64,000 nt of DNA, taken from Minisyncoccia bacterium. GTDB lineage: Bacteria > Patescibacteriota > Minisyncoccia > SW-4-49-11. Positions within the stretch are counted from its first letter, which is position 1. Each line of letters begins with the position of its first letter. The notes below the pieces were generated by a model. That model searched no databases. It saw only the letters and a program-made list of their open reading frames with translations, and was not told the origin of the DNA. Positions 1 to 64,000 of this stretch are shown here, in pieces. Location of the stretch: NCBI GenBank assembly GCA_044356325.1, contig JBIKWJ010000003.1, positions 36,749 to 100,748 on the forward strand, in the 5' to 3' direction. The translations under genes were made by a program, and so were the position numbers.

Positions 1-342
1 AACAGGAGTAAAAATAAACAAATATCCAAGAAGGAGAATAGCTAAAGAATATAGCCAACCATTCCACTTTTTTGCTCTCAAATAACTCCGTTCAAATAAA
101 ACAAAACCCGTTACTGTGATAATAGCTCCCCAGAAAGAGACTCTAACTAGATATAGATTAATTGTAGGGGTAAAAATATCTTCTCCAGTTCCAGAATATA
201 ATAAATTCAGTACTGAAGACCAAATTATAGCACCAAATAAAGTGATGCTAAATATTCTTCCTTTTGACTTTCCTGCTAAAATCAAACAGAGTAAAGCTAG
301 GTTAATAGATATAATGATTGTGCTAAGGAGAGCGTATGACAT
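1..342 (-). CDS. Partial polytopic membrane protein; the 3' end runs off the window edge
   Basis: Minus-strand reading frame from an ATG at 340-342 to position 1 with no stop, encoding four hydrophobic helices. More protein-like than the overlapping 116..373 plus-strand ORF. Confidence 0.3.
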   Translation of the reverse strand, partial: MSYALLSTIIISINLALLCLILAGKSKGRIFSITLFGAIIWSSVLNLLYSGTGEDIFTPTINLYLVRVSFWGAIITVTGFVLFERSYLRAKKWNGWLYSLAILLLGYLFIFTPV

Positions 343-378
343 TATATTTTGTTTTATTTTAAAATTTAACTAGTAAAG

Positions 379-1203
379 TTAGATCCTATAAAGAAATTTC
401 CATAAATAACTTGTCTTAATCTCTAGCACACAAACTTCTATATCATTTTTCTTAGAAAAATATCCCTTAATCTCCTCTCTTGATTGTTTATGTTCAGAAG
501 TTAGTGGTAAAAGATTTGGAATTGTAAATTGGACATTAAAGATTTTTTCAATATACGTTTTTAATCTACTCTTTAATGTTACTATTATAAATCTTTTTCT
601 CGTTTTTAACAAATATAAATATAATTTCAGACCTAATAATACTGTCACAATAGGGCTTTTTTTCTTTTTAGCACGATATTCTGGATCATGCACCCAGCGA
701 CCAATATCTACATAATCATAAAGCTCATCTTTTGGAATATCTACATTAAAGTAATTAAGTGTAGATAATTGTGTGGATTTATTATAAAAAATTAATCTCA
801 ATGTTCCTACAATTTGATTGTCTTTTAATACAACTAAATTAGTTGCAAAAGGATCATATCCATCAACAAAGATACCATGCTCTTTTTCCCCATCAATATA
901 TCCAATTTCCAAATAGACTTTATGCCTTAGTTGATATACTTGTTCTAAAAGTGAGCCATCTGCCTTAAGTACTTTATATCCTTGTAATAAAGCTATCCCG
1001 TCTAAAATTTTAACTAGAATTTCAATAATTAATACTTCAAAAAATCTTAAAATTTCTCGAGTATTATCTAAAAAAATAGTCCACAATACCCCTAAAGCAA
1101 TGGCAATATTAACGAAGGTTATAGGTTCCCATATAAAAATTTGTCCTATAATTAGAATACTCGTGATACTTACAATTATTAGCCCCCAGATATTTAAAGC
1201 CAT
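379..1203 (-). CDS. Membrane-anchored GNAT-fold N-acyltransferase (FeeM / acyl-homoserine-lactone-synthase-like)
   Basis: N-terminal two TM helices. C-terminal region (GYDPFATNLVVL...GTLRL...DIGRWVHDPEYR) resembles N-acyl amino acid synthase and autoinducer-synthase-like GNAT domains. Confidence 0.35.
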   Translation of the reverse strand: MALNIWGLIIVSITSILIIGQIFIWEPITFVNIAIALGVLWTIFLDNTREILRFFEVLIIEILVKILDGIALLQGYKVLKADGSLLEQVYQLRHKVYLEIGYIDGEKEHGIFVDGYDPFATNLVVLKDNQIVGTLRLIFYNKSTQLSTLNYFNVDIPKDELYDYVDIGRWVHDPEYRAKKKKSPIVTVLLGLKLYLYLLKTRKRFIIVTLKSRLKTYIEKIFNVQFTIPNLLPLTSEHKQSREEIKGYFSKKNDIEVCVLEIKTSYLWKFLYRI

Positions 1204-1292
1204 ACAATCAAATCATTAATTGACATCACCATAACACCTCTTTTATATTTTGTCAATACCTGACAATCAAGTTAATTCATTTCGGATTCTTT

Positions 1293-1994
1293 CTATTTGA
1301 GTACAATAGTCATAGACTTGATTTCACGGCGGGCAAATTCACTGAGAGCATACAAGGCTAATATAAGACCCATTATTTCGAGGAATTCTTCGATATGAGA
1401 AAGTTGTACATACCAATTAGTAAGCCCCTCCGTGCTCAATACTAGACCTCCAATAGCCTCCACTCCAATAACACCAAGAACATATATAATACCCCCTGCT
1501 ATCAAATAAAATCGTATATTGCGTGGTAATCGGAATAAAAATTGTATGTAGGCAAGTCCCACAATCAGTGCAATAGCCAGCCCTACTATTATCCATGACT
1601 GATATAACCAACCCGTTAATTCAAATGCATTACGCAAAGGTTCTATCAATAATTCATGTAATCCCCCAACCTCATCCAAAGCAATATATACAAATAAACA
1701 AGCTAGCCCTCTCCAACCAGCAGATTTTTTCCCTTGAGACTTCATACTAGATGCAATCAGGGAAGCCGTCAAGGCAGTATACAATGCAATAGAAGCCGTA
1801 AACCATGTCGGAATATTCGCCTCCTGATCTACATTAAAGACACGACTTGGCTCTGACATAATACTATAAGAGAGCGAGGCCTTTTTCTCCAATAATTCAT
1901 CCCCTTGAGGGGAAACAATAGCACTAATTACAATTAATATTACCGCAATCAATACCATTCCCATTATTACCAATCTTTGATTCCAGTATATCAT
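1293..1994 (-). CDS. Polytopic membrane protein, function unknown
   Basis: Long hydrophobic ORF. The tracked start at 2144 overlaps the upstream terminator hairpin, so the internal Met at 1994 (MIYWNQRL...) is the more likely start. Confidence 0.45.
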   Translation of the reverse strand: MIYWNQRLVIMGMVLIAVILIVISAIVSPQGDELLEKKASLSYSIMSEPSRVFNVDQEANIPTWFTASIALYTALTASLIASSMKSQGKKSAGWRGLACLFVYIALDEVGGLHELLIEPLRNAFELTGWLYQSWIIVGLAIALIVGLAYIQFLFRLPRNIRFYLIAGGIIYVLGVIGVEAIGGLVLSTEGLTNWYVQLSHIEEFLEIMGLILALYALSEFARREIKSMTIVLK

Positions 1995-2059
1995 TTCTAT
2001 TCTTATCAGTTCTGTCTCTCGTATTGTATTTATTGTACTATAAAATACGGTATTTAGAT

Positions 2060-2092
2060 AGAGAAAAGCCCGACACATAGTGCCGGGCTTTA
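2060..2092 (-). terminator. Candidate rho-independent terminator for the minus-strand COG0523 operon
   Basis: GC hairpin AGCCCG..CAC-ATA-GTG..CGGGCT at about 2067-2090, followed on the minus strand by TTTCTCTATC. Confidence 0.35.
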
Positions 2093-2106
2093 AAAAATCA
2101 TATGGA

Positions 2107-2502
2107 TTAACAATCAGCAGAAAGTTGGGCAAGATATTGCGCACTCAGAGAAAGTACCGGAATATCTTCAGAACAAGAAACACCACAGCAGTTGTACAGA
2201 GCAAAGTGAACACCCAAGTTGCTTTCACAGACTCTTCTCGAGATATCACATCCCAACAAACGGATGATCTCTTTTCCAACCGAGCCATTGGGATCGTGCC
2301 ATTGAATATCCGGAGAATTCATGGCAACGATTTCTTTGAGTCGGGCCAAGCCCAAATGCAAATCCACATGAAATGCTCTCCAAAGAGCTTGCTCTTGTTC
2401 CGTACGATTCAGCTCCAAAAAGTCAGGAGCAATCTCTCTGATCGAAGGGTAACTCATAGAGTCTCCAGAAAAATGAACAGGCATGATGAGTAATATACTC
2501 AC
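2107..2502 (-). CDS. Small Cys-containing hypothetical protein, last gene of the CooC-like / COG0523 operon
   Basis: Minus-strand ORF co-oriented and contiguous with the ATPase and GTPase genes. Contains CC..C and C..C pairs. The overlapping plus-strand ORF 2080..2493 is Arg/Ser-rich antisense junk. Confidence 0.4.
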   Translation of the reverse strand: MSILLIMPVHFSGDSMSYPSIREIAPDFLELNRTEQEQALWRAFHVDLHLGLARLKEIVAMNSPDIQWHDPNGSVGKEIIRLLGCDISRRVCESNLGVHFALYNCCGVSCSEDIPVLSLSAQYLAQLSADC

Positions 2503-2547
2503 CTCTTAATAATCAAAGGAAATTCACCCTTCATTATTAAAAGATAA

Positions 2548-3405
2548 TTACATTACTACTTTTTCTGCTCTCTTTGACTCAAAATATCTAAGTCGAGCCA
2601 ATGTATCAACTTTGATATATCGAGATTGTAGCTCACTCCAAATATCCTTTAAAGCTTGATTTGTATTACCATCCAATCCTTCAAAATTATATTCAGTGAT
2701 AGCTTCATCAATAGGAATTTCGCCTAATAAAATATCCTTATATTCTTGTTTTATCTGATGATATAAATCATTATCTCGAGGTTTATTTAATATTCCATAA
2801 AATGGGATATCTAATTTTGCTGCAAGTACTCGTAATTGCTCGAATACTTTTTTACTATTAATATGAGGCTCTACCACACCTACCAACATATCGACGCCAC
2901 TAAACAATCCAAAATGCAACATGTCAGCCCCCGCCACACCATCAATAATCACTTGATTATTTCCCTCATTTAATAATGGGAGATAAAATTTGAGAGGGGC
3001 AGAATGTCCATGAGCACACCGAGCACTATACAAAACATCTTCAGCCCCTAGCCCCACTACTTGCAAAGATAGATTATGATGAATTGGATAACTAATAGAT
3101 TGAGTGAATTCATCTGATGGCTGAAAACTAAATTGAGGTAAAATCCTATCTTCAAGAACAATACGAGACCATTTAGAATCTTGTTCTAGACCGACTTTAT
3201 ACTGAAAATCACTATGGGCTCGGTGGAATGTTTGTGTGTCATCTTTAACCTCAAATCCAAGAATGCTAGCCAAATCCATATTATGATCAGCATCAATCGC
3301 AAGTACTGAGTATATTCGAGCAAGATACATACTCAATAGCCATGAAGTTGTACTTTTCCCACTACCACCTTTTCCTACAATAGCAATTTTCATATCACCA
3401 AACAC
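2548..3405 (-). CDS. MinD/ParA/CooC-family P-loop ATPase (metal-centre maturation type)
   Basis: N-terminal deviant Walker A KIAIVGKGGSGKST and AIDAD motif. Overlaps the upstream GTPase gene by 16 nt. Confidence 0.6.
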   Translation of the reverse strand: MFGDMKIAIVGKGGSGKSTTSWLLSMYLARIYSVLAIDADHNMDLASILGFEVKDDTQTFHRAHSDFQYKVGLEQDSKWSRIVLEDRILPQFSFQPSDEFTQSISYPIHHNLSLQVVGLGAEDVLYSARCAHGHSAPLKFYLPLLNEGNNQVIIDGVAGADMLHFGLFSGVDMLVGVVEPHINSKKVFEQLRVLAAKLDIPFYGILNKPRDNDLYHQIKQEYKDILLGEIPIDEAITEYNFEGLDGNTNQALKDIWSELQSRYIKVDTLARLRYFESKRAEKVVM

Positions 3406-4469
3406 TTATCTAATGACTCTACAATAGCTTTTTTATCCATATCAGCTCCAATAAAGACAATTTTCTGTTCACCCTCAATCTCCCCACTCTTAGATTTACT
3501 CCAATATCCATAGGGGTCAAGATTAATAATATTTCCTGCTTGAGACCATAATAAGGCAGTCGTGAGATCAGAATTATCCCAAGCAAATCCCTTAGAGCGA
3601 ACAACCCCTTTTAATGTCCCATTTTGTAATAATTCCATCAACTTTTGTCTATCAAAAGGTTTTTTAGACTCATATACAAAACTACTAATACCATATTCTT
3701 CTGTTTCTGGAGTATGTTCACCTCTCATTTCCTTGAGCCATCCCATATTCTGAGAAGCTTTATCAAAATCAAATAGTCCGGTATTAAGAATTTGATCAAG
3801 AGTAATATCCCCTTTCACCGCCTCAATAATCCGAGCATCGGGATTAAGCTTAGTTACAATACCTCGAATAGTACCCACAGTTCCCTTATCCACCAAATCC
3901 ACTTTAGACAATACAATCACATCAGCAAATTCAATTTGATCTGTAAGAAGTCCCACAATGGTTCGGGTATCTTCTTCCCCAAGAGATTCATCAGTATCTT
4001 TAAGCTGATCTTCTGAGGCAAGATAATTCATAAAATTAGCCGTATCTACCACCGTCACCATGGTATCCAATCGTGCAAAGTTAGATAAAATATCTCCAGA
4101 CTCATCATCAAAGGTAAATGTTTCCGCAATAGGCAATGGTTCAGATATTCCCGTAGATTCAATCACTAGATAATCAAATCGATTTTCTTGAGCTAATTTC
4201 TTCACCTCCACCAATAAATCTTCCCGCAATGTACAACAAATACATCCATTACTGAGCTCAACCAGTTTTTCTTCGGTCTTACTCAGAGAAACCTCATTAT
4301 TAGCCACCAATTCCGCATCAATATTCACATCAGACATATCATTCACAATCACCGCAACCTTAAGACCCTGCCTATTTTTAAGAATAGCATTAAGAAGAGT
4401 AGTTTTCCCACTACCCAAAAATCCAGATAAGACCGTCACCGGTAAACGATGAGATTGAAACTCTAACAT
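3390..4469 (-). CDS. COG0523 (CobW/ZigA/YeiR) family metallochaperone GTPase
   Basis: GFLGSGKTTLLN P-loop and the CICCT metal-binding motif characteristic of COG0523, with a CobW C-terminal-like domain. Confidence 0.8.
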   Translation of the reverse strand: MLEFQSHRLPVTVLSGFLGSGKTTLLNAILKNRQGLKVAVIVNDMSDVNIDAELVANNEVSLSKTEEKLVELSNGCICCTLREDLLVEVKKLAQENRFDYLVIESTGISEPLPIAETFTFDDESGDILSNFARLDTMVTVVDTANFMNYLASEDQLKDTDESLGEEDTRTIVGLLTDQIEFADVIVLSKVDLVDKGTVGTIRGIVTKLNPDARIIEAVKGDITLDQILNTGLFDFDKASQNMGWLKEMRGEHTPETEEYGISSFVYESKKPFDRQKLMELLQNGTLKGVVRSKGFAWDNSDLTTALLWSQAGNIINLDPYGYWSKSKSGEIEGEQKIVFIGADMDKKAIVESLDKCLVI

Positions 4470-4518
4470 ACCAAGATAACTATTATTGTATCATCCTAGT
4501 ATACCCTAATCCTTCCTA

Positions 4519-4539
4519 TATTGCAAATCATTTGCAATA
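4519..4539. promoter_or_regulatory. Perfect 10-1-10 palindrome TATTGCAAATcATTTGCAATA, candidate Zur/Fur-family operator
   Basis: Exact inverted repeat seen in the sequence, 50 bp upstream of the COG0523 GTPase start codon. COG0523 genes are typically Zur-regulated. Confidence 0.4.
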
Positions 4540-4549
4540 TTTTGTATTT

Positions 4550-4945
4550 TTATCTTAATAGAATCCAAATATCTATTATCGTAATAGTTAATGTCACAAT
4601 AATAGCTAAAGCTACTATACTAGACCCAATATCTTTAATCCTCTTGATATGTATATTCCATTGAGGTTCCATAAAGTCACAAGTCAACTCAATTGCAGTA
4701 TTGATAAGCTCCAAAATAATGACAAAAGTTCCAAATAAAATAGTTTGCTTTATTAATGGCCAACTTTGCAGAAATATTTCTAATCCAAGTAATAGTAGAA
4801 TTACTACGCTTGTCTGTATAAACAAATTTTTGTCTCGAGAAAAAGCATATCGTAACCCCTCAATCCAAAGCTGATATTTTGATGATAATTTCATAAAGTA
4901 GTATAATCTTCTACCCGTTATATTACTATTTAGATAAACCACCAA
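4550..4945 (-). CDS. dgkA: Diacylglycerol kinase / undecaprenol kinase
   Basis: 131 aa with three TM helices and the ELINTAIE..D motif of the prokaryotic DgkA family. Confidence 0.75.
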   Translation of the reverse strand: MVVYLNSNITGRRLYYFMKLSSKYQLWIEGLRYAFSRDKNLFIQTSVVILLLLGLEIFLQSWPLIKQTILFGTFVIILELINTAIELTCDFMEPQWNIHIKRIKDIGSSIVALAIIVTLTITIIDIWILLR

Positions 4946-5180
4946 ATATATGTTGTTTCTCTAATTTTATATATAAAAAAATCACTACTCTTGATGTCCT
5001 ACAAGATGTCTTGATACAACAACAAAGATACCTGTAGATCAAATTTTACAGTATAATGAATCTATCAATTCCTTCAAAGACATATCTTCACTAATTTTGA
5101 CTCAAACAGGAAATATACAAATACACCTCACCGATGGTCTCAATCAAATTCAAGACCTCATATCCACAAGTATACCACTA

Positions 5181-5210
5181 GTCCCTCTTAGGAGGGGTTT
5201 TTTCTTTATT
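5181..5210 (+). terminator. Plus-strand rho-independent terminator with no upstream plus-strand ORF
   Basis: CCCTC-TTAG-GAGGG hairpin followed by TTTTTTCTTTATTTT. Confidence 0.4.
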
Positions 5211-5258
5211 TTATTACAAATATGATATACTTATCCTAAATAAGACTTATTTAATATT

Positions 5259-6011
5259 ATGCGTTATCAAGTAGTTTATGATAAATTAATAATTTCTGAT
5301 ATACGATTTGGCTCTCTTAAAGAAGATTCACTTTATTCAGTTTTTGAAAACCTCATTAACTCGGATCCCTTTTCTACAGATCACGAAATAAAGAAAAGTT
5401 TATTTATTAAGTTATCAAAAATATTTGTTTATATAGACTTAGTACTTCCAGAACTTAAATCTCCTCCTATAATAAACTATTCTCTCCCTTTTGAAAGTTT
5501 TCCAAAAACAACCTTTGAGAATGATATTATAAAAAACTTATTTGAAGACATTTGCGTTACATTTAGATCTAGTTTAGATATTTTAACACATTTACTTTAT
5601 ACCAAGATAAAATCTCTTCCTGCATTACCCAAAAAGCCCAATGGAGAATTAGATCCCAATGGGAAATACGAGGGTTTTAAACGAAGCTCTAAACTAAAGG
5701 TAGACACATTAAAAATATTAAAGAAAGATGCTCCGGCTTTATATGCAATATTTCAAAAACATAATGATTGGATAAAGCAACTTTGTGACTATCGTGATAC
5801 TATTATACATAAAAGAGGACATATTGATATTAGTTATTGGACGAAAACTCAAGAAAAGCAGTCAATTACTTGGATAACTCCTATGTTAGATAATGAAGAA
5901 TCAATAGAATTATTTACTATTAAAATTCGTGCGGAGATAATTGAATTTTATAAAGAAATTTTAACTGAATATGATAATCTAACTCCTCAAACCAACCCCT
6001 CGGCGGAGTAG
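5259..6011 (+). CDS. Hypothetical protein
   Basis: 250-aa ORF with no recognisable motif. Its last codons overlap a remnant of the ABC permease 3' end. Confidence 0.35.
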   Translation: MRYQVVYDKLIISDIRFGSLKEDSLYSVFENLINSDPFSTDHEIKKSLFIKLSKIFVYIDLVLPELKSPPIINYSLPFESFPKTTFENDIIKNLFEDICVTFRSSLDILTHLLYTKIKSLPALPKKPNGELDPNGKYEGFKRSSKLKVDTLKILKKDAPALYAIFQKHNDWIKQLCDYRDTIIHKRGHIDISYWTKTQEKQSITWITPMLDNEESIELFTIKIRAEIIEFYKEILTEYDNLTPQTNPSAE

Positions 6012-6025
6012 CATTAAACTTTTTA

Positions 6026-6361
6026 TCAAGCTTTTATCGCTTTCGTATTCTTTATTTTCTGAACAAGATATAATTGCCTCACCATCAAAATATAATTAAT
6101 TGTCATCCATATAATATATTTTACCCATCCATATGCCCATCCAACCTCGGAATCAATTTCCATACCAATACTAAAATGTACTCCCATAATGGATACAAAG
6201 AATATTCCTACTACCCAAAATAATTTTCTCTGATATTTCAGTATAGATATTTGTAACCATAATAACAGAACAAATGGGAAAAGTTGTATATATAATATTA
6301 GTATTGATCCTATTATACCCTCCCATATCATATTCCATTCCATATATATATTATTTAACAA
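6026..6361 (-). CDS. Small membrane protein, paralog of 7757..8077
   Basis: Near-identical to 7757..8077 (MEWNMIWEGI...). About three TM helices. Lies in the tandem cassette unit A. Confidence 0.5.
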   Translation of the reverse strand: MLNNIYMEWNMIWEGIIGSILILYIQLFPFVLLLWLQISILKYQRKLFWVVGIFFVSIMGVHFSIGMEIDSEVGWAYGWVKYIIWMTINYILMVRQLYLVQKIKNTKAIKA

Positions 6362-6362
6362 A

Positions 6363-6716
6363 CTACCTATTAACTTTCTCCTTTGGTTTTATATCAATGA
6401 GAAGAAAGGCTAATGCTAAGGTTAATAGAGTTTTATCAAATGGAATAATAAATAAAGCATTATATGTATTACTCATACTCAAAGCCAGTAAAAGTATTAT
6501 AGTTAAACTAAGTATAATAAGAACTATATAATACCATTTCTTCTCCAATAGAATAATACCCTCTAGATAATGAGCTCCACGTAAAATAGCTAAAATGAGT
6601 AGATACCATATCATAAAACTAATACTCCCTGATGGCTCAAAAACTACAATTCCAAGACTAATCAGTGTGATGAGAATTAATACATATTTTTTCATATAAT
6701 ATCCCTTTATCGACAA
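6363..6716 (-). CDS. Small polytopic membrane protein (candidate immunity protein)
   Basis: 117 aa with four hydrophobic helices, immediately downstream of the secreted protein 6707..7624. Confidence 0.45.
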   Translation of the reverse strand: MSIKGYYMKKYVLILITLISLGIVVFEPSGSISFMIWYLLILAILRGAHYLEGIILLEKKWYYIVLIILSLTIILLLALSMSNTYNALFIIPFDKTLLTLALAFLLIDIKPKEKVNR

Positions 6717-7624
6717 TTACCTCCTGTATATGACCAAAACCAGCTAGGTCCTGAGTATACCTGATGTGTGGCTAAACATGCTCCACGATTATAAGCCCAA
6801 TTAGCCCAGGCTGTAAAGACTCCAAGAGGGACTGACACAAAAGGAAGCCTAAAGAATATCGCTGTACCTGCTCCAGTAGCAAACATAATATTATTTGTTT
6901 CAGATCTATTGAAATAATAACTATATCCCCACCAATGTCTACCAATAACTGGATCAGCTACAACAGGATAAACTATTCCAGACACTTTATGTTCTACAAC
7001 CTGTATAAGCTTATTATTTCTTATTTTAAAATATGTTTTCACTTCTTTTCCCTTAGCATCTTTTGCCCAAGGTGGACTAATAATGGAAATAATTTTTGAT
7101 TGATCTTTATTAAATACTATTACTCCTTTTCCACCATCTTCATTTACCGCCTCTTTCAATACAAATTCTCCCTTGATTCCTATTTTATACTCATATTCAG
7201 TAGGAGCATCTGGATTGTCTATAATTGTGGTCATTCTTACTGAGCCATCATTATTAGCTTGTACGGTATTGCTAAAATCTGATTCACTAGCATAGGCTAC
7301 TACTTCTTTTGCTCCTTCTAATTCTGGTAGGGTTATATTAATAGATGTATTTTCTGCTTTTACATTTACTGGTTCATCAGCGTCTTTTGGTATATCTATT
7401 GTACTGTTATTTGTCTTGACTATTCCTGCAGAATCTTGATCTGATTTGAGATTAACTTGTGATGATTCTGATAGTAATCCATCTATTCCTTCTAATGCCG
7501 ATTTAATTTCTGTATTATCTTTATTTGGTATATTATCTGCTGCATTTACATAGCTCAATACTGAAACCTGACTAACTATTATCCCTACAATCGCTAAATA
7601 TATAATACCCTTTTCTAATCTCAT
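6707..7624 (-). CDS. Secreted protein with a conserved N-terminal domain and a variable Trp/Gly/Cys-rich C-terminus (toxin or bacteriocin-like), copy A
   Basis: Signal peptide. About 200 aa nearly identical to 9086..10054 up to GIVYPVVADPV, then a completely different 78-aa W/G-rich tail ending in two Cys. Confidence 0.6.
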   Translation of the reverse strand: MRLEKGIIYLAIVGIIVSQVSVLSYVNAADNIPNKDNTEIKSALEGIDGLLSESSQVNLKSDQDSAGIVKTNNSTIDIPKDADEPVNVKAENTSINITLPELEGAKEVVAYASESDFSNTVQANNDGSVRMTTIIDNPDAPTEYEYKIGIKGEFVLKEAVNEDGGKGVIVFNKDQSKIISIISPPWAKDAKGKEVKTYFKIRNNKLIQVVEHKVSGIVYPVVADPVIGRHWWGYSYYFNRSETNNIMFATGAGTAIFFRLPFVSVPLGVFTAWANWAYNRGACLATHQVYSGPSWFWSYTGGNCR

Positions 7625-7756
7625 ATGTGTAGTTTATGAATAATAAGAGTGTACATATATTTAATATATTAGGTTTATTTATATCTGTCAATATTTGACA
7701 GGACCGCACCCCCTAACCCCTCAACCCAACAACTTTCCAGAGTAGCATTAAATATT

Positions 7757-8077
7757 TTATTGATTCTTTATCTCTTTCGTATTTTTTATTTTACGGACAA
7801 GATATATTTGTCTTAACATCAAAATATAATTAATTGTCATCCATATAATATATTTTATCCATCCATATGCCCATCCAACCTCGGAATCAATTTCCATACC
7901 AATACTAAAATGAACCCCCATAATAGATACAAAGAATATTCCTACCACCCAAAATAATTTTCTCTGATATTTTAGTATAGATGTTTGTAACCATAATAAC
8001 AGAACAAATGGGAAAAGTTGTATATATAATATTAGTATTGATCCTACTATACCCTCCCATATCATATTCCATTCCAT
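7757..8077 (-). CDS. Small membrane protein, paralog of 6026..6361
   Basis: About 95% identical to 6026..6361. Lies in tandem unit B. Confidence 0.5.
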   Translation of the reverse strand: MEWNMIWEGIVGSILILYIQLFPFVLLLWLQTSILKYQRKLFWVVGIFFVSIMGVHFSIGMEIDSEVGWAYGWIKYIIWMTINYILMLRQIYLVRKIKNTKEIKNQ

Positions 8078-8085
8078 ATATATAA

Positions 8086-8601
8086 CTACTCAATACTAAA
8101 CTCTATTTTTTCTCCCATATTAGGTGATATATATTCTATAATATTTTCTCTTTTTTGAATACCATCAAATATATAGTTAATATCTATAGAACAATCTTCT
8201 GGAATCTTAATCCAAATTGTTCTTCTATCTCCTTTATTTAAGTCATTAAGAGATTTTTCTTCACAACCTAAAATTTGTATATCTGTAATTTTATCTGATG
8301 TAGAGTTTATCAGTGTAATCCTTGCATAATTAATTAATAATATAACAAAATAACTATATGCAATTGCTATCAAAATATTTAGTACTATTATACTACAAGA
8401 TTTTAGTTTTATATTTATACTATTTTTACTAAAAATTATTATAAATCCTAAAATAATACTTATTATAAGAATTATTATCCCTATAAAATAACTTATAAAA
8501 ATAATATCTATTGATAAAGTTATATAATACATCCCAAATAAAACTGTCTCTATCAGGAAAAATACTAGAGCTGTTATGACTGTGAATTTTTGTAAGCTCA
8601 T
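8086..8601 (-). CDS. Membrane protein with N-terminal TM helices and a C-terminal soluble domain (candidate immunity protein)
   Basis: 171 aa with four hydrophobic helices then a roughly 70-aa polar domain. Confidence 0.45.
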   Translation of the reverse strand: MSLQKFTVITALVFFLIETVLFGMYYITLSIDIIFISYFIGIIILIISIILGFIIIFSKNSINIKLKSCSIIVLNILIAIAYSYFVILLINYARITLINSTSDKITDIQILGCEEKSLNDLNKGDRRTIWIKIPEDCSIDINYIFDGIQKRENIIEYISPNMGEKIEFSIE

Positions 8602-8662
8602 ATATACATTAACCCCTATTTCCTCCTAGTTATATACCTTTTGATTATATATTATTATAAAT

Positions 8663-8887
8663 TCACTTTTTTATGGATATTACTATACTGATGATCATAA
8701 GAATTATTACCAATGCGTATGTTTTTATACCATTTACTATGAACTGCAGATACCCTTGTAAGCTCAAGTTCCCAAGCGACTGAGTTATCCAAGCATAAAT
8801 AAAATAAAAAAAGATTGTCCAAATAATTAATATTCCTATTTTTGTATATATTTTCATATTAATATTTAATCTTTTTTCTTTCCCCAT
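8663..8887 (-). CDS. Small membrane protein
   Basis: 74 aa with two TM helices. Confidence 0.35.
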   Translation of the reverse strand: MGKEKRLNINMKIYTKIGILIIWTIFFYFIYAWITQSLGNLSLQGYLQFIVNGIKTYALVIILMIISIVISIKK

Positions 8888-9096
8888 TGATATATAAATA
8901 GTAGTATTAACCCTATATATACCAAAGGATTTCTTATAACACTCATAAACCCTCTCCCCACAGAATTACCCATATCTATAATTGGATTACCTGTTTCCCT
9001 CAAAAATGGAAATGCCAGCCACATAATAAATAAGATAATTATGATGAATACTAAGTATCCTAATGACTGTAAAACTTTATTCTTTTTATCTTCCAT
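8866..9096 (-). CDS. Small membrane protein
   Basis: 76 aa with two TM helices, directly downstream of secreted protein copy B. Confidence 0.4.
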   Translation of the reverse strand: MEDKKNKVLQSLGYLVFIIIILFIMWLAFPFLRETGNPIIDMGNSVGRGFMSVIRNPLVYIGLILLFIYQWGKKKD

Positions 9097-10054
9097 ATGT
9101 AATATTAATTATATATATAGTTCGTGACTGTATATAGTTCTTTACTGGCTGCTTCCAAGGCCCTGGGATAAATCTTCCTGCAACACCAAAAACTAAACCA
9201 CTTGAACATCCATCAACAGCTCCCAGAAGTCTATCCCTCCAGCTCCAGTTTCGATCCTTTCCTACTAAAGTCCTTGCTCCCACTTTCAGTCCTTCCCATC
9301 CAAGATCAGTTATAGCTCCAGAAACACAAGATGTCGCTGCCCACACAGCAAATCCTACAAATGCAGCTGGAATAAACACAGGATCTGCCACCACAGGGTA
9401 AACAATACCAGGGACATTATGCTCTACATATTGTATGAGAGTAAGTCCATCAGTACTAAACCACGTTTTTACTTCTTTTCCCGTTGCATCTTTTGCCCAG
9501 GGTTTGGATATTATAGATATAGCGGTATTGCTATTATTATATAGTACCGCACTCCCATCAGATTGCAACTCTATTTTTCCACCTGTTGGCAAATCTACCT
9601 TATACTCATATTCAGTAGGAGCATCAGGATTATCTATGATAGTTGTCATTCTTACCGATCCATCATTATTAGCTTGTACGGTATTGCTAAAATCTGATTC
9701 ACTAGCATAGGCTACTACTCCTTTTGCTATAACTTTTCCTTCTTTTGCTCCTTCTAATTCGGGTAATGTAATATTAATGGATGTATTTCCTGCTTTTACA
9801 TTTACTGGTTCATCGGCATCCTTTGGTATATCTATTGTACTGTTATTTATCTTGACTATTCCTGCAGAATCTTGATCTGATTTGAGATTAACTTGTGATG
9901 ATTCTGATAGTAATCCATCTATTCCTTCTAATGATTGCTTGATTTCAATTGTCTCTGTATCTATTGCTTGAGCTGTCAATATTGGAGACACCTGTAATCC
10001 CAATATTGCTATAATTGTCAGATTTATAATTTGAGTTTGTAGTTTCATAAACAT
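9086..10054 (-). CDS. Secreted protein with a conserved N-terminal domain and a variable Trp/Gly/Cys-rich C-terminus, copy B
   Basis: Signal peptide. Shares the N-terminal domain with 6707..7624 through ...YPVVADPV, followed by a different 100-aa G/W-rich Cys-containing tail. Confidence 0.6.
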   Translation of the reverse strand: MFMKLQTQIINLTIIAILGLQVSPILTAQAIDTETIEIKQSLEGIDGLLSESSQVNLKSDQDSAGIVKINNSTIDIPKDADEPVNVKAGNTSINITLPELEGAKEGKVIAKGVVAYASESDFSNTVQANNDGSVRMTTIIDNPDAPTEYEYKVDLPTGGKIELQSDGSAVLYNNSNTAISIISKPWAKDATGKEVKTWFSTDGLTLIQYVEHNVPGIVYPVVADPVFIPAAFVGFAVWAATSCVSGAITDLGWEGLKVGARTLVGKDRNWSWRDRLLGAVDGCSSGLVFGVAGRFIPGPWKQPVKNYIQSRTIYIINITYGR

Positions 10055-10101
10055 TTACTTTATATATGAATTCTAGATTTTTTGTTAAATATTGTCAAGT
10101 T

Positions 10102-10872
10102 TTAACTCCTCAATCCAACACCTCGGCGGAGTAGCATTAAATCTGTAATAGAGAGCACAAGGACGAGCATTACGAGAATAGTGACAGATATCCCAATATT
10201 GACATCAGATATTCCAAAAAATCCATATCTAAAACCATTTACCATATAGAGAATTGGATTAAATCGTGAGACATTTTGCCAGAATTCTGGGAGAGCATTA
10301 ACAGAATAGAATACTCCTCCAAGATATGTAAGTGGAGTTAATACAAAGGTTGGGACAATGGCGGTATGGTCAAATTTCTTGGCAAAGACGGCATTCATAA
10401 GGCCTCCTAATGAGAATACTGTAGCAGTGAGTATAGAGAATAATAATACTGCCCAGATATTAAGTAGAGTTAATTTGGTAAATAGTAAAGCAATTAATAA
10501 TACCAATAATCCTACTCCGAGACCCCGTACAATTCCCCCTATAGTATATCCCCAAACTATTACCCAATTAGGGGTTGGAGAAACAAGTAATTCTTCTATG
10601 CTTTTGCCAAATTTAGCTCCAAAGAATGAGCCCACAACATTCATAAAAGCATTGGTAATAATCGCCATCATGACGAGTCCCGGCACAATGAATTGCATAT
10701 AACTCACTCCCTCAATATCCCGAATTTGGGAACCAACAAATGATCCAAAAATAAGAAAATAAAGACTGGTGGTAATTACAGAAGGTAATAATGTTTGTGG
10801 CCAAATTCGAAAAATTCGAATCATTTCTTTATTAATAATAGTATATAATGGTATCCAAATAGGTGCTTTCAT
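10102..10872 (-). CDS. ABC-2 type transporter permease
   Basis: 256 aa with six TM helices, immediately downstream of and co-oriented with the ABC ATPase. Confidence 0.7.
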   Translation of the reverse strand: MKAPIWIPLYTIINKEMIRIFRIWPQTLLPSVITTSLYFLIFGSFVGSQIRDIEGVSYMQFIVPGLVMMAIITNAFMNVVGSFFGAKFGKSIEELLVSPTPNWVIVWGYTIGGIVRGLGVGLLVLLIALLFTKLTLLNIWAVLLFSILTATVFSLGGLMNAVFAKKFDHTAIVPTFVLTPLTYLGGVFYSVNALPEFWQNVSRFNPILYMVNGFRYGFFGISDVNIGISVTILVMLVLVLSITDLMLLRRGVGLRS

Positions 10873-10873
10873 A

Positions 10874-11779
10874 TTATTGATTTACTTTATTGATGAACAC
10901 TTCCTCGAGTCTATTGCTCTTATTGCGTATTCCCATCACTTGAATATTATGCTGATGTAAATCTTGGGTAATAACATATAAATCCTCCCCTTTCAGTAAA
11001 TCGGTCTCAATGGTATCACCATCAGTGATTCGATATCGCTCAGGAAGACCTTTAGCCTCTCCCACAATATCTAATATGAGGGTATCCTTGGTAAGCTCAG
11101 ATAATAATTCTTTGACTGTACCTATTTCAAGAATATTCCCTTTATTAATAATTCCTACTCTATCACATAAATTCTCTGCCTCCTCGAGATAATGGGTGGT
11201 AAGTATAATAGTCACCCCTTCATTATGAAGTTCCCGTACGAATTCCCACATCTCACGCCGAAGGTCAACATCCACTCCTGCTGATGGCTCATCGAGTATC
11301 AGGATTTCCGGCTTATGAATCAAAGCTCGGGCTATCATAAGTCTTCGCTTCATACCTCCAGATAATTGCATAGCAACAGTATCTTTTTTGTCCCAGAGTC
11401 CAAGTCTCTTGAGTAATTCTTCAGAATATTCACGAGCCTGGGCTACTGGTACACCATAATATCCTCCCTGTTGTACTACAATATCCTGAACTTTTTCAAA
11501 CCAATTAAAATTAAATTCTTGTGGCACTACTCCAAGATATGTTTTAGCCTCAGATGGGAATTTAGCAAAATCTATACCATTAATGATAATTTCCCCCTTA
11601 GTTTTATTAGCAAGTGTAGTCAGTACATTAATTAATGTTGACTTCCCCGCTCCATTGGGTCCGAGCAACCCGAATATCTCTCCTTTATATATAGTTAAAT
11701 CAACTCCATTGAGAGCTTTAACCTTACCATCGCTATATGTCTTATATAACCCCTTTATATCTAATGCGATATCTGTCAT
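10874..11779 (-). CDS. ABC transporter ATP-binding protein
   Basis: Walker A GPNGAGKST, signature LSGGMKRRL and Walker B ILILDEP. Confidence 0.85.
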   Translation of the reverse strand: MTDIALDIKGLYKTYSDGKVKALNGVDLTIYKGEIFGLLGPNGAGKSTLINVLTTLANKTKGEIIINGIDFAKFPSEAKTYLGVVPQEFNFNWFEKVQDIVVQQGGYYGVPVAQAREYSEELLKRLGLWDKKDTVAMQLSGGMKRRLMIARALIHKPEILILDEPSAGVDVDLRREMWEFVRELHNEGVTIILTTHYLEEAENLCDRVGIINKGNILEIGTVKELLSELTKDTLILDIVGEAKGLPERYRITDGDTIETDLLKGEDLYVITQDLHQHNIQVMGIRNKSNRLEEVFINKVNQ

Positions 11780-11782
11780 ATA

Positions 11783-12685
11783 TTATACTTTATCTGAATA
11801 CTTTTTGAATATTGCAATCACTCCAATCCCAATCAATATACTTATACCAATTCCAAGTATGTATTCTGAATCCCATGGAGTTTGTAATATATAACTTTTA
11901 TCATTTACCTCCAAAAATGGCCACATTGCCCGTAATGATGCCAAGAGAATTCCCGTAATAATAGCCATAATAATACTATGATAAAAAGCTAGGGCTTTTT
12001 TGATTAAATTAATGAAGAGTAAAAACCCCACTCCAAGTCCACTAAAAAACACAATCAGTGGTAAAAGAGCCGTAAAATCTAATCCCACAATATCCCCCAC
12101 TAAACCAAGAATATACTGATATAATCCCATTGCAACCAAAACAGTAGAACCTCCTGATCCGAGTAACATAGACGCCACTCCTAATACTCCCCCAATAAAA
12201 ATATATCCATAAGATGGGCTCGCAACAAGCTCAGTAGGAGTCAATGAGAATACTCCAAAGAAAACAATACTAGATACGATAAAAAGAATATAATGTAATG
12301 ATTCTTTTTTATGAATACTTGTCCATGGCACTGAGATAGATGCTAAAATAAGCCCAAAGAAAAACCCATATACATATTGAGGTGCAATATCTAATAATGT
12401 ATGCAAAAGCTGAGACAGTCCAATTACCGCAATCAAGGTTCCAATACATAATGAAATCCCAAAACCCCAAGGAATAGCCTGAGCCACCGCCTTAACTTCA
12501 GACCATTTGCCACGACGCAATATGATGACAGCAAATCCTGTTTTAATCAACTGAGAAATCTGAAAGAGAATATCAATGAATTTTTCATATATTCCCAAGA
12601 CTAAGGCCAATGTTGCTGCATTAAGACCAGGAATAAGCTCTGCTACCCCCATCGCGACCCCCTGTAATACGGTAATTAAATTCAT
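11783..12685 (-). CDS. DUF368-family membrane protein
   Basis: N-terminal ELIPGLNAATLALVLGIYEKFI matches the DUF368 (COG2035) signature. Polytopic. Confidence 0.55.
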   Translation of the reverse strand: MNLITVLQGVAMGVAELIPGLNAATLALVLGIYEKFIDILFQISQLIKTGFAVIILRRGKWSEVKAVAQAIPWGFGISLCIGTLIAVIGLSQLLHTLLDIAPQYVYGFFFGLILASISVPWTSIHKKESLHYILFIVSSIVFFGVFSLTPTELVASPSYGYIFIGGVLGVASMLLGSGGSTVLVAMGLYQYILGLVGDIVGLDFTALLPLIVFFSGLGVGFLLFINLIKKALAFYHSIIMAIITGILLASLRAMWPFLEVNDKSYILQTPWDSEYILGIGISILIGIGVIAIFKKYSDKV

Positions 12686-12772
12686 ATACTTTTATACTAA
12701 AATATTAGACCTATTATAGCATAAAGTACGAGACAATGATATAATAAATATAATTGTCAGTAAAAATATGTT

Positions 12773-14056
12773 ATGGTGAAAGCCTTTATAAAAAAACAAT
12801 ATCATAGCCCTCTATTCCGTGGAGGTATGATTGTATTTATGGGATCATTTGGAGTGGGAGCTCTCAATTATATATTCAATATTATTGTCGCTCGCATACT
12901 CGACAAAGAGCAACTTGGTACTTTTGCAAGTTTATTCTCCCTACTCACTATCATCATCGTATTAGGAGGTGCTTTGAGTTTAGTTGTAATCAAATTCTCC
13001 TCGGTACTCTATGCCAAAAAAGATTATCCTGCTCTTGCTTCTTTTATACGAGCTTTATCCTATTATCTTGGACTTATATCCCTAGGGCTTATTATTCTAT
13101 TTGGTATTGCGAGCCCCTTTATTTATCGATTTCTCCATCTTGAATCCTTTGGGCCACTTATCATACTCGCCTTGTCTCTCGAGCTATCTCTGATAGGGTC
13201 TATTGGAACCAGTGTATTACAAGGAACTCAAAGATTTGTCGAATTTTCTCTATCCAGCCTATTTGGAGTAATAGCAAAAATATCAGCTCTTATTATATTC
13301 ACCCTACCTTTTTGGCCTATGTCACCCGTGACTGGAGCAATGCTCGCAGTGCCAATAGCAAGCATATTAGTGCTAGCCCTATCCCTTTATTTTCTCCGAG
13401 ATATTTTAAAGGCATACAATCCAGAAGCACCCCAATTACCCCATTTCAAATGGAAGGATATTATAATTTATACCATACCCACTACCGCTGCTGTATTAGG
13501 AATAACTCTCCTCAATTCTGTTGATATAATACTTGCCAAACATTATCTGATAGATGAGACCTCTGGAGATTATGCAGGACTTGCCACATTAGGTAAAATA
13601 ATATTCTTTGCTACTTCCGCCATTCCTGTTGCTATGTTCCCAATAGTATCCGCCCGCCATGCCGTCAATGAACCTCATCACAAAATGCTGTATGCCTCAC
13701 TCGCCTCTGTGGGATTAATGAGCTTTATTGCTTTTATATTTTATCAGTATTTCCCCGAGCTTATAGTCAACACCCTATTAGGAGAAAAATTCCTCCCTAT
13801 AGTACCCCTGCTTGGGACATTCGCCCTCATTATGGGAATGTATTCTCTTATCAATGTACTCGTCAATTACAATCTCTCTATTCAAAAATATAGTCTCAGT
13901 ATATTCCCTATTATAGGAAGTATAACTATGGCCATTGCTATTGTATATAATAATTCCTCCCTGGAGAGTATTGTGAATGCCGTATTCTGGAATATGACAG
14001 GACTATTTGTAATAATGTCATTGGTAAGTATATATCAAAATCGTAAAGGTGCTTGA
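12773..14056 (+). CDS. Polysaccharide / oligosaccharide flippase (Wzx/MOP superfamily)
   Basis: 427 aa with about 14 TM helices. Architecture typical of polysaccharide biosynthesis flippases. Confidence 0.6.
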   Translation: MVKAFIKKQYHSPLFRGGMIVFMGSFGVGALNYIFNIIVARILDKEQLGTFASLFSLLTIIIVLGGALSLVVIKFSSVLYAKKDYPALASFIRALSYYLGLISLGLIILFGIASPFIYRFLHLESFGPLIILALSLELSLIGSIGTSVLQGTQRFVEFSLSSLFGVIAKISALIIFTLPFWPMSPVTGAMLAVPIASILVLALSLYFLRDILKAYNPEAPQLPHFKWKDIIIYTIPTTAAVLGITLLNSVDIILAKHYLIDETSGDYAGLATLGKIIFFATSAIPVAMFPIVSARHAVNEPHHKMLYASLASVGLMSFIAFIFYQYFPELIVNTLLGEKFLPIVPLLGTFALIMGMYSLINVLVNYNLSIQKYSLSIFPIIGSITMAIAIVYNNSSLESIVNAVFWNMTGLFVIMSLVSIYQNRKGA

Positions 14057-14148
14057 TATATTTGTATTTAATATTATCATTTTCAGGGGATATTTTTCAT
14101 TCCACAACTCAAATATGATATACTATAATAGTACCTTGTCAAAAAATA

Positions 14149-14712
14149 ATGATTAATATGCAGGGTTTGTTTGAAATGTTTCGTAAGACTGATATCAATT
14201 TTAGTTTATGGGGAAGAGGAGAGGGCGCTCCAACCTTAACCCATCTTCTTGATGAAATCAATAGAGGCGAATGTAATCTTACATCTCAAGGTGGGCAAAT
14301 TATCCGTAATATTGCTATTGTTAATACCGCCATATTCTTCTTTGAGAGCAGGCAACTATTTCTTCAAAGCTCACAACAAAACTTATATTCATTTAGTAAT
14401 ATTAATATCACCTCAGATGCTTCTACCTCAATTAGAGTCAACTCTGGTGTACTTCCTTGTGAAGCTACTCAAAAGTTCCTTAACACAGATCCATTTAACA
14501 TTAATTTAACACCTGAGCAGTTAATATCAAGACATCGAACTTATCAATTCATTCCTTCGGTCGAATATCCAGGGATTAGGGATAGAATAATAGTCCATAG
14601 ATTTGAATGCTATCTCAACCCAAAGCAATATCGTCCCGATGGACATCTCCATATTACATCTCAGAGTGTTTCTCAATATCATTGGGTACCTATCCCCTCT
14701 CAGCCAGTTTAG
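14149..14712 (+). CDS. Hypothetical protein
   Basis: 187-aa ORF followed by its own terminator. Confidence 0.4.
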   Translation: MINMQGLFEMFRKTDINFSLWGRGEGAPTLTHLLDEINRGECNLTSQGGQIIRNIAIVNTAIFFFESRQLFLQSSQQNLYSFSNINITSDASTSIRVNSGVLPCEATQKFLNTDPFNINLTPEQLISRHRTYQFIPSVEYPGIRDRIIVHRFECYLNPKQYRPDGHLHITSQSVSQYHWVPIPSQPV

Positions 14713-14733
14713 CGACTGGCTTTTTTCTTTTTT
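14702..14733 (+). terminator. Rho-independent terminator
   Basis: AGCCAGT-ttagcg-ACTGGCT hairpin plus TTTTTTCTTTTTT. Confidence 0.6.
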
Positions 14734-14770
14734 ATATATATACTCCCTTATGTTATACTAAAGATAGTTA

Positions 14771-15514
14771 TTGAACCTTACCATGATCTATCCTGCCCCG
14801 AAAACTTTTTCCCTGATTATTCTTGATATGGATAAAATTTATCGGAGAACTAATCTTAAGCAATTTTTACAGAGCCTACCCGCCCAATATTGCATTCTAC
14901 TCAATGCCACTCATCGAGATATCGAGAGTATTAACAATATATATAGAGTGGCTACACATTTCATTCACCGACCCCGTTCCTGCGTAGTATTGTCTTATAA
15001 AGAAAAGTTACAATATGCAGTTCATCCTCCTCATGTAAATTGGGATAATATTGATAATAATCCCTGCCTGCATATACAAATTCAAGGTGTGAATTTGTTA
15101 CTTGCATATCTTGATCTCCATAGCTCGAGGAAAAGAAGAAAGCTTTTAGAGAATCTTGAGACAGGACATTTCAAGGATTATAAGGGAAAAGAATTAGATA
15201 TACATCTCCTAATCACCTATCTTGATACAAAGATCGCAATAGAGCCAGATATACTTACAACTAGGTATCGTTGGCAATATGTAGAGGCAGATAATAATCA
15301 GGATTCATTTATGGTCTCATCCTTTCATATCCTAGCTAATGTTGAAATAACAGATATACAATACCCTGAAACTGTCGATATATTAGAAGATGAGCAGCTC
15401 CGCATACCACCCTCAGCAGGATATATAGCCTATATCCCCTGTCTTCCGGGATGGAAAATAGATCATCTAAATATTTGCTCGCAGCTCGATCATTTTCCTA
15501 ATACCGTGTCTTAG
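14771..15514 (+). CDS. Hypothetical protein
   Basis: 247-aa ORF followed by a strong terminator. Confidence 0.4.
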   Translation: MNLTMIYPAPKTFSLIILDMDKIYRRTNLKQFLQSLPAQYCILLNATHRDIESINNIYRVATHFIHRPRSCVVLSYKEKLQYAVHPPHVNWDNIDNNPCLHIQIQGVNLLLAYLDLHSSRKRRKLLENLETGHFKDYKGKELDIHLLITYLDTKIAIEPDILTTRYRWQYVEADNNQDSFMVSSFHILANVEITDIQYPETVDILEDEQLRIPPSAGYIAYIPCLPGWKIDHLNICSQLDHFPNTVS

Positions 15515-15548
15515 CCACTCCCCCTACGGAGTGGCTTTTTTCTTTTTT
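15513..15548. terminator. Bidirectional rho-independent terminator
   Basis: AGCCACTCC-ccctac-GGAGTGGCT hairpin plus TTTTTTCTTTTTT. Sits between convergent genes. Confidence 0.7.
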
Positions 15549-16276
15549 AACTTCTTAGCTTGCTTCTGATAATATCTCAGAATTCTAAGACGATAAAATA
15601 TTCCCAATGTATCCACTAGAGTATCTCGGGTAGCTTTATATGTCACTCCACTTGCAGTTAAGTTGAGATATAATCTTACTGGCACTTCCAAAATAGCATA
15701 TTTATAATAGCGAGCTAAAACCAACATCTCTATATCAAAAGCATAACGCTTTACCACCATCTGATCCATAATAAAGGTAATTTTTTCCCGCTCAAAACCC
15801 TTGAGACCAACCTGCGTATCGCTAACCCCCAACCCAAATAATACAAAAGTAGTAAGTTGAGCACCCGCACTAATTACGCGTCGGAAAAAAGGATATTGAA
15901 TCACCGAACCTCTAGCCCGTTTTGACCCAATTACCACAGGCGCTTCGGTAATCTGTAGGGTTGCAATCACCAGAGAAATATTCTCAACCGGAAAATCAAG
16001 CCCCGCATCATAGAATACAACATATTTCCCCTTTGCAAATTGTAATCCGTATTTGAGAGCCCAACCCTTACCTTGATTTGGAGTAGAGAGATTAACAGAG
16101 GTCAACTCAGAGTCATAAGGATAGGCTGCATCAAAAGTCTCCTGACATCCATCAATTGCAATAATAATTTCTATATTTTCTGGCTGTTTGATAGCATAAG
16201 CCTCGAGAGCTAGAATTGTTTTGGCGATATTCTCCTTCTCTTTATAAGCCGGTACAACAATACTAATATCAACCAT
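15524..16276 (-). CDS. GT2-family glycosyltransferase (polyprenyl-phosphate sugar synthase, DPM1-like)
   Basis: N-terminal ISIVVPAYKE..IAIDG GT-A motifs and 250-aa size. Confidence 0.7.
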   Translation of the reverse strand: MVDISIVVPAYKEKENIAKTILALEAYAIKQPENIEIIIAIDGCQETFDAAYPYDSELTSVNLSTPNQGKGWALKYGLQFAKGKYVVFYDAGLDFPVENISLVIATLQITEAPVVIGSKRARGSVIQYPFFRRVISAGAQLTTFVLFGLGVSDTQVGLKGFEREKITFIMDQMVVKRYAFDIEMLVLARYYKYAILEVPVRLYLNLTASGVTYKATRDTLVDTLGIFYRLRILRYYQKQAKKLKKKKATP

Positions 16277-16556
16277 ATATTATGATAAATTCTTACTCCT
16301 ATTGTATCATAAAGATTATATTTTATGCAATTTGTGTACTTCTTCCTCCTAACTCCCAATAACACAATCAGCAATATCCCTAACCCAAAAAAATATTATA
16401 AAGATATATACCTTGTAACCATACACTTAATACATTCGCTCCTTTGATAATATTTCCGAATCCTGGAACAAATAAAGCAAAGATTCCAAGTATGAATATG
16501 CTAAAGGAAATAATTAATAAAATATTAAGGATTTGAGTTAATGATTTCATATAAGA

Positions 16557-16940
16557 TTAAATTTGATTATAATTCAGAATTTTTTTAATTAAAATTGTAT
16601 TCAACCCAATATATATTAATATAGATATCAATAATCCAACCATATTCCAATTTCCTCCTAAATACGAGAGCAGATACTTTATTTGTACAAAGCCATATGT
16701 CCAAGAAAGTATTATAGCTAAAGCTAATACACCTCCTTGTAGCTTGTTTTTTACACTAGTCACTAGTGTAAATATAATTTGGAATATATATATTCCAAGT
16801 GTAAATAGTTGTATTAATAGCATTATATTAATCTCATTAAATGCAAACTCATATCTATTAATGAGATATATAGAAATAATATTAATAGGCATCAGTATAG
16901 CTATTAATATTATATTAGTAATCAAATATTTTTTATTCAT
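16557..16940 (-). CDS. Small polytopic membrane protein
   Basis: 127 aa with four TM helices. Member of the six-gene array downstream of the lectin protein. Confidence 0.4.
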   Translation of the reverse strand: MNKKYLITNIILIAILMPINIISIYLINRYEFAFNEINIMLLIQLFTLGIYIFQIIFTLVTSVKNKLQGGVLALAIILSWTYGFVQIKYLLSYLGGNWNMVGLLISILIYIGLNTILIKKILNYNQI

Positions 16941-16947
16941 AATACAA

Positions 16948-17355
16948 TTATTTATTTCTTTGAGTATAGTAATTTAGCATTATAGTTATAAGAGCTAATA
17001 ATACCCATAATCCATACCACTTATTAGATAGTACAAGATCTGCTAATAGCCTAGAGTTTTCACTAAAATCCTTTACTATATATAAGCTAGCTGATATCAC
17101 AGTGATACTATTTAATATCCAATAATATCGATACCATTTACTTTTTTTATCACTAAATACCCCAAATAATGCTGGGATAAATACTAAAAGAATAATGTAT
17201 GGCAAAGATATAGTAAGAAGAAATCCAATATCTCCAATAGCACCCAATTTAAATTGAAATAAACTATTACCTGTAATATTACCAATTAATAATACCCCCG
17301 ACCCCAATGCCATAAGATAAATTAGTAGATATTTAGTAAAGAAGATTTTTTTCAT
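16948..17355 (-). CDS. Small polytopic membrane protein
   Basis: 135 aa with four TM helices. Overlaps the next gene by 4 nt. Confidence 0.4.
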   Translation of the reverse strand: MKKIFFTKYLLIYLMALGSGVLLIGNITGNSLFQFKLGAIGDIGFLLTISLPYIILLVFIPALFGVFSDKKSKWYRYYWILNSITVISASLYIVKDFSENSRLLADLVLSNKWYGLWVLLALITIMLNYYTQRNK

Positions 17356-17690
17356 ATTCTACTGCTTGCTACTTTATAAGCTATAATCCCATTAACCAAT
17401 ATATATAGTATAGTAACTATTACATTAGTCCAGATACCCAATCTTAGTGCTGGTAAATAAATACTCAAGATATAATATATAATTGCTAAGATTAGGCTCA
17501 AAAATACAAAATTCTTCCCCTCATATTGTTTTAGTAATATCACAATGAATTCTATGAAATAAATAATGAGTGTGAATATAAATATCTGCATTCCCCAAGC
17601 AATATTATCGAAAAGAGAAAAATACCAGACTACTAATACTCCTAAAGAGGTTATACTTAATATATTAAGTTGTATGATTAATTTATTCAT
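17352..17690 (-). CDS. Small polytopic membrane protein
   Basis: 112 aa with three to four TM helices. Confidence 0.4.
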   Translation of the reverse strand: MNKLIIQLNILSITSLGVLVVWYFSLFDNIAWGMQIFIFTLIIYFIEFIVILLKQYEGKNFVFLSLILAIIYYILSIYLPALRLGIWTNVIVTILYILVNGIIAYKVASSRI

Positions 17691-17733
17691 AAAAATTTTG
17701 GAATATTAAGTATTGCTCTTATTATATTACTAT

Positions 17734-17976
17734 TTATCTATTTTTAGAAATATATTTAAAAACATTGTCTATGAGATATACAATTATACCAACCAGCCCC
17801 AAAATGAGTAGTCCTCCCAAAATATACATATTAATACCAAATATATAATTAAACCAAGTAGCCTCCTCCCCAGCCTTGATATTTGAAAGATTAAATATCA
17901 TCCAAGCTAAACTTACTATAAATAGTATTCCTGAGAGACTACATATTATTACATATATTCCAATAATTTTTCTCAT
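17734..17976 (-). CDS. Small membrane protein
   Basis: 80 aa with two TM helices. Confidence 0.35.
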   Translation of the reverse strand: MRKIIGIYVIICSLSGILFIVSLAWMIFNLSNIKAGEEATWFNYIFGINMYILGGLLILGLVGIIVYLIDNVFKYISKNR

Positions 17977-17995
17977 ATAGAAGTAGCAAATGATC

Positions 17996-18457
17996 TTATT
18001 TTACTATCAAAAACAATCCTACAGTACCTACTATCTGCACTATATATAATAGTGTAAACTGTAATCGTGTTTTTGTACATTCACACAACAGAATACTCCC
18101 CAATCCAATGCTAAATATATAATATATTAATATTGCATTCCCATCATAACTCAAGAAAATAACCAAAACAAAAGCTAAAATCATACATAAGAACCCTATA
18201 CCTAAAGACTGATAAAATGATAAATAATATTGCCTTGGCAAAATACACTTACTTATCATTAATTGAGTATATAAGATCAACACACCCACCAACATATACA
18301 GTTCCGTAATATATTGCCAATCAATATAGGTGGAAATAAGAATACCCCCAATAAACCAAAGCCAAGTTAGCATTATCAAGATAATACCATTTCCAAACGC
18401 ATAAAGTATAGATTGTTTTATACCTGGATGAATTAAGATTGATTGATTAAGTTTCAT
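17996..18457 (-). CDS. Small polytopic membrane protein
   Basis: 153 aa with four to five TM helices. Confidence 0.4.
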   Translation of the reverse strand: MKLNQSILIHPGIKQSILYAFGNGIILIMLTWLWFIGGILISTYIDWQYITELYMLVGVLILYTQLMISKCILPRQYYLSFYQSLGIGFLCMILAFVLVIFLSYDGNAILIYYIFSIGLGSILLCECTKTRLQFTLLYIVQIVGTVGLFLIVK

Positions 18458-18465
18458 ATTGAAAC

Positions 18466-18906
18466 TTAATATAAAGTACTCCCTACAATCACCAAAGCTA
18501 AGGAGAGGTGGACAACAAATAGTATCATCACATACGTGTTGCTCTTAATAATGAGAGAAAATATTGATAGCGGAATTATTAATACAATGTAATAATATAA
18601 GGATGAGATAATAGGGCTGCTCTTTCCTAAGAGATACATTGTAATCACTACAATCTCTATGATTAATATAAGGTATAACGGAGACGAGACAATATTTTTT
18701 TTCATTCTTATTCTCTGCATCCATAGTAATAATCCAAATACTAGACCTAATATTCCTAAATAGATAATGGTAATATTAAAGTTGGGTTCTGTTATTTTAC
18801 CCCAAATGTTAGACTGTATTATAAAAGAACCTATTATTAATATTGTAATGATAATAATATTAATAATAGAAAGTCGTATTATAGAGAGTATAGATTGTTT
18901 CTTCAT
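18466..18906 (-). CDS. Small polytopic membrane protein
   Basis: 146 aa with four TM helices. Confidence 0.4.
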   Translation of the reverse strand: MKKQSILSIIRLSIINIIIITILIIGSFIIQSNIWGKITEPNFNITIIYLGILGLVFGLLLWMQRIRMKKNIVSSPLYLILIIEIVVITMYLLGKSSPIISSLYYYIVLIIPLSIFSLIIKSNTYVMILFVVHLSLALVIVGSTLY

Positions 18907-18927
18907 AAACTTATGTATAGATTAATA

Positions 18928-20697
18928 CTAAAGACTATTATACAAAATACCAGGGACATAACAACTAGTAGAGTAGCTAAAGGATCTCTTTATATCCCCC
19001 GTATATTTATTCCACATATCGGTAGAATATTTAGCACAATTATTTGCACACCAACTATATGACTGATTAACATATGAAGGTTTGTATTTAATATATAAAT
19101 TATCAACCTCATATCCCCTTAGATATTTAATCTCATCATACATTTGCTTTGATATAATAATATCTTTATACCTATACCCTGTGTTAATATTATGCTTAGC
19201 TATTTTCCAATCAGCACCACCCTTACCTTCATCGACATTAATATGATTGCCAGTTCCAATATTATTAATACGGTCCCAGTCATTAATATCATTGGTATCT
19301 TTATCGGGCCAAAAACTAAAGGTATTTGTAATTCCCCGTCCTGTTCTTCCTACTGCAGTCAATACGTGACCTTGATATCCCCCTATAACTGGAAATTGAG
19401 TGTTTGAAGCATATATCCTCAAATAGAATCTCTGTCCATTAAAATCATACTCCCCTGCATTAAAGCGTTGATTTTGACCGACATGGCATTGCCAGAGATG
19501 AATTCGACTTCCAAAGGTCACCCCAGCACTCGCGTCAAGACAATAGTCCTGATTGAATTTTGGTCTTATGGTACCATCTGATCTTACTACAAATTTCTGA
19601 TTATTACCACCATGACAATCCCATAAGTGCACCCTATCTCCATTATCATACTGTCCATTTGCCATATCTACATCTATACATTTCTCTACTCCTGGCTTAC
19701 CTACAAAGCGTATTTCTGAGCGCGCATCCACAAAACGGAATTGCTTTGGACCATCATTTGACCTTCCCCATAATTTAAAAGTTTGCCCATTCACTGCATT
19801 GGCATTATCTACATCCCAGATATAATCCCAATTTGATCTATTATATATAACCAGATTATTCACTGAATTAGATGAATCTCCCCAAGCAAAAACCTCTGGT
19901 ATTTTGATTAATTGTTTAGCTTTTTCTTTGAATGAAAGTTTAGGCTTTGAGTTATTCTTTAGAAATTCCTCTGATTTCTTCCTCTCTTCTAATATCTCAT
20001 TATTGAGTTTATCTATGCTTTCTTGACTTGGATATAATATATCCATTAACTCTTTATTACTGGTGGTTACTGCTGTTTGGGTTTTTGTTTTTATTGTATC
20101 TACTTGAGATTTTTTATTCCTTATTTTCTTATCCCAATTCCCTTTATTTTTTTGTATTTTTTGTTCTTGTTTAGCTATATTTTCATCTAATTTAGTAATA
20201 GCTTTTTGTATTTCGGTATTTTTCTCTTTCCCTTCTTTTAATTGCTTTCTTTTTTCTCTCTCATTATCTAATCCCTCATTCTTACCTCGATAATAATTAA
20301 TCTCTGTAATTTTAGAGTCATCAATAGTGCTATTATAGCTAATACCTCTTATCTTTTGCCCTGTTTTTATTTGACTGATTGGGATTATTTCTTCTCCAAT
20401 TATTGCTTTTGGCTCTTCACCACTATTGTCTTTAAGATTGACTATAGTATTAATATTTTCTAATTCTTCTTTATTAATTCCATCTCCTGTAAATGTTATT
20501 TCATTATATACTTGATTATATTTAGGGTTTTTACTGGGATCAATATATTCATTGAGTCCTTGCTCTTTGAGAGTTTTATTATTACTTTGGGCTATTGTCT
20601 TTGCAATTATTGTCCCCTTATAAATAAAAAAGATGGCTATCAAAGCCACTCCTAAAACCACCGCTCCCTTATAATATTTCTTATGACTATTCTCCAT
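18928..20697 (-). CDS. Membrane-anchored secreted protein with a ricin-B (beta-trefoil) lectin domain and an unknown C-terminal domain
   Basis: N-terminal TM anchor and a K/E-rich coiled-coil region. Three QxW-type repeats (KLWGRSNDGPKQF, HLWDCHGGNNQKF, HLWQCHVGQNQRF). About 190-aa Cys-containing C-terminal domain. Confidence 0.6.
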   Translation of the reverse strand: MENSHKKYYKGAVVLGVALIAIFFIYKGTIIAKTIAQSNNKTLKEQGLNEYIDPSKNPKYNQVYNEITFTGDGINKEELENINTIVNLKDNSGEEPKAIIGEEIIPISQIKTGQKIRGISYNSTIDDSKITEINYYRGKNEGLDNEREKRKQLKEGKEKNTEIQKAITKLDENIAKQEQKIQKNKGNWDKKIRNKKSQVDTIKTKTQTAVTTSNKELMDILYPSQESIDKLNNEILEERKKSEEFLKNNSKPKLSFKEKAKQLIKIPEVFAWGDSSNSVNNLVIYNRSNWDYIWDVDNANAVNGQTFKLWGRSNDGPKQFRFVDARSEIRFVGKPGVEKCIDVDMANGQYDNGDRVHLWDCHGGNNQKFVVRSDGTIRPKFNQDYCLDASAGVTFGSRIHLWQCHVGQNQRFNAGEYDFNGQRFYLRIYASNTQFPVIGGYQGHVLTAVGRTGRGITNTFSFWPDKDTNDINDWDRINNIGTGNHINVDEGKGGADWKIAKHNINTGYRYKDIIISKQMYDEIKYLRGYEVDNLYIKYKPSYVNQSYSWCANNCAKYSTDMWNKYTGDIKRSFSYSTSCYVPGILYNSL

Positions 20698-20867
20698 ATA
20701 ATTTACATATGTTAAACACCTATATGAAGATAGTATACTTTTTGTTATTAACTGTCAAATTGTGGATAAGTAGATACCAAATAAAATGCTCCCCTCAAAG
20801 TACGAAGAGAAGAAATTGAATAAAAGTAAGGCTCTTAATTGTAAGTCTTCAGGAGAGAGTGTATTTT

Positions 20868-20972
20868 TTGTCCCCCTTCGGAGGGGGCCGCCTGAAAGGC
20901 GGGGGTGGATAAAATATAAACTTGAAGTCTATCCTCCTCCGCCCTGCGGGCACCTCCCCCAAGGGAGGACAA
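20868..20972. repeat. GC-rich mosaic hairpin repeat block R1
   Basis: CCCCCTTCGGAGGGGG, GCCGCCTGAAAGGCGG and CCTCCCCCAAGGGAGGAC modules shared with other blocks. Confidence 0.7.
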
Positions 20973-21066
20973 TATTCTAATTTTATGCTGATATATATAC
21001 AAATTGCCACATGGCACGACCCTTATTGTAGATACAAATCTCAATGGGGGGTTGTTTTTTATATAC

Positions 21067-23445
21067 CTATTTCTTCCCCCAAGACCAAATTTTTTGAATC
21101 CCTAGCCATACAAAACCTAATATTGCGAGGATAATGAGTCCATAGGATATAATCTCAGCAATTACTACATTCCGAGATTTATGATAGCCAAATTCACATT
21201 CTGAATTAGCGGGTAATATTGCCGATTGAGTGAGCCCATTACGCTCAGGTTTGGTATCAATAGTTTTCTCTCCACAAGTCCATTTGAATTGAGGATTATA
21301 AACCTCTGCCACATTCACATTTTGATCCTTATCACCTGTTCTGACAATAGGATTATAGGAAAATGTTGCCACTACCTCATCTCCCGAGACATATTCTTGT
21401 ACCTCAGGCACTTCATAAATACGATATCCCTCTATAGTAGATTTCACCCATTTTAATTCTGATTTCCTCTCTAGAAGATAACAAGCGACCAGATTTCGCT
21501 TTTCCTTGAATCTATCATCACAATAATTATCGTAGTTCGTTGTCACAATATATTTAACATTATTCTCTCGTAGTATAGGAACCCATTCTGGCACAGAATA
21601 TTGAGGTAATATTTTTTCAAAATTATTAAATACTCTCTGATTAATAGCCATAGCTCGCGTATGATTCCAAGCTCCATCATCATCCCGAGTCAAATCGAGA
21701 ATACGATATTCCTGACTAGGATTAAGATTATCGACTAATTTTTTAGCTCTCTCAAAGCCAGGATAATGAGCCTCCATAGAAGGTACCGTATAGAATGTAT
21801 ACATTTTTAGCCCCTGATACCGAGCTGAAACTAATATCATTATCAGGAATACAGGAATAGAAAATACCCCCACCATACGCCATTGCTTTGACTTCATCTC
21901 GCTCACCACATAATACCAAGTAAGCCCACCCAAGATAGCAATACCAAGAGCAAATATCATCATAAATCTACCCGGAGTACGTAGCCCCCAAAAATAAGGG
22001 AAATACTCATTCAATACCCGATATAACCAAGACTTGCTATACCCCAGAGCCAAGTATCCCGCAATACCAGAACCAATCCAAAGAGGAAGTATATATTTGT
22101 TTCGCCTAAACCACAGAATAGATATAATACCAAAACTTGTCCAAATCAACCAAATAATACGATTATCTAGAGGAATATCCTTGAGCGAATATCCAATTTC
22201 CCCCGATACAATACCCTCTTTATTTTGAAGATATACCAGTTCTGTAATAGTAGGAGAATAATAATCTTTTACAAAAGGAACAATACGCTCCTTAGTCTGA
22301 GATTCATCCAATAAACCTGTATTGGCTCGATACCCAAAGAATGTCGGCACCAAAACATGTAGCCCCAATAAACACACAATAATCCATACCCCAGAGAATA
22401 ATCCCAAACGCCGCATTAATTCTCTCTGAGACTTATAATCAATCAAAGCAATACCCAACATAATAATTATCAGAGGAATAACATTGCTAAATACCATAGT
22501 AATCCCTGAAATCAATGTACTCAAAGCCACAATAATACCCAATACCAAAGTCCGATGTATAAGCCCAAACCAATTTGGCTTATGTCTCATCAACCATATC
22601 CAATCATTTACAATCCAAGGAAGCAAAGCATAAGCAATACCGAATTCCACCACACCATTTAATACCGAGAGATAAAATGGATTCAATATATATATAAGCG
22701 TAGCGAGAATTTGAACCCCAATACCACGACTACTTTTTGTCACCTGAGGGAGAATAGCTCTCATCAACTTTATAATACCCACAGCCGCAATACCAATACT
22801 CAAAAGCTGATGAATTTTTATCCCGAGATAAAAGTCCCCCGCCAAGAATGAAAGAATATGAGTGTATAATACCGCCCAATTACTCGTCAATATATTCCAA
22901 GCAAATCCAAATTGATAAAACCATCCAATCCAAAATGTCAAAAAAGCATCAAGATGAACAACTCCTCCCCCCATATCCAAAAAACTATTATGAGGAATAC
23001 CATCTTTAAAGAAATACTTCCCTGACACATAAATAAGAGATATACCCAATATCCCAATAATCCATATATAAATAGGGATTTTGGTGATTTGTTTGTGCCC
23101 CCAATTACCCGCTTTTTCTAAAGAACTCTCTAATCCTTTCCATCGCCATCGCTGCCCACTCCATATTTCACTAAACACCATAATACACATAAGATAAAAA
23201 ACATTCACCGCAAAAGCTTCAGCCAATTTATCTAATTTGAGAGACAAGGCAATAGGAGCGAGTACAAGAAAGGTAATCGCCCCATACCCTGCATATTTAC
23301 CATCTAATCGAAATAATATTACCACTCCAATATATGCCCAGATTAAAGATGACCATATACTTCCCAAAAGCAAAAAAGCAATCACAAAAATTGCAATAAC
23401 AATTGCTAATTTCACCCAATCTAGACCAGTAATTTCTGATTTCAT
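21067..23445 (-). CDS. Large polytopic membrane protein with a C-terminal soluble domain (GT-C-like glycosyltransferase candidate)
   Basis: 792 aa with at least 14 TM helices over about 520 aa, then a roughly 270-aa hydrophilic domain. Confidence 0.55.
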   Translation of the reverse strand: MKSEITGLDWVKLAIVIAIFVIAFLLLGSIWSSLIWAYIGVVILFRLDGKYAGYGAITFLVLAPIALSLKLDKLAEAFAVNVFYLMCIMVFSEIWSGQRWRWKGLESSLEKAGNWGHKQITKIPIYIWIIGILGISLIYVSGKYFFKDGIPHNSFLDMGGGVVHLDAFLTFWIGWFYQFGFAWNILTSNWAVLYTHILSFLAGDFYLGIKIHQLLSIGIAAVGIIKLMRAILPQVTKSSRGIGVQILATLIYILNPFYLSVLNGVVEFGIAYALLPWIVNDWIWLMRHKPNWFGLIHRTLVLGIIVALSTLISGITMVFSNVIPLIIIMLGIALIDYKSQRELMRRLGLFSGVWIIVCLLGLHVLVPTFFGYRANTGLLDESQTKERIVPFVKDYYSPTITELVYLQNKEGIVSGEIGYSLKDIPLDNRIIWLIWTSFGIISILWFRRNKYILPLWIGSGIAGYLALGYSKSWLYRVLNEYFPYFWGLRTPGRFMMIFALGIAILGGLTWYYVVSEMKSKQWRMVGVFSIPVFLIMILVSARYQGLKMYTFYTVPSMEAHYPGFERAKKLVDNLNPSQEYRILDLTRDDDGAWNHTRAMAINQRVFNNFEKILPQYSVPEWVPILRENNVKYIVTTNYDNYCDDRFKEKRNLVACYLLERKSELKWVKSTIEGYRIYEVPEVQEYVSGDEVVATFSYNPIVRTGDKDQNVNVAEVYNPQFKWTCGEKTIDTKPERNGLTQSAILPANSECEFGYHKSRNVVIAEIISYGLIILAILGFVWLGIQKIWSWGKK

Positions 23446-24424
23446 ATATATCTAATTGTATCATTTTTAGGACAATTAGCAACTTACCTACTTATACTAT
23501 AACCATCACTAAATAAAAAAGATGTGGCACAGATAAGGACTAACCCTTCACCACACGATATACATATAATTTATCCCTATACAAGCTTAAACCCACCTAC
23601 AAAGTTGAGGTGGGTAAATTATTGCTTTTTCCTTGTAGGAATATATCTAGCCTGACTATAATATATAGATTGCCAATCATCTTCTAATTGAAGCAGCCTG
23701 CATATTTGTTGTTTATATAAATATAAAGTGAGTGCTTTGTTGTGACAATGAGATTGTTTCAGCTTTTTCATATTAGCCTGTACTCTTTTAATCTCGTTTC
23801 TAATTTCTTGTATCCTCATCAGAAAACCTCCAAAAAAACACCCATCTACAATACCCAAAATGTTGATTTTTGTCAAATAAAAAGCTGTACAAAAAGCCAA
23901 AAATATGTTATTAATATGTTGGTTTTCATTATCAACCCATGACCAAAAACCATCGTTCAAAGTATCCGAGAATAATACTTATTTGTACAATTACAGCAAC
24001 CTTGTGCTTCGCAGTAGCTGCAAATGGGGCCATAAATCCCAAACAAATGCTAATATTGGCGAGTAATAATCTACATAGTTTTATCGATGACAAAACATAC
24101 CCAGATCCAAAAGATCCAAATGCTCAATGCTCAGCTATGACGCAAAGGCCTTGGAATCAAAGGTGGGGACCTTGCTGGAACTAGCGTCACATCACAACAA
24201 TACTCCATCGCAGGCAAACTGCGGTGGTTTTTTCATATATATTATTGACAAAAAATTTCTTAATGACCCAGATTTAAATAATCTCTTTGAACGGATTAAA
24301 TTACAGATACGTATAGATCAAGAAAGAGCAAAGGCAGAACAAGAATCTTTACCTAAGCAACAGGAGTAGAAAACATCAACCCCAAATCTGGCACATCTTG
24401 TGACCAGATTTTTTATTTACAGAT

Positions 24425-24722
24425 TCTGTCCACACCCACCGCAAAGCAGTCCCCCCTTCCACCTACGGTCGACAAGCTGCCGGCGAGGCCTGCCTGCGGT
24501 AGGCAGGGAGAGTTTTGAGGGCTTTCACTTCTAGCCCCCTTCGTAGGGGGGGCTTTCAGTCACCTGTATTTTGTACTAAATTCCCCTCTCTCCCTACGGG
24601 AGATAAATTGAGGGAGGTGGCCAGGCTTTGCCTGACGGGGTGGAGTAGTTTGCACTTTGCTCTTGCCCTTCTGTCCTCCCTTGGGGGAGGTGGCACGGAG
24701 TACTGGGTGTGGACTGTATTTT
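24425..24722. repeat. GC-rich mosaic hairpin repeat block R2
   Basis: Contains modules A, B, C, D and F shared with R3-R13. Confidence 0.75.
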
Positions 24723-24745
24723 TGTTTCTTATCTCCGAACCTAAT

Positions 24746-25816
24746 TCACCCAATACTTTGAAAATAATTATTCACAGCAAATTCATATTGCTCCATGAAT
24801 ATCTTTTTAAAATAAGTAATATTATTAGTCTCATAAAATAATATACTAGCCTTTTTATACTCAGCCTCAGAAACCCCTCTATAAGACAACGGGGTATAAT
24901 CACAAGCAATCAACATAGCATTAGATACAAGTCTAGCAGTCCTTTTATTCCCATCCTCAAAACCCTGTATATATGACAATAAAATCAAGCTAAAAAATGC
25001 CTTCTCAAACACATTAGAAGTCCCATTCACCAATTTCACCATAGACTTTATAGCCTCCTCAATATGAAACATATTATCTATTGGCCTATAATTAGTTCCC
25101 ACAATCCCCACTGGAGACTTTCTCAAATTATGAGTAATATTCAAATTTTTAACCAAAATCTGATGAGCTTTTTCAATAAAAGCCTGCTTCAAAACTTTAA
25201 AACTCTTTTTATGAGCTATCACAAAATCAAAAGCCTCCTTATGATTAAGGATCATTTGAGTCTCCTCCTGACTTTTACCAACCGCACTTTGATGATTTAC
25301 AATCAAAGACTCCGTATCCAAAAGAGAATAAGTGTTTCCCTCAATCTGAGAAGATTTCCACGCAAACTCAATAATTATCCTTTCAAACTCCTTATGCTTA
25401 ATCACATCACTATCTATACCCTCAAGATTACTAACAAAAGTATTATGCAAACCCTCCAAATAACTCATTTCCTCCTCCGTAAAAACTGAAGTCTCCGCCA
25501 AAAGTTTAAAAACATCAAAATTAAATTTACTATTAACTAACCTCTCATCCTGAGGAATAACAAAATACTCCTCTACATCTATAGGCCTCAAAAGAGCATA
25601 GCCGGGAGCCAAATTATACTCCACACCTCGCCCAGCACCAGTCTGCATCAAATATCCAAGCTCACATAATAATTGCAAATCCCTGACAATAGTCACGCGA
25701 GACACCTCCTCAGCCAAAAATTCCATTATATCCAAAACCGCCCCACTACTATGAGACTCAAAAAACTCTATAATTCTAAGTTGGCGAACATTAAGACCAA
25801 TATTATTCTGCTTCAT
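24746..25816 (-). CDS. Fic-family protein with N-terminal wHTH and a degenerate active-site motif
   Basis: Fic-fold region with QGFEDGNKRTAR in place of canonical HPFx(D/E)GNGRxxR. N-terminal HTH-like segment. Confidence 0.55.
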   Translation of the reverse strand: MKQNNIGLNVRQLRIIEFFESHSSGAVLDIMEFLAEEVSRVTIVRDLQLLCELGYLMQTGAGRGVEYNLAPGYALLRPIDVEEYFVIPQDERLVNSKFNFDVFKLLAETSVFTEEEMSYLEGLHNTFVSNLEGIDSDVIKHKEFERIIIEFAWKSSQIEGNTYSLLDTESLIVNHQSAVGKSQEETQMILNHKEAFDFVIAHKKSFKVLKQAFIEKAHQILVKNLNITHNLRKSPVGIVGTNYRPIDNMFHIEEAIKSMVKLVNGTSNVFEKAFFSLILLSYIQGFEDGNKRTARLVSNAMLIACDYTPLSYRGVSEAEYKKASILFYETNNITYFKKIFMEQYEFAVNNYFQSIG

Positions 25817-25896
25817 ATAAAATATATTAAATCATTAATTCAATCTAATTGTATCATAAATGATACAATTAAGCAATCGCAATGATACAATTAAAT

Positions 25897-26160
25897 CCAG
25901 CACTCCCTCCACTTCGTAGAGGCGACCTTTCAGTCACCTGTATTTTGTACTAAACTCCCCTCTCTCCCTACGGGTTTACCTCCCGTAGGGGTGGAGATAA
26001 ATTAAGGGAGGTGGCAGGGCGGTCCCTCCCATACTTTAAGTTTGGGAGGGGACGGAGGAGGACTTTTCAGACGGCGGAATGAGGACAAAAACCCCCTACT
26101 CCCCCACAGAATCACTATCTATCTTAGAGCGACTCCCCTGTTTTCGCTGACGATAAAAAG
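25897..26160. repeat. GC-rich mosaic hairpin repeat block R3
   Basis: Modules F and E. The 70-bp module E is identical to 28258-28335. Confidence 0.75.
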
Positions 26161-26236
26161 TATAGCCAAGGTAGCTAATATATATATAATTACAATTTCC
26201 TATGATATAATATAAAGACCATATTTACAAAATACT

Positions 26237-26674
26237 ATGAACAAAAATATTAAAAAATTTATAAAAAGATTTCAGGAATGGTTCATAATAAAACCAAACC
26301 TAGACATCTCAGAACACAAACCTCCCTTCTTTTCTGAAAGAGATATTTGGTGGTGTCGTTTAGGGGAGAATATAGGGATTGAAATAAGTGGCAAAGGTCG
26401 AGAGTTTGCTAGACCAGTAATAGTATTGAAGAAATTTTCACAAAGATTACTTTTAATAATACCAACTACAACAAAACTTACATTTTCTAATGGAACAGAA
26501 AAAGAGGGAGAAAGATTTATAAAATTTATTTATAATGACATTGTAATGTTAGCTTGCTTAGAACAAGTTAGAACTATAGACTATAGAAGATTAAAAAACA
26601 AATTAGGTCAATTAGATAAAAAAGATTTCAACTTGATACACACATCTTTTCAAAACTTATTTATAAAAAAATAA
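26237..26674 (+). CDS. PemK/MazF-like toxin fold protein
   Basis: RDIWWCRLGENIGIEISGKGREFARPVIVLKK...LLIIPTTTK matches the MazF/PemK core (W..dl.p..G.E..g.RP.lVl...vv.Pit). Confidence 0.5.
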   Translation: MNKNIKKFIKRFQEWFIIKPNLDISEHKPPFFSERDIWWCRLGENIGIEISGKGREFARPVIVLKKFSQRLLLIIPTTTKLTFSNGTEKEGERFIKFIYNDIVMLACLEQVRTIDYRRLKNKLGQLDKKDFNLIHTSFQNLFIKK

Positions 26675-26837
26675 GCCCTCTTGCGAGGGGCGCGGCTAGT
26701 GCCGAATACAATAGTAATATATACCAAAACTTTACATTTGTCAAGTCAAAATTTTCTGTCCCCTACTTCTTTATTTTCACAGTATTATGCTCTTTTGACT
26801 TAGAATGTTTTTTCTTCTGTCCTTCGTTGGTGAGTAT

Positions 26838-27012
26838 GGACTGAGATTTTTGTTCTCCATTCCCCTCTTGAGGGGTGGACAGCTTCGCTGGACGGGGTGG
26901 AGTATTTTGTCCTCCCTCACTAGCACTCTGTCCCTCGCTGGCAGCTTGTCGACCGTAGGTGGAAGGGTGGCACGGAGTGCCGGGTGTGGACTGAGCTTTA
27001 TTCCCCCTCTTC
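26838..27012. repeat. GC-rich mosaic hairpin repeat block R4
   Basis: Modules C, B and A in order. Confidence 0.75.
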
Positions 27013-27030
27013 CTAACCCAATAAAACCCA

Positions 27031-27094
27031 AGATACCCTAGACATAGAATCAAGGTAGTGCCCGAGATAATAATACCAAGATAAAAAATATGAT
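27031..27094 (+). repeat. 64-bp direct repeat, copy 1 (duplicate of the 3' end of the 28272..30518 gene)
   Basis: About 60/64 identical to 28345..28407. Encodes an ...ILCLGYLG... TM segment on the minus strand. Confidence 0.7.
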
Positions 27095-27126
27095 ATAATT
27101 AGTACTATATTCCAAAAATAAATATT

Positions 27127-27768
27127 ATGACTTATATTTTTTTAGATGAGAGTGGAGATTTAGGTTTTAACCTAAATAAAAGTGGGACAAGTGAAAACTT
27201 CATTATTACATTCTTTGTAATAAAAAATAAAAAGCCCTTTGATAATATTGTAAAGAAAACTCTTGCCAAAATGAATAAAGTAGAAAGAAAGTCTATACAA
27301 GGTGTTTTGCATTCTTATAAACTATTACCTAGAAGGAGAAAGAAGTTATTAAAATCTATATTAGAATATGATTTCAAGTTGATGGTAATAAGGTTAAATA
27401 AATCCAAAGTATACACACATTTACATAATGAAAAGCAGGTAGTTTACAATTATATAACCAATATATTACTAAATAGAATATTAGATAAAAAACTAATAGA
27501 CACTGATCAAAAAGTTCATCTTATAGCATCAAGAAGAGAAACAAATAAATTTCTAAATTCAAATTTTAAAAATTACTTAAAGAATAAAGCTCAAAAAAAC
27601 CATTCTATTGATATAGATATAAATATTGCATTATCCAATCAGGAAAAGTGTTTACAGATAGTAGATCTGATAAGCTGGTCATATTTCAGACACATAGAAC
27701 ACAAAGATAGTAGCTACTACAATATAATCAAAGAGATGATGGAAGAAGAAGTAATTTTGTTCCAATAA
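27127..27768 (+). CDS. DUF3800-family protein
   Basis: N-terminal IFLDESGDLGF is the DUF3800 hallmark. 213 aa. Confidence 0.55.
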   Translation: MTYIFLDESGDLGFNLNKSGTSENFIITFFVIKNKKPFDNIVKKTLAKMNKVERKSIQGVLHSYKLLPRRRKKLLKSILEYDFKLMVIRLNKSKVYTHLHNEKQVVYNYITNILLNRILDKKLIDTDQKVHLIASRRETNKFLNSNFKNYLKNKAQKNHSIDIDINIALSNQEKCLQIVDLISWSYFRHIEHKDSSYYNIIKEMMEEEVILFQ

Positions 27769-27924
27769 AACAAAACCCTAAGTGCCATTTAGAGGAACCA
27801 TACGGAGCCTCACACTTAGGGAATTACTTGTTGATTAGATTATAACAAATATACTCAAGTTTTGTCAAGACAAAAGCTCTCCCCTACTTCTTAATCTTAA
27901 TTACACTCTTAGACTTATTTTTCT

Positions 27925-28336
27925 TCTGTCCTTTATGTCTGTCCCTGCCTACCGTAGGTATGGCCTCCCTACTCACCTGTCCTCCCTTTTTTAATCCACC
28001 TTGGGTGGAGGGGGTGCCTGCAAGGCAGGGGTGGATGTATTTTGCAATTTGAGCTTTTGTCTCCCTTAGGAGGCTTTCGTCCCTCCTATATTTATTTAGG
28101 AGGGGGAGTACCCGCAGGGGGAGGGTGGATCAAACTCAAAATAAAATACTAAAATAATAACTGAGTTATAAAATTACAATTATCCACCTCCGGCACTCCG
28201 TGCCACCTCCTCCAACTACCTACGGATTTACCTCCCGTAGGGATGGAGTTAAAAAGGAGGACAAAAACCCCCTACTCCCCCACAGAATCACTATCTATCT
28301 TAGAGCGACTCCCCTGTTTTCGCTGACGATAAAAGG
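27925..28336. repeat. GC-rich mosaic hairpin repeat block R5
   Basis: Modules B, D, H and A, ending in the 70-bp module E. Confidence 0.75.
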
Positions 28337-30518
28337 AATACCCTAGATACCCTAGACAAAGAATCAAAGTAGTGCCCGAGATAATAATACCAAGGTAAAA
28401 ATATGATTGAGGTTTGAAGTATAAAGTTAGCTCTAGATCTATACTTCCATCTAGATTCTCCTTGTACATAGACTTATCAAAATTAGCTTTGATATACTCA
28501 GGGTCAATAGTCCATTGATTAGCATAGTCATATACAAGTTTATGGGTGTCTTCAAAGAGGGGTTTTTGGAATAAAATATTTATATCACGCTGGGTAGCAT
28601 ATTTAAATTGTGTATCATTGTAATGTTGAATATTAGGGTTTTGATTATCTAGATAAAGTTTATACTGCTTATTAAATCCTTCTAAAAAGTTTAATTGTGT
28701 ATTATCCTTTATCCCCTTCAAACTAATATTATATTGAGTGATATTGGTTTTAGTAAATGAATATTCTTGATTATCTGGCAGAACTATTTTAGGAGTAAAA
28801 ATTTCATCTGGAACTTTATATAAACTTAAATATTGATTGTCTATAATTTTGGTAACATTCGTAGAGTTTACAATTTCAATCATTTTATTTATATCTTTTT
28901 CTTTATCAAAAATATCTTTACGTATTAAAATATATTTAATATTAGTATTTTGTAATACATTAATATCTTTAGTTTCAACAAATTGTTTTAACAAATCATC
29001 TTGTAAAGAATCATAGTATACAGGATTTTCTCTTATTAGAGTAGCAATAATATCTCTTCCTATATATAATTTTTTATTGGTATCATAAACTCTAAAACCT
29101 CCAGATTCTGGTAAACTTAAAACTTTGTAAAAGTCTTTATCCTCATTTAAATAAGTCACTGTATCTGTATATTCCTGAGGGACATCAAATACATATGATC
29201 CACTATTTGGATAATTATCTTTAGATAATACGACTTCTTTTGTCAAGAATGGATATGAAAATAGTATAACTAAAAAAATAATATATAGACCAAATACATA
29301 TCTAATAGTCTTCTTATTATAGGAAGAGAATATGTATAGAAAAATAATAATAACTGTAATAGGAATTAATACCGAGAATTTATTATCAGGAGAGCGGACA
29401 GCACCAAACAATGATATATTATCAAGTAAAAAAGAATATATCCCTCCAAAGGGGGGTAATGGCCCTTTTGCAAAAAATATACTTATTAACAATATAGTTA
29501 TATACGGTAGTATTTTATGTCTAATAGCCTTTGCTAGAAGGGCAATGGTCATTACAATATATATTGATAATGAACTTAGGATAAACAGAGGCCCATTAAT
29601 ATATGTTGAGAACGTATAAAGACTCTTAGAGGTCCAAGAAGTATATATTGGCCAATGATAGTGTCCCTTCAAAATTGTTAATATGCCACCTTGAACCAAA
29701 TTATTTGTAGAATTAATTAAATTATTGGCAACAAAACTTTGATCTTTAGCCTGTACTAAAAAGGGTATAATAGTTGGCAGTCCTATAATAATTAAAAATG
29801 GAACTATTATTATAGTCCTATTAATAAAACATTTCCACCTAATTTGTGAGAAATGGAATCCTATCAAGATTATAGATAAGAAAATAATAGGAATTACATA
29901 CGTAATATGAAATAAGATAATACTACTTAATAGTATCAGCCATATAAGCCCTATATTACTTATATTTGATTTAATAAGTTTTAAAAGATAATATACAAAA
30001 AGTGGTATAGCACCATAGGAGATATATGATATTGAGAAAAAAATACCATTATTTATATTGCTAATATTAAATGGGTTAACAAAATAAAATAAAGTAGTTA
30101 AAATTATAATAAAGTAATCCTCTCTCTTTAAAAGTTGTTTATTTACGATATACTCATAATATATAAAATATATACCTAAAAATGATAGTATTAAGATAGA
30201 TGTTTGTATAAAAAAATATAGAATAATTGTTGTTTGCCCAAAAGATATTCCTGTTATCGTATGTATTATCATTTGAAATAAATCTGTAACTAAAAATTGA
30301 TATGGATTTACAGCCTGAAACATATCAAATCCATTATAAAAGGGTGGCTTTATAATCAATGAATTATTAAAAAAACTATATGCTGAATTTACCGATAAGG
30401 TATCATGAACTACTAATAAATTGTTTTGTTTAAAATTTAAAAATAGATATCCCGTTATCAATAAACTGAAAAACACAAGCCCTACACAAATGATTATTAT
30501 ATTTTTACTTTTTACCAT
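28272..30518 (-). CDS. Large polytopic membrane protein with a C-terminal periplasmic domain (GT-C-like). Last codons lie in repeat R5.
   Basis: 748 aa with about 13 TM helices, then a roughly 330-aa hydrophilic domain and a final TM. Overlaps the upstream methyltransferase by 14 nt. Confidence 0.55.
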   Translation of the reverse strand: MVKSKNIIIICVGLVFFSLLITGYLFLNFKQNNLLVVHDTLSVNSAYSFFNNSLIIKPPFYNGFDMFQAVNPYQFLVTDLFQMIIHTITGISFGQTTIILYFFIQTSILILSFLGIYFIYYEYIVNKQLLKREDYFIIILTTLFYFVNPFNISNINNGIFFSISYISYGAIPLFVYYLLKLIKSNISNIGLIWLILLSSIILFHITYVIPIIFLSIILIGFHFSQIRWKCFINRTIIIVPFLIIIGLPTIIPFLVQAKDQSFVANNLINSTNNLVQGGILTILKGHYHWPIYTSWTSKSLYTFSTYINGPLFILSSLSIYIVMTIALLAKAIRHKILPYITILLISIFFAKGPLPPFGGIYSFLLDNISLFGAVRSPDNKFSVLIPITVIIIFLYIFSSYNKKTIRYVFGLYIIFLVILFSYPFLTKEVVLSKDNYPNSGSYVFDVPQEYTDTVTYLNEDKDFYKVLSLPESGGFRVYDTNKKLYIGRDIIATLIRENPVYYDSLQDDLLKQFVETKDINVLQNTNIKYILIRKDIFDKEKDINKMIEIVNSTNVTKIIDNQYLSLYKVPDEIFTPKIVLPDNQEYSFTKTNITQYNISLKGIKDNTQLNFLEGFNKQYKLYLDNQNPNIQHYNDTQFKYATQRDINILFQKPLFEDTHKLVYDYANQWTIDPEYIKANFDKSMYKENLDGSIDLELTLYFKPQSYFYLGIIISGTTLILCLGYLGYSFYRQRKQGSRSKIDSDSVGE

Positions 30519-31380
30519 ATACCATATAAACCGCTCCTGTAAAAATATTGTTTTGAAGTATATAATATATTTTCCTCAAAAAATCATTTTTCATCTTTTC
30601 CTCAGATGGATAAAATGCAAAAGAAGACACAATTATATTATTAAACTGATTACTTTTATGTAATTTTTTTAATTTATAGGTGGTATAACTTAGTTCATAT
30701 CCATAATAACGTTCTAGAACTTTGCCTTTTAATAGATTTATATGGATATACTCCAATACTTGTCGTATTCCTAGTATATCTGGAATATTATTAAAAAATC
30801 GAAATATCCACCACAAATTAAAAGCAGGGACAGTATTAAATGATACTCCCCCAGGTCTTAATACTCTATAACTCTCCTTTAAGATATTATTGGTATCTTT
30901 AAAATGCTCAATTACCCCTCCCCCATAAATAAAATCTACACTATTGTCTTTTAAGGGCATATTATTGATATCATCATAAATAAGAATATATTTTGTATAT
31001 TTTTTTTCATCAAAATATTTTTTGAGAGTTAAAAGCATTTCATAGTTAAAATCTATTCCAACAAAATAAGCATTATACGTCTCTAGCACATAGTCTGCAA
31101 TATGAGCAGGCCCACAACCAATTTCTAAATATATTGAATCTTGATTTATAGTATAAGCTTTTTCAATATATCTAATAGCATCTTTTAATTTACTCTCATT
31201 AAAATCTTCCCGATCTTTTTTTAATTTTTCCAAACTAAAATCATAAATTTTAGTCCAAGCTTTTTTTGAAATAGCGATGTCTTGACCGTCGCTAAATTCT
31301 TTTAGTGACTTATTTACATAAATTCCATTATTATCAACAGATAATTTCCCTTCTTTTATAATTTCATTTAAATTTAGCAT
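30505..31380 (-). CDS. Class I SAM-dependent methyltransferase
   Basis: Motif I LEIGCGPAH. Confidence 0.65.
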   Translation of the reverse strand: MLNLNEIIKEGKLSVDNNGIYVNKSLKEFSDGQDIAISKKAWTKIYDFSLEKLKKDREDFNESKLKDAIRYIEKAYTINQDSIYLEIGCGPAHIADYVLETYNAYFVGIDFNYEMLLTLKKYFDEKKYTKYILIYDDINNMPLKDNSVDFIYGGGVIEHFKDTNNILKESYRVLRPGGVSFNTVPAFNLWWIFRFFNNIPDILGIRQVLEYIHINLLKGKVLERYYGYELSYTTYKLKKLHKSNQFNNIIVSSFAFYPSEEKMKNDFLRKIYYILQNNIFTGAVYMVYGKK

Positions 31381-31382
31381 AG

Positions 31383-32525
31383 TTATAATTCTAAATTCTT
31401 AAAAATATCAGCATAATTAAATTTTCTAGCATATTGTTTTGCATTCTGACGATACTGTATATTATTACTTTTTTTCAATAGAAAATCAATAGCATGTATT
31501 ATACTTTCTTTTGTCTCATCAATAATAATTCCACATTTACTCTCTTCAATATCTTTGGCATTCCAAGGAATATCTGTAAGTAGTACAGGTACCCCACAAG
31601 CAATATATGTTTTGATTTTTCCAGGATCGGCATAGTATGTCCAAGTATCTAATTTTTTAATATATGGTGCTACTGCAATTGTGGACTTTGCGACTTCATT
31701 TTCTAATTCTTTAATATCTTCTATTTTACCTAAGAAAATACAATGTTTTCTTATATGTAATGTGTCCACTAATACTTCAAGTTCATCTCTATAAGAACCT
31801 CCTCCAATAATTTTAAATATTATTTTAGGATATTTTTTAATAATATCTGGGAGATATTTTAGAATTAACTGCACACCTTGTTTGGGTAATAAATGCCCCA
31901 TAAAAACAATAGTATAAGGGTCAATCTCATCATATGAATATGTTTTTACTTTATCTACCCACATACCATAAGGTACCACTTTATGAGATTTGTAATTTTC
32001 TTTTTTTATATCTAAGAATTTCTCTCTTGCCTCCAACATACGGGGACTCAAATCCCACATTTCATCAGATTCTTTATATCCAGATATATTAATCCAGTGA
32101 TAAATTTTATTCTTCCATCCACCCTGAAATCTATTTTCAGGGACAAAATCCATAGTCCAAAAAACTACTTTTTTTACCTTACCAAAAAATTTTAATAATC
32201 GACCAAATAAGACACATAGACCATCCATCCCTATATAGGTATCAAATATAATCTTAGTTTTATAGGTATACCTAAATGTTGCCCATAATTCTTTGAGATA
32301 TAATATTGGTTCAGGTAAATATGAATAGTCTTTACCTCTATATTCCTCAACTAATTTCCCCTTTTTATATAATCTATAATAACTACATCTATCTGGAGCA
32401 TCAGAAAAGCTGTGAAGAATGTGTAATACCGTTGAATATTTTTGATCATTCAAATATACAACCAATTCATCATCTGGCTGAGTAAGAAATTTATGCGCAA
32501 CAATTACAATATTATTATTTGACAT
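31383..32525 (-). CDS. GT4 (GT-B fold) glycosyltransferase
   Basis: C-terminal GT-B domain (...ESKCGIIID...). Confidence 0.6.
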   Translation of the reverse strand: MSNNNIVIVAHKFLTQPDDELVVYLNDQKYSTVLHILHSFSDAPDRCSYYRLYKKGKLVEEYRGKDYSYLPEPILYLKELWATFRYTYKTKIIFDTYIGMDGLCVLFGRLLKFFGKVKKVVFWTMDFVPENRFQGGWKNKIYHWINISGYKESDEMWDLSPRMLEAREKFLDIKKENYKSHKVVPYGMWVDKVKTYSYDEIDPYTIVFMGHLLPKQGVQLILKYLPDIIKKYPKIIFKIIGGGSYRDELEVLVDTLHIRKHCIFLGKIEDIKELENEVAKSTIAVAPYIKKLDTWTYYADPGKIKTYIACGVPVLLTDIPWNAKDIEESKCGIIIDETKESIIHAIDFLLKKSNNIQYRQNAKQYARKFNYADIFKNLEL

Positions 32526-32527
32526 AC

Positions 32528-33355
32528 CTATGACCTTCTTTGTCTTAAAAAGTTAAATAATACTACTTTTACTGAATTAGGTAAAATTGGTATTAATATT
32601 AATTGAAATACACTTGATAAAATGTCTTTAGTGGAGGCTTTATAACCGTATTCTACCAAAGCCTTGAGCCGGATATATAATGTAAGATATTGCTGTCTAT
32701 TTGCTTTAGCTGATGAAGACTGAGTTTCACTTGTACGATATTTTAATACTATATCACTAAGATTTGCAAATTTATATCTCTTCCCAACTCTAAAATAAAA
32801 ATCATAATCTTCGGTAGGACTAAGTTTGTCATTATATATATTGTCTTGTATTACTTCTTTTCTATACATGATACAAGGATGAGAAAATGGACTTTGTTTA
32901 AATATATATTTACGTAGGGAAGTATCATCTGCATAATATGATCTCGCATAGAGCACTTGATCTAGTGATTCATTATATACTTCCATTGCCCCACCCACAA
33001 TTCCTACTTCTAAGTTAGAATCTAAAAAGGATACTTGTTTCTCAAATCGCTCAGGGTAGGTCCAATCATCTGCATCCATTCGAGCTAAATATTTACCCTT
33101 GGATAATGAAATAGCCTTATTGAGATTACCAGCAATTCCTAAATTTTTTTCATTTTTAACTCCCACAATACGAGAATCTTTTTTTGCATATTTTTGAATG
33201 ATTTTCCAAGTACTATCTGTAGAACAATCATCTATAATAATACATTCAAAATCTGTAAATGTCTGATTCAATATACTATCTATTGCTTCACCTAAATACT
33301 TTTCTGCATTATAGGCTGGTATAAGTACTGAAACTTTTGGCACACTCATATTCAT
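32528..33355 (-). CDS. GT2-family glycosyltransferase
   Basis: VSVLIPAYNAEKYL...IIIDDCSTD...DADD motifs. Confidence 0.8.
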   Translation of the reverse strand: MNMSVPKVSVLIPAYNAEKYLGEAIDSILNQTFTDFECIIIDDCSTDSTWKIIQKYAKKDSRIVGVKNEKNLGIAGNLNKAISLSKGKYLARMDADDWTYPERFEKQVSFLDSNLEVGIVGGAMEVYNESLDQVLYARSYYADDTSLRKYIFKQSPFSHPCIMYRKEVIQDNIYNDKLSPTEDYDFYFRVGKRYKFANLSDIVLKYRTSETQSSSAKANRQQYLTLYIRLKALVEYGYKASTKDILSSVFQLILIPILPNSVKVVLFNFLRQRRS

Positions 33356-33416
33356 ATTTAAATAATTTCATTTTATTATATCACAAATAGTTTATAGTGC
33401 TAAACTCGGTCTACCA

Positions 33417-33742
33417 TCCCCTGAGGGAGGGGGTGAGAGCAGTCCACACCCGGCACTTTGTGACACCCTTCCACCTACGGTCGACAAGCTGCCAGCGAGG
33501 CCTGCCTGCGGTAGGCAGAGACAAAAAATACCATCCACCCCGTCAGACATAGCCTGCCACCCCTCAAGAGGGGAATTTTTAGGGCAAGTTGCAAATTACA
33601 TCCACCCTCCCCCGTCGCAAATGGGATTTGCTCCTGTCCTCCTCCGTCACCTACGGTGACACCTCCCCCAAGGGAGGACAAGAGTGCAAGTTGCAAAATT
33701 AAATACAGGCGACTGAAAGGTCGCCCCTACGAGAAAGTAGGA
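33417..33742. repeat. GC-rich mosaic hairpin repeat block R6
   Basis: Modules A, B, C, D and F. Confidence 0.75.
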
Positions 33743-33760
33743 TAATAGCTTAATTTTTAA

Positions 33761-34777
33761 TTAAAAATTTATATTGGATAATCTTTTTATAATAGCTTCT
33801 TCGCTAGGTAGATATTTTGCATATTCTTTGGGGAGATTTTCGTATTTGTTATAGGTGGCTACTCCGATTGGATCTTTGGCTTGTTCTAGCATATATTCTA
33901 CTTCTGTTCTGTTTTTGTCTTTGCAGATTACGATGCCGATGGTGCGATTGTGTTGTTCTTGTTTGACTTGTTTGTTGATTAGTTGCATATACATTTGGAC
34001 TTGCCCCATATCTTTGGGTTGAAATTCTCTTGCCTTGAGTTCGAAGACTATATAGCAGTTGAGTTTGAAATTAAAAAACAAAAGATCTATAAAATACTCT
34101 TTTTCTTCTATGGTTAGTCTGTATTGTCTACCTACAAATGCGAAGCTCCCTCCCATATCTGCTAGAAAATTGACGACATTGGTGACTATGGTGTTTTCTA
34201 TTTCCTTCTCGCTAAATGGTTGGTCGGGGCTGATTAGCTCTATATTATAATCATCTACAAACTCCCAAGCGACTTGGGCTTTGAGTGTGTCTAGGATGGT
34301 GGTGTTGAAATTGTTCTGAGCTAGGGCTTGATTTTCGAAATGGTGAGATTTTATTTTATCTATTAGGTCTAGTTTTGACCAGCCCATTTGTTTGGTCTTT
34401 TTGAGGTAGTATTCTTTTTGAATATCGTCTTTACATTTTTCAAAAATAAGTTTGTTTTGTATCCAGCCAATTTCTCGCACCAGTGGAGCGAGTTTTTTAT
34501 TATCTTTGTATGTTTCATAAAAAGTTTTCATTCTCCATAGATTGGATGCTGAAAAACCTTTAATTCCTGGGAATTCTCTTTGTAAATCTTTGGATAATTG
34601 TTCTACTATGGATTTCCCCCATCCTTGATCTTGCATTTGCTGGCTGACTGATTTTCCTATTTCCCAATATAATTCTACTGTCTGTTTGCTGACTGTTTTG
34701 AGCATTTCATATCTGGCTGATTGGATTTTGGTTAGAATTTGCTCTAAAAATGGTTGGTATTGGGTGATTTGTGTCAT
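33761..34777 (-). CDS. YhcG-family (DUF1016) PD-(D/E)XK nuclease
   Basis: N-terminal ELYWEIGKSV and C-terminal IDLLFFNFKLNCYIVFELKAREFQPKDMGQVQMYM (PDDEXK core) are typical of DUF1016/YhcG. Confidence 0.7.
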   Translation of the reverse strand: MTQITQYQPFLEQILTKIQSARYEMLKTVSKQTVELYWEIGKSVSQQMQDQGWGKSIVEQLSKDLQREFPGIKGFSASNLWRMKTFYETYKDNKKLAPLVREIGWIQNKLIFEKCKDDIQKEYYLKKTKQMGWSKLDLIDKIKSHHFENQALAQNNFNTTILDTLKAQVAWEFVDDYNIELISPDQPFSEKEIENTIVTNVVNFLADMGGSFAFVGRQYRLTIEEKEYFIDLLFFNFKLNCYIVFELKAREFQPKDMGQVQMYMQLINKQVKQEQHNRTIGIVICKDKNRTEVEYMLEQAKDPIGVATYNKYENLPKEYAKYLPSEEAIIKRLSNINF

Positions 34778-34840
34778 ATTTTGATTTAGTATATGGTTTT
34801 ATTATAACATGGGAAAAATAATTATGAATTAATTAATTAC

Positions 34841-35030
34841 CATCCACCCTCCCCCTTCGGGTACTCCCTCCTAAGGGAGACAAAAGCTCAAGTAACAAAA
34901 TCCACCCCGTCCAGCGAAGCTGTCCACCCCTCAAGAGGGGAATTTAGTACAAAATACAGTCCTCCTCCGTCACCTACGGTGACACCTCCCCCAAGGGAGG
35001 ACAGAAGGGAAGAAGCTCAGTCCACCCTAT
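34841..35030. repeat. GC-rich mosaic hairpin repeat block R7
   Basis: Modules C and D. Confidence 0.75.
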
Positions 35031-35090
35031 TCTATATTTTTTATAAAAGATATGTTATAATAAATATAGGATAAAAAATAATAAACATAT

Positions 35091-35816
35091 ATGATTGAGT
35101 TAAAAGGAGTGAGTAAAAAGTTCAAGAATAAAACCGTCATTCATGATCTGGATTTGACTATCAAAAAAGGTGAATTTTATGCTCTTATTGGTCCTAATGG
35201 TGCAGGCAAAAGTACCCTTATCAAATTATTGACGGGTTTATTGAAGCCTACCGAAGGGGATATTCTTCTTGATGGGGTTAGTATTGTGGATGAGCCTCAG
35301 AATGCTAAATCTTTTATTGGATATATTCCTGATGAACCTACAATTTGGGATGGTATGACTGGTTTTGAATTTCTCAATTTTGTGGGTGCTCTATATAATC
35401 TGCCTGTTGATGAGAGAATGCGTAATATTCGCAAATTATTAAAGCTGTATAAGCTTACTGGTACCGAAAATCAATTGTATCAGGATTATTCTCGTGGATA
35501 TAAGCAAAAATACTCTATTATTGCAGCTCTATTGCATGATCCTGCTATTCTCTTTATTGATGAGCCTATTGTAGGTCTTGATCCTATTAGTATTGATCTT
35601 ACTAAACATATTTTTGATACATTTGTAAAAGAAGGTGGTACTATTCTGATGGTTACCCATACTTTATTTGTGGCTCAAGAATTGGCTAGCTGTATTGGTA
35701 TATTTGAAAAGGGTAAAATTATAGCTGAGGGAACTTATAAAGAATTAGCTGACAAAGCTCATCTTCCTACCAAAACTTCTCTTGATGCAGTGTATAAAAA
35801 TTATTTAGATAAATAA
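35091..35816 (+). CDS. ABC transporter ATP-binding protein
   Basis: Walker A GPNGAGKST, signature YSRGYKQK and Walker B LFIDEP. Confidence 0.85.
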   Translation: MIELKGVSKKFKNKTVIHDLDLTIKKGEFYALIGPNGAGKSTLIKLLTGLLKPTEGDILLDGVSIVDEPQNAKSFIGYIPDEPTIWDGMTGFEFLNFVGALYNLPVDERMRNIRKLLKLYKLTGTENQLYQDYSRGYKQKYSIIAALLHDPAILFIDEPIVGLDPISIDLTKHIFDTFVKEGGTILMVTHTLFVAQELASCIGIFEKGKIIAEGTYKELADKAHLPTKTSLDAVYKNYLDK

Positions 35817-35822
35817 AAAAAT

Positions 35823-37502
35823 ATGTCGGATTCATTTGGATTATTCTTGTCTTATCCTGGGCAAGTTATTAAAAGATATTTATCTCGTGAACGATTTACT
35901 CGAGTTTTTACTATAAGTATTTTCTTGATTATTATTGCTTTGGTAGCGGCTGCAATTTATGCTATTACTTTTGGAGGATTGACTTTTATTAAAACAGATC
36001 AAGAATTGAGAGAAGGTTTTCAATTCTATATTATTCAATTATTTGGATTGCTGATATTTGTTTTAGGATTTGTTAATAGTGTTCTGATTATTGCATCTGG
36101 ATTTGCTCGAAGGAATTATCAGTGGATTGCAATTACTCCATCATTTTCTATCTTAGCTTTTATTCAATTATTTCAGCTTTTGACTTCTAGTCTTTGGATT
36201 TTTTTAGCTATTATTACTCCCGTTTTATTGGCTATTGTGAATTTTACTGGTATTAGTTGGTTTGGATTTGTATTGAGTTTTCTTTTAACTACTGCGTTGA
36301 TTATAACCGCTAGTGTGAGTGGTACATTTTTCTATCTTGTAAGTATTTATATATTACAGGGATTTTCTCAGCTTCTGAAGAGGAATATCGTCACTCAATC
36401 TCGAGCTATATTTATTTTAATTATATTCTCTATTATTGCTGCTATTGGATTATGGCGCACTGCTATTCCTCAAGATTTTGTGCAATTCTTTGATGGGAGC
36501 TCTGTTGAACAGATTGATACCCTTCAAGAAAAATTAATATTCTTGCCTACATTTGGTATTTCTCAAGTTTTACATAATGTTTTATTTGATTCTACTTCAT
36601 TTGGAATTAGATATGTAATAATATTGATTATTCTTTCTCTTGCAGCACTTGTAACTCTCTATGCTCTGCTTCGTATTCAATATTTGTCTATTTGGCAATT
36701 ATTACAGGAAGGTAACTATGTAGCGGATAAAAGTGTTTTTGAGCCTAATTATAAGCCTTATAATTTCCCTTCATCGAGCATTGTGCATACTATTATTGAT
36801 AAAGAATTACTTCTTATTTGGAGAGATAAAAAAAATCTCCTATGGCTTTTGATTGTCATAGCTCTTTGGGGGGCTCAAACTGCTGTGAGCTGGCGTGTTA
36901 CTACTAATGCAGCTTCTTATGCTTATGGAGCAGTCGAAACTATTCCTAATTTTGTTTACCCTTTGATTCTTGCTATTGGATTATACTTTATTAGTGCTCT
37001 TGCCCTCAGATTTGTATTCCCTACTTTTAGTGCTGAGCGAAAAGTAGCCTGGATATTAGGGGTTGCTCCAATTTCTCTTTGGAATATTGCTGTTGGTAAA
37101 TTATTAATATATGCAGGATTATTCACTTTGATTGGGAGTCCTTTGCTTATTGCAAATTTTGTCCTTTTAAATTTTGAATTTTTCCCTGCTGTTATCTATT
37201 GGCTTGTGTTTGGGCTTTCTGTTATCTTGATTGTACTACTTGCTATATTCTTGTCTGTACGATATCCAAATCGTTTTTCTAGCGATCCTGAAACATTATC
37301 TACTACATTACCTGGCCTTGCTTTTACTAGCCTTGCTCTTGGGGGAAGCTTGATTATATCTAATATTATGTATTTGGCTCTCACCACAATAGATTTAGCT
37401 ACACTATTGATGCTATTGATTACTATTCTTAGTCTCTTACTTACGAGTTTGATTTATAGGGCTGCCGAGAAATTTGAATATTCTGGAGAAATTATTGCTT
37501 AG
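35823..37502 (+). CDS. Large polytopic membrane protein, putative ABC permease partner
   Basis: 559 aa with at least 12 TM helices, directly downstream of the ABC ATPase. Confidence 0.5.
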   Translation: MSDSFGLFLSYPGQVIKRYLSRERFTRVFTISIFLIIIALVAAAIYAITFGGLTFIKTDQELREGFQFYIIQLFGLLIFVLGFVNSVLIIASGFARRNYQWIAITPSFSILAFIQLFQLLTSSLWIFLAIITPVLLAIVNFTGISWFGFVLSFLLTTALIITASVSGTFFYLVSIYILQGFSQLLKRNIVTQSRAIFILIIFSIIAAIGLWRTAIPQDFVQFFDGSSVEQIDTLQEKLIFLPTFGISQVLHNVLFDSTSFGIRYVIILIILSLAALVTLYALLRIQYLSIWQLLQEGNYVADKSVFEPNYKPYNFPSSSIVHTIIDKELLLIWRDKKNLLWLLIVIALWGAQTAVSWRVTTNAASYAYGAVETIPNFVYPLILAIGLYFISALALRFVFPTFSAERKVAWILGVAPISLWNIAVGKLLIYAGLFTLIGSPLLIANFVLLNFEFFPAVIYWLVFGLSVILIVLLAIFLSVRYPNRFSSDPETLSTTLPGLAFTSLALGGSLIISNIMYLALTTIDLATLLMLLITILSLLLTSLIYRAAEKFEYSGEIIA

Positions 37503-37555
37503 AGTTTTTAGATAAAATACTATCAATCATGCTCCGTCCCTCTCATATAAATATA

Positions 37556-37656
37556 GGAGGACAGTGTATTATGTTCCTGCCTACCGCAGGCAGGCCTCAC
37601 TGGTAGCTTGTCGACCATAGGTGGAAGGGGGACCACGTCAGTGGTGGGTGTGGACA
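37556..37656. repeat. GC-rich mosaic hairpin repeat block R8
   Basis: Module B in reverse orientation, then module A. Confidence 0.7.
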
Positions 37657-37684
37657 AACCTAATCTTCTTATAGGAAGATTACT

Positions 37685-38059
37685 TTACAACAAAATCTTA
37701 CTCTTAATAAAATCCTCCAGTATAGGGGTTATACTATTTATAGATTTGAGTACTTCTTCATCAGTAAATCGTAACACAGTAAAACCTAAATTTTCTAAAT
37801 ACCTTTGCCTTATTAGGTCATTTTCATAAATTTCAGGGTGATTATGGCTTTCTCCATCTACTTCAATGATGAGTTTTAATTCTAGACAAATAAAATCTAC
37901 AACATATTTACCTATTGGTCTCTGTCTTCTAAATATAACTCCTAGTTTTTTACCTTTTAATATATATTTCCAGAGACTAGCCTCTGCTTTTGTCATTGAT
38001 TTACGAAGTTTGTGAGCAATGGGTTGTAATTGAGAATTATAATTATTATTTTGTTTCAT
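37685..38059 (-). CDS. DUF559 (Vsr-like endonuclease fold) protein
   Basis: YVVDFICLELKLIIEVDGESH...RQRYLENLGFTVLRF matches the DUF559 core. Confidence 0.65.
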   Translation of the reverse strand: MKQNNNYNSQLQPIAHKLRKSMTKAEASLWKYILKGKKLGVIFRRQRPIGKYVVDFICLELKLIIEVDGESHNHPEIYENDLIRQRYLENLGFTVLRFTDEEVLKSINSITPILEDFIKSKILL

Positions 38060-38095
38060 AGGAAAATATTATTCCTATGGGGGTATTGCTGAGTA

Positions 38096-38320
38096 CTGTC
38101 CACACCCACCACTAACGTGGTTCCCCCTCGCCAGCGAGGGACAAAAAGCTTTGTCCTCCCTTGGGGGAGGTGCCTGCAAGGCGGAGGAGGATATACCTTA
38201 CCAGCTACCTCCTCCGTCGCAAACAGGATTTGCTCCTGTGAAACCTCACGGTTTCCCAAACCTTCCTACACGGGAAAACTCCCGTTTTCCCGACCCCTTT
38301 CCCGGAGGCAGAAGCTTACC
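38096..38320. repeat. GC-rich mosaic hairpin repeat block R9
   Basis: Modules A, D and G, plus the gcttaccagctaccgcctccg module that extends into the 3' end of the DUF2207 gene. Confidence 0.7.
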
Positions 38321-39944
38321 AGCTACCGCCTCCGCCTCCACCAGAGCCACCACCAGCAGAACCTCCACCAGATGAGGCTGATGACATAGTGGAAGATAAT
38401 GAGCTATCTATACTACTGACAAAATCAGTTGGAATAAATACTACTCCATTATTAGAATGATACCAATCTGGATTGGTTGTAATAAGTCCTTCAAAGGCTT
38501 TTGCCCATACTGTTGCCAGCCCAAGAGCAATGGCAAAAGGTAATATTTCAAAAAATATATATTCTTTTTCTTGGAATTGTAATCTATCTTTTTCTGCTAC
38601 TCTAATATATTCTTCTAGTCCTAGAATATGTTCTAATACTCTTGTCCCCTCTTCTGTTCTCTTTGGGGCATAAAATGCTGAGATAGCGGCCAATATTGCT
38701 AGAATATTTAATGATATTGCAATCCATCCTGAAATAAACACCCCAATAATAAAAGCTAATATGAATAGGCCTACTACTATGACACCTAATATACTTCTTG
38801 GTATATTGGGATTTATTGCAAAATATTGTTTCACCTCATCTCTATATATGCTCTTATATATTATATTAAATTTATCCCCTATATGCTCATCTGTTAAATC
38901 TTTCGTAGTGACAGTTTTTCTCTTACCTTTAAATAATATACCTAATAATTCCTGCTCAAATGGCTTTAATGTTTTACCCTTTGGTATATCTTTGAGGTCA
39001 AATTGAAATATCCCATTACTAAACCATTTCTTCTCTTCTATTTGGGTTATATTGAGTATGCCTTGTTGCGCAAGGGATATAATAGTAGCAGATATCTCTA
39101 CTGGGGTTGAATAAGTGTTCTTGAACCGTATAATTGCAGCTGGGCTCATACCCTTTGGTGCATCATATTGTCTTACTATAGGTGTGCGGATTTTGGGGTC
39201 TCTTGCCCAAGCATTCCAGACAAAATATAATATTAAACTTCCTATGATGAGAATTACCCCCGCAATACTCTTATATATAAGCTCTTGATTCTCTTCCCAC
39301 CAAGTTGGAGGGGTAAGTGTACCAAGTGGAAATCCTATTGCAAAAGTTAACCCTTCTCCCGCTGCAAGTGATTGATTAGATGTTATCTCAATAGTACGAG
39401 CATTTGTCCAAGTAATAGTACAGTCTTGCGCTTTTGATGAAGACATACCGGTATAACAATATAATTTGTCCCCGACTTTGTCTTGTAAATCTTCTGGTAA
39501 TAGAATTGTTGCGGAAGCTTGCTCTATGGGGACTTCCCAGTCAGTTCCTGTTATTTGCCAATATAATTCATCTCTATCTTGGAGTTTTTCGATCACGCCC
39601 TTTACTTGATAGGTAATACTATATTGATTGAGGCCTGTAAGGTATATATCTGCATCTCCTATTTTGATATTAATTTCTCCACCCCGACTAATTTCCTGAG
39701 TTGCCGCCCTCCCATTTTGTAATGCCTGTATATCCCCTTGTATATTAATTCCTTTGAGGGGAATTGTCCGATAAATTCCACGCCTTTCATTTTCTCCAAA
39801 ATCATAGGATATATTCTCCTCTACTTGTATACTCCTATCAGTATTGACTGTAATAGTACTCTTAAAATCTCGTATAGTCTCGGCTGATACCAATACTGGG
39901 AAAATATATAAAACTATTGCGATCAGAGCATATTGAGCTTTCAT
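38316..39944 (-). CDS. DUF2207-like membrane protein with a C-terminal Gly-rich tail
   Basis: Signal peptide, a roughly 200-aa extracytoplasmic domain, TM helices and a C-terminal SGGGSAGGGSGGGGGGSW tail. Confidence 0.5.
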   Translation of the reverse strand: MKAQYALIAIVLYIFPVLVSAETIRDFKSTITVNTDRSIQVEENISYDFGENERRGIYRTIPLKGINIQGDIQALQNGRAATQEISRGGEINIKIGDADIYLTGLNQYSITYQVKGVIEKLQDRDELYWQITGTDWEVPIEQASATILLPEDLQDKVGDKLYCYTGMSSSKAQDCTITWTNARTIEITSNQSLAAGEGLTFAIGFPLGTLTPPTWWEENQELIYKSIAGVILIIGSLILYFVWNAWARDPKIRTPIVRQYDAPKGMSPAAIIRFKNTYSTPVEISATIISLAQQGILNITQIEEKKWFSNGIFQFDLKDIPKGKTLKPFEQELLGILFKGKRKTVTTKDLTDEHIGDKFNIIYKSIYRDEVKQYFAINPNIPRSILGVIVVGLFILAFIIGVFISGWIAISLNILAILAAISAFYAPKRTEEGTRVLEHILGLEEYIRVAEKDRLQFQEKEYIFFEILPFAIALGLATVWAKAFEGLITTNPDWYHSNNGVVFIPTDFVSSIDSSLSSTMSSASSGGGSAGGGSGGGGGGSW

Positions 39945-39982
39945 AATAGAATATTTTATATTCTTAGTATAGCATATATTAC

Positions 39983-40708
39983 CTACAGATAATCTAAGAT
40001 TTTATCATAATTCAAAAAATTCAATCCGCTGAATAGATATTTTGCTATTATTTCTAAGTTACTGGTGATAAATAATATTCCAATTAACACCAAAAATATT
40101 CCACTAATAACTCTAATAATAGGTGTTATATGCTCTATCTTTTGCAATAATTCTCGCCCTTGAGCTAATGATAAAGCAGTAAGTAAAAATGGTACTGCAA
40201 GTCCAAGAGAGAATACAAACATCAAAAAAGCTCCCTCTAATACCGTCCCATCATTGATAAGAAAAGTCAGTATAGTCCCGAGTATTGGCCCAATACAAGG
40301 ACTCCACCCCACTCCTAAAAGCATTCCTAATAATACCGAACTCTGAGCTGTCCCTGCTCTCAATGATTTGATTCGAGGTGTCCAGGTTTTTTGGAATAAT
40401 GCAAATCGGAATAATCCTATCATTTCTAATCCCCAGATAATAATAATTATTCCTGCGATACGAGAAATAAGTAGCCGAGTTTCTGCATTTAATAGTCCTG
40501 CTAGGCTGGTTGCAAATATTCCAAGAGTCACAAATACACCCATAAAACCGAGTATAAATAAGGCTCCATTGCGTATAGTTTGGAATTTGTTAAGCTTACC
40601 ATCCCCTGTTATAAAGCCAATATAGGCGGGTATAAGAGGAAATGTACAAGGAGCAAGAAATGTGAGCATTCCTGCTACAAAACTTGCTCCTATTAATGAA
40701 CTAGTCAT
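39983..40708 (-). CDS. ccdA: Cytochrome c-type biogenesis protein CcdA / DsbD transmembrane domain
   Basis: FLAPCTFPLIP and a second SPCIGPIL Cys motif. Six TM helices. Confidence 0.75.
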   Translation of the reverse strand: MTSSLIGASFVAGMLTFLAPCTFPLIPAYIGFITGDGKLNKFQTIRNGALFILGFMGVFVTLGIFATSLAGLLNAETRLLISRIAGIIIIIWGLEMIGLFRFALFQKTWTPRIKSLRAGTAQSSVLLGMLLGVGWSPCIGPILGTILTFLINDGTVLEGAFLMFVFSLGLAVPFLLTALSLAQGRELLQKIEHITPIIRVISGIFLVLIGILFITSNLEIIAKYLFSGLNFLNYDKILDYL

Positions 40709-40714
40709 AGTAAT

Positions 40715-41917
40715 TTATTTGTTTCGATATTCTAATACCAATGCGCCGAGTGAAGTATATACCACTCCTAATCCTATGATGAATCCAAGAATTGGTAACC
40801 AAGCTAAGAGTGACAATACTACATATATTCCTAATGCTATGAAATATATTTGCCAATCAGATTTTCCAAATTGATATTTTTTATGTAACCATTGGGCAGT
40901 CACAATACTAGCTATTGCTTGAGAGAATACAATTAATGAGATATAAGCAAATAATGTAAATAGAGCTAATGGAATACCAATAATAGTAATTATGAGGAGG
41001 ATAATTATAGCAATCGGAATAAAGAATAATAATGCTCCATAGATAAATGCTCTAAATCCTTCTTCCCAATTAGAAACTCTTTTTACTGCTTTTTGAATGA
41101 ATTTTTTATTGAAATTGAATATAAGTCCGATTACAAGAGCTGCTGATAATATTTCCCATACGAGGAACCCTGAGAAGACTTTAGGTCCCATATCTTTTTT
41201 ATTTACCTTTTCTTTTAATAATTCAGCATCAAATGTTGCCTTTGTTCCTTCGGCAAGATTTGGAGTTAAATCTAATTCTTTGGTAAATCCATATATTACA
41301 TTTCCCCCGAATAGAGATGCTTCACTAATATCTACGGTTTCACTTGCAACAAAAGTTGTTTTTCCTCCAAGTTTTCCATCAAGCGTAAAATCTCCTGTTC
41401 TAATATTACTATCTCCTTGTACTTCTCCTGTGATGGTAGTATTCTCAGAAGCCACTCTAATATTTCCTTTTACTGTCCCATCTAATTTAAGTTGTGACAC
41501 AAAAGCAATAATATCTCCAGAAATAGTTGCATCTTTATCTATGATTAAGGTTTGGGCAAATACAATCACATCCCCTTTTACATTACCTTTAATAGTAACA
41601 TTAGAAGCTGCAATTCTAACATCATCTCCAATATCTTGATTTACCGCAACGGAATCTCCTGCCACTATTAAATCTTCTGAAATGGTAGCATCAATATCTA
41701 CTCTACCCGATGCAATCACAGCATCCCCCTCTATCGGGCTATCTATTTGCACTGTCTGTCCTGCCAAATAAGCATCTCCCTGAACTTTTTCTTTTGGATT
41801 AACAATATCCCCAGCATCTAATAACAAAGCAGATGCAGACTGAGTTCCAAACAGTACTAGTACAGCTACTAGTGCAATAAGATATTTTTTCATAGTAGTA
41901 TGATTATTAATATACAT
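40715..41917 (-). CDS. Secreted beta-helical repeat protein (bactofilin / DUF4097-like repeats) with a C-terminal four-TM anchor
   Basis: Signal peptide. Repeats of the form GD.V....V.I.G.V.GD. Hydrophobic C-terminus. Confidence 0.4.
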   Translation of the reverse strand: MYINNHTTMKKYLIALVAVLVLFGTQSASALLLDAGDIVNPKEKVQGDAYLAGQTVQIDSPIEGDAVIASGRVDIDATISEDLIVAGDSVAVNQDIGDDVRIAASNVTIKGNVKGDVIVFAQTLIIDKDATISGDIIAFVSQLKLDGTVKGNIRVASENTTITGEVQGDSNIRTGDFTLDGKLGGKTTFVASETVDISEASLFGGNVIYGFTKELDLTPNLAEGTKATFDAELLKEKVNKKDMGPKVFSGFLVWEILSAALVIGLIFNFNKKFIQKAVKRVSNWEEGFRAFIYGALLFFIPIAIIILLIITIIGIPLALFTLFAYISLIVFSQAIASIVTAQWLHKKYQFGKSDWQIYFIALGIYVVLSLLAWLPILGFIIGLGVVYTSLGALVLEYRNK

Positions 41918-41985
41918 ATAGTATACACCTTCTAGTAAAAATCACAAAATAAAGGTATAGTGTATGTAGAATAAGATAAAAATAT

Positions 41986-42987
41986 ATGAAATTACTTGCC
42001 TTTGAAATAGACGAATCAGAAAAATTATATTTAGAAAATCATTTACCTGAGTCTCTTGCCCGAGAATATTATTCAGATATTCTAAGCCTTGAAGCTTTAG
42101 AGAATAAAGAAGATACCACACATCTTGCGGTATTCGTATACTCTCAAGTTAATACCCAAGTTCTAGACAAACTCCCAAACTTGAAAGCAATATTTACTAT
42201 GTCTACAGGATATGATCATATTGATATTACAGCTGCTCAGAACCGAGGAATTAGTGTACACTCCGTACCTTTTTATGGTGAGAATACGGTAGCGGAGCAT
42301 ACTTTTGCCCTGATATTAGCTTTGTCTCGACAAATTGTCCCCTCAGTAGCTCGTACTCGTACTTTTGATTTTAATCCTGCTGGATTAGAGGGTTTTGACC
42401 TCAAGGGGAAAACATTAGGAATTATTGGTATGGGACATATTGGATCTTTTGTTGCCCGTATTGCCAAAGGATTTAGTATGAATATAATAGCCTATGACCC
42501 ATTTCCTAAACCGGAACTCGCTACTGAAATTGGATTTACTTATGCGAGTCTCGAGGAATTACTCCCCCAATCAGATATTGTCACTCTTCATACAGCATAT
42601 AGAGCTGAGACACATCATATTATTAATCAGGAATCTATACAATTATTCAAGAGAGGTTCTTATCTTATTAATACTGCTCGTGGAGGATTGGTTGAAACTT
42701 CGGCTCTTATCAAAGGACTTGAAGATGGGATTCTAGCTGGAGCTGGGCTAGATGTATTAGAAGAGGAATGTTTTATCAAAGAAGAAAAAGAATTATTATC
42801 TGAGTCTTTCCGTAAAACCTGTGATCTCACCACCGTGGTACAAGATCATCTCCTCATCCAAGACCCCCGTATTATTGTGACCCCTCATAATGCTTTCAAT
42901 TCTCGTGAAGCTCTCGAGCGAATTCTCGAGACAACAGTTACTAATATTACATCTCAATTAGAGAATAATCTTGTGAATCAGATATAG
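41986..42987 (+). CDS. D-isomer-specific 2-hydroxyacid dehydrogenase (NAD-binding)
   Basis: GKTLGIIGMGHIGSFVARIAKGF Rossmann motif and the catalytic R..E..H arrangement. Confidence 0.8.
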   Translation: MKLLAFEIDESEKLYLENHLPESLAREYYSDILSLEALENKEDTTHLAVFVYSQVNTQVLDKLPNLKAIFTMSTGYDHIDITAAQNRGISVHSVPFYGENTVAEHTFALILALSRQIVPSVARTRTFDFNPAGLEGFDLKGKTLGIIGMGHIGSFVARIAKGFSMNIIAYDPFPKPELATEIGFTYASLEELLPQSDIVTLHTAYRAETHHIINQESIQLFKRGSYLINTARGGLVETSALIKGLEDGILAGAGLDVLEEECFIKEEKELLSESFRKTCDLTTVVQDHLLIQDPRIIVTPHNAFNSREALERILETTVTNITSQLENNLVNQI

Positions 42988-43414
42988 TAAAAATTGAATC
43001 GCCTTGTTATCAAAACTTGACAAAATACATACTTTGTGATATAAAAGCACTGTCCTACTGACTTCATCTTATGCTAAGACTTCGTAGACACCCTTTGCCT
43101 GTTTGGAAAGGGCCTGTTTGGAAAAGACTTTTGCGCTATGTGATACAAGATTGTAGGAGTTTTAGTCTCATCGCTTGTTGGCGGGGGAATGGGTGGTGGG
43201 GTAAGCTTTTGCTCATTTTCTATGGTGGGTTCCTTTTTTCATTATTTCCTCTGTTTTTTGGAGATGTTGTTCTCTTTGTTGTCATTAACCTATTTTTCAT
43301 ATTTCCCCTAGCACTTTTAATACTAATTCTCATTACATGCGACGACTTTTGTCACTGGTGGCAAGAAAAAGAAGCAGAGAACCACACAATCTGAATCAGA
43401 GACTTCATCTTATC

Positions 43415-43445
43415 AACCCCTCCTCTAGAGGGGTTTTTACTTTTA
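43415..43445. terminator. Rho-independent terminator
   Basis: CCCCTC-ctcta-GAGGGG hairpin plus TTTTTACTTTT. Confidence 0.55.
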
Positions 43446-43462
43446 TAATCTTCTAGAACTCA

Positions 43463-44014
43463 TTATCCTACTACTATTTCACTTAATATTTTTGCCCATT
43501 TGGCATCCAGGAAATGACTACTATTTGGGATTGCTATTAACTCCCCTTCTAAATCTTTTGCAATATTCTGAGCTTGTATAAAAAGGATATTAGTATCATC
43601 CTCTGAGCCGATGACTTTAATCTCCCCTTTTATCTTGGATTTCACCTGATTAATATCTATCAAATGCTCAAAAAAATTAGCATAATTGCCATCACGGAAG
43701 CTGGCATTGCTAATAGAGTTATCAAAAGGGGCTATGAGGACAATATTCTCTACACTTAACTCTGCCTGCTCCAACAATAATAGTACGGCTCTCGTCCCCA
43801 GACTATGTCCTACAAGAGTTATAGGGTATTGAGAGTCTCTCACCGCCTGCTCTATAATAGGATACCAATCTGTGAAGACAGGATATTTACCTCCAGGCAA
43901 ATCGAGAGTTATAATTTCATTCCCCTCTTCTGTTATCAATTGCCGGAATTCTGGATGCCAAACACTTTCACTGCTGTGATTATATCCTGGTATATCTATG
44001 ACGGTAATTGCCAT
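43463..44014 (-). CDS. Alpha/beta hydrolase, YdeN/RBBP9-like serine hydrolase
   Basis: GHSLG nucleophile elbow. 183 aa. Confidence 0.55.
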   Translation of the reverse strand: MAITVIDIPGYNHSSESVWHPEFRQLITEEGNEIITLDLPGGKYPVFTDWYPIIEQAVRDSQYPITLVGHSLGTRAVLLLLEQAELSVENIVLIAPFDNSISNASFRDGNYANFFEHLIDINQVKSKIKGEIKVIGSEDDTNILFIQAQNIAKDLEGELIAIPNSSHFLDAKWAKILSEIVVG

Positions 44015-44214
44015 TATTTTTGGAAATAATTAATAATTAATTGTATGAATCCAATAATAGTAATCACTATACCTACTCCAATCAAAATAGGAAAAAGAAT
44101 CTGAGCAATAAATTGAGCCACAAAACAAAATACCGCAAGTCCCAAACCTCCCCAGATTAACCATTCTGGCTTTGCTTGTCCTTGGGTTTTCTCACCTACA
44201 ACTTTAATCTCCAT
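44014..44214 (-). CDS. Small membrane protein
   Basis: 66 aa with two TM helices. Confidence 0.3.
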   Translation of the reverse strand: MEIKVVGEKTQGQAKPEWLIWGGLGLAVFCFVAQFIAQILFPILIGVGIVITIIGFIQLIINYFQK

Positions 44215-44279
44215 ATATAACTATTTATCCTGAACTTAATAATTATATTATATCATATTTCATATAGTATATTCACTAT

Positions 44280-44990
44280 TTACTCAACTATATAAGAAAT
44301 TTTTGTCATGCCCTTATTAGATTTTATTTTCCTAATTATTATCTTACCAATTTCAGCAGATTGTTCTATATGAGTTCCCCCACAACCACATCCTGGAAAG
44401 CCCGTAAAGTTTATTACTCTTGCTGACTTACCTGCAGGTGCCAAAATAGATTGTGCTTCAGCTTCTTTAGGAGTTAAATTATTCTTTTCTATGGATAAAT
44501 TCTTATTTATCAAATCATCAATTTTTTCTTGTAAATTTATTATCATTTCACTCGAGTTTTCAACTATTCCCTCATATTCTACATAGGGACCATTGGGAAA
44601 ATGAAAACCTTTTCCTGGTTTTAAATTATCTAAACCCATTTCTAATATAGCACAATCTATCAGATGTCCAGCTGAGTGTAGTTTTGCATTTTGTATACGT
44701 CTATTTTGATCAATTTTCAATAAAACAGCATCCCCTTTTTGAAATTCTCCATTTTTAAATTCTCCAAAATGCCAAATATCTCCTGATTCATCTAATCTAA
44801 CATCATTAACCAAAAAAATAATATCCCCAAAAACTATTTTTCCATTGTCAGCAGGCTGTCCTCCCCCTTGAGGGTAAAATATTGTTTTATCTAAAATTAC
44901 TGCCTGACCTTTCTCACTATTTCTTATATCAACAACTTTTGCATCGAATTCAAATAAATATGTATCATCTAAATATTCTAACTTTGTCAT
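44280..44990 (-). CDS. alaX: Alanyl-tRNA editing protein AlaX-like (tRNA synthetase SAD domain)
   Basis: HSAGHLI and CGCGGTHI zinc-binding motifs. Confidence 0.75.
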   Translation of the reverse strand: MTKLEYLDDTYLFEFDAKVVDIRNSEKGQAVILDKTIFYPQGGGQPADNGKIVFGDIIFLVNDVRLDESGDIWHFGEFKNGEFQKGDAVLLKIDQNRRIQNAKLHSAGHLIDCAILEMGLDNLKPGKGFHFPNGPYVEYEGIVENSSEMIINLQEKIDDLINKNLSIEKNNLTPKEAEAQSILAPAGKSARVINFTGFPGCGCGGTHIEQSAEIGKIIIRKIKSNKGMTKISYIVE

Positions 44991-45092
44991 ATTATTGATA
45001 ATTAAATTTCATATTTTCAATTATACACTACTTATAGATATAATAATAGATTGAAATATATTATGTACTAATCCATTTTATAAAACCAAAAA

Positions 45093-45224
45093 CCCCCACG
45101 AGGGGGGCTTGGTAAAAATATAAAAGAGCTTGAATAGTATACCGATTTTAGATAATTATGTCAATATTACTTTTTTATATTCCCCTCTTGAGGGGTGTCA
45201 TCTTTGATGATGGGGTGGAATGTC
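45093..45224. repeat. GC-rich mosaic hairpin repeat block R10
   Basis: CCCCCACGAGGGGGG hairpin and module C (TTCCCCTCTTGAGGGGT..GGGGTGGA). Confidence 0.6.
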
Positions 45225-45229
45225 CTAAA

Positions 45230-45889
45230 TTACTCCTTGGTAATTTTTGCTGAGATAATTTTGACATCTTCGACTGGTCTGTCTCCAGGGGCGGTTGCTA
45301 CATTTCCAATACTTTCTACAATATCGAGTCCCCCGATTACTTTTCCTACATTAGTATGTACTCCATCTAGCCAAGGAGTTGACTCAGCTGTTACAATGAA
45401 GAATTGTGAGCCATTAGTATTAGGTCCAGAATTGGCTAGGGCAAAACTTCCCTTTACGAGAGGCTCATCATTGAATTCATCATCATATTTTTCTCCAGCA
45501 TCTCCAGTTCCATATAAAGCAGATTTGCTTGGGTCTTTGGTATTAGGGTCTCCTCCTTGTATCATAAAATCTTTTATCACTCGATGGAATATGGTATCAT
45601 TATATACTCCATTGTTAGCGTATTTAGTGATATATTCTACTGTTTTAGGGGATAAATCTTTGAATAATTCGATAGTTATTACTCCTTTGTTGGTGGTAAG
45701 TTCAAGTATTGGTCGCTCTTTCATAATATCTTCATTTAATTTGGTAATTTGTTGAGTAGTATTGAGACTAGCCTTAATCTCATCATTTCCTTTTTTACTA
45801 AAATCTTGATTAATATACATTCCTACTCCTGCTACTATTAAAAAGATTCCTATTGCAAAATATCCTAATTTCCTCATATCTGTATTCAT
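45230..45889 (-). CDS. ppiB: Cyclophilin-type peptidyl-prolyl cis-trans isomerase, membrane-anchored
   Basis: FHRVIKDFMIQGGDP plus an N-terminal TM helix. Confidence 0.85.
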   Translation of the reverse strand: MNTDMRKLGYFAIGIFLIVAGVGMYINQDFSKKGNDEIKASLNTTQQITKLNEDIMKERPILELTTNKGVITIELFKDLSPKTVEYITKYANNGVYNDTIFHRVIKDFMIQGGDPNTKDPSKSALYGTGDAGEKYDDEFNDEPLVKGSFALANSGPNTNGSQFFIVTAESTPWLDGVHTNVGKVIGGLDIVESIGNVATAPGDRPVEDVKIISAKITKE

Positions 45890-45947
45890 TATTCATATTG
45901 GTATGAATATAGTATATCATAAAAAGTTTTTATCAAAAAATAAATCT

Positions 45948-46619
45948 CTATTTCTCCAAATGAGAATGGTCATTATATACCCATACTCTCCAGCCGGTAT
46001 ACGGATATTCAGGATTATATTGTAAAATTGTGAGTCCGGCATTCTCTATCCAATATTGCTCTTGTAGCCGATCATATAATTCCGGGTTAATAGTATCTCC
46101 TAGAATTGCTCTGATAATCAGGGTATTGAGGAAAAATTGATGAGTTACTACACCTATATTTTGTTCTGGTCTTGATTGTAATAATTCTAAAGCTTTATCC
46201 ACTCGAACAATCATAGTATCATAACTATCTCCATCTTCTACCTGCTCACCTGAATTAAACAAACTATGTTTCCAAGCATTTTCTGTAGCTAATATCAGCT
46301 CATCACTACGCAATTTACCAATAATAGAACTAGGTTTTTGTCTCTCTATGAAGAAATCTGAGTATTCAATATTATAGTCGCTATACTGACTAATAATTTC
46401 TGTGGTCTCACGAGCACGAGTTAAAGTACTAGATAATAATACATCTAATTCAAATTTAGCTATACGCTTAGCTAATCTTTGAGACTGCTCTCGCCCTAAT
46501 TCCGTAAGATACTGTTCAGCTAAATGTATATCTTCATTAATAGAATCAAGATGTTGTATATTACCTTCACTTTGGCCATGCCGGAAAAAATAAATAGTTT
46601 TTTGTGGTTTTGATTGCAT
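45948..46619 (-). CDS. Histidine phosphatase family protein (phosphoglycerate-mutase-like)
   Basis: IYFFRHGQSEGN RHG motif. Confidence 0.7.
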   Translation of the reverse strand: MQSKPQKTIYFFRHGQSEGNIQHLDSINEDIHLAEQYLTELGREQSQRLAKRIAKFELDVLLSSTLTRARETTEIISQYSDYNIEYSDFFIERQKPSSIIGKLRSDELILATENAWKHSLFNSGEQVEDGDSYDTMIVRVDKALELLQSRPEQNIGVVTHQFFLNTLIIRAILGDTINPELYDRLQEQYWIENAGLTILQYNPEYPYTGWRVWVYNDHSHLEK

Positions 46620-46648
46620 AATAAAAGGTTAGTGGACCGTACTGGGAT

Positions 46649-46745
46649 ACAAACCGGACGCCTTGTCCTGGGAAACCCTCGGTTTCCCAACCTTCCAACA
46701 CAGGAAACTCCCGTTTCCCGACCCCTTCCCTACTGGTTCGATTAA
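46649..46745. repeat. GC-rich repeat block R11 (module G)
   Basis: GGTTTCCCAACCTTCCAACACAGGAAACTCCCGTTTCCCGACCCC is nearly identical to 38250-38300. Confidence 0.7.
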
Positions 46746-46761
46746 TAATACAAAGGCCATG

Positions 46762-46834
46762 TGGACCGTACTGGGATCGAACCAGCGACCTCTTCCATGC
46801 CATGGAAGCGCGCTACCAACTGCGCCAACGGCCC
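46762..46834 (-). tRNA. tRNA-Ala (anticodon GGC)
   Basis: Cloverleaf folded by hand from the reverse complement. G3:U70 Ala identity pair. Anticodon loop AUGGCAU. No encoded CCA. Confidence 0.85.
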
Positions 46835-46935
46835 CTTATATATCTAGTATATCAGGATATAAAGTCTATTACAATATATTGAATTCTACCCAAATATATA
46901 GTATACTATATATACTTAGCAACTAATCTAATCAT

Positions 46936-47304
46936 ATGACTAGTAAAAATGCTTTTGGAATTATTATCATTGGATTTGGAGTAATATGGCTATTGGGTAG
47001 TTTTGGAGCTCCTACTCCAAAACTGGGGGATTGGCTACCTGCTTTATTTATTGCGGCTGGAGTTTGGAAATTATTAGAATCTCAGTTCAAATCAATTACT
47101 TTTTCTATTATTCTCATTGGTATTGGAGTAGTTCTAGGTCTTCTTCGATTAGAAATTATTACTTGGGAGGATTTCTGGCTTGCTGTGGGACCTATTATTG
47201 TTATTCTGATTGGTATCAATATACTTATCGGCAACAAGTATAATAAAGGGTATAAAGAAGGAGATACAAAGCCTAAGGTATCAGAGGAAGAAGAGAAGAA
47301 ATAA
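46936..47304 (+). CDS. Small polytopic membrane protein
   Basis: 122 aa with three to four TM helices and a K/E-rich tail. Confidence 0.4.
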   Translation: MTSKNAFGIIIIGFGVIWLLGSFGAPTPKLGDWLPALFIAAGVWKLLESQFKSITFSIILIGIGVVLGLLRLEIITWEDFWLAVGPIIVILIGINILIGNKYNKGYKEGDTKPKVSEEEEKK

Positions 47305-47366
47305 TTCTATTGACATTTTTTTCATTTCGGTTCATACTTAATATATACTAAATAAATATTAAATAT

Positions 47367-48203
47367 ATGGTTTCTTTCAAATTACACAATGGTTTTGATC
47401 GGCTTAAGATGTATAATGGATTGATGGGGGCTCTCCACTTCTTCCAAGCTGGATTAATGTTATATATTTCTAAAGAATATTTACTACCTGTATTTACCCA
47501 TTATCTCAAATTTGATGCTGCAAATCGTAGCGCTATACCTATGCCAGTAGAAGAAAAGTTATTTGATGTAAATGTTGGACCAGCTGTTGCTTTATTCTTA
47601 TTATTATCAGCATTAGCCCATTTTATTACAATTTTACCTAATGTGTATCCTTGGTATATCAAAAATCTCAAGAAGCATATTAATGTGATCAGATGGTATG
47701 AATATGCTCTATCATCATCAATAATGATTGTAATAATAGGATTGTTGGTTGGTATTTATGACTTCTCTACTCTCTTATTACTCTTTGGACTTAATGCCGC
47801 TATGAATCTTTTTGGTCTTGTGATGGAGCAAATCAATCAAGATAGAAAAGATGTTAATTGGCTTCCATATATATTTGGATGTATTGCAGGTATAATCCCT
47901 TGGATTGTTATTTTCCTTCATTTCCAAGGAGCTCTTGCTAATGTCGATGTAGATGTGCCAAGTTTTGTATATTGGATTGTATTCTCATTATTTGCAGTAT
48001 TCAATGTATTTGCTATTAATATGTTCCTTCAATACAAAAAAGTTGGGCCTTGGAAATCATATGTGTTCGGAGAGAAAATCTATGTTTTCCTATCCCTATT
48101 TGCTAAAACATTATTAGCTTGGCAGGTATGGTCAGGAACTCTTAGAGGTCGTGAGAATGACGTATCATCTGCTATTAATCATATTATTAACTTAATTTCA
48201 TAA
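47367..48203 (+). CDS. Heliorhodopsin (seven-TM retinal protein, inverted topology)
   Basis: Diagnostic motifs IRWYEYALSSSIMIV, FGCIAGIIPWIV, VPSFVYWIVFSLF and FLSLFAKTLLAWQVWSGTL (Schiff-base Lys). These closely parallel heliorhodopsin 48C12 as recalled from memory. 278 aa. Confidence 0.8.
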   Translation: MVSFKLHNGFDRLKMYNGLMGALHFFQAGLMLYISKEYLLPVFTHYLKFDAANRSAIPMPVEEKLFDVNVGPAVALFLLLSALAHFITILPNVYPWYIKNLKKHINVIRWYEYALSSSIMIVIIGLLVGIYDFSTLLLLFGLNAAMNLFGLVMEQINQDRKDVNWLPYIFGCIAGIIPWIVIFLHFQGALANVDVDVPSFVYWIVFSLFAVFNVFAINMFLQYKKVGPWKSYVFGEKIYVFLSLFAKTLLAWQVWSGTLRGRENDVSSAINHIINLIS

Positions 48204-48226
48204 TTTCAAAGAGAAATTAAAGTACT

Positions 48227-48256
48227 AAAAAAGCTCCGATTACTCGGAGCTTTTTT
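48227..48256. terminator. Bidirectional rho-independent terminator
   Basis: AAAAAAGCTCCG-attact-CGGAGCTTTTTT. Confidence 0.7.
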
Positions 48257-48268
48257 AGTATCGAGGAC

Positions 48269-48520
48269 TTATTCTCGAGGCTTAGCAGGTTGAATAGAGA
48301 TTTCTCTTTCTAGAAGAGATGCTCCATCTAACTGTTGAATTGCTCGCTCAGCTTCTTCTTCTGTGGCAAATTCGACGAAACCGTAACCTTTGCTACGTCC
48401 CTCTTCTTTGTCAAAGATGATTTTTGCTGATATTACAGTTCCAACAGTCTCAAAAAGAGATTGTAAGTCCTGGTTTGTTGCTTTGTACGCAATATTTCGT
48501 ACAAATAGATTCTTGCTCAT
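48269..48520 (-). CDS. RRM-domain RNA-binding protein
   Basis: RNP-2 LFVRNI and RNP-1 KGYGFVEF. Confidence 0.75.
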   Translation of the reverse strand: MSKNLFVRNIAYKATNQDLQSLFETVGTVISAKIIFDKEEGRSKGYGFVEFATEEEAERAIQQLDGASLLEREISIQPAKPRE

Positions 48521-48661
48521 AATTTACATTGTTGAAGAAAGATTGCTCTTTCTTGCTAATACTTTATCTCCTGTCGACCTGCCTAAGCCCAGGATTAATA
48601 TCAATATACCATATATGTCAAAATTTGTACAATATTATCCACAATTTAGAGAATAATTGAA

Positions 48662-49606
48662 TTATCCAACCAAAATATCTTGTAAATCAGACACTAAGTC
48701 GAGAGCTTCTACATTTGGTCTTTGAAAAGCATTTCTTCCCATAATAGTTCCAAAAGCACCTCCTTCACGAATAGCTCTCACTTCCTCTTCTAAAGTCTCA
48801 GCATTTGTAAAGTCTCCCCCTGAATGAATAACAATACGATGTCCATTATAGGCGGCCTTCATAACAAGACCTATTCTGTTTTTGAGAGTTTTGGTATTGA
48901 GATTATCATAAATACCAAGTTTTTTATTAGATTCAAGTCCATATCCCTCAAGAGGAAGCTTTACCTTGATAATATGAGCTCCCAAACTAGCTCCAAGTGC
49001 AACTGCATAAGCGATAATGTCTACTGCTCGCTCTTGTCCTGGAATCAGCCCCTCTCCTCGAGGATATATCCATAATATGGTAATTAGTCCGGCCTTTCGA
49101 GCATCAGCTATTAATTCTTTCGCCTGTTGTTCTATTTGATTACTATGTATTGATCCTGGATAAAGAGTGAATCCTACTGCCTCACATCCTAGTCTCACAG
49201 CGTCCCCCACCCAAGAATGAATTGATGGTCGGGGATTTTTCTCATCAGGTATCATCAAATTATGAGAATTTACTTTCAGAATAGTAGGAACATTGTGACG
49301 CGCCAATAATTCAAAACCTCGCTCAAGAGATCCTAGTGGAGCTGCAAAAGCATTGAATCCACCATCTACCGCAAATTGTGCCTGCTCTAGGGGGTCATAC
49401 ATAATAGGATTGGGCTCAAAGGCCCTTCCTGGTCCATGTTCAAGAATTTGATCAATAGGAAGTATCATCAATTTACCGGTACCTCCAATTCTTCCGTGAT
49501 TAAGAATACGTAATAGATTTTTTTGCTGAGCTGGAGTATTGGTACTACGATACCAAGAAATAATTTCCTCCATACGAGCTTTATGTTTGGGTTTTGTAGA
49601 AGGCAT
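48662..49606 (-). CDS. Class I fructose-bisphosphate aldolase (DhnA/FbaB, archaeal-type)
   Basis: DeoC/LacD-family TIM barrel with a Schiff-base Lys in IIKVKLP. 314 aa. Confidence 0.55.
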   Translation of the reverse strand: MPSTKPKHKARMEEIISWYRSTNTPAQQKNLLRILNHGRIGGTGKLMILPIDQILEHGPGRAFEPNPIMYDPLEQAQFAVDGGFNAFAAPLGSLERGFELLARHNVPTILKVNSHNLMIPDEKNPRPSIHSWVGDAVRLGCEAVGFTLYPGSIHSNQIEQQAKELIADARKAGLITILWIYPRGEGLIPGQERAVDIIAYAVALGASLGAHIIKVKLPLEGYGLESNKKLGIYDNLNTKTLKNRIGLVMKAAYNGHRIVIHSGGDFTNAETLEEEVRAIREGGAFGTIMGRNAFQRPNVEALDLVSDLQDILVG

Positions 49607-49616
49607 AAAAATAGTT

Positions 49617-50303
49617 TTAGATATGTTTTTTTGATATTACATTATTTTCACTATCTAAATTATATACCAAAATATCCCCAATAGCAAATTCTACTCCTTC
49701 AATCTCATTATCAGACAAATGATCGAGATATTTTAATATAACTCGCAAGGTATTACCATGTAGAGATAATACAATTTGCTCATTATCTTGTAGAGCTGAG
49801 ATAATATGCCCCTCTAGATAAGGGATTACTCTCTTATAGGCATCATCGAGGCTTTCTGTACGAGGAAGCAAATCCTTAGAAACAGAAATATATTTAGGGT
49901 CTAAATAGGCATTACGAGGATCATCTAATTCTAATTCCGCGGGTCTCGTATAATATCCTCGGCGATAATTATGTAATTGTTCCCAAGATAACTCATCCAA
50001 AATATCTACTTTTGATTTACCTTGTAATTTGCCATAATGCCTCTCATTTAGCCTCCAGTCACGAGTTATCGGGATATTGGTTTGTCCCATTTCCTCTAAA
50101 ATAGTATCTAGGGTTATAATGGCTCTCTTCAATACCGACGTATATGCTCTATTGAATACAAAACCTTTAGTTTTAAGTTTTTGCCCCATTAATCGAGCCT
50201 CCTCCACACCCTCAGGAGTTAAATCAACATCAGTCCAACCTGAGAATAAATTTTGTTTATTCCATAAACTTTGCCCATGCCTTACTAATACCAATTTCTT
50301 CAT
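49617..50303 (-). CDS. gpmA: 2,3-bisphosphoglycerate-dependent phosphoglycerate mutase
   Basis: LVLVRHGQSLWN..FSGWTD motif. Start taken at MKKLV, which gives an ATGA overlap with the xth stop. The tracked upstream start at 50336 is less likely. Confidence 0.8.
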   Translation of the reverse strand: MKKLVLVRHGQSLWNKQNLFSGWTDVDLTPEGVEEARLMGQKLKTKGFVFNRAYTSVLKRAIITLDTILEEMGQTNIPITRDWRLNERHYGKLQGKSKVDILDELSWEQLHNYRRGYYTRPAELELDDPRNAYLDPKYISVSKDLLPRTESLDDAYKRVIPYLEGHIISALQDNEQIVLSLHGNTLRVILKYLDHLSDNEIEGVEFAIGDILVYNLDSENNVISKKHI

Positions 50304-51079
50304 TCTATTATATCTAATTCTAGTACTACAGGACAATGATCAGAACCATATACATCAGATAATATATAGGCATCCCTCACCTTGTCTTTTAATAATTCAC
50401 TGACAAAAAAATAATCTATTCTCCAACCCACATTGCGGTCTCGAGATCGCGTCTTCATATCCCACCAAGTATATAATTCTGGCTTATCTGTTTTGAGTCT
50501 GAGAGTATCTGTAAACCCATATTCTTGAGTTAGTGTATCAAGCCAAGCTCGCTCTTCTGGGAGGAATCCTGAGGTTTTGAGATTGTCTTTTGGGCGAGCT
50601 AAATCTATTTCGGTATGAGCAGTATTCACATCTCCTGTAATAATAATTTGCTTTGTGTGATAATCTATCCCTTTTAAATATTGTAATAAAGCTTCATAGA
50701 ATTTAAGCTTATATCCAAGTCTCTCTGGACCAGAACCTCCATTGGGGAAATAAATATTTATCAAAATAAATTTCTCATAGGTAGCAATTTGAATTCTCCC
50801 CTCTTGGTCAAATATATCATCTAACTTAAATCCTGTTTGTATAGATATTGGCTCAGTTTTGGAGTAAATTGCGACACCACTATACCCTTTGCGAATACCT
50901 GATTCAAAATAAGAAGTATATCCTGGTATATACAAAATATCATCAGTTAATTGCTCCCGATGAGATTTGGTCTCTTGCATACACAGAATATCTGGCTGAT
51001 ATTTTTCCAAAAAGGGCTGGAATAATTCCTTTCTTTGCAATGCCCGCAATCCATTTACATTCCACGATATTAATTTCAT
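50300..51079 (-). CDS. xth: Exodeoxyribonuclease III
   Basis: MKLISWNVNGLRA start, the ...QETK motif and a C-terminal SDHCPV. Confidence 0.85.
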   Translation of the reverse strand: MKLISWNVNGLRALQRKELFQPFLEKYQPDILCMQETKSHREQLTDDILYIPGYTSYFESGIRKGYSGVAIYSKTEPISIQTGFKLDDIFDQEGRIQIATYEKFILINIYFPNGGSGPERLGYKLKFYEALLQYLKGIDYHTKQIIITGDVNTAHTEIDLARPKDNLKTSGFLPEERAWLDTLTQEYGFTDTLRLKTDKPELYTWWDMKTRSRDRNVGWRIDYFFVSELLKDKVRDAYILSDVYGSDHCPVVLELDIIE

Positions 51080-51169
51080 ATAATTTTATGACCTATTGGT
51101 ATTATTATATCATAAAAACATGATATTTAGAATTGTATGTATGGTTTATTTCTGCAAAGTGAGCTTTTT

Positions 51170-51360
51170 GTCCTCCTTCGGAGGAGCTTTAAGTCCCTCC
51201 TATATTTATTTAGGAGGGGGTGGCATGGAGTGCCGGAGGTGGATGTCCGTAGAGTCGGCGACCCCGCCGACATTGGTTTCGTAGAGGCGACCTCTCAGTC
51301 CCTGCATTATCGTAGCGGAGGGTTTATCCCTCCACACGCAACCAATTCCGCTAATTACCC
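51170..51360. repeat. GC-rich mosaic hairpin repeat block R12
   Basis: Modules H, A and F. Confidence 0.7.
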
Positions 51361-51843
51361 TTGACAAAATTAGAGAAATGTGCTATATATCAAACGTTCC
51401 TATCGAGAATCATTATGAGCACTGAATTGGTTGAAATTACTCTTTTGATGAGGCAATCTTTCTTTGACCTTCTATCGTTTATTGAAGAAACGTATGGCCA
51501 GCCAAGAGAAGAAGCAATTCATGGATCTGTAGGTCTTTATGCCCGAAATAGAATTGAATCAAAAAAAGGAAATCGGTTAGCTTCAATACGCCATAATAAT
51601 ACTATTGTGAGAGCATATGAAGAGATTCAGAGTAATAACCTCACCCAATTAATTGAACTTAGACTTTGTGTACATGAATCTTTTGCTGAGGCGCTACAAT
51701 TGCTTGCATATAATGATAGAAAAACAAGGCCAGAAATACTACATAAATCTGTAAACCTATATGCAGAATATATGGCTGATTTAAAAAAAGGATATAGATT
51801 AGCTTCAATAAGATCTGATAATTCTATTGAAACAATCTATTAA
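51361..51843 (+). CDS. Hypothetical protein with two tandem repeats of about 62 aa (possible tandem ribbon-helix-helix)
   Basis: The repeats ELVEITLLMRQSFFDLL...GNRLASIRHNN and QLIELRLCVHESFAEAL...GYRLASIRSDN are clearly homologous. The real start may be the internal Met (MSTELV...). Confidence 0.4.
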   Translation: MTKLEKCAIYQTFLSRIIMSTELVEITLLMRQSFFDLLSFIEETYGQPREEAIHGSVGLYARNRIESKKGNRLASIRHNNTIVRAYEEIQSNNLTQLIELRLCVHESFAEALQLLAYNDRKTRPEILHKSVNLYAEYMADLKKGYRLASIRSDNSIETIY

Positions 51844-51936
51844 GATGTATCTTCATACATCTTCCAACCCTGGTAACCCAGGGTTTTTTCTTTTTCATAC
51901 AATCTACTTTTGTTTCAAAACACAAACACTATAGGC

Positions 51937-52298
51937 TAGTGAGGGGGCGTGGAGTTCTGTCTCCCTTTGGAGGGAGTACCCGTAGGGGGAGGGTGGATTT
52001 GTTTTTAACATATTAAATAATTAAAACTCTATCCACCTCCGACCTGACGGCCACCTCCTCCAAAGGAGGACATGATAGAATTAGAACCCTCCGCTACAAA
52101 ATACCGTCCTCCTCCGTCACCTTCGGTGCCACCTCCCCCACCTGTCTGCCATAGGTAGAAGGTAGGACAGTATTTCTGTCCCTGCCTGCCGTAGGCACGG
52201 CCTCGCTGGCGAGGGTGCCCGCAGGGTGGGTGTGGACTGAGCTTAGATTCCCCTCTTGAGGGGTATCAGGCTTACCTGACGGGGTGGAGGTAATTTTT
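51937..52298. repeat. GC-rich mosaic hairpin repeat block R13
   Basis: Modules H, D, B, A and C. Abuts the hisS stop codon. Confidence 0.75.
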
Positions 52299-53589
52299 AC
52301 TCAATCTCCCCCAAATCTTCAAGCAATACAATTTCCTGTTCTCCTGATTCCATATTTTTGACGAGTACTTCTCCGGCTTTCGCCTCATCACCTCCAAAGA
52401 ATATAGCCTCCGTATAGCCTTTACGATTGGCATATTGTAAAGCTTTTTTAAAATTGGTAATTTCTGGATACACGTCAAAAGCTATTCCCTGCTCATCTCG
52501 GAGGGCAACAATTGATTTGATATCATCTGTTACAGTCTTATCATTTAATAAAAATACTCCTATTTTAGTAGTATCTCCATATTGAATTGATTGAAACCAC
52601 TCTTGCTCCCGCAGAATTCCAAATAGACGACTTACTCCAATAGAGGCTCCAAATCCGGTAATAGGAGTATCAATATAATGGGATACGAGATTATCATATC
52701 GCCCTCCTGAACACATACTCCCAAAAGACTCCAACCCTGCCAGGAAACTCTCGAATACTGTTCCGGTATAATAATCCTGACCTCTTACTATAGAGATATC
52801 TATACTATAATCTTTAATTTGGAATGAATCTAAATACTGAATTAACTGAGTAAGCTCATCAATTCCCTCTTGATACAAAACATTATCGATATTCTGTTGC
52901 TGTAATAATTCTATTATTTCTTGATTATTTTTCCCATTTTCAAATAAACTTAATAATGTATCTATTACTAAATCTGGTGTTTGTATATCCCTGAGAGCTT
53001 GTATCCAATCTGCCTCCGATAATTTAGCTTTTTTATCTACAATTCTCAGAATTGAAGCTATATCTGTAATACTATATGAATCCAATAATCCTGCAAGAAT
53101 TTTACGATTGCTAATTTTGAAAGTAATAGCTGGTAATTCTAATATATCAATAGTATTCTGAATTACTGATAATATCTCAGCCTCAGCCAATCTACTATTA
53201 TTGCCCAGTATATCAATATCCGCCTGATATAATTCTCGGTATCGCCCCTTTTGTGGTTTTTCAGCTCGCCAGGATTTACCAATTTGATATATTTTTGCGG
53301 GTAATACTATATTGCGATTATGCTCAGCTATGTAGCGGGCTAATGGCACAGTCAAATCAAAGCGTAAACTCAAATCTCTATCCCCTTTTTGAAAACGATA
53401 TATTTCTTTATCTAATTCTCCTCCGGCTTTGGCTAGAATTACCTCAGAATATCCGATAGAAGCTGTTTCAATAGGAACAAATCCTGCATGTTCATATTCT
53501 TCTCGAATGGTATCCAATATGTAATTAAATTTCACCTGCTCTTCAGGAGTATATTCAATAAATCCAGATGGTAATTGGAATTTTGGCAT
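52297..53589 (-). CDS. hisS: Histidine--tRNA ligase
   Basis: Class II aaRS motifs plus HisRS-specific RYIAEH and SMCSGGRYDNL. Confidence 0.9.
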   Translation of the reverse strand: MPKFQLPSGFIEYTPEEQVKFNYILDTIREEYEHAGFVPIETASIGYSEVILAKAGGELDKEIYRFQKGDRDLSLRFDLTVPLARYIAEHNRNIVLPAKIYQIGKSWRAEKPQKGRYRELYQADIDILGNNSRLAEAEILSVIQNTIDILELPAITFKISNRKILAGLLDSYSITDIASILRIVDKKAKLSEADWIQALRDIQTPDLVIDTLLSLFENGKNNQEIIELLQQQNIDNVLYQEGIDELTQLIQYLDSFQIKDYSIDISIVRGQDYYTGTVFESFLAGLESFGSMCSGGRYDNLVSHYIDTPITGFGASIGVSRLFGILREQEWFQSIQYGDTTKIGVFLLNDKTVTDDIKSIVALRDEQGIAFDVYPEITNFKKALQYANRKGYTEAIFFGGDEAKAGEVLVKNMESGEQEIVLLEDLGEIE

Positions 53590-53600
53590 AATGCATTACT

Positions 53601-54086
53601 CTAAGACAATACTTCTAATACTTGCCCAGCATGCTTTAAGGGATTCACCTTTTTAAAATGTTGTATAAGCTTACCCTCCTCATCAATAAGGAATGTATCT
53701 CGCTGTATACCCATATATTTTTTCCCAAACATAGATTTCTCTTTCCAAACTCCATATTCCTGTACTACTTTTTTATCTGTATCGGCTAAAAGAGGGAAGT
53801 TGAGATTATGCTTTTCCACGAATTTCTTATGGGATTTTACATCATCTACACTTACTCCTAACACCACAATCCCCTTGGCTTCAAGGTCATTCATAGAATC
53901 ACGCATACCCTCTGCCTGAACCGTACATCCAGGAGTCATATCTTTTGGATAAAAGTATAATATTACTTTTTTACCCCGATATTGTGACAAAGTATGAGAC
54001 TTTCCATCTTGATCTTGTAGTGTAAAATCTGGTACCAATTCTCCAAATGTAGGCATATATTTTCTCTTATCGTATAGATTCATCAT
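53601..54086 (-). CDS. bcp: Peroxiredoxin Bcp/PrxQ
   Basis: YFYPKDMTPGCT peroxidatic Cys motif. Confidence 0.8.
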   Translation of the reverse strand: MMNLYDKRKYMPTFGELVPDFTLQDQDGKSHTLSQYRGKKVILYFYPKDMTPGCTVQAEGMRDSMNDLEAKGIVVLGVSVDDVKSHKKFVEKHNLNFPLLADTDKKVVQEYGVWKEKSMFGKKYMGIQRDTFLIDEEGKLIQHFKKVNPLKHAGQVLEVLS

Positions 54087-54115
54087 AGCATAATATCAAT
54101 AATACAGCAATTGAA

Positions 54116-54622
54116 TTATACTTTTCTTAATAAGCCCCTCAAAATTTTATAATCAGGACAATATCGAGCAACAATATTCCAAAATCTCACCGAATGATTC
54201 ATCTCTACCAAATGAGCAAGCTCATGTATTACCACATAATCCATCAATTCAGGCTCCAGAAACATAAGCCGATAAGAAAAATTGAGATTACACTTACTCG
54301 AACAACTACCCCAACGAGTAGTAGTATGCCGTATACTCAAGCGATTATAACTAAGTCCCATCACCTCTGCCCAATATACCACTCTCGCGGTAATAATAAT
54401 TCTTGCCCTATCTCTATGTTCCTGATAATGTTGCTCAGTATAGATATTTTCCGGAATAGTAGCCAATTTTTCTCGTATCCAATCCTGCTTAGATTCTACA
54501 AATTGCTTGGCAATATATTGCGGTACTCTTGGGGGAATAGTAACGATAATTTCACGGTTCGCATTGATACGAATACTCACTCGTTTTGTTTTATTGGATT
54601 TTTTAATCGTGTATGCTAACAT
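54116..54622 (-). CDS. YgjP-like (DUF45) zinc metallohydrolase
   Basis: HELAHLVEMNHSVRFW motif. Confidence 0.65.
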   Translation of the reverse strand: MLAYTIKKSNKTKRVSIRINANREIIVTIPPRVPQYIAKQFVESKQDWIREKLATIPENIYTEQHYQEHRDRARIIITARVVYWAEVMGLSYNRLSIRHTTTRWGSCSSKCNLNFSYRLMFLEPELMDYVVIHELAHLVEMNHSVRFWNIVARYCPDYKILRGLLRKV

Positions 54623-54652
54623 ATATTTAGTATATCATGTATCTATATTCTT

Positions 54653-55177
54653 ATGCGTGAATCATTTGAACAAATGCTAACAGGAGGTCATCCCAACTCA
54701 CTGGGACGAACATTAGAAGTAGTAGAATTAATACTTCAAGATAAAAAAAGAGTAGCTGAATTATTAGACACCTATTCATCATCAGATGAAGTAGTAAGAC
54801 TGCGTATTTCTAATGCCCTAAAACGCATATGCAAAGAACATCCAGACTGGATATATCCATACACCGATATATTACTCTCAAAAATTGCTAAAATTAATCA
54901 AGCATCCACCCAATGGACTTTAGCTACCCTATTTCGATTATTATCATCCTCCTTAACTACCGATCAAAAAGACCTTGCCATACAACATCTCAAACATAAT
55001 CTGGATACTCATAGTGATTGGATTGTAATCAATACCACTATGGAAACATTATTCACTTGGGGCAAAGATAATCCCCCATTAGCTGAATGGCTTATTCCAA
55101 GACTTAAAAAATTCCAACAAGATACCCATAAATCAATATCCGGAAGGGCAACTAAATACCTTATAGCCTTATCTTGA
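54653..55177 (+). CDS. HEAT-repeat protein, possibly DNA alkylation repair (AlkD-like)
   Basis: All-alpha repeat composition. Weak resemblance only. Confidence 0.3.
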   Translation: MRESFEQMLTGGHPNSLGRTLEVVELILQDKKRVAELLDTYSSSDEVVRLRISNALKRICKEHPDWIYPYTDILLSKIAKINQASTQWTLATLFRLLSSSLTTDQKDLAIQHLKHNLDTHSDWIVINTTMETLFTWGKDNPPLAEWLIPRLKKFQQDTHKSISGRATKYLIALS

Positions 55178-55367
55178 CTATATCTCTCTTATTCGGTACA
55201 ATATACAAGTACCTTTCAAATCTAATTCCGCGATAGCTTTACCTCAAAGCTGTCCCTTCTCGAAAAGAAGCAAGGGAATTAGAAAAAAAGTTAAAATCAG
55301 GACAAGGAAAAGAATATCTGAAATCAATTATGATTAAGAAATTCAATCTCAATTCTGACTAGATAAT

Positions 55368-55442
55368 TCCGCGATAGCTCAGCGGTAGAGCAGTCGACTG
55401 TTAATCGATTGGTCGTAGGTTCGAATCCTACTCGCGGAGCCA
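55368..55442 (+). tRNA. tRNA-Asn (anticodon GTT)
   Basis: Hand-folded cloverleaf. Acceptor stem UCCGCGA/UCGCGGA, anticodon loop CUGUUAA, encoded CCA. Confidence 0.9.
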
Positions 55443-55454
55443 AAACAAAATAAT

Positions 55455-55482
55455 GCCAGGTTTTTACCTGGTTTTATTTTTG
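55455..55482 (+). terminator. Rho-independent terminator after tRNA-Asn
   Basis: CCAGG-ttttta-CCTGG hairpin plus TTTTATTTTT. Confidence 0.55.
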
Positions 55483-55518
55483 TTATTGCTTTTGAGAAAG
55501 TAGGATGAGAAGTTAAGT

Positions 55519-55549
55519 AAAAAAAACCCCCCAGCAATGGCGCTGGGGG
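55519..55549 (-). terminator. Rho-independent terminator for the high-GC gene
   Basis: On the minus strand, CCCCCAGC-gccatt-GCTGGGGG followed by TTTTTTTT. Confidence 0.6.
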
Positions 55550-55616
55550 AAATAGAATGGGTGACAGTATAACCCTTAGGCGTCGCGAGTACTCTCGCGT
55601 GAGGTGTTGTTCCCTC

Positions 55617-55958
55617 CTACTTCCCCGCGGGCTTGAACAGCGGGTGCTGCCTGATGTCGTTGGTGAGGTGCAGGAGTAGTGAGAACATCGCTAGGGACAA
55701 CTGAGAAGCATTACCTTTCGATTTCACTTCATCGCAGTAGCACTCAACCTCCACTCCTGGGATCCTCAAGGCGTCCAAGACAGCTTTCACCTGGGCGTGC
55801 ATCTCCTGCAAGTAGTTTAGCCGGTCCGCTTCATCCACGAACAGGGTCTTTCGGACTGAGAGGGTGAGTGGTGAGCCCCCCTGCGGTATCACGACAACTT
55901 TGTCCCAATCGGTCGACCCTTGTGATGTAGCTGTGTCGAGGGTGGTGGTAGTGGTCAT
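55617..55958 (-). CDS. Hypothetical protein encoded by a compositionally foreign (about 55% GC) segment
   Basis: 113-aa ORF with a codon composition unlike the flanking 28-30% GC DNA. Has its own GC-rich terminator. Sits immediately 3' of tRNA-Asn. Confidence 0.45.
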   Translation of the reverse strand: MTTTTTLDTATSQGSTDWDKVVVIPQGGSPLTLSVRKTLFVDEADRLNYLQEMHAQVKAVLDALRIPGVEVECYCDEVKSKGNASQLSLAMFSLLLHLTNDIRQHPLFKPAGK

Positions 55959-56061
55959 AACTGCTGTCTAGGAATTTCCTTAGACATGAAGGTCTTGGTG
56001 ACTATATCATATTTATTTCATTTTGTCAATCTAATATAACTAAAGATATTTGTGAGGATTC

Positions 56062-56093
56062 TCCCAAACTATAGTGAGAAGGTAGTGGGGTAA
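56062..56093 (+). repeat. 32-bp direct repeat copy 1 (TCCCAAACTATAGTGAGAAGGTAGTGGGGTAA)
   Basis: 31/32 identical to 62332..62363. Confidence 0.7.
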
Positions 56094-56169
56094 TAATTTG
56101 ACAAAAATATATAAATTACATAGACTGTAACTAATTAGTAAACAAAGTCTATTCTCTCTTATACTATTT

Positions 56170-56901
56170 ATGTTTAACTTTTCTAAGACCAATAAGAACC
56201 CCGAGGGACTTATTAGATTTTATTCTTTAGAGAGTTTTTGGTTACAGAGTTTTTCACAAGAAGAAAAAGTATATATTGCAGAAACCTATCAACCGATAGG
56301 AACAAATAAAAAAGAGTCGCTTATAAAAGGATCTATTCTGGATTCAAGCCAGACAGCATCAATGTTTCTCTCAACATTAGCAGGTTGGTTTGATAATCCA
56401 AGAGATAGAAGTATAGCTGTAAGGCTTATTAGAAAATCTATAGACCTAGCTAAAGAAGGGGGTGAAAATTCATATATAGATTTAGATTATGCATTATCCT
56501 CGGCAATAACTATTCTATATAAATTAAGAGATGATGAAAAAATATTAGAAGAGGTAATTAACTTATGTTATTCTCAAATTTCAATCGCTAAAGACGTTTT
56601 CCCAAAACTATTAGTATTTTTCAATCCTCCCTATAATAAAAATGACTTTGATCCGAACACAAAAGTTTGGCATTCAAAAAGACAAGAGTATGTTTTGTGG
56701 AAAGACTACAATGAAGTAGCCGTAGATAAAATAATTCCAGGACATACAGGCTATACTCAATTAGTAATTATCTTAAAGAAACAGAAAAAATATAGCGAGA
56801 TAATTAATTTATGTGAACGGGCTAAAAAAGAGGGTTGGTCGGGTGATTGGGATAAAAGAATAGAATTTGCTAAAAAGCAATTAAACAAATTAAATAAGTA
56901 A
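56170..56901 (+). CDS. Hypothetical protein
   Basis: 243-aa ORF downstream of the 32-bp repeat copy 1. Confidence 0.4.
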   Translation: MFNFSKTNKNPEGLIRFYSLESFWLQSFSQEEKVYIAETYQPIGTNKKESLIKGSILDSSQTASMFLSTLAGWFDNPRDRSIAVRLIRKSIDLAKEGGENSYIDLDYALSSAITILYKLRDDEKILEEVINLCYSQISIAKDVFPKLLVFFNPPYNKNDFDPNTKVWHSKRQEYVLWKDYNEVAVDKIIPGHTGYTQLVIILKKQKKYSEIINLCERAKKEGWSGDWDKRIEFAKKQLNKLNK

Positions 56902-57192
56902 TCCGTTATAAGAAAGTGGTGGGGGGAAGGAAAAGTCAAGGAACAAAGGCACCACTTTAGAGTTTGGAAGGTTTAGAGATAGAATCTTATCAAATTCATC
57001 TCGCTTATTTTTGTATGCACTTTCGTCAAAGCTGTATTTTTTTATAATCTTAAAAGCTTTTCTAGCACAATAATCCTCTAGACGCTTAACCTGAGCGGGT
57101 AAAGAATTACCAGCTTCCCTTTGCTCTTCAGTTGATACTCGTGCTAATATTATTGCTTTCATAGTTTTAAAATATTGTTTGTAGACGTTCAA
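56890..57192 (-). pseudogene. Truncated serine recombinase (resolvase catalytic-domain N-terminal fragment)
   Basis: MKAIILARVSTEEQ...SLPAQ..RLEDYC matches a serine-recombinase N-terminus with the catalytic Ser. The frame collapses after about 75 aa and the HTH/DNA-binding domain is missing. Confidence 0.5.
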
Positions 57193-57278
57193 CTAGAGAC
57201 AATTTAATTTGTAGACGTTTAAATCTATTTTAACCTCTACAAATAGATTTGTCTATGTTTTAACATTCACAATTTTAT

Positions 57279-58373
57279 TTACCCTGTAATAGATATTAAC
57301 TCAGGAAATACATATAAACTAGGTTTACTACCTTTACCCTTTCTTAAAAGTTTAATTATTTTAGCTTCTTCTAATTTCTGAATTACCTGACGAGAATAAG
57401 GAGGCCTTACATTAGTTTTTTGTGAAAATTGAGTAGAAGTAAAATAGGGATAAGAAAAGAGAAAATCAAGAATATCAACAGCATATTGAGATTTCGTAAC
57501 GTTTCGTATCTCCTCTTTTTTTTCTCCATATAAAAACATAATATCTTTTGCCTTTTCAATGTTTAGTTCTGACTGCTCCTTAACAGCTTTTAAAAAATAG
57601 ATGATCCAAGAATCCCAATCACCATTAGATGATATCGCGTTTAATTTAGAGTAATAAACTTCTCTATCTTTTTCAAAATATGCACTCAAATAAAACATTG
57701 GTGTCGAAAGAACTTGCTTATAATGAAGAAATAGGGGGAGTATAATTCTACCTAAACGACCATTACCATCCCCAAAAGGATGAATAATTTCAAATTGAGC
57801 ATGTATGATAGCAAGTTGTACAAGAGGATCTTTTTCTTGGGAGTGAATATATGTCTCAAGATTTGCCATTAAGTCATTTATATCCTGAGGTGCAGGAGGT
57901 ACATAACTAGCTTCTTCAATTGTTGTTCCATCACTACCTATAAAAACTTGCCAATCTCTATACTTTCCAATTACTTTAGTTTGAGACCTTACTTCACTAA
58001 GAAGAATCTTATGGATTTCTTTTAATAGTCTTCCTGTTAAAGGAGTTTCTTTCATTTTCTCTATAGCAAAATACATAGATTTCCTATAGTTTAGAACTTC
58101 AAGAATATCTGCTTTTTTTTCATCCATTTCCATCGGATCTGCTTCATATTCAAGAACTTCTTCAAGAGTAGCTTGTGTTCCTTCAATCTTAGAAGATATC
58201 ACAGCTTCTTGAGTGGTTAATGGAGCCAGCAATACACTCGGATTAGGTATCCCTTGTAACAAACCATCAAATTTTGAAAGCCTATCTCTCGCATCACCAA
58301 TTAATGAGATATATTTTACCCAATCAAGATTTTCTAAAGGTAACGTTTTAGGTACAAATGGAGTTTTAGACAT
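57279..58373 (-). CDS. Fic-family protein (canonical AMPylation motif) with C-terminal wHTH
   Basis: HPFGDGNGRLGR motif. 364 aa. Confidence 0.8.
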   Translation of the reverse strand: MSKTPFVPKTLPLENLDWVKYISLIGDARDRLSKFDGLLQGIPNPSVLLAPLTTQEAVISSKIEGTQATLEEVLEYEADPMEMDEKKADILEVLNYRKSMYFAIEKMKETPLTGRLLKEIHKILLSEVRSQTKVIGKYRDWQVFIGSDGTTIEEASYVPPAPQDINDLMANLETYIHSQEKDPLVQLAIIHAQFEIIHPFGDGNGRLGRIILPLFLHYKQVLSTPMFYLSAYFEKDREVYYSKLNAISSNGDWDSWIIYFLKAVKEQSELNIEKAKDIMFLYGEKKEEIRNVTKSQYAVDILDFLFSYPYFTSTQFSQKTNVRPPYSRQVIQKLEEAKIIKLLRKGKGSKPSLYVFPELISITG

Positions 58374-58381
58374 AGTTATAA

Positions 58382-58558
58382 TTATTTAATCTTTACATTA
58401 TTAAGGAAATCATCGAACTCTTGCTTCTCTATTCGAAACTCTTTACCTATCTTATAAGCCTTTAATTTTCCTGCATTTATATATCTATATATAGTCATAA
58501 CATTAAGTTTGAGCTTATCAGATATCTCTTTTGCTGTGTAAAATTCTTGTGTGTTCAT
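58382..58558 (-). CDS. Excisionase-family (MerR-like) HTH DNA-binding protein; 58 aa, below the ORF-track cutoff
   Basis: Hand translation: MNTQEFYTAKEISDKLKLNVMTIYRYINAGKLKAYKIGKEFRIEKQEFDDFLNNVKIK. Xis/AlpA-like pattern (..v.TiyR.i..G.l.a.kiG...ri....l..fl). Confidence 0.5.
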   Translation of the reverse strand: MNTQEFYTAKEISDKLKLNVMTIYRYINAGKLKAYKIGKEFRIEKQEFDDFLNNVKIK

Positions 58559-58602
58559 ATTGTTTGTGATTACTTATATTATACTTTACTTTTCTTAACA
58601 AG

Positions 58603-58974
58603 TCAATTTTTATTATAGATCTGTAAAACCTTTTCATTCTCCTCTATATCCAGAGGAATAAAGTCTTTTAATTGCTTCTCTATCTCTTTTATCCACGGAG
58701 GATATAGATCCCCTTCCATTATATTAGCAACTTTTTTCAACCTATCCATAAGCCTATACCAAGTTCTTTGACTACAATGTGGTTCAATTAAACTTCTGAG
58801 ATCCCTAATTCCCCCATCTTCTTTCATAAGTACAATCATCCCAACCAACATAACGGCTTCTGTGGGTTTAGCTCTTATCGACAGCGTTTGAAGTAGTACA
58901 TCTTGAGGCTTATCCTTAGATATGAAAAAGATTTTATTTCCTTTCATAATAAGATTCTCCCAATACCATATCAC
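58603..58974 (-). CDS. Hypothetical protein
   Basis: 123-aa ORF. Confidence 0.35.
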   Translation of the reverse strand: MIWYWENLIMKGNKIFFISKDKPQDVLLQTLSIRAKPTEAVMLVGMIVLMKEDGGIRDLRSLIEPHCSQRTWYRLMDRLKKVANIMEGDLYPPWIKEIEKQLKDFIPLDIEENEKVLQIYNKN

Positions 58975-59063
58975 TATGTTATGACATATATTACGATGTA
59001 TCTCATCTTATTCAGTTATTGTATTATTGACATCTATAATATCGCATGATAAAGTGAGTTTAT

Positions 59064-59768
59064 ATGAAAAAATCTCCTATTAATTCTCCAGAAACCCCTA
59101 CCCCTTTACGCTTTGCAATACTTGCTACTGATATTGTCCTTTTTACTATATTTGATGGGGCTTTATATGTCAGACTTATGACAGTCAATCGTCCCCCACA
59201 TTTTGTACATCAGCCTGGATTACCTGGAGGACTTATTCGTCCTGATGAAATTGCAGAAGAAGCAGCTCGCCGTATCATTGATGAAAAAGGATATATTAAT
59301 TCAAAAAAAGTATATTTAGAACAGTTATTTACATTTAGTAATATTAATCGTGATCCACGTGGACGAGTTGTTGCTGTTGGCTATATTGGATTAATTTCAG
59401 AAGATAAGTTAACTGCTAAAGAAAAAGATAGTACGGGGGCCACTTATTGGTCACCAGTACATACTGCTAAACATTTAGCATATGATCATGATGAAATTCT
59501 CGCAACAGCATTAAAGAGATTAGCTTCTCGCGTCCATTATACTACCTTAATTGGACAGCTACTTCCTCGTGAATTTACGCTTACTGAATTAGAGAGAGCT
59601 TTTGAAAGTATATTAGGAAATGATCTTGATAGACGTAATTTTCGTAAAAAAATACTCAAGCTTGATATTGTAAAATCTACTGGTAAAAAAAGAGCCAATG
59701 GAGCTTTTCGACCTGCCGAATTATATCGTATGACTTCAAAAAAAGTTGAAGAAATAGAAGTCCTATAA
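59064..59768 (+). CDS. nrtR: NrtR-type regulator (Nudix-like N-terminal domain plus C-terminal winged HTH)
   Basis: Nudix-fold N-terminus with a degenerate Nudix box. C-terminal roughly 90-aa wHTH. Positioned immediately upstream of nadM-nadV, the classical NrtR regulon arrangement. Confidence 0.65.
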   Translation: MKKSPINSPETPTPLRFAILATDIVLFTIFDGALYVRLMTVNRPPHFVHQPGLPGGLIRPDEIAEEAARRIIDEKGYINSKKVYLEQLFTFSNINRDPRGRVVAVGYIGLISEDKLTAKEKDSTGATYWSPVHTAKHLAYDHDEILATALKRLASRVHYTTLIGQLLPREFTLTELERAFESILGNDLDRRNFRKKILKLDIVKSTGKKRANGAFRPAELYRMTSKKVEEIEVL

Positions 59769-59868
59769 AAGAATTATATCCATAATCCTTTTATATATTT
59801 GACAATACTTATTGTATTTGATACACTATCTAAGTTAACACTTCTTTTTTTAACTTTACTAAATGTAT

Positions 59869-59890
59869 TAGTTACACTAAGTAGTGTTAA
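59869..59890. promoter_or_regulatory. Imperfect inverted repeat TAGTTACACTAAGTAGTGTTAA, candidate NrtR operator
   Basis: GTTACAC / GTGTTAA half-sites 25 bp upstream of nadM. A third TTAACAC half-site lies at about 59834. Confidence 0.3.
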
Positions 59891-59914
59891 TGTTCTTTCA
59901 CAAATGGTAATCCT

Positions 59915-60826
59915 ATGGTAGTTCTTCCCCCCTCATCTCTTGGAGTGGTAGTTGGTCGCTTTCAAGTGGCAAAACTACATCCAGGACATCATCGAATTAT
60001 TGAGGCAGCTATGTCTAAGCATGAGAGACTTCTTATTGTTCTTGGTAGTAGCCGTGGATTTGCCTCAGATAAAGACCCCCTTTCTTTTGCAGCCAGGGCT
60101 CAGATGATTGCTCAAGAATATCCAAATGCGATTATTCTTGAGCAATTTGATCATCCAAGTGACTATATTTGGTCTCGGCAACTTGATCATCTTATAGCTG
60201 GTGTTGCAAGAAATTCGATAGTAACACTTTATGGTGGCCGAGATTCATTTATCCCCTATTATAGTGGTTTTTATCCAATAATCACTATTCCTAATTACAG
60301 GGATTATAATGGGACAAAGTATCGCACCATAATTCGTGACCGTATTGGTAAATCCACCGCCTGGAGACAGGGAGTTATTCATGCAGCACAAAATCGCCCA
60401 CCCCAAACCTATAGCACGGTTGATATTACAGTTATAAGACCTGGTCAGGTTTTACTTGCGGAAAAATATCAGGATGAAGGTAAGTTTCGATTTTTCGGAG
60501 GATTTGTGGATAACACAGACATCTCTGATGAAGCTGCGGCTAAGCGAGAATTACGAGAAGAGGCTGGTAGTTTTGAGGTTGCTGATTGGCATTATCTTGG
60601 ATCTACCCGTATTACTGACTGGCGTTATAAAAAAACGCGAGACGGTATTATGACTCGTTTTTTTGTAGCTCGCTACATTTTTGGGCGACCTGAACCTGGT
60701 GATGATATCGATAAACTTCATTGGGTATCCCTTGATACCTTTAAGGAAAATCTTATCCCAAGCCATATCCCCCTAGGAGAAATGCTCCTGCAATTTATTC
60801 AGAACAACCCCAAACACTGTTTCTAA
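59915..60826 (+). CDS. nadM: Bifunctional NMN adenylyltransferase (NadM-type) / Nudix ADP-ribose pyrophosphatase
   Basis: N-terminal VVVGRFQVAKLHPGHH (the archaeal-type (H/T)xGH cytidylyltransferase motif). C-terminal Nudix box GGFVDNTDISDEAAAKRELREEAG. Confidence 0.8.
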   Translation: MVVLPPSSLGVVVGRFQVAKLHPGHHRIIEAAMSKHERLLIVLGSSRGFASDKDPLSFAARAQMIAQEYPNAIILEQFDHPSDYIWSRQLDHLIAGVARNSIVTLYGGRDSFIPYYSGFYPIITIPNYRDYNGTKYRTIIRDRIGKSTAWRQGVIHAAQNRPPQTYSTVDITVIRPGQVLLAEKYQDEGKFRFFGGFVDNTDISDEAAAKRELREEAGSFEVADWHYLGSTRITDWRYKKTRDGIMTRFFVARYIFGRPEPGDDIDKLHWVSLDTFKENLIPSHIPLGEMLLQFIQNNPKHCF

Positions 60827-60836
60827 GGAGATTATC

Positions 60837-62255
60837 ATGCCCCAACAAAACACCCTCAATCTGCGCGGCATCATGAACACCATTCTTCTTTCCGATAGCT
60901 ACAAATTTACTCATTGGAAACAATATCCACCCAATACTCAAAAGGTGTATTCCTTTTTTGAGAGTCGTGGTGGAGTTTTCCCAGAAGTTACATTTTTTGG
61001 CCTTCAATACTATCTCATGGAATATCTTGTTGGAAAACGAGTTACTCTGGAAGATATAGCTGAGGCAAAAAATGATTATGCTCTCCATTTCGGTAATGAT
61101 AAGCTATTCAATGAAAATGGTTGGAAGAGAATCGTAGAAGTGCATAATGGGAAATTACCTGTACGCATTTCTGCAGTTCCTGAGGGATTAACCGTCCCCA
61201 CAGGAAATGTACTCATGACCATTGAGAATACTGACCCGGAGTTGCCATGGATTACTAATTACCTCGAGACTATTCTCTCCCTAGTATGGTATCCAACGAC
61301 CATTGCCACTCAAAGCCGGCAAATGCGTAATGCAGTTTATCAGTCTCTCCTAGAGACGGGTGACCCTGCAGGCATTGATTTCAAAGTACATGATTTTGGC
61401 TTTCGTGGTTCAACCTCGGTTGAATCGGCGGGCATTGGTGGTATGGCTCATTTAACCGCTTTCTCTGGTAGTGATACCTATGCAGGCATCATTTATGCTC
61501 GCCGTTACTATCAAGAGCCCATGGCGGGATTTTCCATACCTGCAGCCGAACATAGCACCGTAACAAGCTGGGGTAAAGAGCATGAGATAGATTCCTATCA
61601 AAATATGCTCAACCAATTCCCAGAAGGCCTTGTTGCAGTAGTGAGTGATAGCTATGACATTTATCGAGCTTGCTCTGAATTATGGGGGACAAAACTCCGT
61701 GATCAGGTGCTTGCAAGAGATGGTGTACTAGTGATTCGCCCAGATAGCGGAGAACCAGTTGAAGTAGTACTAAAAGTTCTTGAATTACTCGGCCAGTATT
61801 TTGGTAGGAGTAAAAATGATAAAGGCTATTGGGTATTAAACCCCAAAGTACGTATCATTCAAGGAGATGGTATTGACTATCAAATGCTGAGAAAAATTCT
61901 TTTCTCAATAGAGCATGCTGGTTGGTCTGCTGACAATTTGGCATTTGGGTCAGGTGGTGGATTACTGCAAAAGGTTAATCGTGATACACAAAAGTTTGCG
62001 ATAAAAGCCTCGGCTATACTTCGCGACAATACTTGGCACGATGTTCTCAAAGACCCCGTAACTGATCCTGGAAAAAAGTCTAAACCTGGTCGCCTCGCAC
62101 TTATTCATACTGACGGTCATTATCGCACAGTAAGAGAAGAAGAGGCTATCAAGCTTAATACCCCAAATCTATTACAGCCTGTTTTTGAGAATGGGAATCT
62201 CCTTCGAGAAACCACTTTTGCAGAAGTAAGAGATAGAGTTCGTACCATGAACTAG
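60837..62255 (+). CDS. nadV: Nicotinamide phosphoribosyltransferase
   Basis: 472-aa NAPRTase-family protein with GFRGSTSVESAGIGGMAHL. Linked to nadM and nrtR. Confidence 0.8.
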   Translation: MPQQNTLNLRGIMNTILLSDSYKFTHWKQYPPNTQKVYSFFESRGGVFPEVTFFGLQYYLMEYLVGKRVTLEDIAEAKNDYALHFGNDKLFNENGWKRIVEVHNGKLPVRISAVPEGLTVPTGNVLMTIENTDPELPWITNYLETILSLVWYPTTIATQSRQMRNAVYQSLLETGDPAGIDFKVHDFGFRGSTSVESAGIGGMAHLTAFSGSDTYAGIIYARRYYQEPMAGFSIPAAEHSTVTSWGKEHEIDSYQNMLNQFPEGLVAVVSDSYDIYRACSELWGTKLRDQVLARDGVLVIRPDSGEPVEVVLKVLELLGQYFGRSKNDKGYWVLNPKVRIIQGDGIDYQMLRKILFSIEHAGWSADNLAFGSGGGLLQKVNRDTQKFAIKASAILRDNTWHDVLKDPVTDPGKKSKPGRLALIHTDGHYRTVREEEAIKLNTPNLLQPVFENGNLLRETTFAEVRDRVRTMN

Positions 62256-62280
62256 TTAAGTCCCAACTTCATCATACTCA

Positions 62281-62312
62281 CCGGCATACAATATTGTATG
62301 CCGGTATTTTTA
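62281..62312 (+). terminator. Rho-independent terminator after nadV
   Basis: Perfect 24-nt palindrome CCGGCATACAATATTGTATGCCGG plus TATTTTTAT. Confidence 0.7.
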
Positions 62313-62331
62313 TCTAAATTTTCAAAAACTA

Positions 62332-62363
62332 TCCCAAACTATAGTGAGAGGGTAGTGGGGTAA
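62332..62363 (+). repeat. 32-bp direct repeat copy 2
   Basis: TCCCAAACTATAGTGAGAGGGTAGTGGGGTAA. Confidence 0.7.
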
Positions 62364-62429
62364 AGAGATTATATTGTGCTATACTACAAATATAATCTAT
62401 AAGCAAAACTTTTATCAAAATATAAAATT

Positions 62430-63242
62430 ATGAAAGAAGAAGATGCATTAAATCGAATACAGTCCCTTTTGTTATCAAATCAAGATAACATCTCTAGTAT
62501 AGAAGACCTCAGAAACATTATCAAAAGTCCATTTACTAAAGAAAACCCCCTTATCCTTATTGATAATCATGAAATAGTACAAGAACAAATTAAATCTAAT
62601 ATTTCTCATATACAAAGCTATTTGGATGAGCTCTTCCCATTTATATTGAAAATAAAAGAAGATTACATTGAAGATATTACCGAAGAGACTACTTTTTGTG
62701 CAGTTTACTTACTAATGAGATTTACCGTACAAAATTGGAGTTCTGTACTATCTCTCGCAAAGCAAGGTGATTATGGAAGCCTTCCGTTAATTCGTATATC
62801 AAATGAAGCAGTAGACCTAGCAACTTTATTTGTTTTTGATCATCACAAAGGAGAAGATCACAATCTCATGAAATGGTTTGGGGGTAAAATTATTAAACAT
62901 GAAAAATACAGAAATAAATATCCAAAATTTTTTAATAAAGAAGGCCAAGAAGCTACCCTGTTAAGCAACGCTCTAAATTACCTACATCAAACAGAGAGTT
63001 TAGCTACCCATCCCTCTTATATTAACATGATACAGAATATCAGCCCCCTCACAGAAGACTTTGATACCTCAGGTATGGTACAATATTCTCGCGTATATGA
63101 TGGACTAAGTTATGTGCTGGAAGCAATAAGAATCATGAATACTAGCTTAAAACTTGTTTATAAAATTCTTCTCAAAGACCTCCAAGGATGTGAACAGCTA
63201 AGTAAAATTAAATATAGATATGACACTCCTACTGTAGAATAA
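62430..63242 (+). CDS. Hypothetical protein
   Basis: 270-aa ORF downstream of the 32-bp repeat copy 2. Confidence 0.4.
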   Translation: MKEEDALNRIQSLLLSNQDNISSIEDLRNIIKSPFTKENPLILIDNHEIVQEQIKSNISHIQSYLDELFPFILKIKEDYIEDITEETTFCAVYLLMRFTVQNWSSVLSLAKQGDYGSLPLIRISNEAVDLATLFVFDHHKGEDHNLMKWFGGKIIKHEKYRNKYPKFFNKEGQEATLLSNALNYLHQTESLATHPSYINMIQNISPLTEDFDTSGMVQYSRVYDGLSYVLEAIRIMNTSLKLVYKILLKDLQGCEQLSKIKYRYDTPTVE

Positions 63243-63265
63243 GCATCCTACATCCCCCACTCAAA

Positions 63266-63296
63266 GGTTCGAACGTCGTCTAGCTCGCGGAGCCAA
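63266..63296 (+). repeat. tRNA-Asn 3'-end fragment (GGTTCGAA...CTCGCGGAGCCAA), candidate attR
   Basis: The 13-bp CTCGCGGAGCCAA is identical to the tRNA-Asn 3' end at 55431-55443. The T-loop GGTTCGAA is also retained. Confidence 0.6.
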
Positions 63297-63399
63297 CTCT
63301 CTTTAAATAGTTTTTTTAGCTTTTGTTTGGTTTACCATATAATATATTTGTTCGTATTTATTAAATATGTTACATTACATATAATACTACATAAATACT

Positions 63400-64000
63400 A
63401 TGGATGTGAAAGAAAATAACTTTATGAATATTAACAAAAAAACTATGAGTACTATATTGATAATTGTCGGGATTGTGTTAGTTGTGTGGCTTCTGTATAC
63501 CTGGCTTCCAGTGGATAATATTGAGGAGCCCAAATATACACTTATAAGCAAGACAAGTGGCTATGAGATACGAGAATATGCCTATTATATACTCGCCGAA
63601 ACCACAATCAGCGGTGCAGAGAACAGAGACGAGGCGTCAAGAAAAGGTTTTTCTATAATCGCTGGCTATATCTTTGGCGATAATATCAAGAGAGATAAAA
63701 TCTCTATGACAGTACCCGTTAATACCGAGGAGAGTACTTCAGAAAAGATCGCTATGACAGCACCGGTTAATACTGAGAAAATAGAGATGACTATGCCGGT
63801 TAATACTGAGGAAGAAGCAGATAGCGGTGCATACAATGTCTCTTTTGTCATGCCAAGCAAATATACACTAGAGACTTTGCCCGAGCCAAATGATAAGAGA
63901 GTAAAATTACGTGAAGTGCCGGCGCATAAGGTGGCAGTGAGGAGGTTTAGTTGGACGACTAGCGAATCAGCTTTTAAAAAAAACGAGGCAGAGCTATTGA
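63400..64000 (+). CDS. SOUL/HBP heme-binding family protein; 3' partial, runs off the window
   Basis: N-terminal TM helix then EEPKYTLISKTSGYEIREYAYYILAET, the SOUL family signature. The alternative start is 63424. Confidence 0.6.
   Translation, partial: MDVKENNFMNINKKTMSTILIIVGIVLVVWLLYTWLPVDNIEEPKYTLISKTSGYEIREYAYYILAETTISGAENRDEASRKGFSIIAGYIFGDNIKRDKISMTVPVNTEESTSEKIAMTAPVNTEKIEMTMPVNTEEEADSGAYNVSFVMPSKYTLETLPEPNDKRVKLREVPAHKVAVRRFSWTTSESAFKKNEAELL

What the first reader, a model, noticed from the sequence alone, without database searches (positions are those of the whole stretch)
24425..28410. Repeat-riddled island carrying a degenerate-motif Fic, a MazF/PemK-like toxin and a DUF3800 gene
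Five mosaic repeat blocks (R2-R5) alternate with three small defence or addiction-type genes: Fic with N-terminal HTH (24746..25816), a MazF/PemK-fold protein (26237..26674) and DUF3800 (27127..27768). There is no recognisable antitoxin ORF next to the MazF-like gene. The island may be a hot spot where the repeats mediate gene capture. DUF3800 and MazF-like proteins recur in phage-defence and abortive-infection contexts, so an undescribed defence module is possible.
Basis: partly seen in the sequence, partly recalled or inferred. Interest (0 to 1): 0.65.

Follow-up and report, generated by a model that had tools for sequence, protein, structure and literature searches.

The report
Nuclease genes paired with convergent small RNAs
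A strain-variable gene slot in an uncultivated freshwater bacterium holds three unrelated single-gene cassettes, and two of them (a MazF-like RNase and a DUF3800 RNase H-like nuclease) each come with a conserved small RNA gene facing them, which probably takes the place of the missing antitoxin protein.

Summary
The three genes and the repeats are at the stated coordinates. They are not one system. Among 80 DUF3800 loci and 80 MazF-like loci from other genomes, the genes co-occur almost only in this lineage.

The main result is that two of the genes are each half of a protein–sRNA pair.
- The MazF-like gene has no conserved protein partner. It is followed on the opposite strand by a consensus promoter and a ~45-nt two-hairpin RNA, found in 63 of 80 loci.
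- The DUF3800 gene has an RNase HII-like predicted fold. It is followed the same way by a ~65-nt structured RNA, present in all 80 loci, with 14 of 20 base pairs covarying.
- Neither RNA matches any Rfam 15 family.

I infer that the RNAs are antitoxin-like partners. That mechanism is untested.

The Fic protein carries a conserved non-canonical motif, QxFxDGNKRxxR, not a decayed one.

Each cassette is bracketed by direct copies of the 3' end of the neighbouring membrane-protein gene. Other strains carry different cassettes in the same slot. The GC-rich mosaic repeats occur at about 11 sites across the window.

Verdict: a real accessory-gene hot spot holding two RNA-partnered nuclease modules, which I rate a new variant of a known kind.

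The parts
23487..28253 (.). Strain-variable segment between two conserved paralogous membrane-protein genes (792 aa, 21067-23445; 748 aa, 28272-30518)
   Evidence: In L007/L008 the flanks align at 92-94% up to 23486. The segment 23487-26760 is replaced there by a DUF3800 paralogue with its own RNA.
24414..24728 (.). GC-rich mosaic repeat block B1. It contains D5 copy a (24536-24600).
24746..25816 (-). HTH-Fic protein (356 aa) with the conserved non-canonical motif QxFxDGNKRxxR
   Evidence: Pfam Fic at 1.4e-9. 119 of 120 homologues carry the same motif. PADLOC hits PDC-S04 and SoFic.
25846..25894 (.). Fic promoter and operator region with three ATGATACAATTA boxes, one on the - strand and two on the + strand
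   Evidence: Read from the sequence. Equivalent repeated boxes lie upstream of four Fic homologues, with lineage-specific sequence.
25909..26173 (.). Mosaic block B2. It contains D5 copy b (25909-25974) and D1' (26078-26173). D1' is a 94% copy of the last 78 coding bases plus 18 downstream bases of the 748-aa gene.
26201..26211 (+). Candidate extended -10 promoter (TATGATATAAT) of the MazF-like gene
   Evidence: Read from the sequence. The same 11-mer lies upstream of DUF3800.
26237..26674 (+). MazF/PemK-like endoribonuclease (145 aa) with a ~26-residue N-terminal extension
   Evidence: Pfam PemK at 2.3e-9. The family profile aligns to B. subtilis EndoA over the whole toxin domain. R59 and T79 are invariant.
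26665..26710 (-). Convergent ~45-nt small RNA: 5' hairpin CGGC-ACUA-GCCG, then CG, then terminator hairpin CCCUC-GCAA-GAGGG with a U-tract that overlaps the MazF stop codon
   Evidence: Model R2 scores 44.6 bits, E 3e-9. The 5' hairpin covaries and the loops are GNRA on this strand. A terminator is called at 26689-26676.
26716..26744 (-). Promoter of the MazF-associated sRNA: TTGACA, 17 nt, TATATT (11 of 12)
   Evidence: The position is conserved in 38 of 45 loci.
26737..26824 (.). S3, the shared 3' cassette-end motif. Its second copy lies at 27861-27933.
   Evidence: 73% identity over 88 nt. It is a recombination junction in L004 and L009.
26763..27094 (-). Truncated copy of the C-terminal transmembrane helix plus low-complexity tail of the membrane-protein gene (mosaic block B3). 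It includes D3' (27023-27094).
   Evidence: ORF translation, compared with the C-terminus of the 773-aa protein of L007. D3 identity is 92%.
27089..27099 (+). Candidate extended -10 promoter (TATGATATAAT) of DUF3800
   Evidence: Read from the sequence.
27127..27768 (+). DUF3800 protein (213 aa), predicted RNase HII-like nuclease. Invariant residues include D7, E8, Q177 and D180.
   Evidence: Pfam. Alignment. AlphaFold2 pLDDT 86. Best Foldseek match is RNase HII 1eke, E 1e-5, TM 0.58.
27769..27833 (-). Convergent ~65-nt structured small RNA with helices P1 to P4, ending at the DUF3800 stop codon
   Evidence: Model R1 scores 77.9 bits, E 1e-18, and this is the only copy in the window. 97.6% of cells are paired and 14 of 20 pairs are compensatory. 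Folding energy -23.8 kcal/mol, z -4.5.
27839..27868 (-). Promoter of the DUF3800-associated sRNA: TTGACA, 18 nt, TG-n-TATAAT (12 of 12)
   Evidence: A promoter of at least 10 of 12 is present in 49 of 77 loci, against 1 of 77 on the control strand.
27934..28253 (.). Mosaic block B4, made of short GC-rich hairpin modules
28254..28407 (-). D1 plus D3, the authentic 3' end of the 748-aa membrane-protein gene. Its copies bracket the cassettes.

Best explanation
The locus is an accessory-gene slot at the 3' end of a membrane-protein gene, inside a glycan-biosynthesis cluster. The organism is an uncultivated freshwater bacterium, probably Patescibacteria related to Saccharibacteria. The slot holds three independent cassettes, each with its own promoter.

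1. An HTH-Fic protein with the conserved non-canonical motif QxFxDGNKRxxR. Repeated operator-like boxes lie upstream, so it is probably autoregulated.
2. A MazF-like endoribonuclease whose only conserved partner is a ~45-nt small RNA. The RNA is transcribed towards the gene from a consensus promoter and ends at the gene's stop codon.
3. A DUF3800 protein with an RNase HII-like predicted fold, paired in the same tail-to-tail way with a ~65-nt structured small RNA.

Shown here:
- the pairs exist and are conserved as units across hundreds of genomes;
- the RNA strand, the promoters and the RNA structures;
- the absence of any conserved protein partner;
- shuffling of the cassettes between strains.

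Inferred:
- Each RNA neutralises its nuclease, so each pair behaves as a toxin plus RNA-antitoxin module for addiction or abortive infection. I favour direct RNA-protein binding, as in type III systems. A pure cis-antisense mechanism would not need the loop and bulge sequences to stay constant across phyla.
- Cassettes enter, leave and swap by recombination at D1 and D3, the direct copies of the gene's 3' end. The genome-wide GC-rich mosaic repeats provide further homology.
For: Independent modules.
- The co-occurrence test fails outside this lineage.
- No protein family recurs within 2.5 kb of either gene. The best is 4 of 80 loci for DUF3800 and 7 of 77 for MazF-like.
- No conserved ORF lies upstream of MazF-like genes in 64 loci.

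DUF3800 RNA.
- It is present directly after the stop codon in all 80 species-level loci.
- 97.6% of cells are paired, against about 45% for slid controls. 14 of 20 pairs show compensatory change. One pair is G-U in 68 of 76 sequences.
- Folding is better on the strand opposite the gene in 77 of 77 loci.
- A promoter of at least 10 of 12 occurs in 49 of 77 loci, against 1 of 77 on the control strand, at a fixed distance from the motif.
- A 42%-identical DUF3800 paralogue in L007 has its own copy.

MazF RNA.
- The model finds it at the gene end, on the opposite strand, in 63 of 80 loci.
- The 5' hairpin covaries: C-G 19 against U-A 17, and G-C 24 against C-G 21.
- The second hairpin has 36 distinct stem sequences among 42 loci. 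Its loops are GNRA on that strand, and six 5' hairpins carry UUCG loops. 32 of 42 have a T-rich tail.
- A promoter of at least 10 of 12 occurs in 33 of 45 loci, against 0 of 45 on the control strand.

Nuclease nature.
- The MazF-like profile matches EndoA and MazF structures, with the catalytic Arg and Thr conserved.
- The DUF3800 model matches RNase HII, in line with PMC7736814 and PMC10910872.

Precedent.
- The abiF RNA motif proved to be a protein-binding RNA antitoxin (PMC12373285).
- DUF3800 genes are already known to be accompanied by 11 unrelated RNA motifs (PMC5737381).

Cassette shuffling.
-.
Against: - There is no expression data, so the small RNAs are predicted, not observed.
- Toxicity has not been shown for either protein, and no DUF3800 protein has a demonstrated activity (PMC5737381; 10.64898/2026.08.25.746378).
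- The window's own MazF sRNA is not unusually stable (z -1.3), and about a quarter of loci lack a U-tract after the second hairpin.
- The MazF-like structure model was too poor to use (pLDDT 57).
- No recombinase lies within the 64 kb apart from a resolvase fragment at 56890-57192, so the insertion mechanism is open.
- In a Nitratiruptor plasmid, a distant MazF-like gene is followed by a similar element but also by a small ORF that looks, by eye, like a ribbon-helix-helix protein. That ORF could be a protein antitoxin.
Confidence: 0.6

Rival explanations
1. The small RNAs are classical cis-antisense regulators, as in type I systems. They act only by pairing with the fully complementary 3' end of the nuclease mRNA, which triggers its degradation. 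They do not bind the protein.
For: The transcripts are convergent and tail-to-tail, and the terminator hairpin abuts the stop codon. From my own knowledge, this is the layout of par/Fst of pAD1 and of TxpA/RatA and BsrG/SR4 in B. subtilis.
Against: Cis-antisense pairing is complementary by construction and does not require sequence conservation. Here the loops, bulges and junctions are 90-100% conserved across phyla in which the proteins are only about 50% identical. The RNAs show no complementarity to their own mRNA's translation start above background.
Confidence: 0.25
2. The DUF3800 RNA is a cofactor or guide of a ribonucleoprotein nuclease, not an inhibitor. The RNase H-like protein uses it to recognise a nucleic-acid target.
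For: The predicted fold is RNase HII-like. The RNA is strictly coupled to the gene and covaries strongly. DUF3800 domains accompany Cas12a2/a3, Cas13 and retron systems (PMC10910872, PMC13594972, PMC7736814).
Against: The RNA has no variable, spacer-like segment. The only variable part is an optional inserted hairpin. No target is known.
Confidence: 0.12
3. One reading: Fic, the MazF-like protein and DUF3800 act together as one undescribed defence system.
For: They are adjacent here and in closely related strains. Relatives L018 and L178 also mix these cassettes.
Against: Outside this lineage the genes almost never co-occur: 2 of 80, 0 of 80, 1 of 80 and 1 of 80 loci. Order, orientation and content differ between strains. 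Each gene has its own promoter, and two have their own RNA partner.
Confidence: 0.04
4. The conserved elements are structures in the 3' untranslated region of the mRNA, on the gene's strand. They would act as stabilisers or terminators, and no separate RNA gene exists.
For: The elements start 0-25 nt after the stop codon. The + strand of the window's copy also folds well.
Against: G-U pairs on the opposite strand would be C-A mismatches on the gene strand, including one pair in 68 of 76 sequences. Folding energy is lower on the opposite strand in 77 of 77 loci. GNRA and UUCG loops appear only on the opposite strand. Near-consensus promoters sit at a fixed distance on the opposite strand and not on the control strand.
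Confidence: 0.05
5. The array is an integron or another recombinase-driven cassette array with attC-like sites.
For: The cassettes are single genes with repeated boundary elements (D1, D3, S3), and their order varies between strains.
Against: No integrase lies within 64 kb. The cassettes carry their own promoters and lie in both orientations. The boundary repeats are copies of the flanking gene's 3' end, not imperfect palindromes.
Confidence: 0.04

Closest known systems
DUF3800-associated RNA motifs DUF3800-I to -XI (Weinberg et al. 2017, PMC5737381)
   Same: A conserved structured RNA lies next to a DUF3800 gene, on either strand, often with a terminator. Its function is unknown.
   Different: This motif matches no Rfam 15 family at gathering score or at E up to 10. 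Rfam 15 includes at least DUF3800-I and -IX. The motif has its own consensus promoter and a fixed tail-to-tail position at the stop codon. I could not compare it with all eleven published alignments because the supplement is not held.
Type III toxin-antitoxin systems (ToxIN family) and the AbiF/RCd22 system (PMC12373285)
   Same: An endoribonuclease-type protein is kept in check by a structured non-coding RNA encoded beside it, with no protein antitoxin. From my own knowledge, the ToxN fold is related to Kid/MazF.
   Different: The RNA here is a single-copy gene that is convergent with and downstream of the protein gene. In type III systems the RNA is a tandem repeat array upstream on the same strand. 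Binding and processing are untested here.
Type I toxin-antitoxin loci with convergent transcripts that share a terminator (par/Fst of pAD1; TxpA/RatA and BsrG/SR4 of B. subtilis; from my own knowledge)
   Same: A small RNA with its own promoter runs convergent to the toxin gene and overlaps its 3' end.
   Different: Those toxins are small membrane peptides. Here the proteins are soluble nucleases of 145 and 213 residues, and the RNA sequence itself is conserved across phyla.
Type II MazEF / PemIK
   Same: The toxin domain and the catalytic Arg and Thr are shared.
   Different: There is no MazE/PemI gene and no conserved neighbouring ORF at all. The protein carries an extra N-terminal helix of about 26 residues.
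Fic AMPylases and the Doc kinase
   Same: The Fic fold is shared, and FICD is the nearest solved relative. The NKR in the motif resembles Doc (from my own knowledge).
   Different: The catalytic His is Gln in 119 of 120 family members. The protein has an N-terminal HTH domain and upstream operator repeats. A second Fic in the window (57279-58373) has the canonical motif HPFGDGNGRLGR.
BIME/REP mosaic intergenic repeats of enterobacteria, and tandem accretion of att-flanked elements such as CIMEs and tycheposons (from my own knowledge)
   Same: Short GC-rich hairpin modules are combined in varying order at gene ends. Cargo genes are bracketed by direct copies of the 3' end of a target gene.
   Different: There is no sequence relationship. 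No RAYT transposase or integrase was seen in the window. The mechanism was not tested.

Membership tests
Type II MazEF/PemIK toxin-antitoxin | MazF/PemK-fold toxin | tested here: met
   Pfam PF02452 at 37.9 bits, above the 23.1 cut-off. The family profile hits EndoA and MazF chains.
Type II MazEF/PemIK toxin-antitoxin | Adjacent co-transcribed protein antitoxin (MazE/PemI) | tested here: not met
   There is no ORF in the window. Upstream ORFs form no cluster larger than 2 across 64 loci. No neighbouring family occurs in more than 7 of 77 loci.
Type III toxin-antitoxin (ToxIN-like) | Antitoxin RNA made of tandem direct repeats, upstream of the toxin on the same strand | tested here: not met
   The RNA is a single-copy gene, downstream and on the opposite strand. 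The repeat scan of 22000-31000 shows no tandem array upstream of the MazF-like gene.
Type III toxin-antitoxin (ToxIN-like) | The RNA binds and inhibits the endoribonuclease toxin | not testable with these tools
   This needs co-expression and binding experiments.
Type I toxin-antitoxin | Small hydrophobic toxin peptide | tested here: not met
   The proteins are 145 and 213 residues long and have nuclease-type domains.
Type I toxin-antitoxin | A cis-encoded antisense small RNA overlaps the toxin transcript | tested here: inconclusive
   The layout, promoters and terminators fit. The transcripts and their overlap have not been observed.
DUF3800-associated RNA motifs (Weinberg 2017) | A conserved structured RNA lies next to a DUF3800 gene | tested here: met
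   Present in 80 of 80 loci, with covariation and support from model R1.
DUF3800-associated RNA motifs (Weinberg 2017) | Match to one of the described motifs I to XI | tested here: not met
   No Rfam 15 hit in the window or in 20 DUF3800 loci, at gathering score or at E up to 1-10. I could not verify that all eleven motifs are in Rfam.
Fic AMPylase | Catalytic motif HxFx(D/E)GNGRxxR | tested here: not met
   The motif is QGFEDGNKRTAR here and Q..NKR in 119 of 120 homologues.
Fic/Doc superfamily | Fic domain | tested here: met
   PF02661 at 39.1 bits, above the cut-off of 24. FICD structures match at E 2e-6.
RNase H2 (RNase HII) | RNase HII fold with an N-terminal adjacent Asp-Glu and further carboxylates | tested here: met
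   The model has pLDDT 86 and matches 1eke at E 1e-5, TM 0.58. D7, E8 and D180 are invariant and D116 nearly so. This shows fold resemblance only, since sequence identity is 18%.
RNase H2 (RNase HII) | Cleavage of the RNA strand in RNA-DNA hybrids | not testable with these tools
   This needs a biochemical assay.
Integron cassette array | Integron integrase next to the array | tested here: not met
   No integrase or transposase domain is recorded for any called gene in the 64 kb. There is only a 100-residue resolvase fragment at 56890-57192.
Known anti-phage defence systems (PADLOC-DB 2.0) | Profile match of the component proteins | tested here: not met
   Only the Fic matches (the candidate family PDC-S04 and SoFic). 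The MazF-like and DUF3800 proteins have no hit.

The most novel reading that the evidence does not exclude
The MazF-like and DUF3800 modules would represent a widespread but undescribed class of tail-to-tail nuclease plus small-RNA systems. In this class a convergently transcribed, structured small RNA neutralises or licenses the nuclease by binding it, taking the place of a protein antitoxin. That would give the first MazF-family toxins with an RNA antitoxin. It would also give a tractable minimal model, one gene plus one 65-nt RNA, for why DUF3800 proteins always travel with non-coding RNAs.
Probability: 0.35. Interest if true: 0.8.

Novelty: new variant of a known kind. Interest (0 to 1): 0.62.

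Why it matters
- MazF toxins are the textbook type II family. A large branch that lacks MazE but keeps a conserved small RNA gene would blur the boundaries between toxin-antitoxin types. It would also explain many "orphan" MazF annotations in metagenomes.
- DUF3800 has been linked to non-coding RNAs since 2017 and to retrons, Cas12a2/a3 and Cas13 loci since then, with no function known. The pair described here is the simplest form of that association. It occurs in at least 501 species-level genomes, so it makes the question directly testable.
- The locus documents how genomes of this uncultivated lineage, probably Patescibacteria, exchange accessory genes. Cassettes swap at a single slot, bounded by copies of a gene's 3' end, with no visible recombinase.

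Tried and rejected
- Rfam scans found no family for either RNA, including pemK and the DUF3800 motifs. I ran them on the whole window, on the island at E up to 10, and on 54 related loci.
- The supplement of Weinberg 2017, which holds the motif alignments, is not available.
- The AlphaFold2 model of the MazF-like protein was unusable (pLDDT 57), so I say nothing about its N-terminal helix.
- Protein searches of cultured phage genomes gave no match for either protein. Plasmid searches gave only distant hits.
- I tested whether the small RNAs pair with the 5' region of their own mRNA. They do no better than with unrelated mRNAs.
- A column-wise covariation model of the second MazF-RNA hairpin failed because stem lengths vary. 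I used per-sequence folding instead.
- The cluster look-up returned no organism names. The taxon rests on the depositor's name for the related contig L018, which shares the repeats and cassettes.
- I considered that the GC-rich blocks are only coding tails of membrane proteins. I rejected this as a full explanation because the same modules occur inverted at non-coding sites such as 33440-33576.
- I considered an integron and rejected it, as set out under the rival explanations.

Full report
**Observation.**
- Fic, 24746-25816 on the - strand.
- PemK/MazF, 26237-26674 on the + strand.
- DUF3800, 27127-27768 on the + strand.

The Fic motif reads IQGFEDGNKRTAR. The intergenic blocks between the genes are GC-rich in a genome of about 33% GC. 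They share modules in both orientations. The region recurs identically in independent assemblies from several samples, so it is not an assembly artefact.

Two corrections are needed. First, the same repeat modules occur at seven other intergenic sites in the window. There they bracket other accessory genes: YhcG at 33761-34777, DUF559 at 37685-38059, and an unknown ORF at 51361-51843. Second, compared with a related strain the variable segment begins at 23487.

**Organism and setting.** The flanking genes encode glycosyltransferases, methyltransferases, a polysaccharide flippase-type protein, a ricin-type lectin and two paralogous polytopic proteins of 792 and 748 residues. Elsewhere the window carries a heliorhodopsin gene and few recognisable metabolic genes. 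The closest public genome fragment is L018, named Candidatus Saccharibacteria by its depositor. It shares the DUF3800 cassette at 90% nucleotide identity and the same repeat family. I therefore treat the organism as a freshwater member of the Patescibacteria related to Saccharibacteria. This is an inference.

**The three genes are not one system.** I fetched 80 loci around DUF3800 homologues from species-representative genomes and 80 loci around MazF-like homologues from metagenomes.
- Among the DUF3800 loci, 2 hold a MazF-like gene and none holds this type of Fic.
- Among the MazF-like loci, 1 holds DUF3800 and 1 holds a Fic.
- Most of these exceptions belong to the window's own lineage: L018 and L114.

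Within 2.5 kb of either gene no protein family recurs in more than 4 of 80 loci (DUF3800) or 7 of 77 loci (MazF-like). PADLOC recognises only the Fic.

**The DUF3800 gene travels with a convergent structured RNA.** In all 80 loci the stop codon is followed within 0-25 nt by a conserved element of about 65 nt.

I aligned 77 copies on the strand opposite the gene and counted pairs for four helices.
- 97.6% of cells are paired, against 35-53% when the partners are slid.
- 14 of 20 pairs show changes on both sides.
- No shuffle out of 500 reached the observed values.
- One pair is G-U in 68 of 76 sequences. It would be a C-A mismatch on the gene's strand.

The fold is more stable on the opposite strand in 77 of 77 loci, by 9.3 kcal/mol on average. 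A TTGACA/TATAAT promoter matching at least 10 of 12 positions lies on that strand in 49 of 77 loci, against 1 of 77 on the control strand. Its -10 box ends 4-7 nt before the motif in 52 loci.

In the window the promoter is a perfect 12 of 12 with an extended -10 (27868-27839). The RNA spans 27833-27769, folds at -23.8 kcal/mol (z -4.5) and ends in GGGUUUUGUUUUA at the DUF3800 stop codon. A covariance model finds exactly one copy in the window. It also finds a separate copy beside the 42%-identical DUF3800 paralogue of L007/L008, again convergent.

**The MazF-like gene has the same architecture.** Directly after its stop codon comes a variable GC-rich hairpin. Next comes an invariant CG, then a short conserved hairpin, and then the reverse complements of a -10 and a -35 box.

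On the opposite strand this reads as promoter, then 5'-AYAUUYGGS-loop-SCCRCG, then a terminator hairpin.
- The 5' hairpin covaries: C-G 19 against U-A 17, and G-C 24 against C-G 21.
- The second hairpin has 6-11 pairs (15 in one locus) in 42 of 45 loci, with 36 distinct stem sequences. Its loops on that strand are GNRA (GCAA 23, GAAA 5, GUAA 1). A T-rich tail follows in 32 of 42 loci.
- Six 5' hairpins carry UUCG loops.
- The promoter matches at least 10 of 12 positions in 33 of 45 loci, against 0 of 45 on the control strand. The spacing is fixed in 38 of 45 loci.
- A model built on these sequences finds the element at the gene's end, on the opposite strand, in 63 of 80 loci. Several of the remaining loci are cut by contig ends.

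In the window the promoter is 26744-26716 (11 of 12) and the RNA is about 26710-26665. On its own this copy is not unusually stable (z -1.3), so the case rests on the comparative evidence.

No conserved ORF lies upstream of the gene in 64 loci.

**Neither RNA is in Rfam 15.** Scans of the window, of the island at E up to 10, and of 54 related loci returned no relevant family. That includes the pemK motif and the DUF3800 motifs. At least DUF3800-I and DUF3800-IX are in that release.

The association of DUF3800 genes with eleven unrelated RNA motifs of unknown function is published (PMC5737381). The DUF3800 RNA here is therefore a further member of a known phenomenon. I found no report of a MazF-family gene coupled to a conserved convergent small RNA.

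**The proteins.**
- MazF-like. The family profile aligns with B. subtilis EndoA and other MazF structures across the toxin domain. The residues aligned with the catalytic Arg and Thr (R59 and T79) are invariant. About 26 extra N-terminal residues are predicted helical, but that model is unreliable.
- DUF3800. The protein is 50-58% identical across Patescibacteria, Ignavibacteria, Bacteroidota, Gammaproteobacteria, Verrucomicrobia, Nitrospirae and others, which points to horizontal spread. Its AlphaFold2 model (pLDDT 86) matches archaeal RNase HII (1eke, E 1e-5, TM 0.58). D7, E8, Q177 and D180 are invariant. This agrees with earlier modelling (PMC7736814, PMC10910872). No DUF3800 protein has a demonstrated activity.
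- Fic. 119 of its 120 closest relatives carry QxFxDGNKRxxR. The motif is a conserved variant that lacks the catalytic His, not a decayed one. Repeated 12-nt boxes lie upstream of the gene here and in four homologues, with lineage-specific sequences. This fits autoregulation through the N-terminal HTH domain, which is an inference. I saw no conserved RNA partner for the Fic.

**Mechanism.** These steps are shown:
- two protein-RNA pairs are conserved as units;
- the RNA strand, promoters and structures are defined;
- no protein partner is conserved.

The rest is inferred. Each RNA probably counteracts its nuclease. When transcription stops, or the cassette is lost, the nuclease would be released, which is the logic of addiction or abortive infection.

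I favour direct RNA-protein binding, as in type III systems, over pure antisense action. A cis-antisense pair is complementary by construction, so it would not need the invariant loop and junction nucleotides seen across phyla. The abiF motif, another RNA first found by its link to a protein domain, turned out to work by direct binding (PMC12373285). The RNAs show no specific complementarity to the 5' region of their own mRNAs.

Antisense action at the overlapping 3' ends remains a serious rival. A cofactor or guide role for the DUF3800 RNA also cannot be excluded.

**The repeats and the hot spot.** A map of boundary elements shows that every cassette is bracketed by direct repeats.
- Fic is bracketed by D5 (66 nt, 91% identity).
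- DUF3800 is bracketed by D3 (72 nt, 92% identity).
- The MazF-to-DUF3800 stretch is bracketed by D1 (96 nt, 94% identity).

D1 plus D3 together are the last ~150 nt of the 748-aa gene. Block B3 is a truncated copy of that gene's C-terminal helix and tail.

Other strains fill the same slot differently.

| Locus | Content of the slot |
|---|---|
| L098 | D3, MazF with its RNA, D3 |
| L007 | D3, DUF3800 with its RNA, D3 |
| L009 | DUF3800 followed by MazF |
| L018 | D1, DUF3800, D1 D3, MazF paralogue, D1, MazF paralogue |
| L178 | MazF, D1, Fic, orphan small-RNA copies, D1 |

This pattern fits serial insertion at the gene's 3' end with duplication of the target, or homologous exchange between the copies. 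No recombinase is visible within the 64 kb, so the mechanism remains open.

The remaining GC-rich material is a mosaic of short hairpin modules, comparable in organisation to enterobacterial BIMEs. In some strains part of it is read as the low-complexity C-terminal tail of the membrane protein.

**Verdict.** It is wrong on the joint defence module.

The valuable result is the pair of nuclease plus convergent small-RNA modules. Each is conserved in hundreds of genomes and absent from Rfam. The DUF3800 pair is a new member of a known association. The MazF-like pair is a new variant of RNA-controlled toxin systems. The function of both is inferred, not shown.

Noticed in passing
window 57279-58373 (-) and 56890-57192 (-): A second Fic protein has Fic_N, the canonical motif HPFGDGNGRLGR and a C-terminal HTH-like region. 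It lies next to a 100-residue resolvase fragment. It makes a useful contrast with the Q..NKR Fic of the island.
   Followed up: partly
window 25846-25894 and 23453-23479: ATGATACAATTA boxes, which contain an extended -10-like TGATACAAT, are repeated three times upstream of the Fic gene. A similar palindrome lies just upstream of the 792-aa membrane-protein gene. Fic homologues elsewhere have three or four lineage-specific boxes of the same type (L181: AAATGTCACAATTA; L183: AAATGTCATGATTA).
   Followed up: partly
L178 2852-2966 and 3036-3079: In a related strain, two copies of the MazF-type small RNA and a fragment of the DUF3800-type RNA lie in a 940-nt stretch with no called gene. They may be antitoxin-only remnants or decayed cassettes.
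   Followed up: no
window 23619-24411: Two unannotated small genes belong to the variable segment. One is a 113-aa ORF (23619-23960, -) with its own terminator hairpin at 23592-23616. The other is a pair of overlapping ORFs (23939-24184 and 24127-24369, +) that may be one frameshifted gene, followed by a terminator at 24384-24411. Neither has a Pfam hit.
   Followed up: partly
window 33390-35035 and 37553-38396: The YhcG/DUF1016 nuclease gene (33761-34777) and the DUF559 endonuclease-like gene (37685-38059) are each flanked on both sides by the same GC-rich mosaic repeats. Accessory genes throughout the window therefore appear to be repeat-bracketed cassettes.
   Followed up: partly
L007 10874-13195 against window 28272-30518: In another strain the large membrane protein reads on into the GC-rich repeat material as a Pro/Gly/Ser/Gln-rich C-terminal tail (...KLSPHPEPRATLASEGQKGSEGQNTSTPALQAPPPPKVD). 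Part of the 'non-coding' mosaic is therefore translated in some strains.
   Followed up: partly
L185 (Nitratiruptor plasmid NZ_AP023062.1) 1492-2152: A distant MazF-like gene on a plasmid of a Campylobacterota bacterium is followed by a comparable two-hairpin element with a TATAAT on the opposite strand. It is also followed by a 62-residue ORF that looks, by eye, like a ribbon-helix-helix protein and could be a protein antitoxin or a copy-control protein.
   Followed up: no
window 47367-48203 (+): A heliorhodopsin gene (PF18761) lies in this small, AT-rich genome.
   Followed up: no
window 5979-6350 / 7713-8084 and 6948-7497 / 9378-9933: The self-comparison shows two pairs of internally duplicated coding segments among hypothetical genes upstream of the glycan cluster.
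   Followed up: no
A3 alignment rows L021, L044, L056, L083, L097: Five copies of the DUF3800-associated RNA carry an extra hairpin inserted at the same junction, between P3 and the 3' strand of P2. The site therefore tolerates a variable-length insertion.
   Followed up: no

Follow-up and report, generated by a model that had tools for sequence, protein, structure and literature searches.

How did the 3′ end of a membrane-protein gene come to stand on both sides of a small nuclease-like gene? This question is raised by a locus in the 64,000-nucleotide stretch of DNA analysed here (the window). The first-pass annotation had reported 64-bp direct repeats of ~94% identity around a DUF3800 gene and interpreted the segment of about 1.3 kb as an insertion into the 3′ end of a glycosylation gene, with target duplication. 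The repeats are real. A repeat search recovered a 65-nt direct repeat of 92% identity (27023-27087 and 28337-28401), which BLAST extended to 27023-27094 and 28337-28407 (91.7% over 72 columns, one 1-nt indel), and with E = 2e-22 the duplication is significant. Its 26-nt exact core, GTAGTGCCCGAGATAATAATACCAAG, is confined to 27055-27080 and 28369-28394; it had no match in 100 dinucleotide shuffles, and none is expected by chance. Copy 2 (28337..28407, minus strand) is the working 3′ end of the 748-aa ORF 28272..30518(-), hereafter the anchor gene, and encodes its last TM helix (LGIIISGTTLILCLGYLGY; ..YFYLGIIISGTTLILCLGYLGYSFYRQRK.. in the ORF translation). Copy 1 (27023..27094, minus strand) is a remnant of the same gene end. 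It encodes the same helix in intact form (LGIIISGTTLILCLGYLGF), its frame is broken upstream of the helix by an additional A within the A-run 27083-27088, and it continues as the mechanical ORF 26763..27053, the "junk ORF" of the first-pass annotation, into the GC-rich block R4 (26763..27022). This block consists of a YWV-type tail, as in the related locus L008, GC-rich hairpin modules and a "..KIKK*" end. The translations thus confirm what had been proposed for both copies, and the DUF3800 gene does lie between them.

Mis-assembly does not account for the two-copy arrangement. Contigs from two samples carry the 748-aa product, among them L001, which is 100% identical to window 23400-31400 (8 kb), and in further samples shorter contigs agree with parts of the region at 100% (L006, L016, L018) or 99.985% (L015). 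L015 and L018 end inside copy 1 (at window 27074 and 27080), as is typical at repeats, and this would be compatible with a metagenome mis-assembly across the repeat. However, the two-copy architecture is also found in diverged genomes, including two GenBank MAGs. Together with the identical 8 kb and the significance of the match, this refutes, for practical purposes, both mis-assembly and chance similarity as the origin of the duplication.

The anchor gene closes a GT2-GT1-methyltransferase glycan cluster and encodes a polytopic membrane protein with a C-terminal TM helix. Searches against Pfam gave nothing above threshold (best GT-C_AftD, E = 0.09, 11 bits vs a cut-off of 26), and searches against NCBIfam and PDB sequences gave no match. 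In a Foldseek search of its AF2 model (pLDDT 74.8) against the PDB, the top 13 matches are all GT-C enzymes (AftD, STT3, AftA, DPY19, AglB), the best being AftD (E = 3e-8, TMq 0.48), and D39, a candidate for the catalytic acidic residue that GT-C enzymes have in their first extracytoplasmic loop, is invariant in a 14-sequence alignment. According to the predicted structure, the anchor protein has a GT-C membrane fold. The last 150 nt of its gene are 87-95% identical in the seven ingroup comparators, even where the remaining gene aligns at only about 50-60% nt in some comparators (L012: 34% aa overall). Behind the invariant helix, live genes and remnants carry at least four types of tail (E, YWV, KRGGKG* and a long KIKK*). 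The E tail is the "module E" of the first-pass annotation (28254..28349, minus strand), which had been assigned to repeat block R5 and credited with the final 13 codons of the protein. Instead, the coding tail left of the repeat comprises ~21 codons (28272-28336, ..SFYRQRKQGSRSKIDSDSVGE*), and a short 3′ flank comes after it. The 96-nt module recurs once more in the window (28254-28349 = 26078-26173, 94%), and in every locus examined it is always joined to a gene-end copy. Because it terminates the orthologous proteins P0002, P0004 and P0006, as well as genes in L009 and L020, it is the anchor's own tail; judging from these sequences, module E is native to one anchor-gene allele class and is no dispersed repeat. 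Block R5 itself (27880..28253) is composed of GC-rich hairpin modules (GC 0.42-0.48 vs about 0.25 in genes) that are repeated across the window, and its left end (27884-27933) is the end of the long anchor-tail version (..KSKSVIKIKK*, minus strand).

The DUF3800 gene (27127..27768, plus strand) encodes a standalone 213-aa protein with an N-terminal DESG motif that matches Pfam PF12686 over its full length (E = 8.6e-10, 39.9 bits vs a cut-off of 21). The AF2 model (pLDDT 85) has a predicted RNase HII-like fold, its top 14 PDB structure matches being all RNase HII/H2 (best E = 6e-6); an RNase H fold of DUF3800 is also described in the literature (PMC10910872). D7, E8, S9, G10 and D180 are invariant in the alignment and E138 is nearly so, 1107 homologs are found at E <= 1e-10, and strains differ by 0-1 aa changes vs 1-10 nt changes. 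A putative promoter and 5′ UTR precede the gene (27091..27126, plus strand). The extended -10 element proposed from the sequence, TGATATAAT (27091-27099), lies across the point where copy 1 breaks off on the right, and the junction, ATATGA/TATAAT with the slash at the breakpoint, is the same in the window, L002, L004 and L012. Facing the 3′ end of the gene is a predicted sigma-70-type promoter (27839..27868, minus strand; TTGACA-18-TATAAT, TG-extended, 12/12 matches), the best promoter-like site within 23400-28600, whose -35 is overlapped by the palindrome TTTGTCAAGACAAA.

This promoter would drive a candidate small RNA (27763..27832, minus strand), in which a nested hairpin is followed by a U-run over the DUF3800 stop codon (MFE -23.8 kcal/mol, z -4). 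A homologous RNA with the conserved inner sequence UGRGGCUCCGUAnGGUUCCUC adjoins DUF3800 genes that are 43-58% identical in protein, in CPR, an alphaproteobacterial endosymbiont and Ignavibacteriae. In the RNA alignment, 90.5% of cells are paired vs 35-58% in slid controls, and 7 pairs show compensatory changes. A covariance model assigns exactly one RNA to each of the DUF3800 genes in 8 loci; in every case the RNA is convergent with the gene and extends over its stop codon. Four tests against Rfam 15 gave no family at E <= 10, DUF3800-I to -XI included; window 27740-27900 and L025 3100-3300 were searched at E <= 10, and L002, L021, L025 and L027 at the gathering score. Like the known DUF3800-I to -XI motifs (Weinberg et al. 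2017, PMC5737381; Rfam RF02969, RF02968 and others), the window RNA is structured, lies by a DUF3800 gene on the opposite strand and ends in a terminator-like U-run; it matches none of their Rfam families. It seems to represent one more motif, not yet described, that goes with the subfamily of standalone 213-aa DUF3800 proteins. Since its core sequence is conserved across phyla, the RNA may be recognised by a protein rather than act purely by antisense pairing. The segment does carry DUF3800, as first annotated, but it is more than DUF3800 because it also holds a conserved convergent small-RNA gene.

The window has a second, older unit at 26078-26760, which the earlier annotation had not linked to the DUF3800 unit. 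It begins with another gene-end remnant (26078..26178, minus strand) in which an E-type tail is joined to no more than 19 nt from the helix region (GTATAGCCAAGGTAGCTAA); longer versions of this allele occur in L004, L012 and L020. Its cargo is a PemK/MazF-like toxin gene (26237..26674, plus strand; 145 aa; Pfam PF02452, E = 2.3e-9), next to which no antitoxin ORF was found. Convergent to it are a predicted promoter (26716-26744, 11/12 matches) and a two-hairpin RNA with a U-run that abuts the PemK stop (26664-26710), together spanning 26664..26744 on the minus strand, and five different PemK-like singletons are accompanied by the same architecture of promoter and hairpin RNA. Of the variable cargo, a Fic-domain gene (24746..25816, minus strand; SoFic / PDC-S04-like) lies most distally; it is present in L008 and absent in L010 and L002.

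Comparison with related loci shows that the insertion is variable. L008, whose anchor ortholog is 90% identical (aa), has a single gene-end copy and lacks window 26065-28336, as expected of an empty site, although it may be a deletion derivative instead of the pristine state. L010 lacks Fic, PemK and DUF3800; the DUF3800 segment is also missing from L011 and from the outgroup L019, in which the two membrane genes overlap with nothing between. The relatives therefore do not all keep both copies. Others hold more: L012 has five gene-end copies with the cargo NYN, DUF3800, NYN and KilA-N/PDC-S22, and L013 and L020 have three copies each. In L004 the order PemK134-DUF3800-PemK145 is the reverse of that in the window, and the PemK order relative to DUF3800 also differs in L005. 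Over relatives and window, gene-end copies bound DUF3800, MazF/PemK-like, NYN, KilA-N/PDC-S22 and Fic cargo, in either orientation relative to the remnant. From these alignments, the gene-end copies can be read as separators of small strain-variable toxin/defence cassettes, and the 1.3-kb segment as one junction of a cassette array that recurs in a freshwater clade of Paceibacteria (CPR).

The junctions differ with the cargo. Right breakpoints are cargo-specific and constant for each cargo across genomes (..ATATGA for DUF3800, ..GGTTT for NYN171 and KilA-N), and next to the one DUF3800 breakpoint there are four remnant alleles and tails, all different. With the breakpoint, the length of the retained remnant varies: 19 nt at PemK145, ~29 nt at NYN167, ~31 nt at PemK132 and ~188 nt at L013_b, with 64-72 and ~82 nt at other junctions, so that only the tail-proximal 19 nt are common to all. 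The remnants are frozen functional alleles. Over the 57-nt helix, 15 of the 18 remnant variants also occur in live gene alleles, nearly all of the variation is synonymous, and the peptide of the helix is kept intact. Remnants b and c of L012 have a private variant in common (an ACG codon), and copies 1 and 2 of the window both carry the lineage-specific variant CCCTAGACA. The DUF3800 cassettes of the window and L002 are 96% identical; this is not above the background of 94% in a 792-aa gene and gives no independent evidence of mobility. In the light of these comparisons, the earlier interpretation stands in part. The gene end on both sides, the empty relatives and the GT-C fold agree with insertion into the 3′ end of a glycosylation gene. 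A single event does not, given the multi-cassette arrays with up to five gene-end copies in L012, L013, L020 and L004, and neither does a target-site duplication, given a repeat whose length changes with the cargo (19 to ~188 nt) and the absence of terminal inverted repeats and, among the ORFs searched, of a transposase or integrase.

We favour the view that cassettes are gained, lost and shuffled without a recombinase, by homologous (Campbell-type) recombination at the gene-end copies. Based on a comparison of static assemblies, we consider this somewhat better than an even bet, with a probability of about 55%. The DUF3800 segment would be the newest member of a small array of cassettes accumulated at the 3′ end of the anchor, a conserved GT-C gene, and each cassette would be self-contained, with a nuclease/toxin-type gene, its own promoter and a convergent small structured RNA. 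A cassette would enter by a RecA-type single crossover between the resident gene end and an incoming DNA circle bearing the 3′ end of the gene. The anchor gene would be rebuilt with the donor tail (E-type in the window), and the old resident end (YWV-type), displaced beyond the cargo, would persist as a truncated remnant, whose start point would be set by the gene length carried on the circle. The resulting direct repeats could then allow excision, loss, re-insertion and reordering by homologous recombination, and the conserved gene end would be a homology arm also for exchange between strains. Addiction or defence roles of the toxin and RNA modules may keep the cassettes in place. Campbell integration predicts the tail asymmetry of the window, where the remnant has the YWV tail of the intact L008 gene and the live gene has a foreign E tail. 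The cargo consists of nuclease/toxin/defence-type singletons, and convergent to each a small RNA is predicted. The pathway of recombination, its circular intermediates and what the modules do are inferred. Two observations do not fit easily. With 64-72 nt of homology, and 19 nt at the PemK remnant, the copies offer little length for a RecA-dependent crossover, which counts against the model. In addition, the shared CCCTAGACA and the b/c variant of L012 are not predicted by a simple single crossover, so gene conversion or in situ duplication would be needed.

Alternatively, a site-specific recombinase with its gene elsewhere (integron-like, IMEX/Xer-like or a lost island integrase) would insert and excise the cassettes, and the gene-end copies would be att-type sites with a defined crossover point. 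Direct repeats of a target 3′ end and a gene restored by element sequence are the classic signature of integrase islands, and an array that grew step by step, with its older units distal, would fit as well. The 35-40 nt of the remnant next to DUF3800 hardly vary, in contrast to the genome-dependent distal part, as could result from a crossover near GTAGTGCCCGAG. However, neither the ORFs of the 64-kb window that were searched against Pfam nor the called genes of related loci include an integrase, resolvase or transposase, although a recombinase elsewhere may act in trans, as 64 kb of the genome are covered. The range of remnant lengths leaves no segment right of the first 19 nt common to all junctions. 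In the boundary repeat, folding gave no hairpin on either strand (MFE about -1.2 kcal/mol, z about -0.5), the repeat search found no inverted-repeat pair, and visual inspection of the conserved core revealed no dyad symmetry; the two cargo orientations also argue against such sites. We regard this explanation as unlikely, but worth keeping in mind.

Slightly less probable still is an origin in situ, in which slippage or unequal crossing-over between GC-rich modules duplicates the 3′ region in tandem, cargo enters the redundant distal copy by illegitimate recombination, and the whole region then spreads between strains by ordinary double crossover. Random breakpoints are expected from illegitimate insertion, the GC-rich modules are indel-variable between strains (window 24437-24668 is missing from L008), and the variants shared by copies within one genome, in the window and in L012, would follow directly. 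This origin does not explain why the live gene has a foreign tail and the remnant the lineage's own, or why the same cargo and breakpoint lie beside four remnant alleles at different array positions, and a cargo-free tandem duplicate was seen in no locus. It is very improbable that the array serves programmed variation of the cytoplasmic tail of the glycosyltransferase, with silent gene-end copies as a reservoir of C-termini and the cargo as passengers. The diversity of tails behind an invariant helix and an architecture like that of silent-cassette systems would suit this idea, but the tails are short, of low complexity and largely encoded by GC-rich modules that are found, in both orientations, in unrelated intergenic regions too. 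Moreover, exchange among copies that are all direct repeats would delete cargo instead of giving a reversible switch, and the remnants are cut at arbitrary points, one being frameshifted.

Recombinase-free exchange at gene-end copies would, if correct, give Paceibacteria an integron-like "cassette bank" that works without a recombinase, with gene-end copies as portable homology arms; RecA alone would mediate the capture of one-gene toxin/defence modules, their excision as circles and their re-insertion. DUF3800 (RNase HII-like), MazF-like and NYN proteins would be full-size nucleases, each paired with a dedicated convergent RNA. The wider proposal, which joins a RecA-only cassette bank to a new class of protein-RNA pairs, with nucleases each controlled by a convergent RNA and the DUF3800 RNA recognised by protein across phyla, is more tentative, and it is doubtful that all of it will hold.

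Several known systems resemble the array. Islands integrate into the 3′ ends of tRNA, tmRNA or protein genes and accrete in tandem, as in the tycheposon type of marine cyanobacteria. The array shares with them repeats that are partial target 3′ ends, a gene restored by incoming sequence, tandem units and strain-level presence/absence. In contrast to such islands, its units are 0.9-1.3 kb with one gene and one small RNA, no integrase lies in any unit or nearby, the element holding DUF3800 and a small RNA only, and the remnants form no fixed identity block and border cargo in either orientation. An integrase-mediated island thus fits in its 3′-end repeats and restored gene, and fails for want of an integrase and a common crossover core. 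Integron arrays, including sedentary chromosomal integrons, are rich in toxin-antitoxin and anti-phage cassettes. Like them, the array has single-gene cassettes, a repeated boundary element, a fixed platform, strain-variable order and toxin/defence enrichment; unlike them, it lacks intI and attI, and its boundary is a coding-sequence copy without an attC-like hairpin. Integron cassettes are mostly promoterless, whereas those of the array have their own predicted promoters and mixed orientation. The missing attC hairpin and the lack of a Phage_integrase or other recombinase domain in the Pfam-searched ORFs of the 64-kb window and the related-locus genes argue against an integron. A transposon or IS was also considered and rejected: the duplication is 64-72 nt here and variable elsewhere, inverted repeats are only generic GC-rich hairpin modules, and no transposase was found among the ORFs searched.

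Orphan toxin/immunity cassettes lie downstream of rhs and cdiA genes. As there, the downstream units of the array keep a fragment of the main gene as homology with the live gene. In the array, however, this fragment is the extreme 3′ end (TM helix and tail), not the part upstream of a swappable toxin domain, and the cargo genes are independent and unfused to the main ORF. Type I toxin-antitoxin loci have convergent, 3′-overlapping antisense RNAs (Bacillus txpA/RatA type), and type III loci are protein-RNA pairs (ToxIN). Like these modules, the cassettes combine a toxin-type gene with an opposite-strand 3′ small RNA that has a predicted strong promoter and a terminator, without a protein antitoxin gene; in silico, both toxin-type genes of the window have such an adjacent RNA gene (12/12 and 11/12 promoter matches, hairpin and U-run). 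Type I toxins are small membrane peptides, whereas the array "toxins" are predicted full-size enzymes (RNase HII-like DUF3800, MazF/PemK-like and NYN); the type I concept has been reviewed (PMC6563280).

The DUF3800 gene (Pfam E = 8.6e-10) and the GC-rich block R5 lie between two direct repeats, which a repeat search of the window placed at 27023-27087 and 28337-28401 (92% identity) and BLAST extended to 27023-27094 and 28337-28407 (91.7% over 72 columns, one 1-nt indel, E = 2e-22). Their exact 26-nt core occurs at only two sites in the window, one in each copy, and in none of 100 dinucleotide shuffles. These figures bear out the first-pass annotation, which had described the segments as 64-bp direct repeats. 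Copy 2 (28337-28407) is the 3' end of the ORF 28272..30518 on the minus strand, the anchor gene, and codes for the last transmembrane helix of its 748-aa membrane protein. Copy 1 (27023-27094) encodes the same helix and reads on into the GC-rich block R4 as the mechanical ORF 26763..27053, with its frame broken by one extra A just upstream; the earlier assignment of both copies to this helix, the first within a junk ORF, is therefore correct. The repeat showed no hairpin potential on folding and contains no inverted repeat, and an attC-like structure was rejected on the folding test. The idea that copy 1 is a relic of the 792-aa gene, the other flanking membrane gene, was also rejected, because the best local BLASTP match between the 792-aa and anchor proteins has E = 0.003 and the two are not close paralogs. 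Mis-assembly is not the explanation, since the 748-aa product is present on contigs of two samples, contig L001 is 100% identical to window 23400-31400, and parts of the region recur, at 100% or 99.985% identity, on shorter contigs of further samples. Two contigs from other samples end within copy 1 (L015, at window 27074; L018, at window 27080), which may point to co-existing strains whose junctions differ there.

A dozen distinct versions of the locus were obtained by exact-protein look-ups and pattern scans. Scans of metagenomes and genomes with the 26-nt core returned only three loci; because exact matching under-samples diverged copies, the census rests mainly on the protein look-ups. In L008, a related locus with a 90% identical anchor protein, the membrane gene is followed by one gene-end copy and then Fic, and window 26065-28336, containing PemK, DUF3800 and their flanks, is absent. 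L008 is thus the single-copy empty site for which the first-pass annotation had suggested searching relatives. Fic is missing too in L010, and in the outgroup L019 the two large membrane genes that flank the island in the window overlap with nothing between them. Locus L012 has five gene-end copies, four of which bound cassettes with NYN (minus strand), DUF3800, NYN and KilA-N; PADLOC matches the KilA-N gene to PDC-S22 (E = 1e-133). L013 has three copies, one of them a remnant of ~188 nt, and L020 has three with PemK-like genes. The order in L004, PemK134-DUF3800-PemK145, is the reverse of that in the window, and L002 and L003 carry two different DUF3800 genes. The window itself holds a second unit upstream of PemK, at 26078-26178, in which 19 nt from the helix region adjoin an E-type tail. 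Together with the varied relatives, this second unit shows the repeat to be a single junction in a cassette array that recurs and varies among strains. The insertion with duplication that had been proposed is therefore real and polymorphic, but L004, L012, L013 and L020 show an array that recurs, not one capture event, and the unit is not DUF3800 alone, as a small-RNA gene also lies inside it.

At the distal end of the island, 23511-23552 aligns over 43 nt (97.7%) with L013 1100-1142, a hairpin region directly 3' of the NYN171 cassette gene, and is probably the fossil of a lost NYN cassette. The Fic gene (24746..25816, SoFic/PDC-S04-like), missing from L010 and L002, lies between 66-nt direct repeats of its own (24536-24600 and 25909-25974, 91%), which are unrelated to the anchor-gene end.

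The live anchor genes end in several types of tail after the last helix, namely E (..YRQRKQGSRSKIDSDSVGE*), YWV, KRGGKG* and a long ..KIKK* form. The first-pass annotation had taken "module E" for a module of the repeat blocks. This is refuted, because it is always joined to a gene-end copy and ends the orthologs P0002, P0004 and P0006; one allele class of the gene has it as its native tail. The window's live gene carries E, and copy 1 carries YWV, which is also the tail of the intact gene in L008, the empty-site relative. GC-rich blocks were considered as possible coding tails: three long tails share the ..KIKK* end frame, which is not significant with three copies, and their GC-rich modules are also found in unrelated spacers in both orientations. 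The antisense strand of the window gene end shares 14 nt, AAATATGATTGAGG, with the sense strand of the L019 gene junction, probably by chance.

GC-rich blocks (about 50%) of short hairpin modules, e.g. GGTGGCACGGAGTGCCGGGTGTGGA and CCCTACGGGAGGTAAACCCGTAGGG, occupy numerous spacers between genes in a genome of roughly 28% GC, at 20880-20972, 24400-24740, 25900-26077, 26800-27022, 27880-28253, 33440-33732, 34842-35032, 37556-37656, 38097-38344, 51182-51244 and 51955-52260. They occur in both orientations, vary by indels between strains (24437-24668 is missing in L008), and are candidates for REP/MITE-like elements or terminators. Within such blocks, identical 45-nt direct repeats (33636-33680 and 34959-35003) enclose a YhcG/DUF1016 PDDEXK nuclease gene (33761..34777), which may be another cassette-like unit, and a 33-nt inverted repeat (37624-37656 and 38097-38129, 91%) surrounds a 124-aa DUF559/MTES_1575 endonuclease-like gene (37685..38059), in whose place L008 has a different 253-aa ORF. 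Elsewhere in the window, direct repeats of 134-300 nt (5979-6278 and 7713-8012; 7180-7524 and 9595-9960; 90-93%) connect two ORFs without a Pfam match, 6707..7624 and 9086..10054, together with the flanks of both; these are recent paralogous duplications. This CPR contig also carries a heliorhodopsin gene at 47367-48203 on the plus strand (Pfam PF18761, E = 1e-93).

The anchor protein matched no curated family, with GT-C_AftD scoring only E = 0.09. The top PDB fold matches of its AlphaFold model (pLDDT 74.8) are only GT-C glycosyltransferases (AftD at 3e-8, STT3, AftA, DPY19 and AglB), and the gene ends a GT2-GT1-methyltransferase cluster, so that its earlier description as a GT-C-like glycosylation gene holds at the level of the fold. 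The 213-aa DUF3800 protein (model pLDDT 85) matches RNase HII/H2 in all of its top 14 PDB hits, in agreement with published fold assignments for this domain (PMC10910872). Between strains its ORF shows 1-10 nucleotide changes and just 0-1 amino acid changes, which marks it as a live gene. A homology search with the protein gave 1107 DUF3800 homologs at E <= 1e-10. PADLOC gave no match for DUF3800 or PemK145, IMG/VR yielded nothing from the RNA core pattern or the DUF3800 profile, and tblastn with DUF3800 gave three weak plasmid matches and no phage record. The host is a CPR bacterium; the reference genomes that gave pattern matches bear the titles Candidatus Paceibacterota and Parcubacteria group.

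The two best promoter-like sites in 23400-28600 are on the minus strand, directly 3' of DUF3800 (27868-27839, 12/12 with TG) and of PemK (26744-26716, 11/12). Downstream of each site comes a stable hairpin, then a U-run that ends at the stop codon of the cargo gene. The same arrangement adjoins a 43%-identical DUF3800 in L002 and 52-58%-identical homologs in other Parcubacteria, an Acanthamoeba endosymbiont and an Ignavibacteriae MAG. The DUF3800 RNA, at 27763-27868 (minus strand, promoter included) in the window, is covarying, with a consensus promoter and a U-run; its counterparts lie at L002 8871-8985 (plus strand), L021 3120-3188, L025 3139-3207, L027 3127-3197 and L028 3140-3209 (all minus). 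Across six distinct sequences the core UGRGGCUCCGUAnGGUUCCUC is almost invariant and the stem has compensatory substitutions, with pairing in 90.5% of cells versus 35-58% in slid controls and seven pairs changed on both sides. A covariance model found exactly one copy beside each DUF3800 gene, in every case in convergent orientation and overlapping its stop codon; in 184 kb it found no other copy. The RNA matches no family in Rfam 15, the published DUF3800-I to XI motifs included (PMC5737381, PMC11701678). It appears to be a new DUF3800-associated RNA, convergent with a 213-aa standalone DUF3800 family in CPR, an alphaproteobacterial endosymbiont and Ignavibacteriae. In the endosymbiont of Acanthamoeba UWC8 (CP004403.1, L027 2501-3197), the gene and RNA lie within a phage-tail/GTA-like cluster, flanked by tape-measure/DUF2460/Gp84 genes and GTA_TIM/Phage-tail_3 genes, and look like a moron-type insertion.

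Analogous convergent promoter-hairpin-U-run units accompany NYN171 and five different PemK-like singletons. These five PemK/MazF-like genes have no antitoxin ORF; each faces a convergent TTGACA-N17-TATAAT-type promoter and a two-hairpin RNA with its U-run at the stop codon (window 26664-26744, minus strand; L020 2478-2620; L013 1590-1730; L004 75-215; L008 5436-5580). The stems vary in sequence and keep their architecture, and the PemK 3' hairpins match no Rfam family, the pemK motif RF02913 included. From sequence, we infer that the cassettes are putative nuclease/toxin-plus-small-RNA modules, with a layout like that of type I toxin-antitoxin loci. In the DUF3800 RNA, the conserved core points to possible recognition by the protein, as in type III systems.

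The anchor-gene end is conserved beyond the rest of the gene. Its last 150 nt are 87-95% identical to the window in seven ingroup comparators and 73% in the outgroup L019, and the rest of the gene is only about 50-60% identical at the nucleotide level in some comparators, such as L012 (34% protein identity overall). Against L002 (window 28337-31400 with L002 11018-13946), identity drops sharply inside the anchor gene, from 95-99% over its last ~750 nt to about 60% over the rest; it is 81% in the methyltransferase, and 94% in the 792-aa gene across the island. The drop within the anchor gene, against 94% in the 792-aa gene, marks the glycan cluster as a hypervariable, allele-replaced region, similar to O-antigen loci, and two variable regions join at the conserved gene end, which forms their seam. 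We had considered the higher identity of the DUF3800 cassette than of its flanks between the window and L002 (96% vs 78%) as evidence of mobility. This was dropped because these two genomes also share 94% identity in the 792-aa gene; the 78% value is low owing to allele replacement in the glycan cluster.

In an alignment of 16 gene-end copies, homology in every case extends from the tail through the helix, to an end point that varies with the cargo. The breakpoint follows ..ATATGA for DUF3800 in four genomes and ..GGTTT for NYN171 and KilA-N; the remnant measures 19 nt for PemK145, about 29-31 nt for NYN167 and PemK132, and about 188 nt for L013_b. The remnants keep the helix peptide, and 15 of the 18 remnant variants in the 57-nt helix also occur in live alleles, three being private; this marks the remnants as functional gene ends that were frozen recently, and not as old pseudogenes. 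We consider it somewhat probable, at roughly 55%, that cassettes are gained by homologous (Campbell-type) recombination at gene-end copies. A DNA circle carrying cargo and a piece of the gene 3' end would recombine with the resident gene end. Integration would rebuild the anchor gene using the donor tail, and the resident end, cut at the circle's own breakpoint, would move to the far side of the cargo. The resulting direct repeats could then allow excision, loss and reordering.

Campbell-type integration predicts four features that are observed: the tail asymmetry, cargo-specific breakpoints constant across genomes, the distal position of older units, and a single DUF3800 breakpoint joined to four remnant alleles. 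It is the most economical reading, with the weaknesses that the homology is short and that copies in the same genome share variants requiring gene conversion or in situ duplication. The latter point bears on a live alternative, in which the gene end was duplicated in situ and the cargo then entered by illegitimate insertion. A recombinase acting in trans is another live alternative; the Pfam-searched window ORFs and the genes called in the related loci contain no recombinase domain. No recombination intermediate was seen in the assemblies compared.

CPR/Patescibacteria have tiny genomes in which few mobile elements can be recognised and known defence systems are sparse. Our data suggest that this locus bears on the ways in which they acquire and turn over accessory genes. 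It offers a concrete, repeatable route by which single-gene nuclease/toxin cassettes accumulate with gene-end copies between them and no recombinase found, at a hot spot directly adjoining a hypervariable surface-glycan cluster. DUF3800 is a widespread domain, repeatedly found beside CRISPR, retron and other defence systems and accompanied by unexplained RNA motifs. Independently of how the cassettes move, the conserved RNA beside the 213-aa family is a testable handle on the function of the domain. If the homologous-recombination cycle is true, extra gene-end copies would be a simple marker for mining new defence or toxin genes from uncultured bacteria.

Compared with known systems, the locus fails the tests of a transposon insertion. 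It works like island-accretion sites and integron arrays but fails their defining tests, with no integrase among the ORFs and genes searched, no attC-like structure and no fixed crossover core. We class it as a recombinase-less, gene-end-anchored cassette array in CPR bacteria; should the proposed cycle be true, it would represent a minimal analogue of integrons.

Follow-up and report, generated by a model that had tools for sequence, protein, structure and literature searches.

Whether heliorhodopsins (HeRs) act as sensors, regulators or energy converters is a question that touches the whole family, the function of which is still debated, and it becomes particularly pointed when such a gene is carried by a bacterium with few genes of its own. 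An open reading frame (ORF) of 278 residues in a 64,000-nucleotide stretch of DNA (the window) presents this case: is it an intact HeR, from where would the cell obtain the retinal chromophore, and what might the illuminated protein do? The features of the locus on which the following discussion draws are collected in the table.

Features of the heliorhodopsin locus, with positions given along the window
Feature	Position	Strand	Basis or detail
tRNA-Ala(GGC), upstream of the LiaF-like gene	46761..46834	-	ARAGORN and Rfam
LiaF-TM/LiaI-like membrane protein, 122 aa	46936..47304	+	PF22570 48 bits, PF18917 41 bits
Promoter-like element TTGACA-17-CATACT	47310..47338	+	Top site of scan, 10/12 matches
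Heliorhodopsin CDS, 278 aa	47367..48203	+	ATG start; ORF and Pfam PF18761
E112 codon, Schiff-base counter-ion, TM3 (RWYEY)	47700..47702	+	Aligns to 48C12 E107, TaHeR E108
K247 codon, retinal Schiff-base lysine	48105..48107	+	Aligns to 48C12 K241, TaHeR K238
Clade-specific C-terminal extension, residues 260-278, RGRENDVSSAINHIINLIS	48144..48200	+	Alignment A1 and AF2
Bidirectional intrinsic-terminator-like hairpin	48223..48260	.	17-pair stem; A-tract, GCTCCGA stem, T-tract
RRM_1 RNA-binding protein, 83 aa, convergent downstream	48269..48520	-	Pfam PF00076, 82.8 bits

Identity, fold and retinal-binding residues

A first-pass annotation had proposed that the ORF encodes a HeR with a Schiff-base lysine in TM7 and a counter-ion glutamate in the peptide RWYEYALSSS, naming alignment to 48C12 and TaHeR as a check. 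The ORF has exactly the boundaries, strand and length then given and encodes the quoted peptides, and the alignment places the lysine in TM7 with the key residues present. The Pfam profile PF18761 (Heliorhodopsin) is matched along its full length (positions 1-242 of 242) at 313.3 bits (cut-off 26.7, E=1.2e-93), and sequence matches in the PDB include TaHeR (6is6, E=1.9e-73) and 48C12 (6su3, E=6.6e-58). A start at M15, as in a 264-aa JGI call (P0003), was rejected, as residues 9-14 align to both TaHeR and 48C12, and the N-terminal motif M-x-x-F-[KR]-x-H-N-G-[FY]-x-R is kept in the clade of closest relatives and its sisters.

An AlphaFold2 (AF2) model (pLDDT 85.4, pTM 0.81) has seven TM helices and a beta-hairpin in the AB loop (strands 39-46 and 61-69). 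By Foldseek, its closest structure is TaHeR, from Thermoplasmatales archaeon SG8-52-1 (PDB 6IS6, 7CLJ, 7U55), at a TM of 0.94, an rmsd of 1.6 Å (range 1.6-1.9 Å) and 49 % identity, with the freshwater actinobacterial 48C12 (PDB 6SU3, 6SU4, 6UH3) at a TM of 0.90 and 43 % identity. With profile, residue alignment and predicted fold in agreement, the protein is a genuine, intact and canonical HeR, subfamily-1-like and similar to TaHeR. The converse reading, in which a type-1 rhodopsin or some unrelated 7TM protein has been mistaken for a HeR, has nothing in its favour beyond the common architecture of seven helices and a lysine, and its probability is close to nil: PF01036 (Bac_rhodopsin) gives no match to the ORF at E<=0.01, type-1 structures reach at best E>=3.6e-3, with a TM of about 0.45-0.64 and 7-16 % identity, and TM7 carries Ser rather than the Asp of the type-1 DxxxK motif four residues ahead of the lysine.

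That lysine, K247, lies mid-helix in TM7 (predicted helix 232-259) within the motif S243-L-F-A-K247 (SLFAKT, encoded at 48093..48110), and is invariant in 45 HeR homologs. S243 aligns to 48C12 S237, giving the SxxxK pattern that serves as the TM7 criterion for HeRs (PMC9166423); the clade has SLFAK in place of the common SLVAK, SLIAK or SFVAK. The counter-ion position E112, in RWYEY (47691..47705), is the very column at which the TaHeR E108D mutant (7clj) differs from the present protein. Against a checklist of the structurally important polar residues of 48C12 (Kovalev 2020), the protein retains N17, H24, Q27, S81, H85, Y97, N106, R109, W110, E112, Y113, S116, E154, P178, F212, Q222, Y232, E236, S243, K247 and W252; these include the counter-ion and cavity set (E112, S81, S116, H24, H85, N17, N106, Y97, Y113, R109, E236), with H24 and H85 corresponding to the family pair His23/His80. 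The sole notable substitution is M219 at the 48C12 Q213 position, as in TaHeR. Among the residues checked, those of the retinal pocket and the Schiff base are conserved, most of them invariant across the 45 homologs, and the fenestration or carotenoid-site motif (Y168, C172, G175, F212, N213, A216) is complete.

Likeness to TaHeR extends from the counter-ion Glu, Schiff-base Lys and His pair to the residues found where 48C12 has Q213 (Met) and I142 (Asn), but the bulky I176 and F209 at the fenestration-tightening positions are 48C12-like, where TaHeR has F172 and A200. Relative to 48C12, which comes from the same type of freshwater habitat, the protein keeps the polar residues with the exception noted, but differs by Q213M, I142N, Y179H, S242T and L227V, and in the sequence of its AB loop. 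Both reference proteins lack the tail described below. Comparison with eight relatives gave a dN/dS of 0.09-0.14 and 67 columns are invariant across the 45 homologs; the gene is under purifying selection and most probably functional.

With eight Lys and Arg residues in the short cytoplasmic loops (BC, DE, FG) and none in the short extracellular ones (CD, EF), the positive-inside rule favours a cytoplasmic N-terminus, that is, the inverted topology. Beyond TM7, the chain runs on for another 17-19 residues in all 11 clade members in the alignment (77-96 % identity), whereas the remaining 34 HeRs in alignment A1 lack this C-terminal extension and terminate in 'RP' or a similar stub of one to three residues. 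AF2 places a helix at 263-277 (pLDDT 58-70), and the extension is weakly predicted to be an amphipathic helix, extracellular in the HeR topology.

Host lineage and supply of retinal

The genomes closest by HeR are Paceibacteria/Parcubacteria MAGs (88-94 % identity), in agreement with a monoderm-type host; Patescibacteria are among the phyla known to bear HeRs, and it has been argued that HeRs are confined to monoderms (Bulzu 2021, PMC8612252). The nearest MAG, ZE-Oct18-75, belongs to GTDB Paceibacteria, order SW-4-49-11, carries a 94 %-identical HeR gene, and comprises 0.79 Mb assembled (0.90 Mb estimated) at 34.2 % GC. Together with a GC content of 0.26-0.42 in 2-kb windows across the stretch studied, this agrees with the small AT-rich genome postulated in the first-pass annotation. 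The host is an ultra-small freshwater member of the Paceibacteria (CPR), order SW-4-49-11, with a genome of ~0.9 Mb.

Proteins 93-94 % identical are already present in public MAGs, and the Paceibacteria clade, which shares 72 % identity with its sister branch and at most 62 % with any other HeR, is a new member of the already documented CPR HeRs. It has in common with these (PMC9166423, PMC8612252) the family, the SxxxK motif, a monoderm-type host group and a freshwater habitat, and ZE-Oct18-75 is itself a MAG of PMC9166423. The text of that study names HeRs in Saccharimonadia, Dojkabacteria, ABY1, Microgenomatia, Kazan-3B-28, UBA1384, CPR2 and CPR3; Paceibacteria are missing from the groups it names.

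As first noted, no route to retinal is visible in the window: Pfam annotation of ~60 of its proteins returned no SQS_PSY, CrtI-type amino oxidase, lycopene cyclase, Blh/BCD or RPE65, and no crt or blh genes are among the precomputed Pfam hits for 83 kb of the parent contig, which is 109 kb long and part of a genome of ~0.9 Mb. The available part of the supplement of PMC9166423 likewise holds no carotenoid or retinal entries. Because no crt or blh genes lie in the window or in these 83 kb, the chromophore is likely to be scavenged retinal, as proposed for other CPR rhodopsins. Exogenous retinal has precedent in CPR rhodopsins and in TaHeR, the host of which also has no retinal pathway and which binds external retinal rapidly, and blh-carrying Actinobacteria are abundant in sunlit lake water (PMC9296517). 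Earlier publications already describe HeRs from CPR bacteria, along with the retinal auxotrophy presumed for them (Chiriac 2022, PMC9166423; Bulzu 2021, PMC8612252; Jaffe 2022, PMC9296517).

Transcription signals and conserved neighbours

Between the promoter-like element and the HeR gene runs a conserved, AT-rich leader in which no Shine-Dalgarno sequence is obvious. The -35 hexamer of the element is invariant in six clade loci, and the element is also found in the sister locus (L094) and in a clade locus (L103) where it lies downstream of a 1.4-kb insertion. The terminator-like hairpin sits between the convergent HeR and RRM genes, and, judged from these flanking sequence signals, the arrangement is consistent with the HeR gene forming an independent transcription unit. 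An operon with the upstream gene was rejected as the main reading in view of the gene's own conserved -35 and -10, the spacer between the two genes, which varies from 62 to about 230 nt in the clade and contains GC-rich hairpins, and the 1.4-kb insertion that separates them in L103.

Both of the neighbours recorded in the first-pass annotation, a small K/E-tailed membrane protein upstream and an RRM protein downstream, were recovered, and each could be characterised further. The 122-aa upstream protein, encoded on the same strand, has four predicted TM helices and a K/E-rich tail that would be cytoplasmic, and aligns collinearly (32 % identity, E=7e-12) with the TM part of the complete LiaF-like protein encoded upstream of the sister HeR, in which a weak LiaF-like_C match is retained. 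Since the 122-aa protein has no C-terminal LiaF-like_C (DUF2154) domain in its Pfam annotation, and no liaSR genes lie nearby, it should be named 'LiaF-TM/LiaI-like' rather than LiaF.

The RRM gene adjoins the HeR gene in 17 of 18 clade loci; in the remaining one (L103) the contig breaks off within the HeR gene. Among about 80 distant HeR loci, one has an RRM gene, at a distance of 3 kb. The RRM gene is not co-transcribed with the HeR gene, and its product was rejected as a functional partner, being convergent behind a bidirectional terminator and rare outside the clade. The tRNA-Ala(GGC) gene is kept in seven clade loci and belongs to the conserved synteny block. None of the ten published classes of HeR neighbour adjoins the gene here; glutamine synthetase, photolyase, ABC exporter, glutaredoxin and histidine kinase are all absent beside it. 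No histidine kinase comes closer to the HeR gene than one (HisKA_7TM) at about 47 kb, and the window's alpha/beta hydrolase is encoded on the other strand at a distance of about 3.4 kb.

Two GC-rich patches, at ~46650-46760 and ~51150-51350, were considered as structured RNAs and rejected, with no credible Rfam matches to either. The former folds no better than its shuffles (z -0.65), and in one clade locus (L010) the tRNA directly borders the phosphatase gene, which leaves no space for it; the latter is a cluster of GC-rich palindromes.

Proposed function and competing explanations

The sequence evidence makes it probable that this is a functional, canonical HeR that would bind scavenged all-trans-retinal, transport no ions and serve a sensory or regulatory role. 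In this scheme, all-trans-retinal, not made by the cell, would be taken up from the host or community and enter the protein via the fenestration; illumination would move no ions, instead giving a long-lived photoproduct state that may signal to, or modulate, a partner protein, for which the lineage-conserved LiaF-TM-like four-helix protein is the only candidate at the locus. The protein probably shares its general mode of action with the partner-regulating HeRs, which belong to the same family and comprise AbHeR (glutamine synthetase), TfHeR (photolyase) and OcHeR (the ABC exporter OmrDE): a light-dependent change in a non-transporting protein that acts on another protein. Unlike theirs, its conserved same-strand neighbour is the LiaF-TM-like gene only, which falls outside the published classes.

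A sensory or regulatory role appears most likely because the glutamate that is the hallmark of ion-transporting viral HeRs is absent. V2HeR3 of Emiliania huxleyi virus 202 shares family membership and the counter-ion Glu, and its transport of protons, for which E191 is described as essential (PMC9448325), establishes that some HeRs can do so; an energy-transducing or ion-transporting HeR, as a V2HeR3-like proton channel or pump, would also suit the contig's V/A-type ATPase, which could use a proton gradient. The E191 position in TM6 is, however, Leu208 here, as it is hydrophobic in the non-transporting TaHeR (I199) and 48C12 (L202), and these nearest HeRs have a hydrophobic extracellular half and are reported to be without ion transport. 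The related proposal of a carotenoid-antenna light harvester stems from a preprint describing HeRs as two-antenna proteins rather than sensors, with a motif common to 91 % of HeRs that consists of opposed aromatics (48C12 162/206), small residues (166/210) and Gly169 (bioRxiv 10.1101/2025.11.27.691015). The corresponding Y168, F212, C172, A216 and G175 are all present, and the fenestration motif is absent from the V2HeR3 viral subfamily according to the same preprint, but this is a single preprint that relies on docking rather than measured energy transfer; transport and light harvesting, taken as one alternative, are very improbable. Still harder to credit is a chromophore-less relic, or a light-independent structural role in a cell unable to make retinal. 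The lack of retinal and carotenoid genes in the 83 kb examined and the strong reduction of CPR genomes (PMC9166423) would suit it, but a dN/dS of about 0.1, the conserved pocket, and the conserved promoter and terminator all speak against decay, and a sunlit lake habitat rich in blh-carrying Actinobacteria, together with the rapid binding of external retinal by TaHeR, would allow the chromophore to be acquired.

It is unlikely, though it would account for several observations, that the upstream LiaF-TM-like protein works with the HeR as a dedicated two-component membrane module, in which the HeR would be the photoreceptor and its neighbour the transducer or anchor, the signal passing through the neighbour's charged tail in the cytoplasm (or through the LiaF-like C-domain of the sister lineage). 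The two genes sit side by side in the same orientation in all 17 clade loci that could be examined for both; the sister HeR (72 % identical) keeps a full LiaF-like gene 77 nt upstream despite a wholly different upstream flank (response regulator, T2SS E/F); and in Dojkabacteria one HeR gene is followed 0.5 kb downstream, in the same orientation, by a LiaF-like gene. In a database of 5.8 billion proteins, the homologs detectable for the 122-aa sequence form 11 clusters, all from the HeR clade, a five-sequence alignment used as a metagenome query likewise returned clade members only, and the gene is constrained (dN/dS 0.15-0.46). Against this, a general association of HeR with LiaF was rejected: a first, narrow HMM found no LiaF gene near HeRs outside the clade, and a broadened one placed a LiaF-TM gene within 6 kb at 2 of about 80 more distant loci (L009, L015), which is not clearly above background, while the nearest 62 % relative has none nearby. 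The HeR gene has its own conserved promoter behind a variable, hairpin-bearing spacer, the insertion in L103 puts a 388-aa HopA1-like gene between the two, and the neighbour evolves much faster (43-48 % identity vs 82-88 % for the HeR) and has lost its C-domain. These data are accounted for just as well by synteny that was inherited and underwent a single rearrangement upstream. A bolder version, in which a lineage-specific photosensory module of HeR, extracellular C-terminal amphipathic helix and co-inherited LiaF-TM-like partner would couple light, or captured host-derived retinal or xanthophyll, to envelope or pilus behaviour, is quite improbable. The predicted C-terminal helix is unique among the HeRs compared, and the sister's full LiaF-like protein adjoins a CheY-like response regulator and type-IV-pilus genes. 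If this were true, light or outward-side retinal or xanthophyll would steer the envelope or pilus of an ultra-small episymbiont.

Under the preferred reading, that of a canonical, sensory or regulatory HeR supplied with scavenged retinal, the locus leaves the current picture of HeRs and of CPR biology unchanged and extends the inventory of CPR HeRs by one clade, from the Paceibacteria order SW-4-49-11. The C-terminal extension and the LiaF-TM-like neighbour are new lineage-specific details, if minor ones, and provide two experimental handles, within a ~0.9-Mb genome whose few genes make for a small search space for HeR partners. That a HeR is kept under constraint in so reduced a genome argues for a useful function, even with a scavenged chromophore.

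An intact, constrained heliorhodopsin

The 278-aa ORF called as a heliorhodopsin (HeR) in the first-pass annotation is exact in its limits, and matches the Pfam profile PF18761 (Heliorhodopsin) end to end at 313 bits (E=1.2e-93; cut-off 26.7 bits), with no match to Bac_rhodopsin, the type-1 family, in the Pfam search. A sequence search of all PDB entries returned only HeRs, including TaHeR (6is6, E=1.9e-73), 48C12 (E about 1e-57), the TaHeR E108D mutant (7clj) and the eukaryotic Cv06 (9vfc). From an alignment of 45 sequences, AlphaFold2 gave a confident model (pLDDT 85.4, pTM 0.81) with seven long helices, the HeR-typical beta-hairpin in the first extracellular loop, and an additional, weakly predicted C-terminal helix. 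Foldseek aligned it to TaHeR with TM 0.94, rmsd 1.6-1.9 Å and 48-49 % identity, and to 48C12 with TM about 0.90 and 42-43 % identity, whereas type-1 rhodopsins gave E>=3.6e-3 and 7-16 % identity.

The residues by which Kovalev et al. 2020 (PMC7049168) defined the Schiff-base region, water cavity and Glu149 region of HeRs were mapped by HMMER alignment, verified programmatically. The correspondences (48C12/query) are N16/N17, H23/H24, Q26/Q27, S76/S81, H80/H85, Y92/Y97, N101/N106, R104/R109, W105/W110, E107/E112 (counter-ion), Y108/Y113, S111/S116, E149/E154, P172/P178, F206/F212, Q216/Q222, Y226/Y232, E230/E236, S237/S243, K241/K247 (Schiff base) and W246/W252, most of them among the 67 columns invariant across 45 homologs (52-93 % identity). 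Q213 of 48C12 is Met219 in the query, a common variant also found in TaHeR. The inverted HeR topology is consistent with the positive-inside rule, with eight Lys/Arg in the short predicted-cytoplasmic loops versus none in the short predicted-extracellular loops. Purifying selection on the gene is strong (dN/dS 0.09-0.14 against eight relatives, dS up to 1.6).

The diagnostic motifs reported earlier, with both quoted peptides, SLFAKT and RWYEY, lie in the ORF, and alignment to 48C12 and TaHeR placed the lysine in TM7 with no key residue missing, in a protein that is neither type-1 nor an unrelated 7TM protein. The original observation is thereby confirmed and its interpretation as a HeR supported: the HeR is intact and constrained, and has all the residues that a protonated retinal Schiff base and the counter-ion require.

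Transcription and gene neighbourhood

Of the promoter-like sites in the region, the best, TTGACA-17-CATACT, lies directly 5′ of the HeR ATG. Twenty bases past the stop codon is a hairpin with a 17-bp stem, set between an A-tract and a T-tract and common to HeR and the convergent RRM gene. Because of this promoter-like element and terminator-like hairpin, HeR is most likely its own transcription unit, as judged from sequence. The -35 hexamer and AT-rich leader are kept in six loci of the clade of close HeR relatives, and the promoter-like element recurs beside the 72 %-identical sister HeR (locus L094), and in clade locus L103 despite the insertion of a 388-aa HopA1-like gene between the LiaF-like gene and HeR. 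The leader itself, which reads TA(T/C)TAAATAAA(T/C)A(T/C)TAAATAT and precedes the ATG, hardly varies in the clade (equivalents in L005, L006, L010-L012, L094 and L103). Neither this leader, in the window and clade loci, nor the LiaF-like gene has a Shine-Dalgarno-like purine run; this may reflect SD-independent initiation in the lineage, or a regulatory element.

The neighbours described at first pass, a small K/E-tailed membrane protein upstream and an RRM protein downstream, were both recovered. The upstream protein matches Pfam LiaF-TM and LiaI-LiaF-like_TM1, and combines four hydrophobic helices with a tail rich in K/E, which the charge distribution would place in the cytoplasm. The clade block runs tRNA-Ala / LiaF-TM-like(+) / HeR(+) / RRM(-) / class-I aldolase(-) / phosphoglycerate-mutase-like(-) / ExoIII(-), and is syntenic in all loci of sufficient length, with lineage-specific insertions in the flanks. 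Neither LiaF nor RRM is among the published HeR neighbour classes (Bulzu 2021, PMC8612252; Shim 2024).

That HeR and LiaF-TM constitute a dedicated module is unlikely, although the sister locus argues for more than inherited synteny: its upstream flank (CheY-like receiver, T2SS/T4P ATPase, platform protein) is unlike the clade's, and a 240-aa LiaF-like gene (LiaF-TM and a weak LiaF-like_C match) still adjoins HeR, 77 nt upstream, its product aligning collinearly with the window's 122-aa protein across the TM domain (32 % identity, E=7e-12). An obligatory pair fits poorly, however, with the variable spacer from the LiaF-TM-like gene to the HeR element (between 62 and about 230 nt in six clade loci, owing to inserted GC-rich palindromes), with the separate HeR promoter, with the insertion tolerated in L103, and with the absence of a LiaF-TM gene at the 62 %-identity relative. 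Of about 80 distant HeR loci put through profile searches, two (Dojkabacteria, Saccharibacteria) have a LiaF-TM gene at a distance of 6 kb or less, not clearly above expectation, and one has a nearby RRM gene.

In L094, the sister HeR and full-length LiaF-like gene adjoin a divergent CheY-like single-domain response regulator and T2SS/T4P genes (T2SSE ATPase, T2SSF), a possible hint, from one locus, of a light-to-pilus link. The HopA1 effector-family domain in L103 (PF17914, 26 bits, cut-off 22.7) is accompanied by GC-rich palindromes, and the presence of such an effector-like gene in a putative episymbiont may deserve attention by itself.

Further features of the contig

Short GC-rich palindromes of one family (CCTCCCCCAAGGGAGG, CCTCCCTTGGGGGAGG, CCTCCTATATTTATTTAGGAGG) are dispersed over the AT-rich window (10 matches versus 0.19 expected), intergenic in the copies inspected, and look like REP/MITE-type repeats or terminators. 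Palindrome copies account for a GC-rich patch that folds more stably than shuffled sequences (z about -3), with no credible Rfam match. Between tRNA-Ala(GGC) and a histidine-phosphatase gene lies a non-coding, GC-rich insert about 110 nt long; it has no Rfam match and folds no better than shuffles (z -0.65), and in clade locus L010 the two genes adjoin directly, leaving no space for it. One ORF without a Pfam match, 160 aa long (142 aa as called by JGI), has an internally duplicated stretch, ...HGSVGLYARNRIESKKGNRLASIRHNNTI... and ...HKSVNLYAEYMADLKKGYRLASIRSDNSI..., noticed by eye when its translation was read. Outside the window, the contig pieces L097 and L096 encode an aldehyde-decarbonylase-family protein (PF11266), a SOUL haem-binding protein, V/A-type ATPase subunits, a P-type cation ATPase, a TMEM175-like channel and a HisKA_7TM histidine kinase; HeR is linked to none of them, and most would not be expected of a CPR genome of 0.9 Mb.

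Coordinates of features, in window positions unless a locus is named
Feature	Position	Strand	Remark
HeR ORF	47367..48203	+	ATG start
RWYEY peptide	47691..47705	+	codons
SLFAKT peptide	48093..48110	+	codons
Promoter-like element	47310..47338	+	
HeR 5′ leader	47339-47366		
Hairpin	48223..48260	both	
LiaF-TM-like gene	46936..47304	+	122 aa
RRM gene	48269..48520	-	83 aa
GC-rich palindromes	20953-20968, 24675-24690, 28069-28103, 33662-33677, 34985-35000, 38155-38170, 51172-51217, 51317-51333, 52054-52069		
GC-rich palindromes outside window	L005/L006 spacers; L103 2030-2075		
GC-rich patch	51150-51350		
Non-coding insert	46650-46760	-	3′ of tRNA-Ala
ORF with duplication	51361-51843		
Scattered mobile or defence-type genes	24746-27768, 33761-34777, 56890-58373		two Fic-domain proteins, MazF/PemK toxin, DUF3800, YhcG PDDEXK nuclease, resolvase fragment
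Lowest GC (0.257)	30-32 kb		glycosyltransferase/methyltransferase cluster
HisKA_7TM kinase	1-342	-	first roughly 114 codons
Sister HeR locus	L094 1-3037		
HopA1-like gene	L103 857-2023		
Contig outside window	L097 13745-14548; L096 12482-20178		

Host lineage, retinal and function

The window corresponds to positions 26906..90905 of the 109,319-bp JGI metagenome contig Ga0335038_0000027 (sample 3300037508). Among about 6,000 homologs, a tight group shares 77-96 % identity with the query, two of its members labelled Candidatus Parcubacteria, and all others are at most 72 % identical. Within a set of species-representative genomes, three MAGs are nearest: 'Candidatus Paceibacteria' from Lake Mendota (94 %), ZE-Oct18-75 from Lake Zurich ('Parcubacteria group', 94 %, HeR on a 425-kb contig) and a 'Paceibacterota' MAG (88 %). 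The next hit has 62 %, and then come 47-57 % in Chloroflexota, Saccharibacteria, Dojkabacteria and Thermoplasmatales. ZE-Oct18-75 is placed in Patescibacteria; Paceibacteria; o__SW-4-49-11, with an assembled size of 0.79 Mb, an estimated size of 0.90 Mb and a GC content of 34.2 % (supplement, Chiriac et al. 2022, PMC9166423); given this size and GC, the description of a small AT-rich genome was right, and the window itself has a GC of 0.26-0.42 (2-kb windows).

As noted at first pass, the window lacks retinal genes: no phytoene synthase, CrtI, lycopene cyclase, Blh/BCD or RPE65-type oxygenase occurs among its about 60 proteins (our own Pfam scans plus a precomputed table for 37-58 kb), nor in precomputed Pfam hits over a further 19 kb of contig. 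This covers about 9 % of the genome, so we infer, rather than show, a genome-wide lack, which fits published CPR rhodopsin work (Jaffe 2022, PMC9296517). There, rhodopsin-bearing Saccharibacteria were without blh and bound external retinal within 30 s, TaHeR was cited as a precedent for rapid uptake via an opening in the apoprotein, and blh in boreal lakes was mostly in Nanopelagicales Actinobacteria. The HeR fenestration motif (opposed aromatics 48C12 162/206, small residues 166/210, Gly169, Asn207; bioRxiv 10.1101/2025.11.27.691015) is complete in the query (Y168, F212, C172, A216, G175, N213).

We propose that the protein would insert N-in and be loaded with exogenous all-trans-retinal. It would probably transport no ions, because E191 of the proton-transporting viral V2HeR3 (TaHeR I199), a glutamate reported essential for transporting viral HeRs (PMC9448325), is Leu208 in the query. 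A long-lived photoproduct would most likely either modulate a partner, like the HeRs regulating GS, photolyase or an ABC exporter, or serve in sensing oxidative stress, as proposed for HeRs of monoderms and CPR (PMC9166423, PMC8612252). A peroxiredoxin gene lies 5.4 kb from HeR on the other strand, which is not evidence of linkage.

All 11 aligned clade members extend past TM7 by 17-19 residues that fit the pattern RG-x-EN-x-VS-x-x-I-x-x-[IV]-x-x-[LI]-x-S, show amphipathic periodicity and are weakly predicted to be helical, whereas the other aligned HeRs (34/34, including the 72 % and 62 % sisters) stop at 'RP' or a comparable stub of one to three residues. Given HeR topology, this tail would be extracellular. 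Bulzu et al. (PMC8612252), examining N-/C-terminal extensions and loops >50 aa, reported ten N-terminal HeR variants and no C-terminal one; the tail and LiaF-TM-like neighbour, both small, lineage-specific traits, are undescribed as far as could be found.

HeRs in CPR are already published, with 98 in 1,326 CPR genomes, mostly Saccharimonadia (Chiriac 2022, PMC9166423), and public proteins 93-96 % identical to the query are annotated 'hypothetical protein'. Paceibacteria are missing from the HeR-bearing classes in the text of that study, and we found no literature report of HeRs in Paceibacteria/Parcubacteria; the only rhodopsins found reported for the class are a single proton-pumping rhodopsin (PMC9166423) and schizorhodopsins from a different order. 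A Paceibacteria HeR would not surprise a specialist. The query's group is a distinct Paceibacteria clade within the known HeR family, and its locus provides a useful minimal-genome setting for the question of HeR function.
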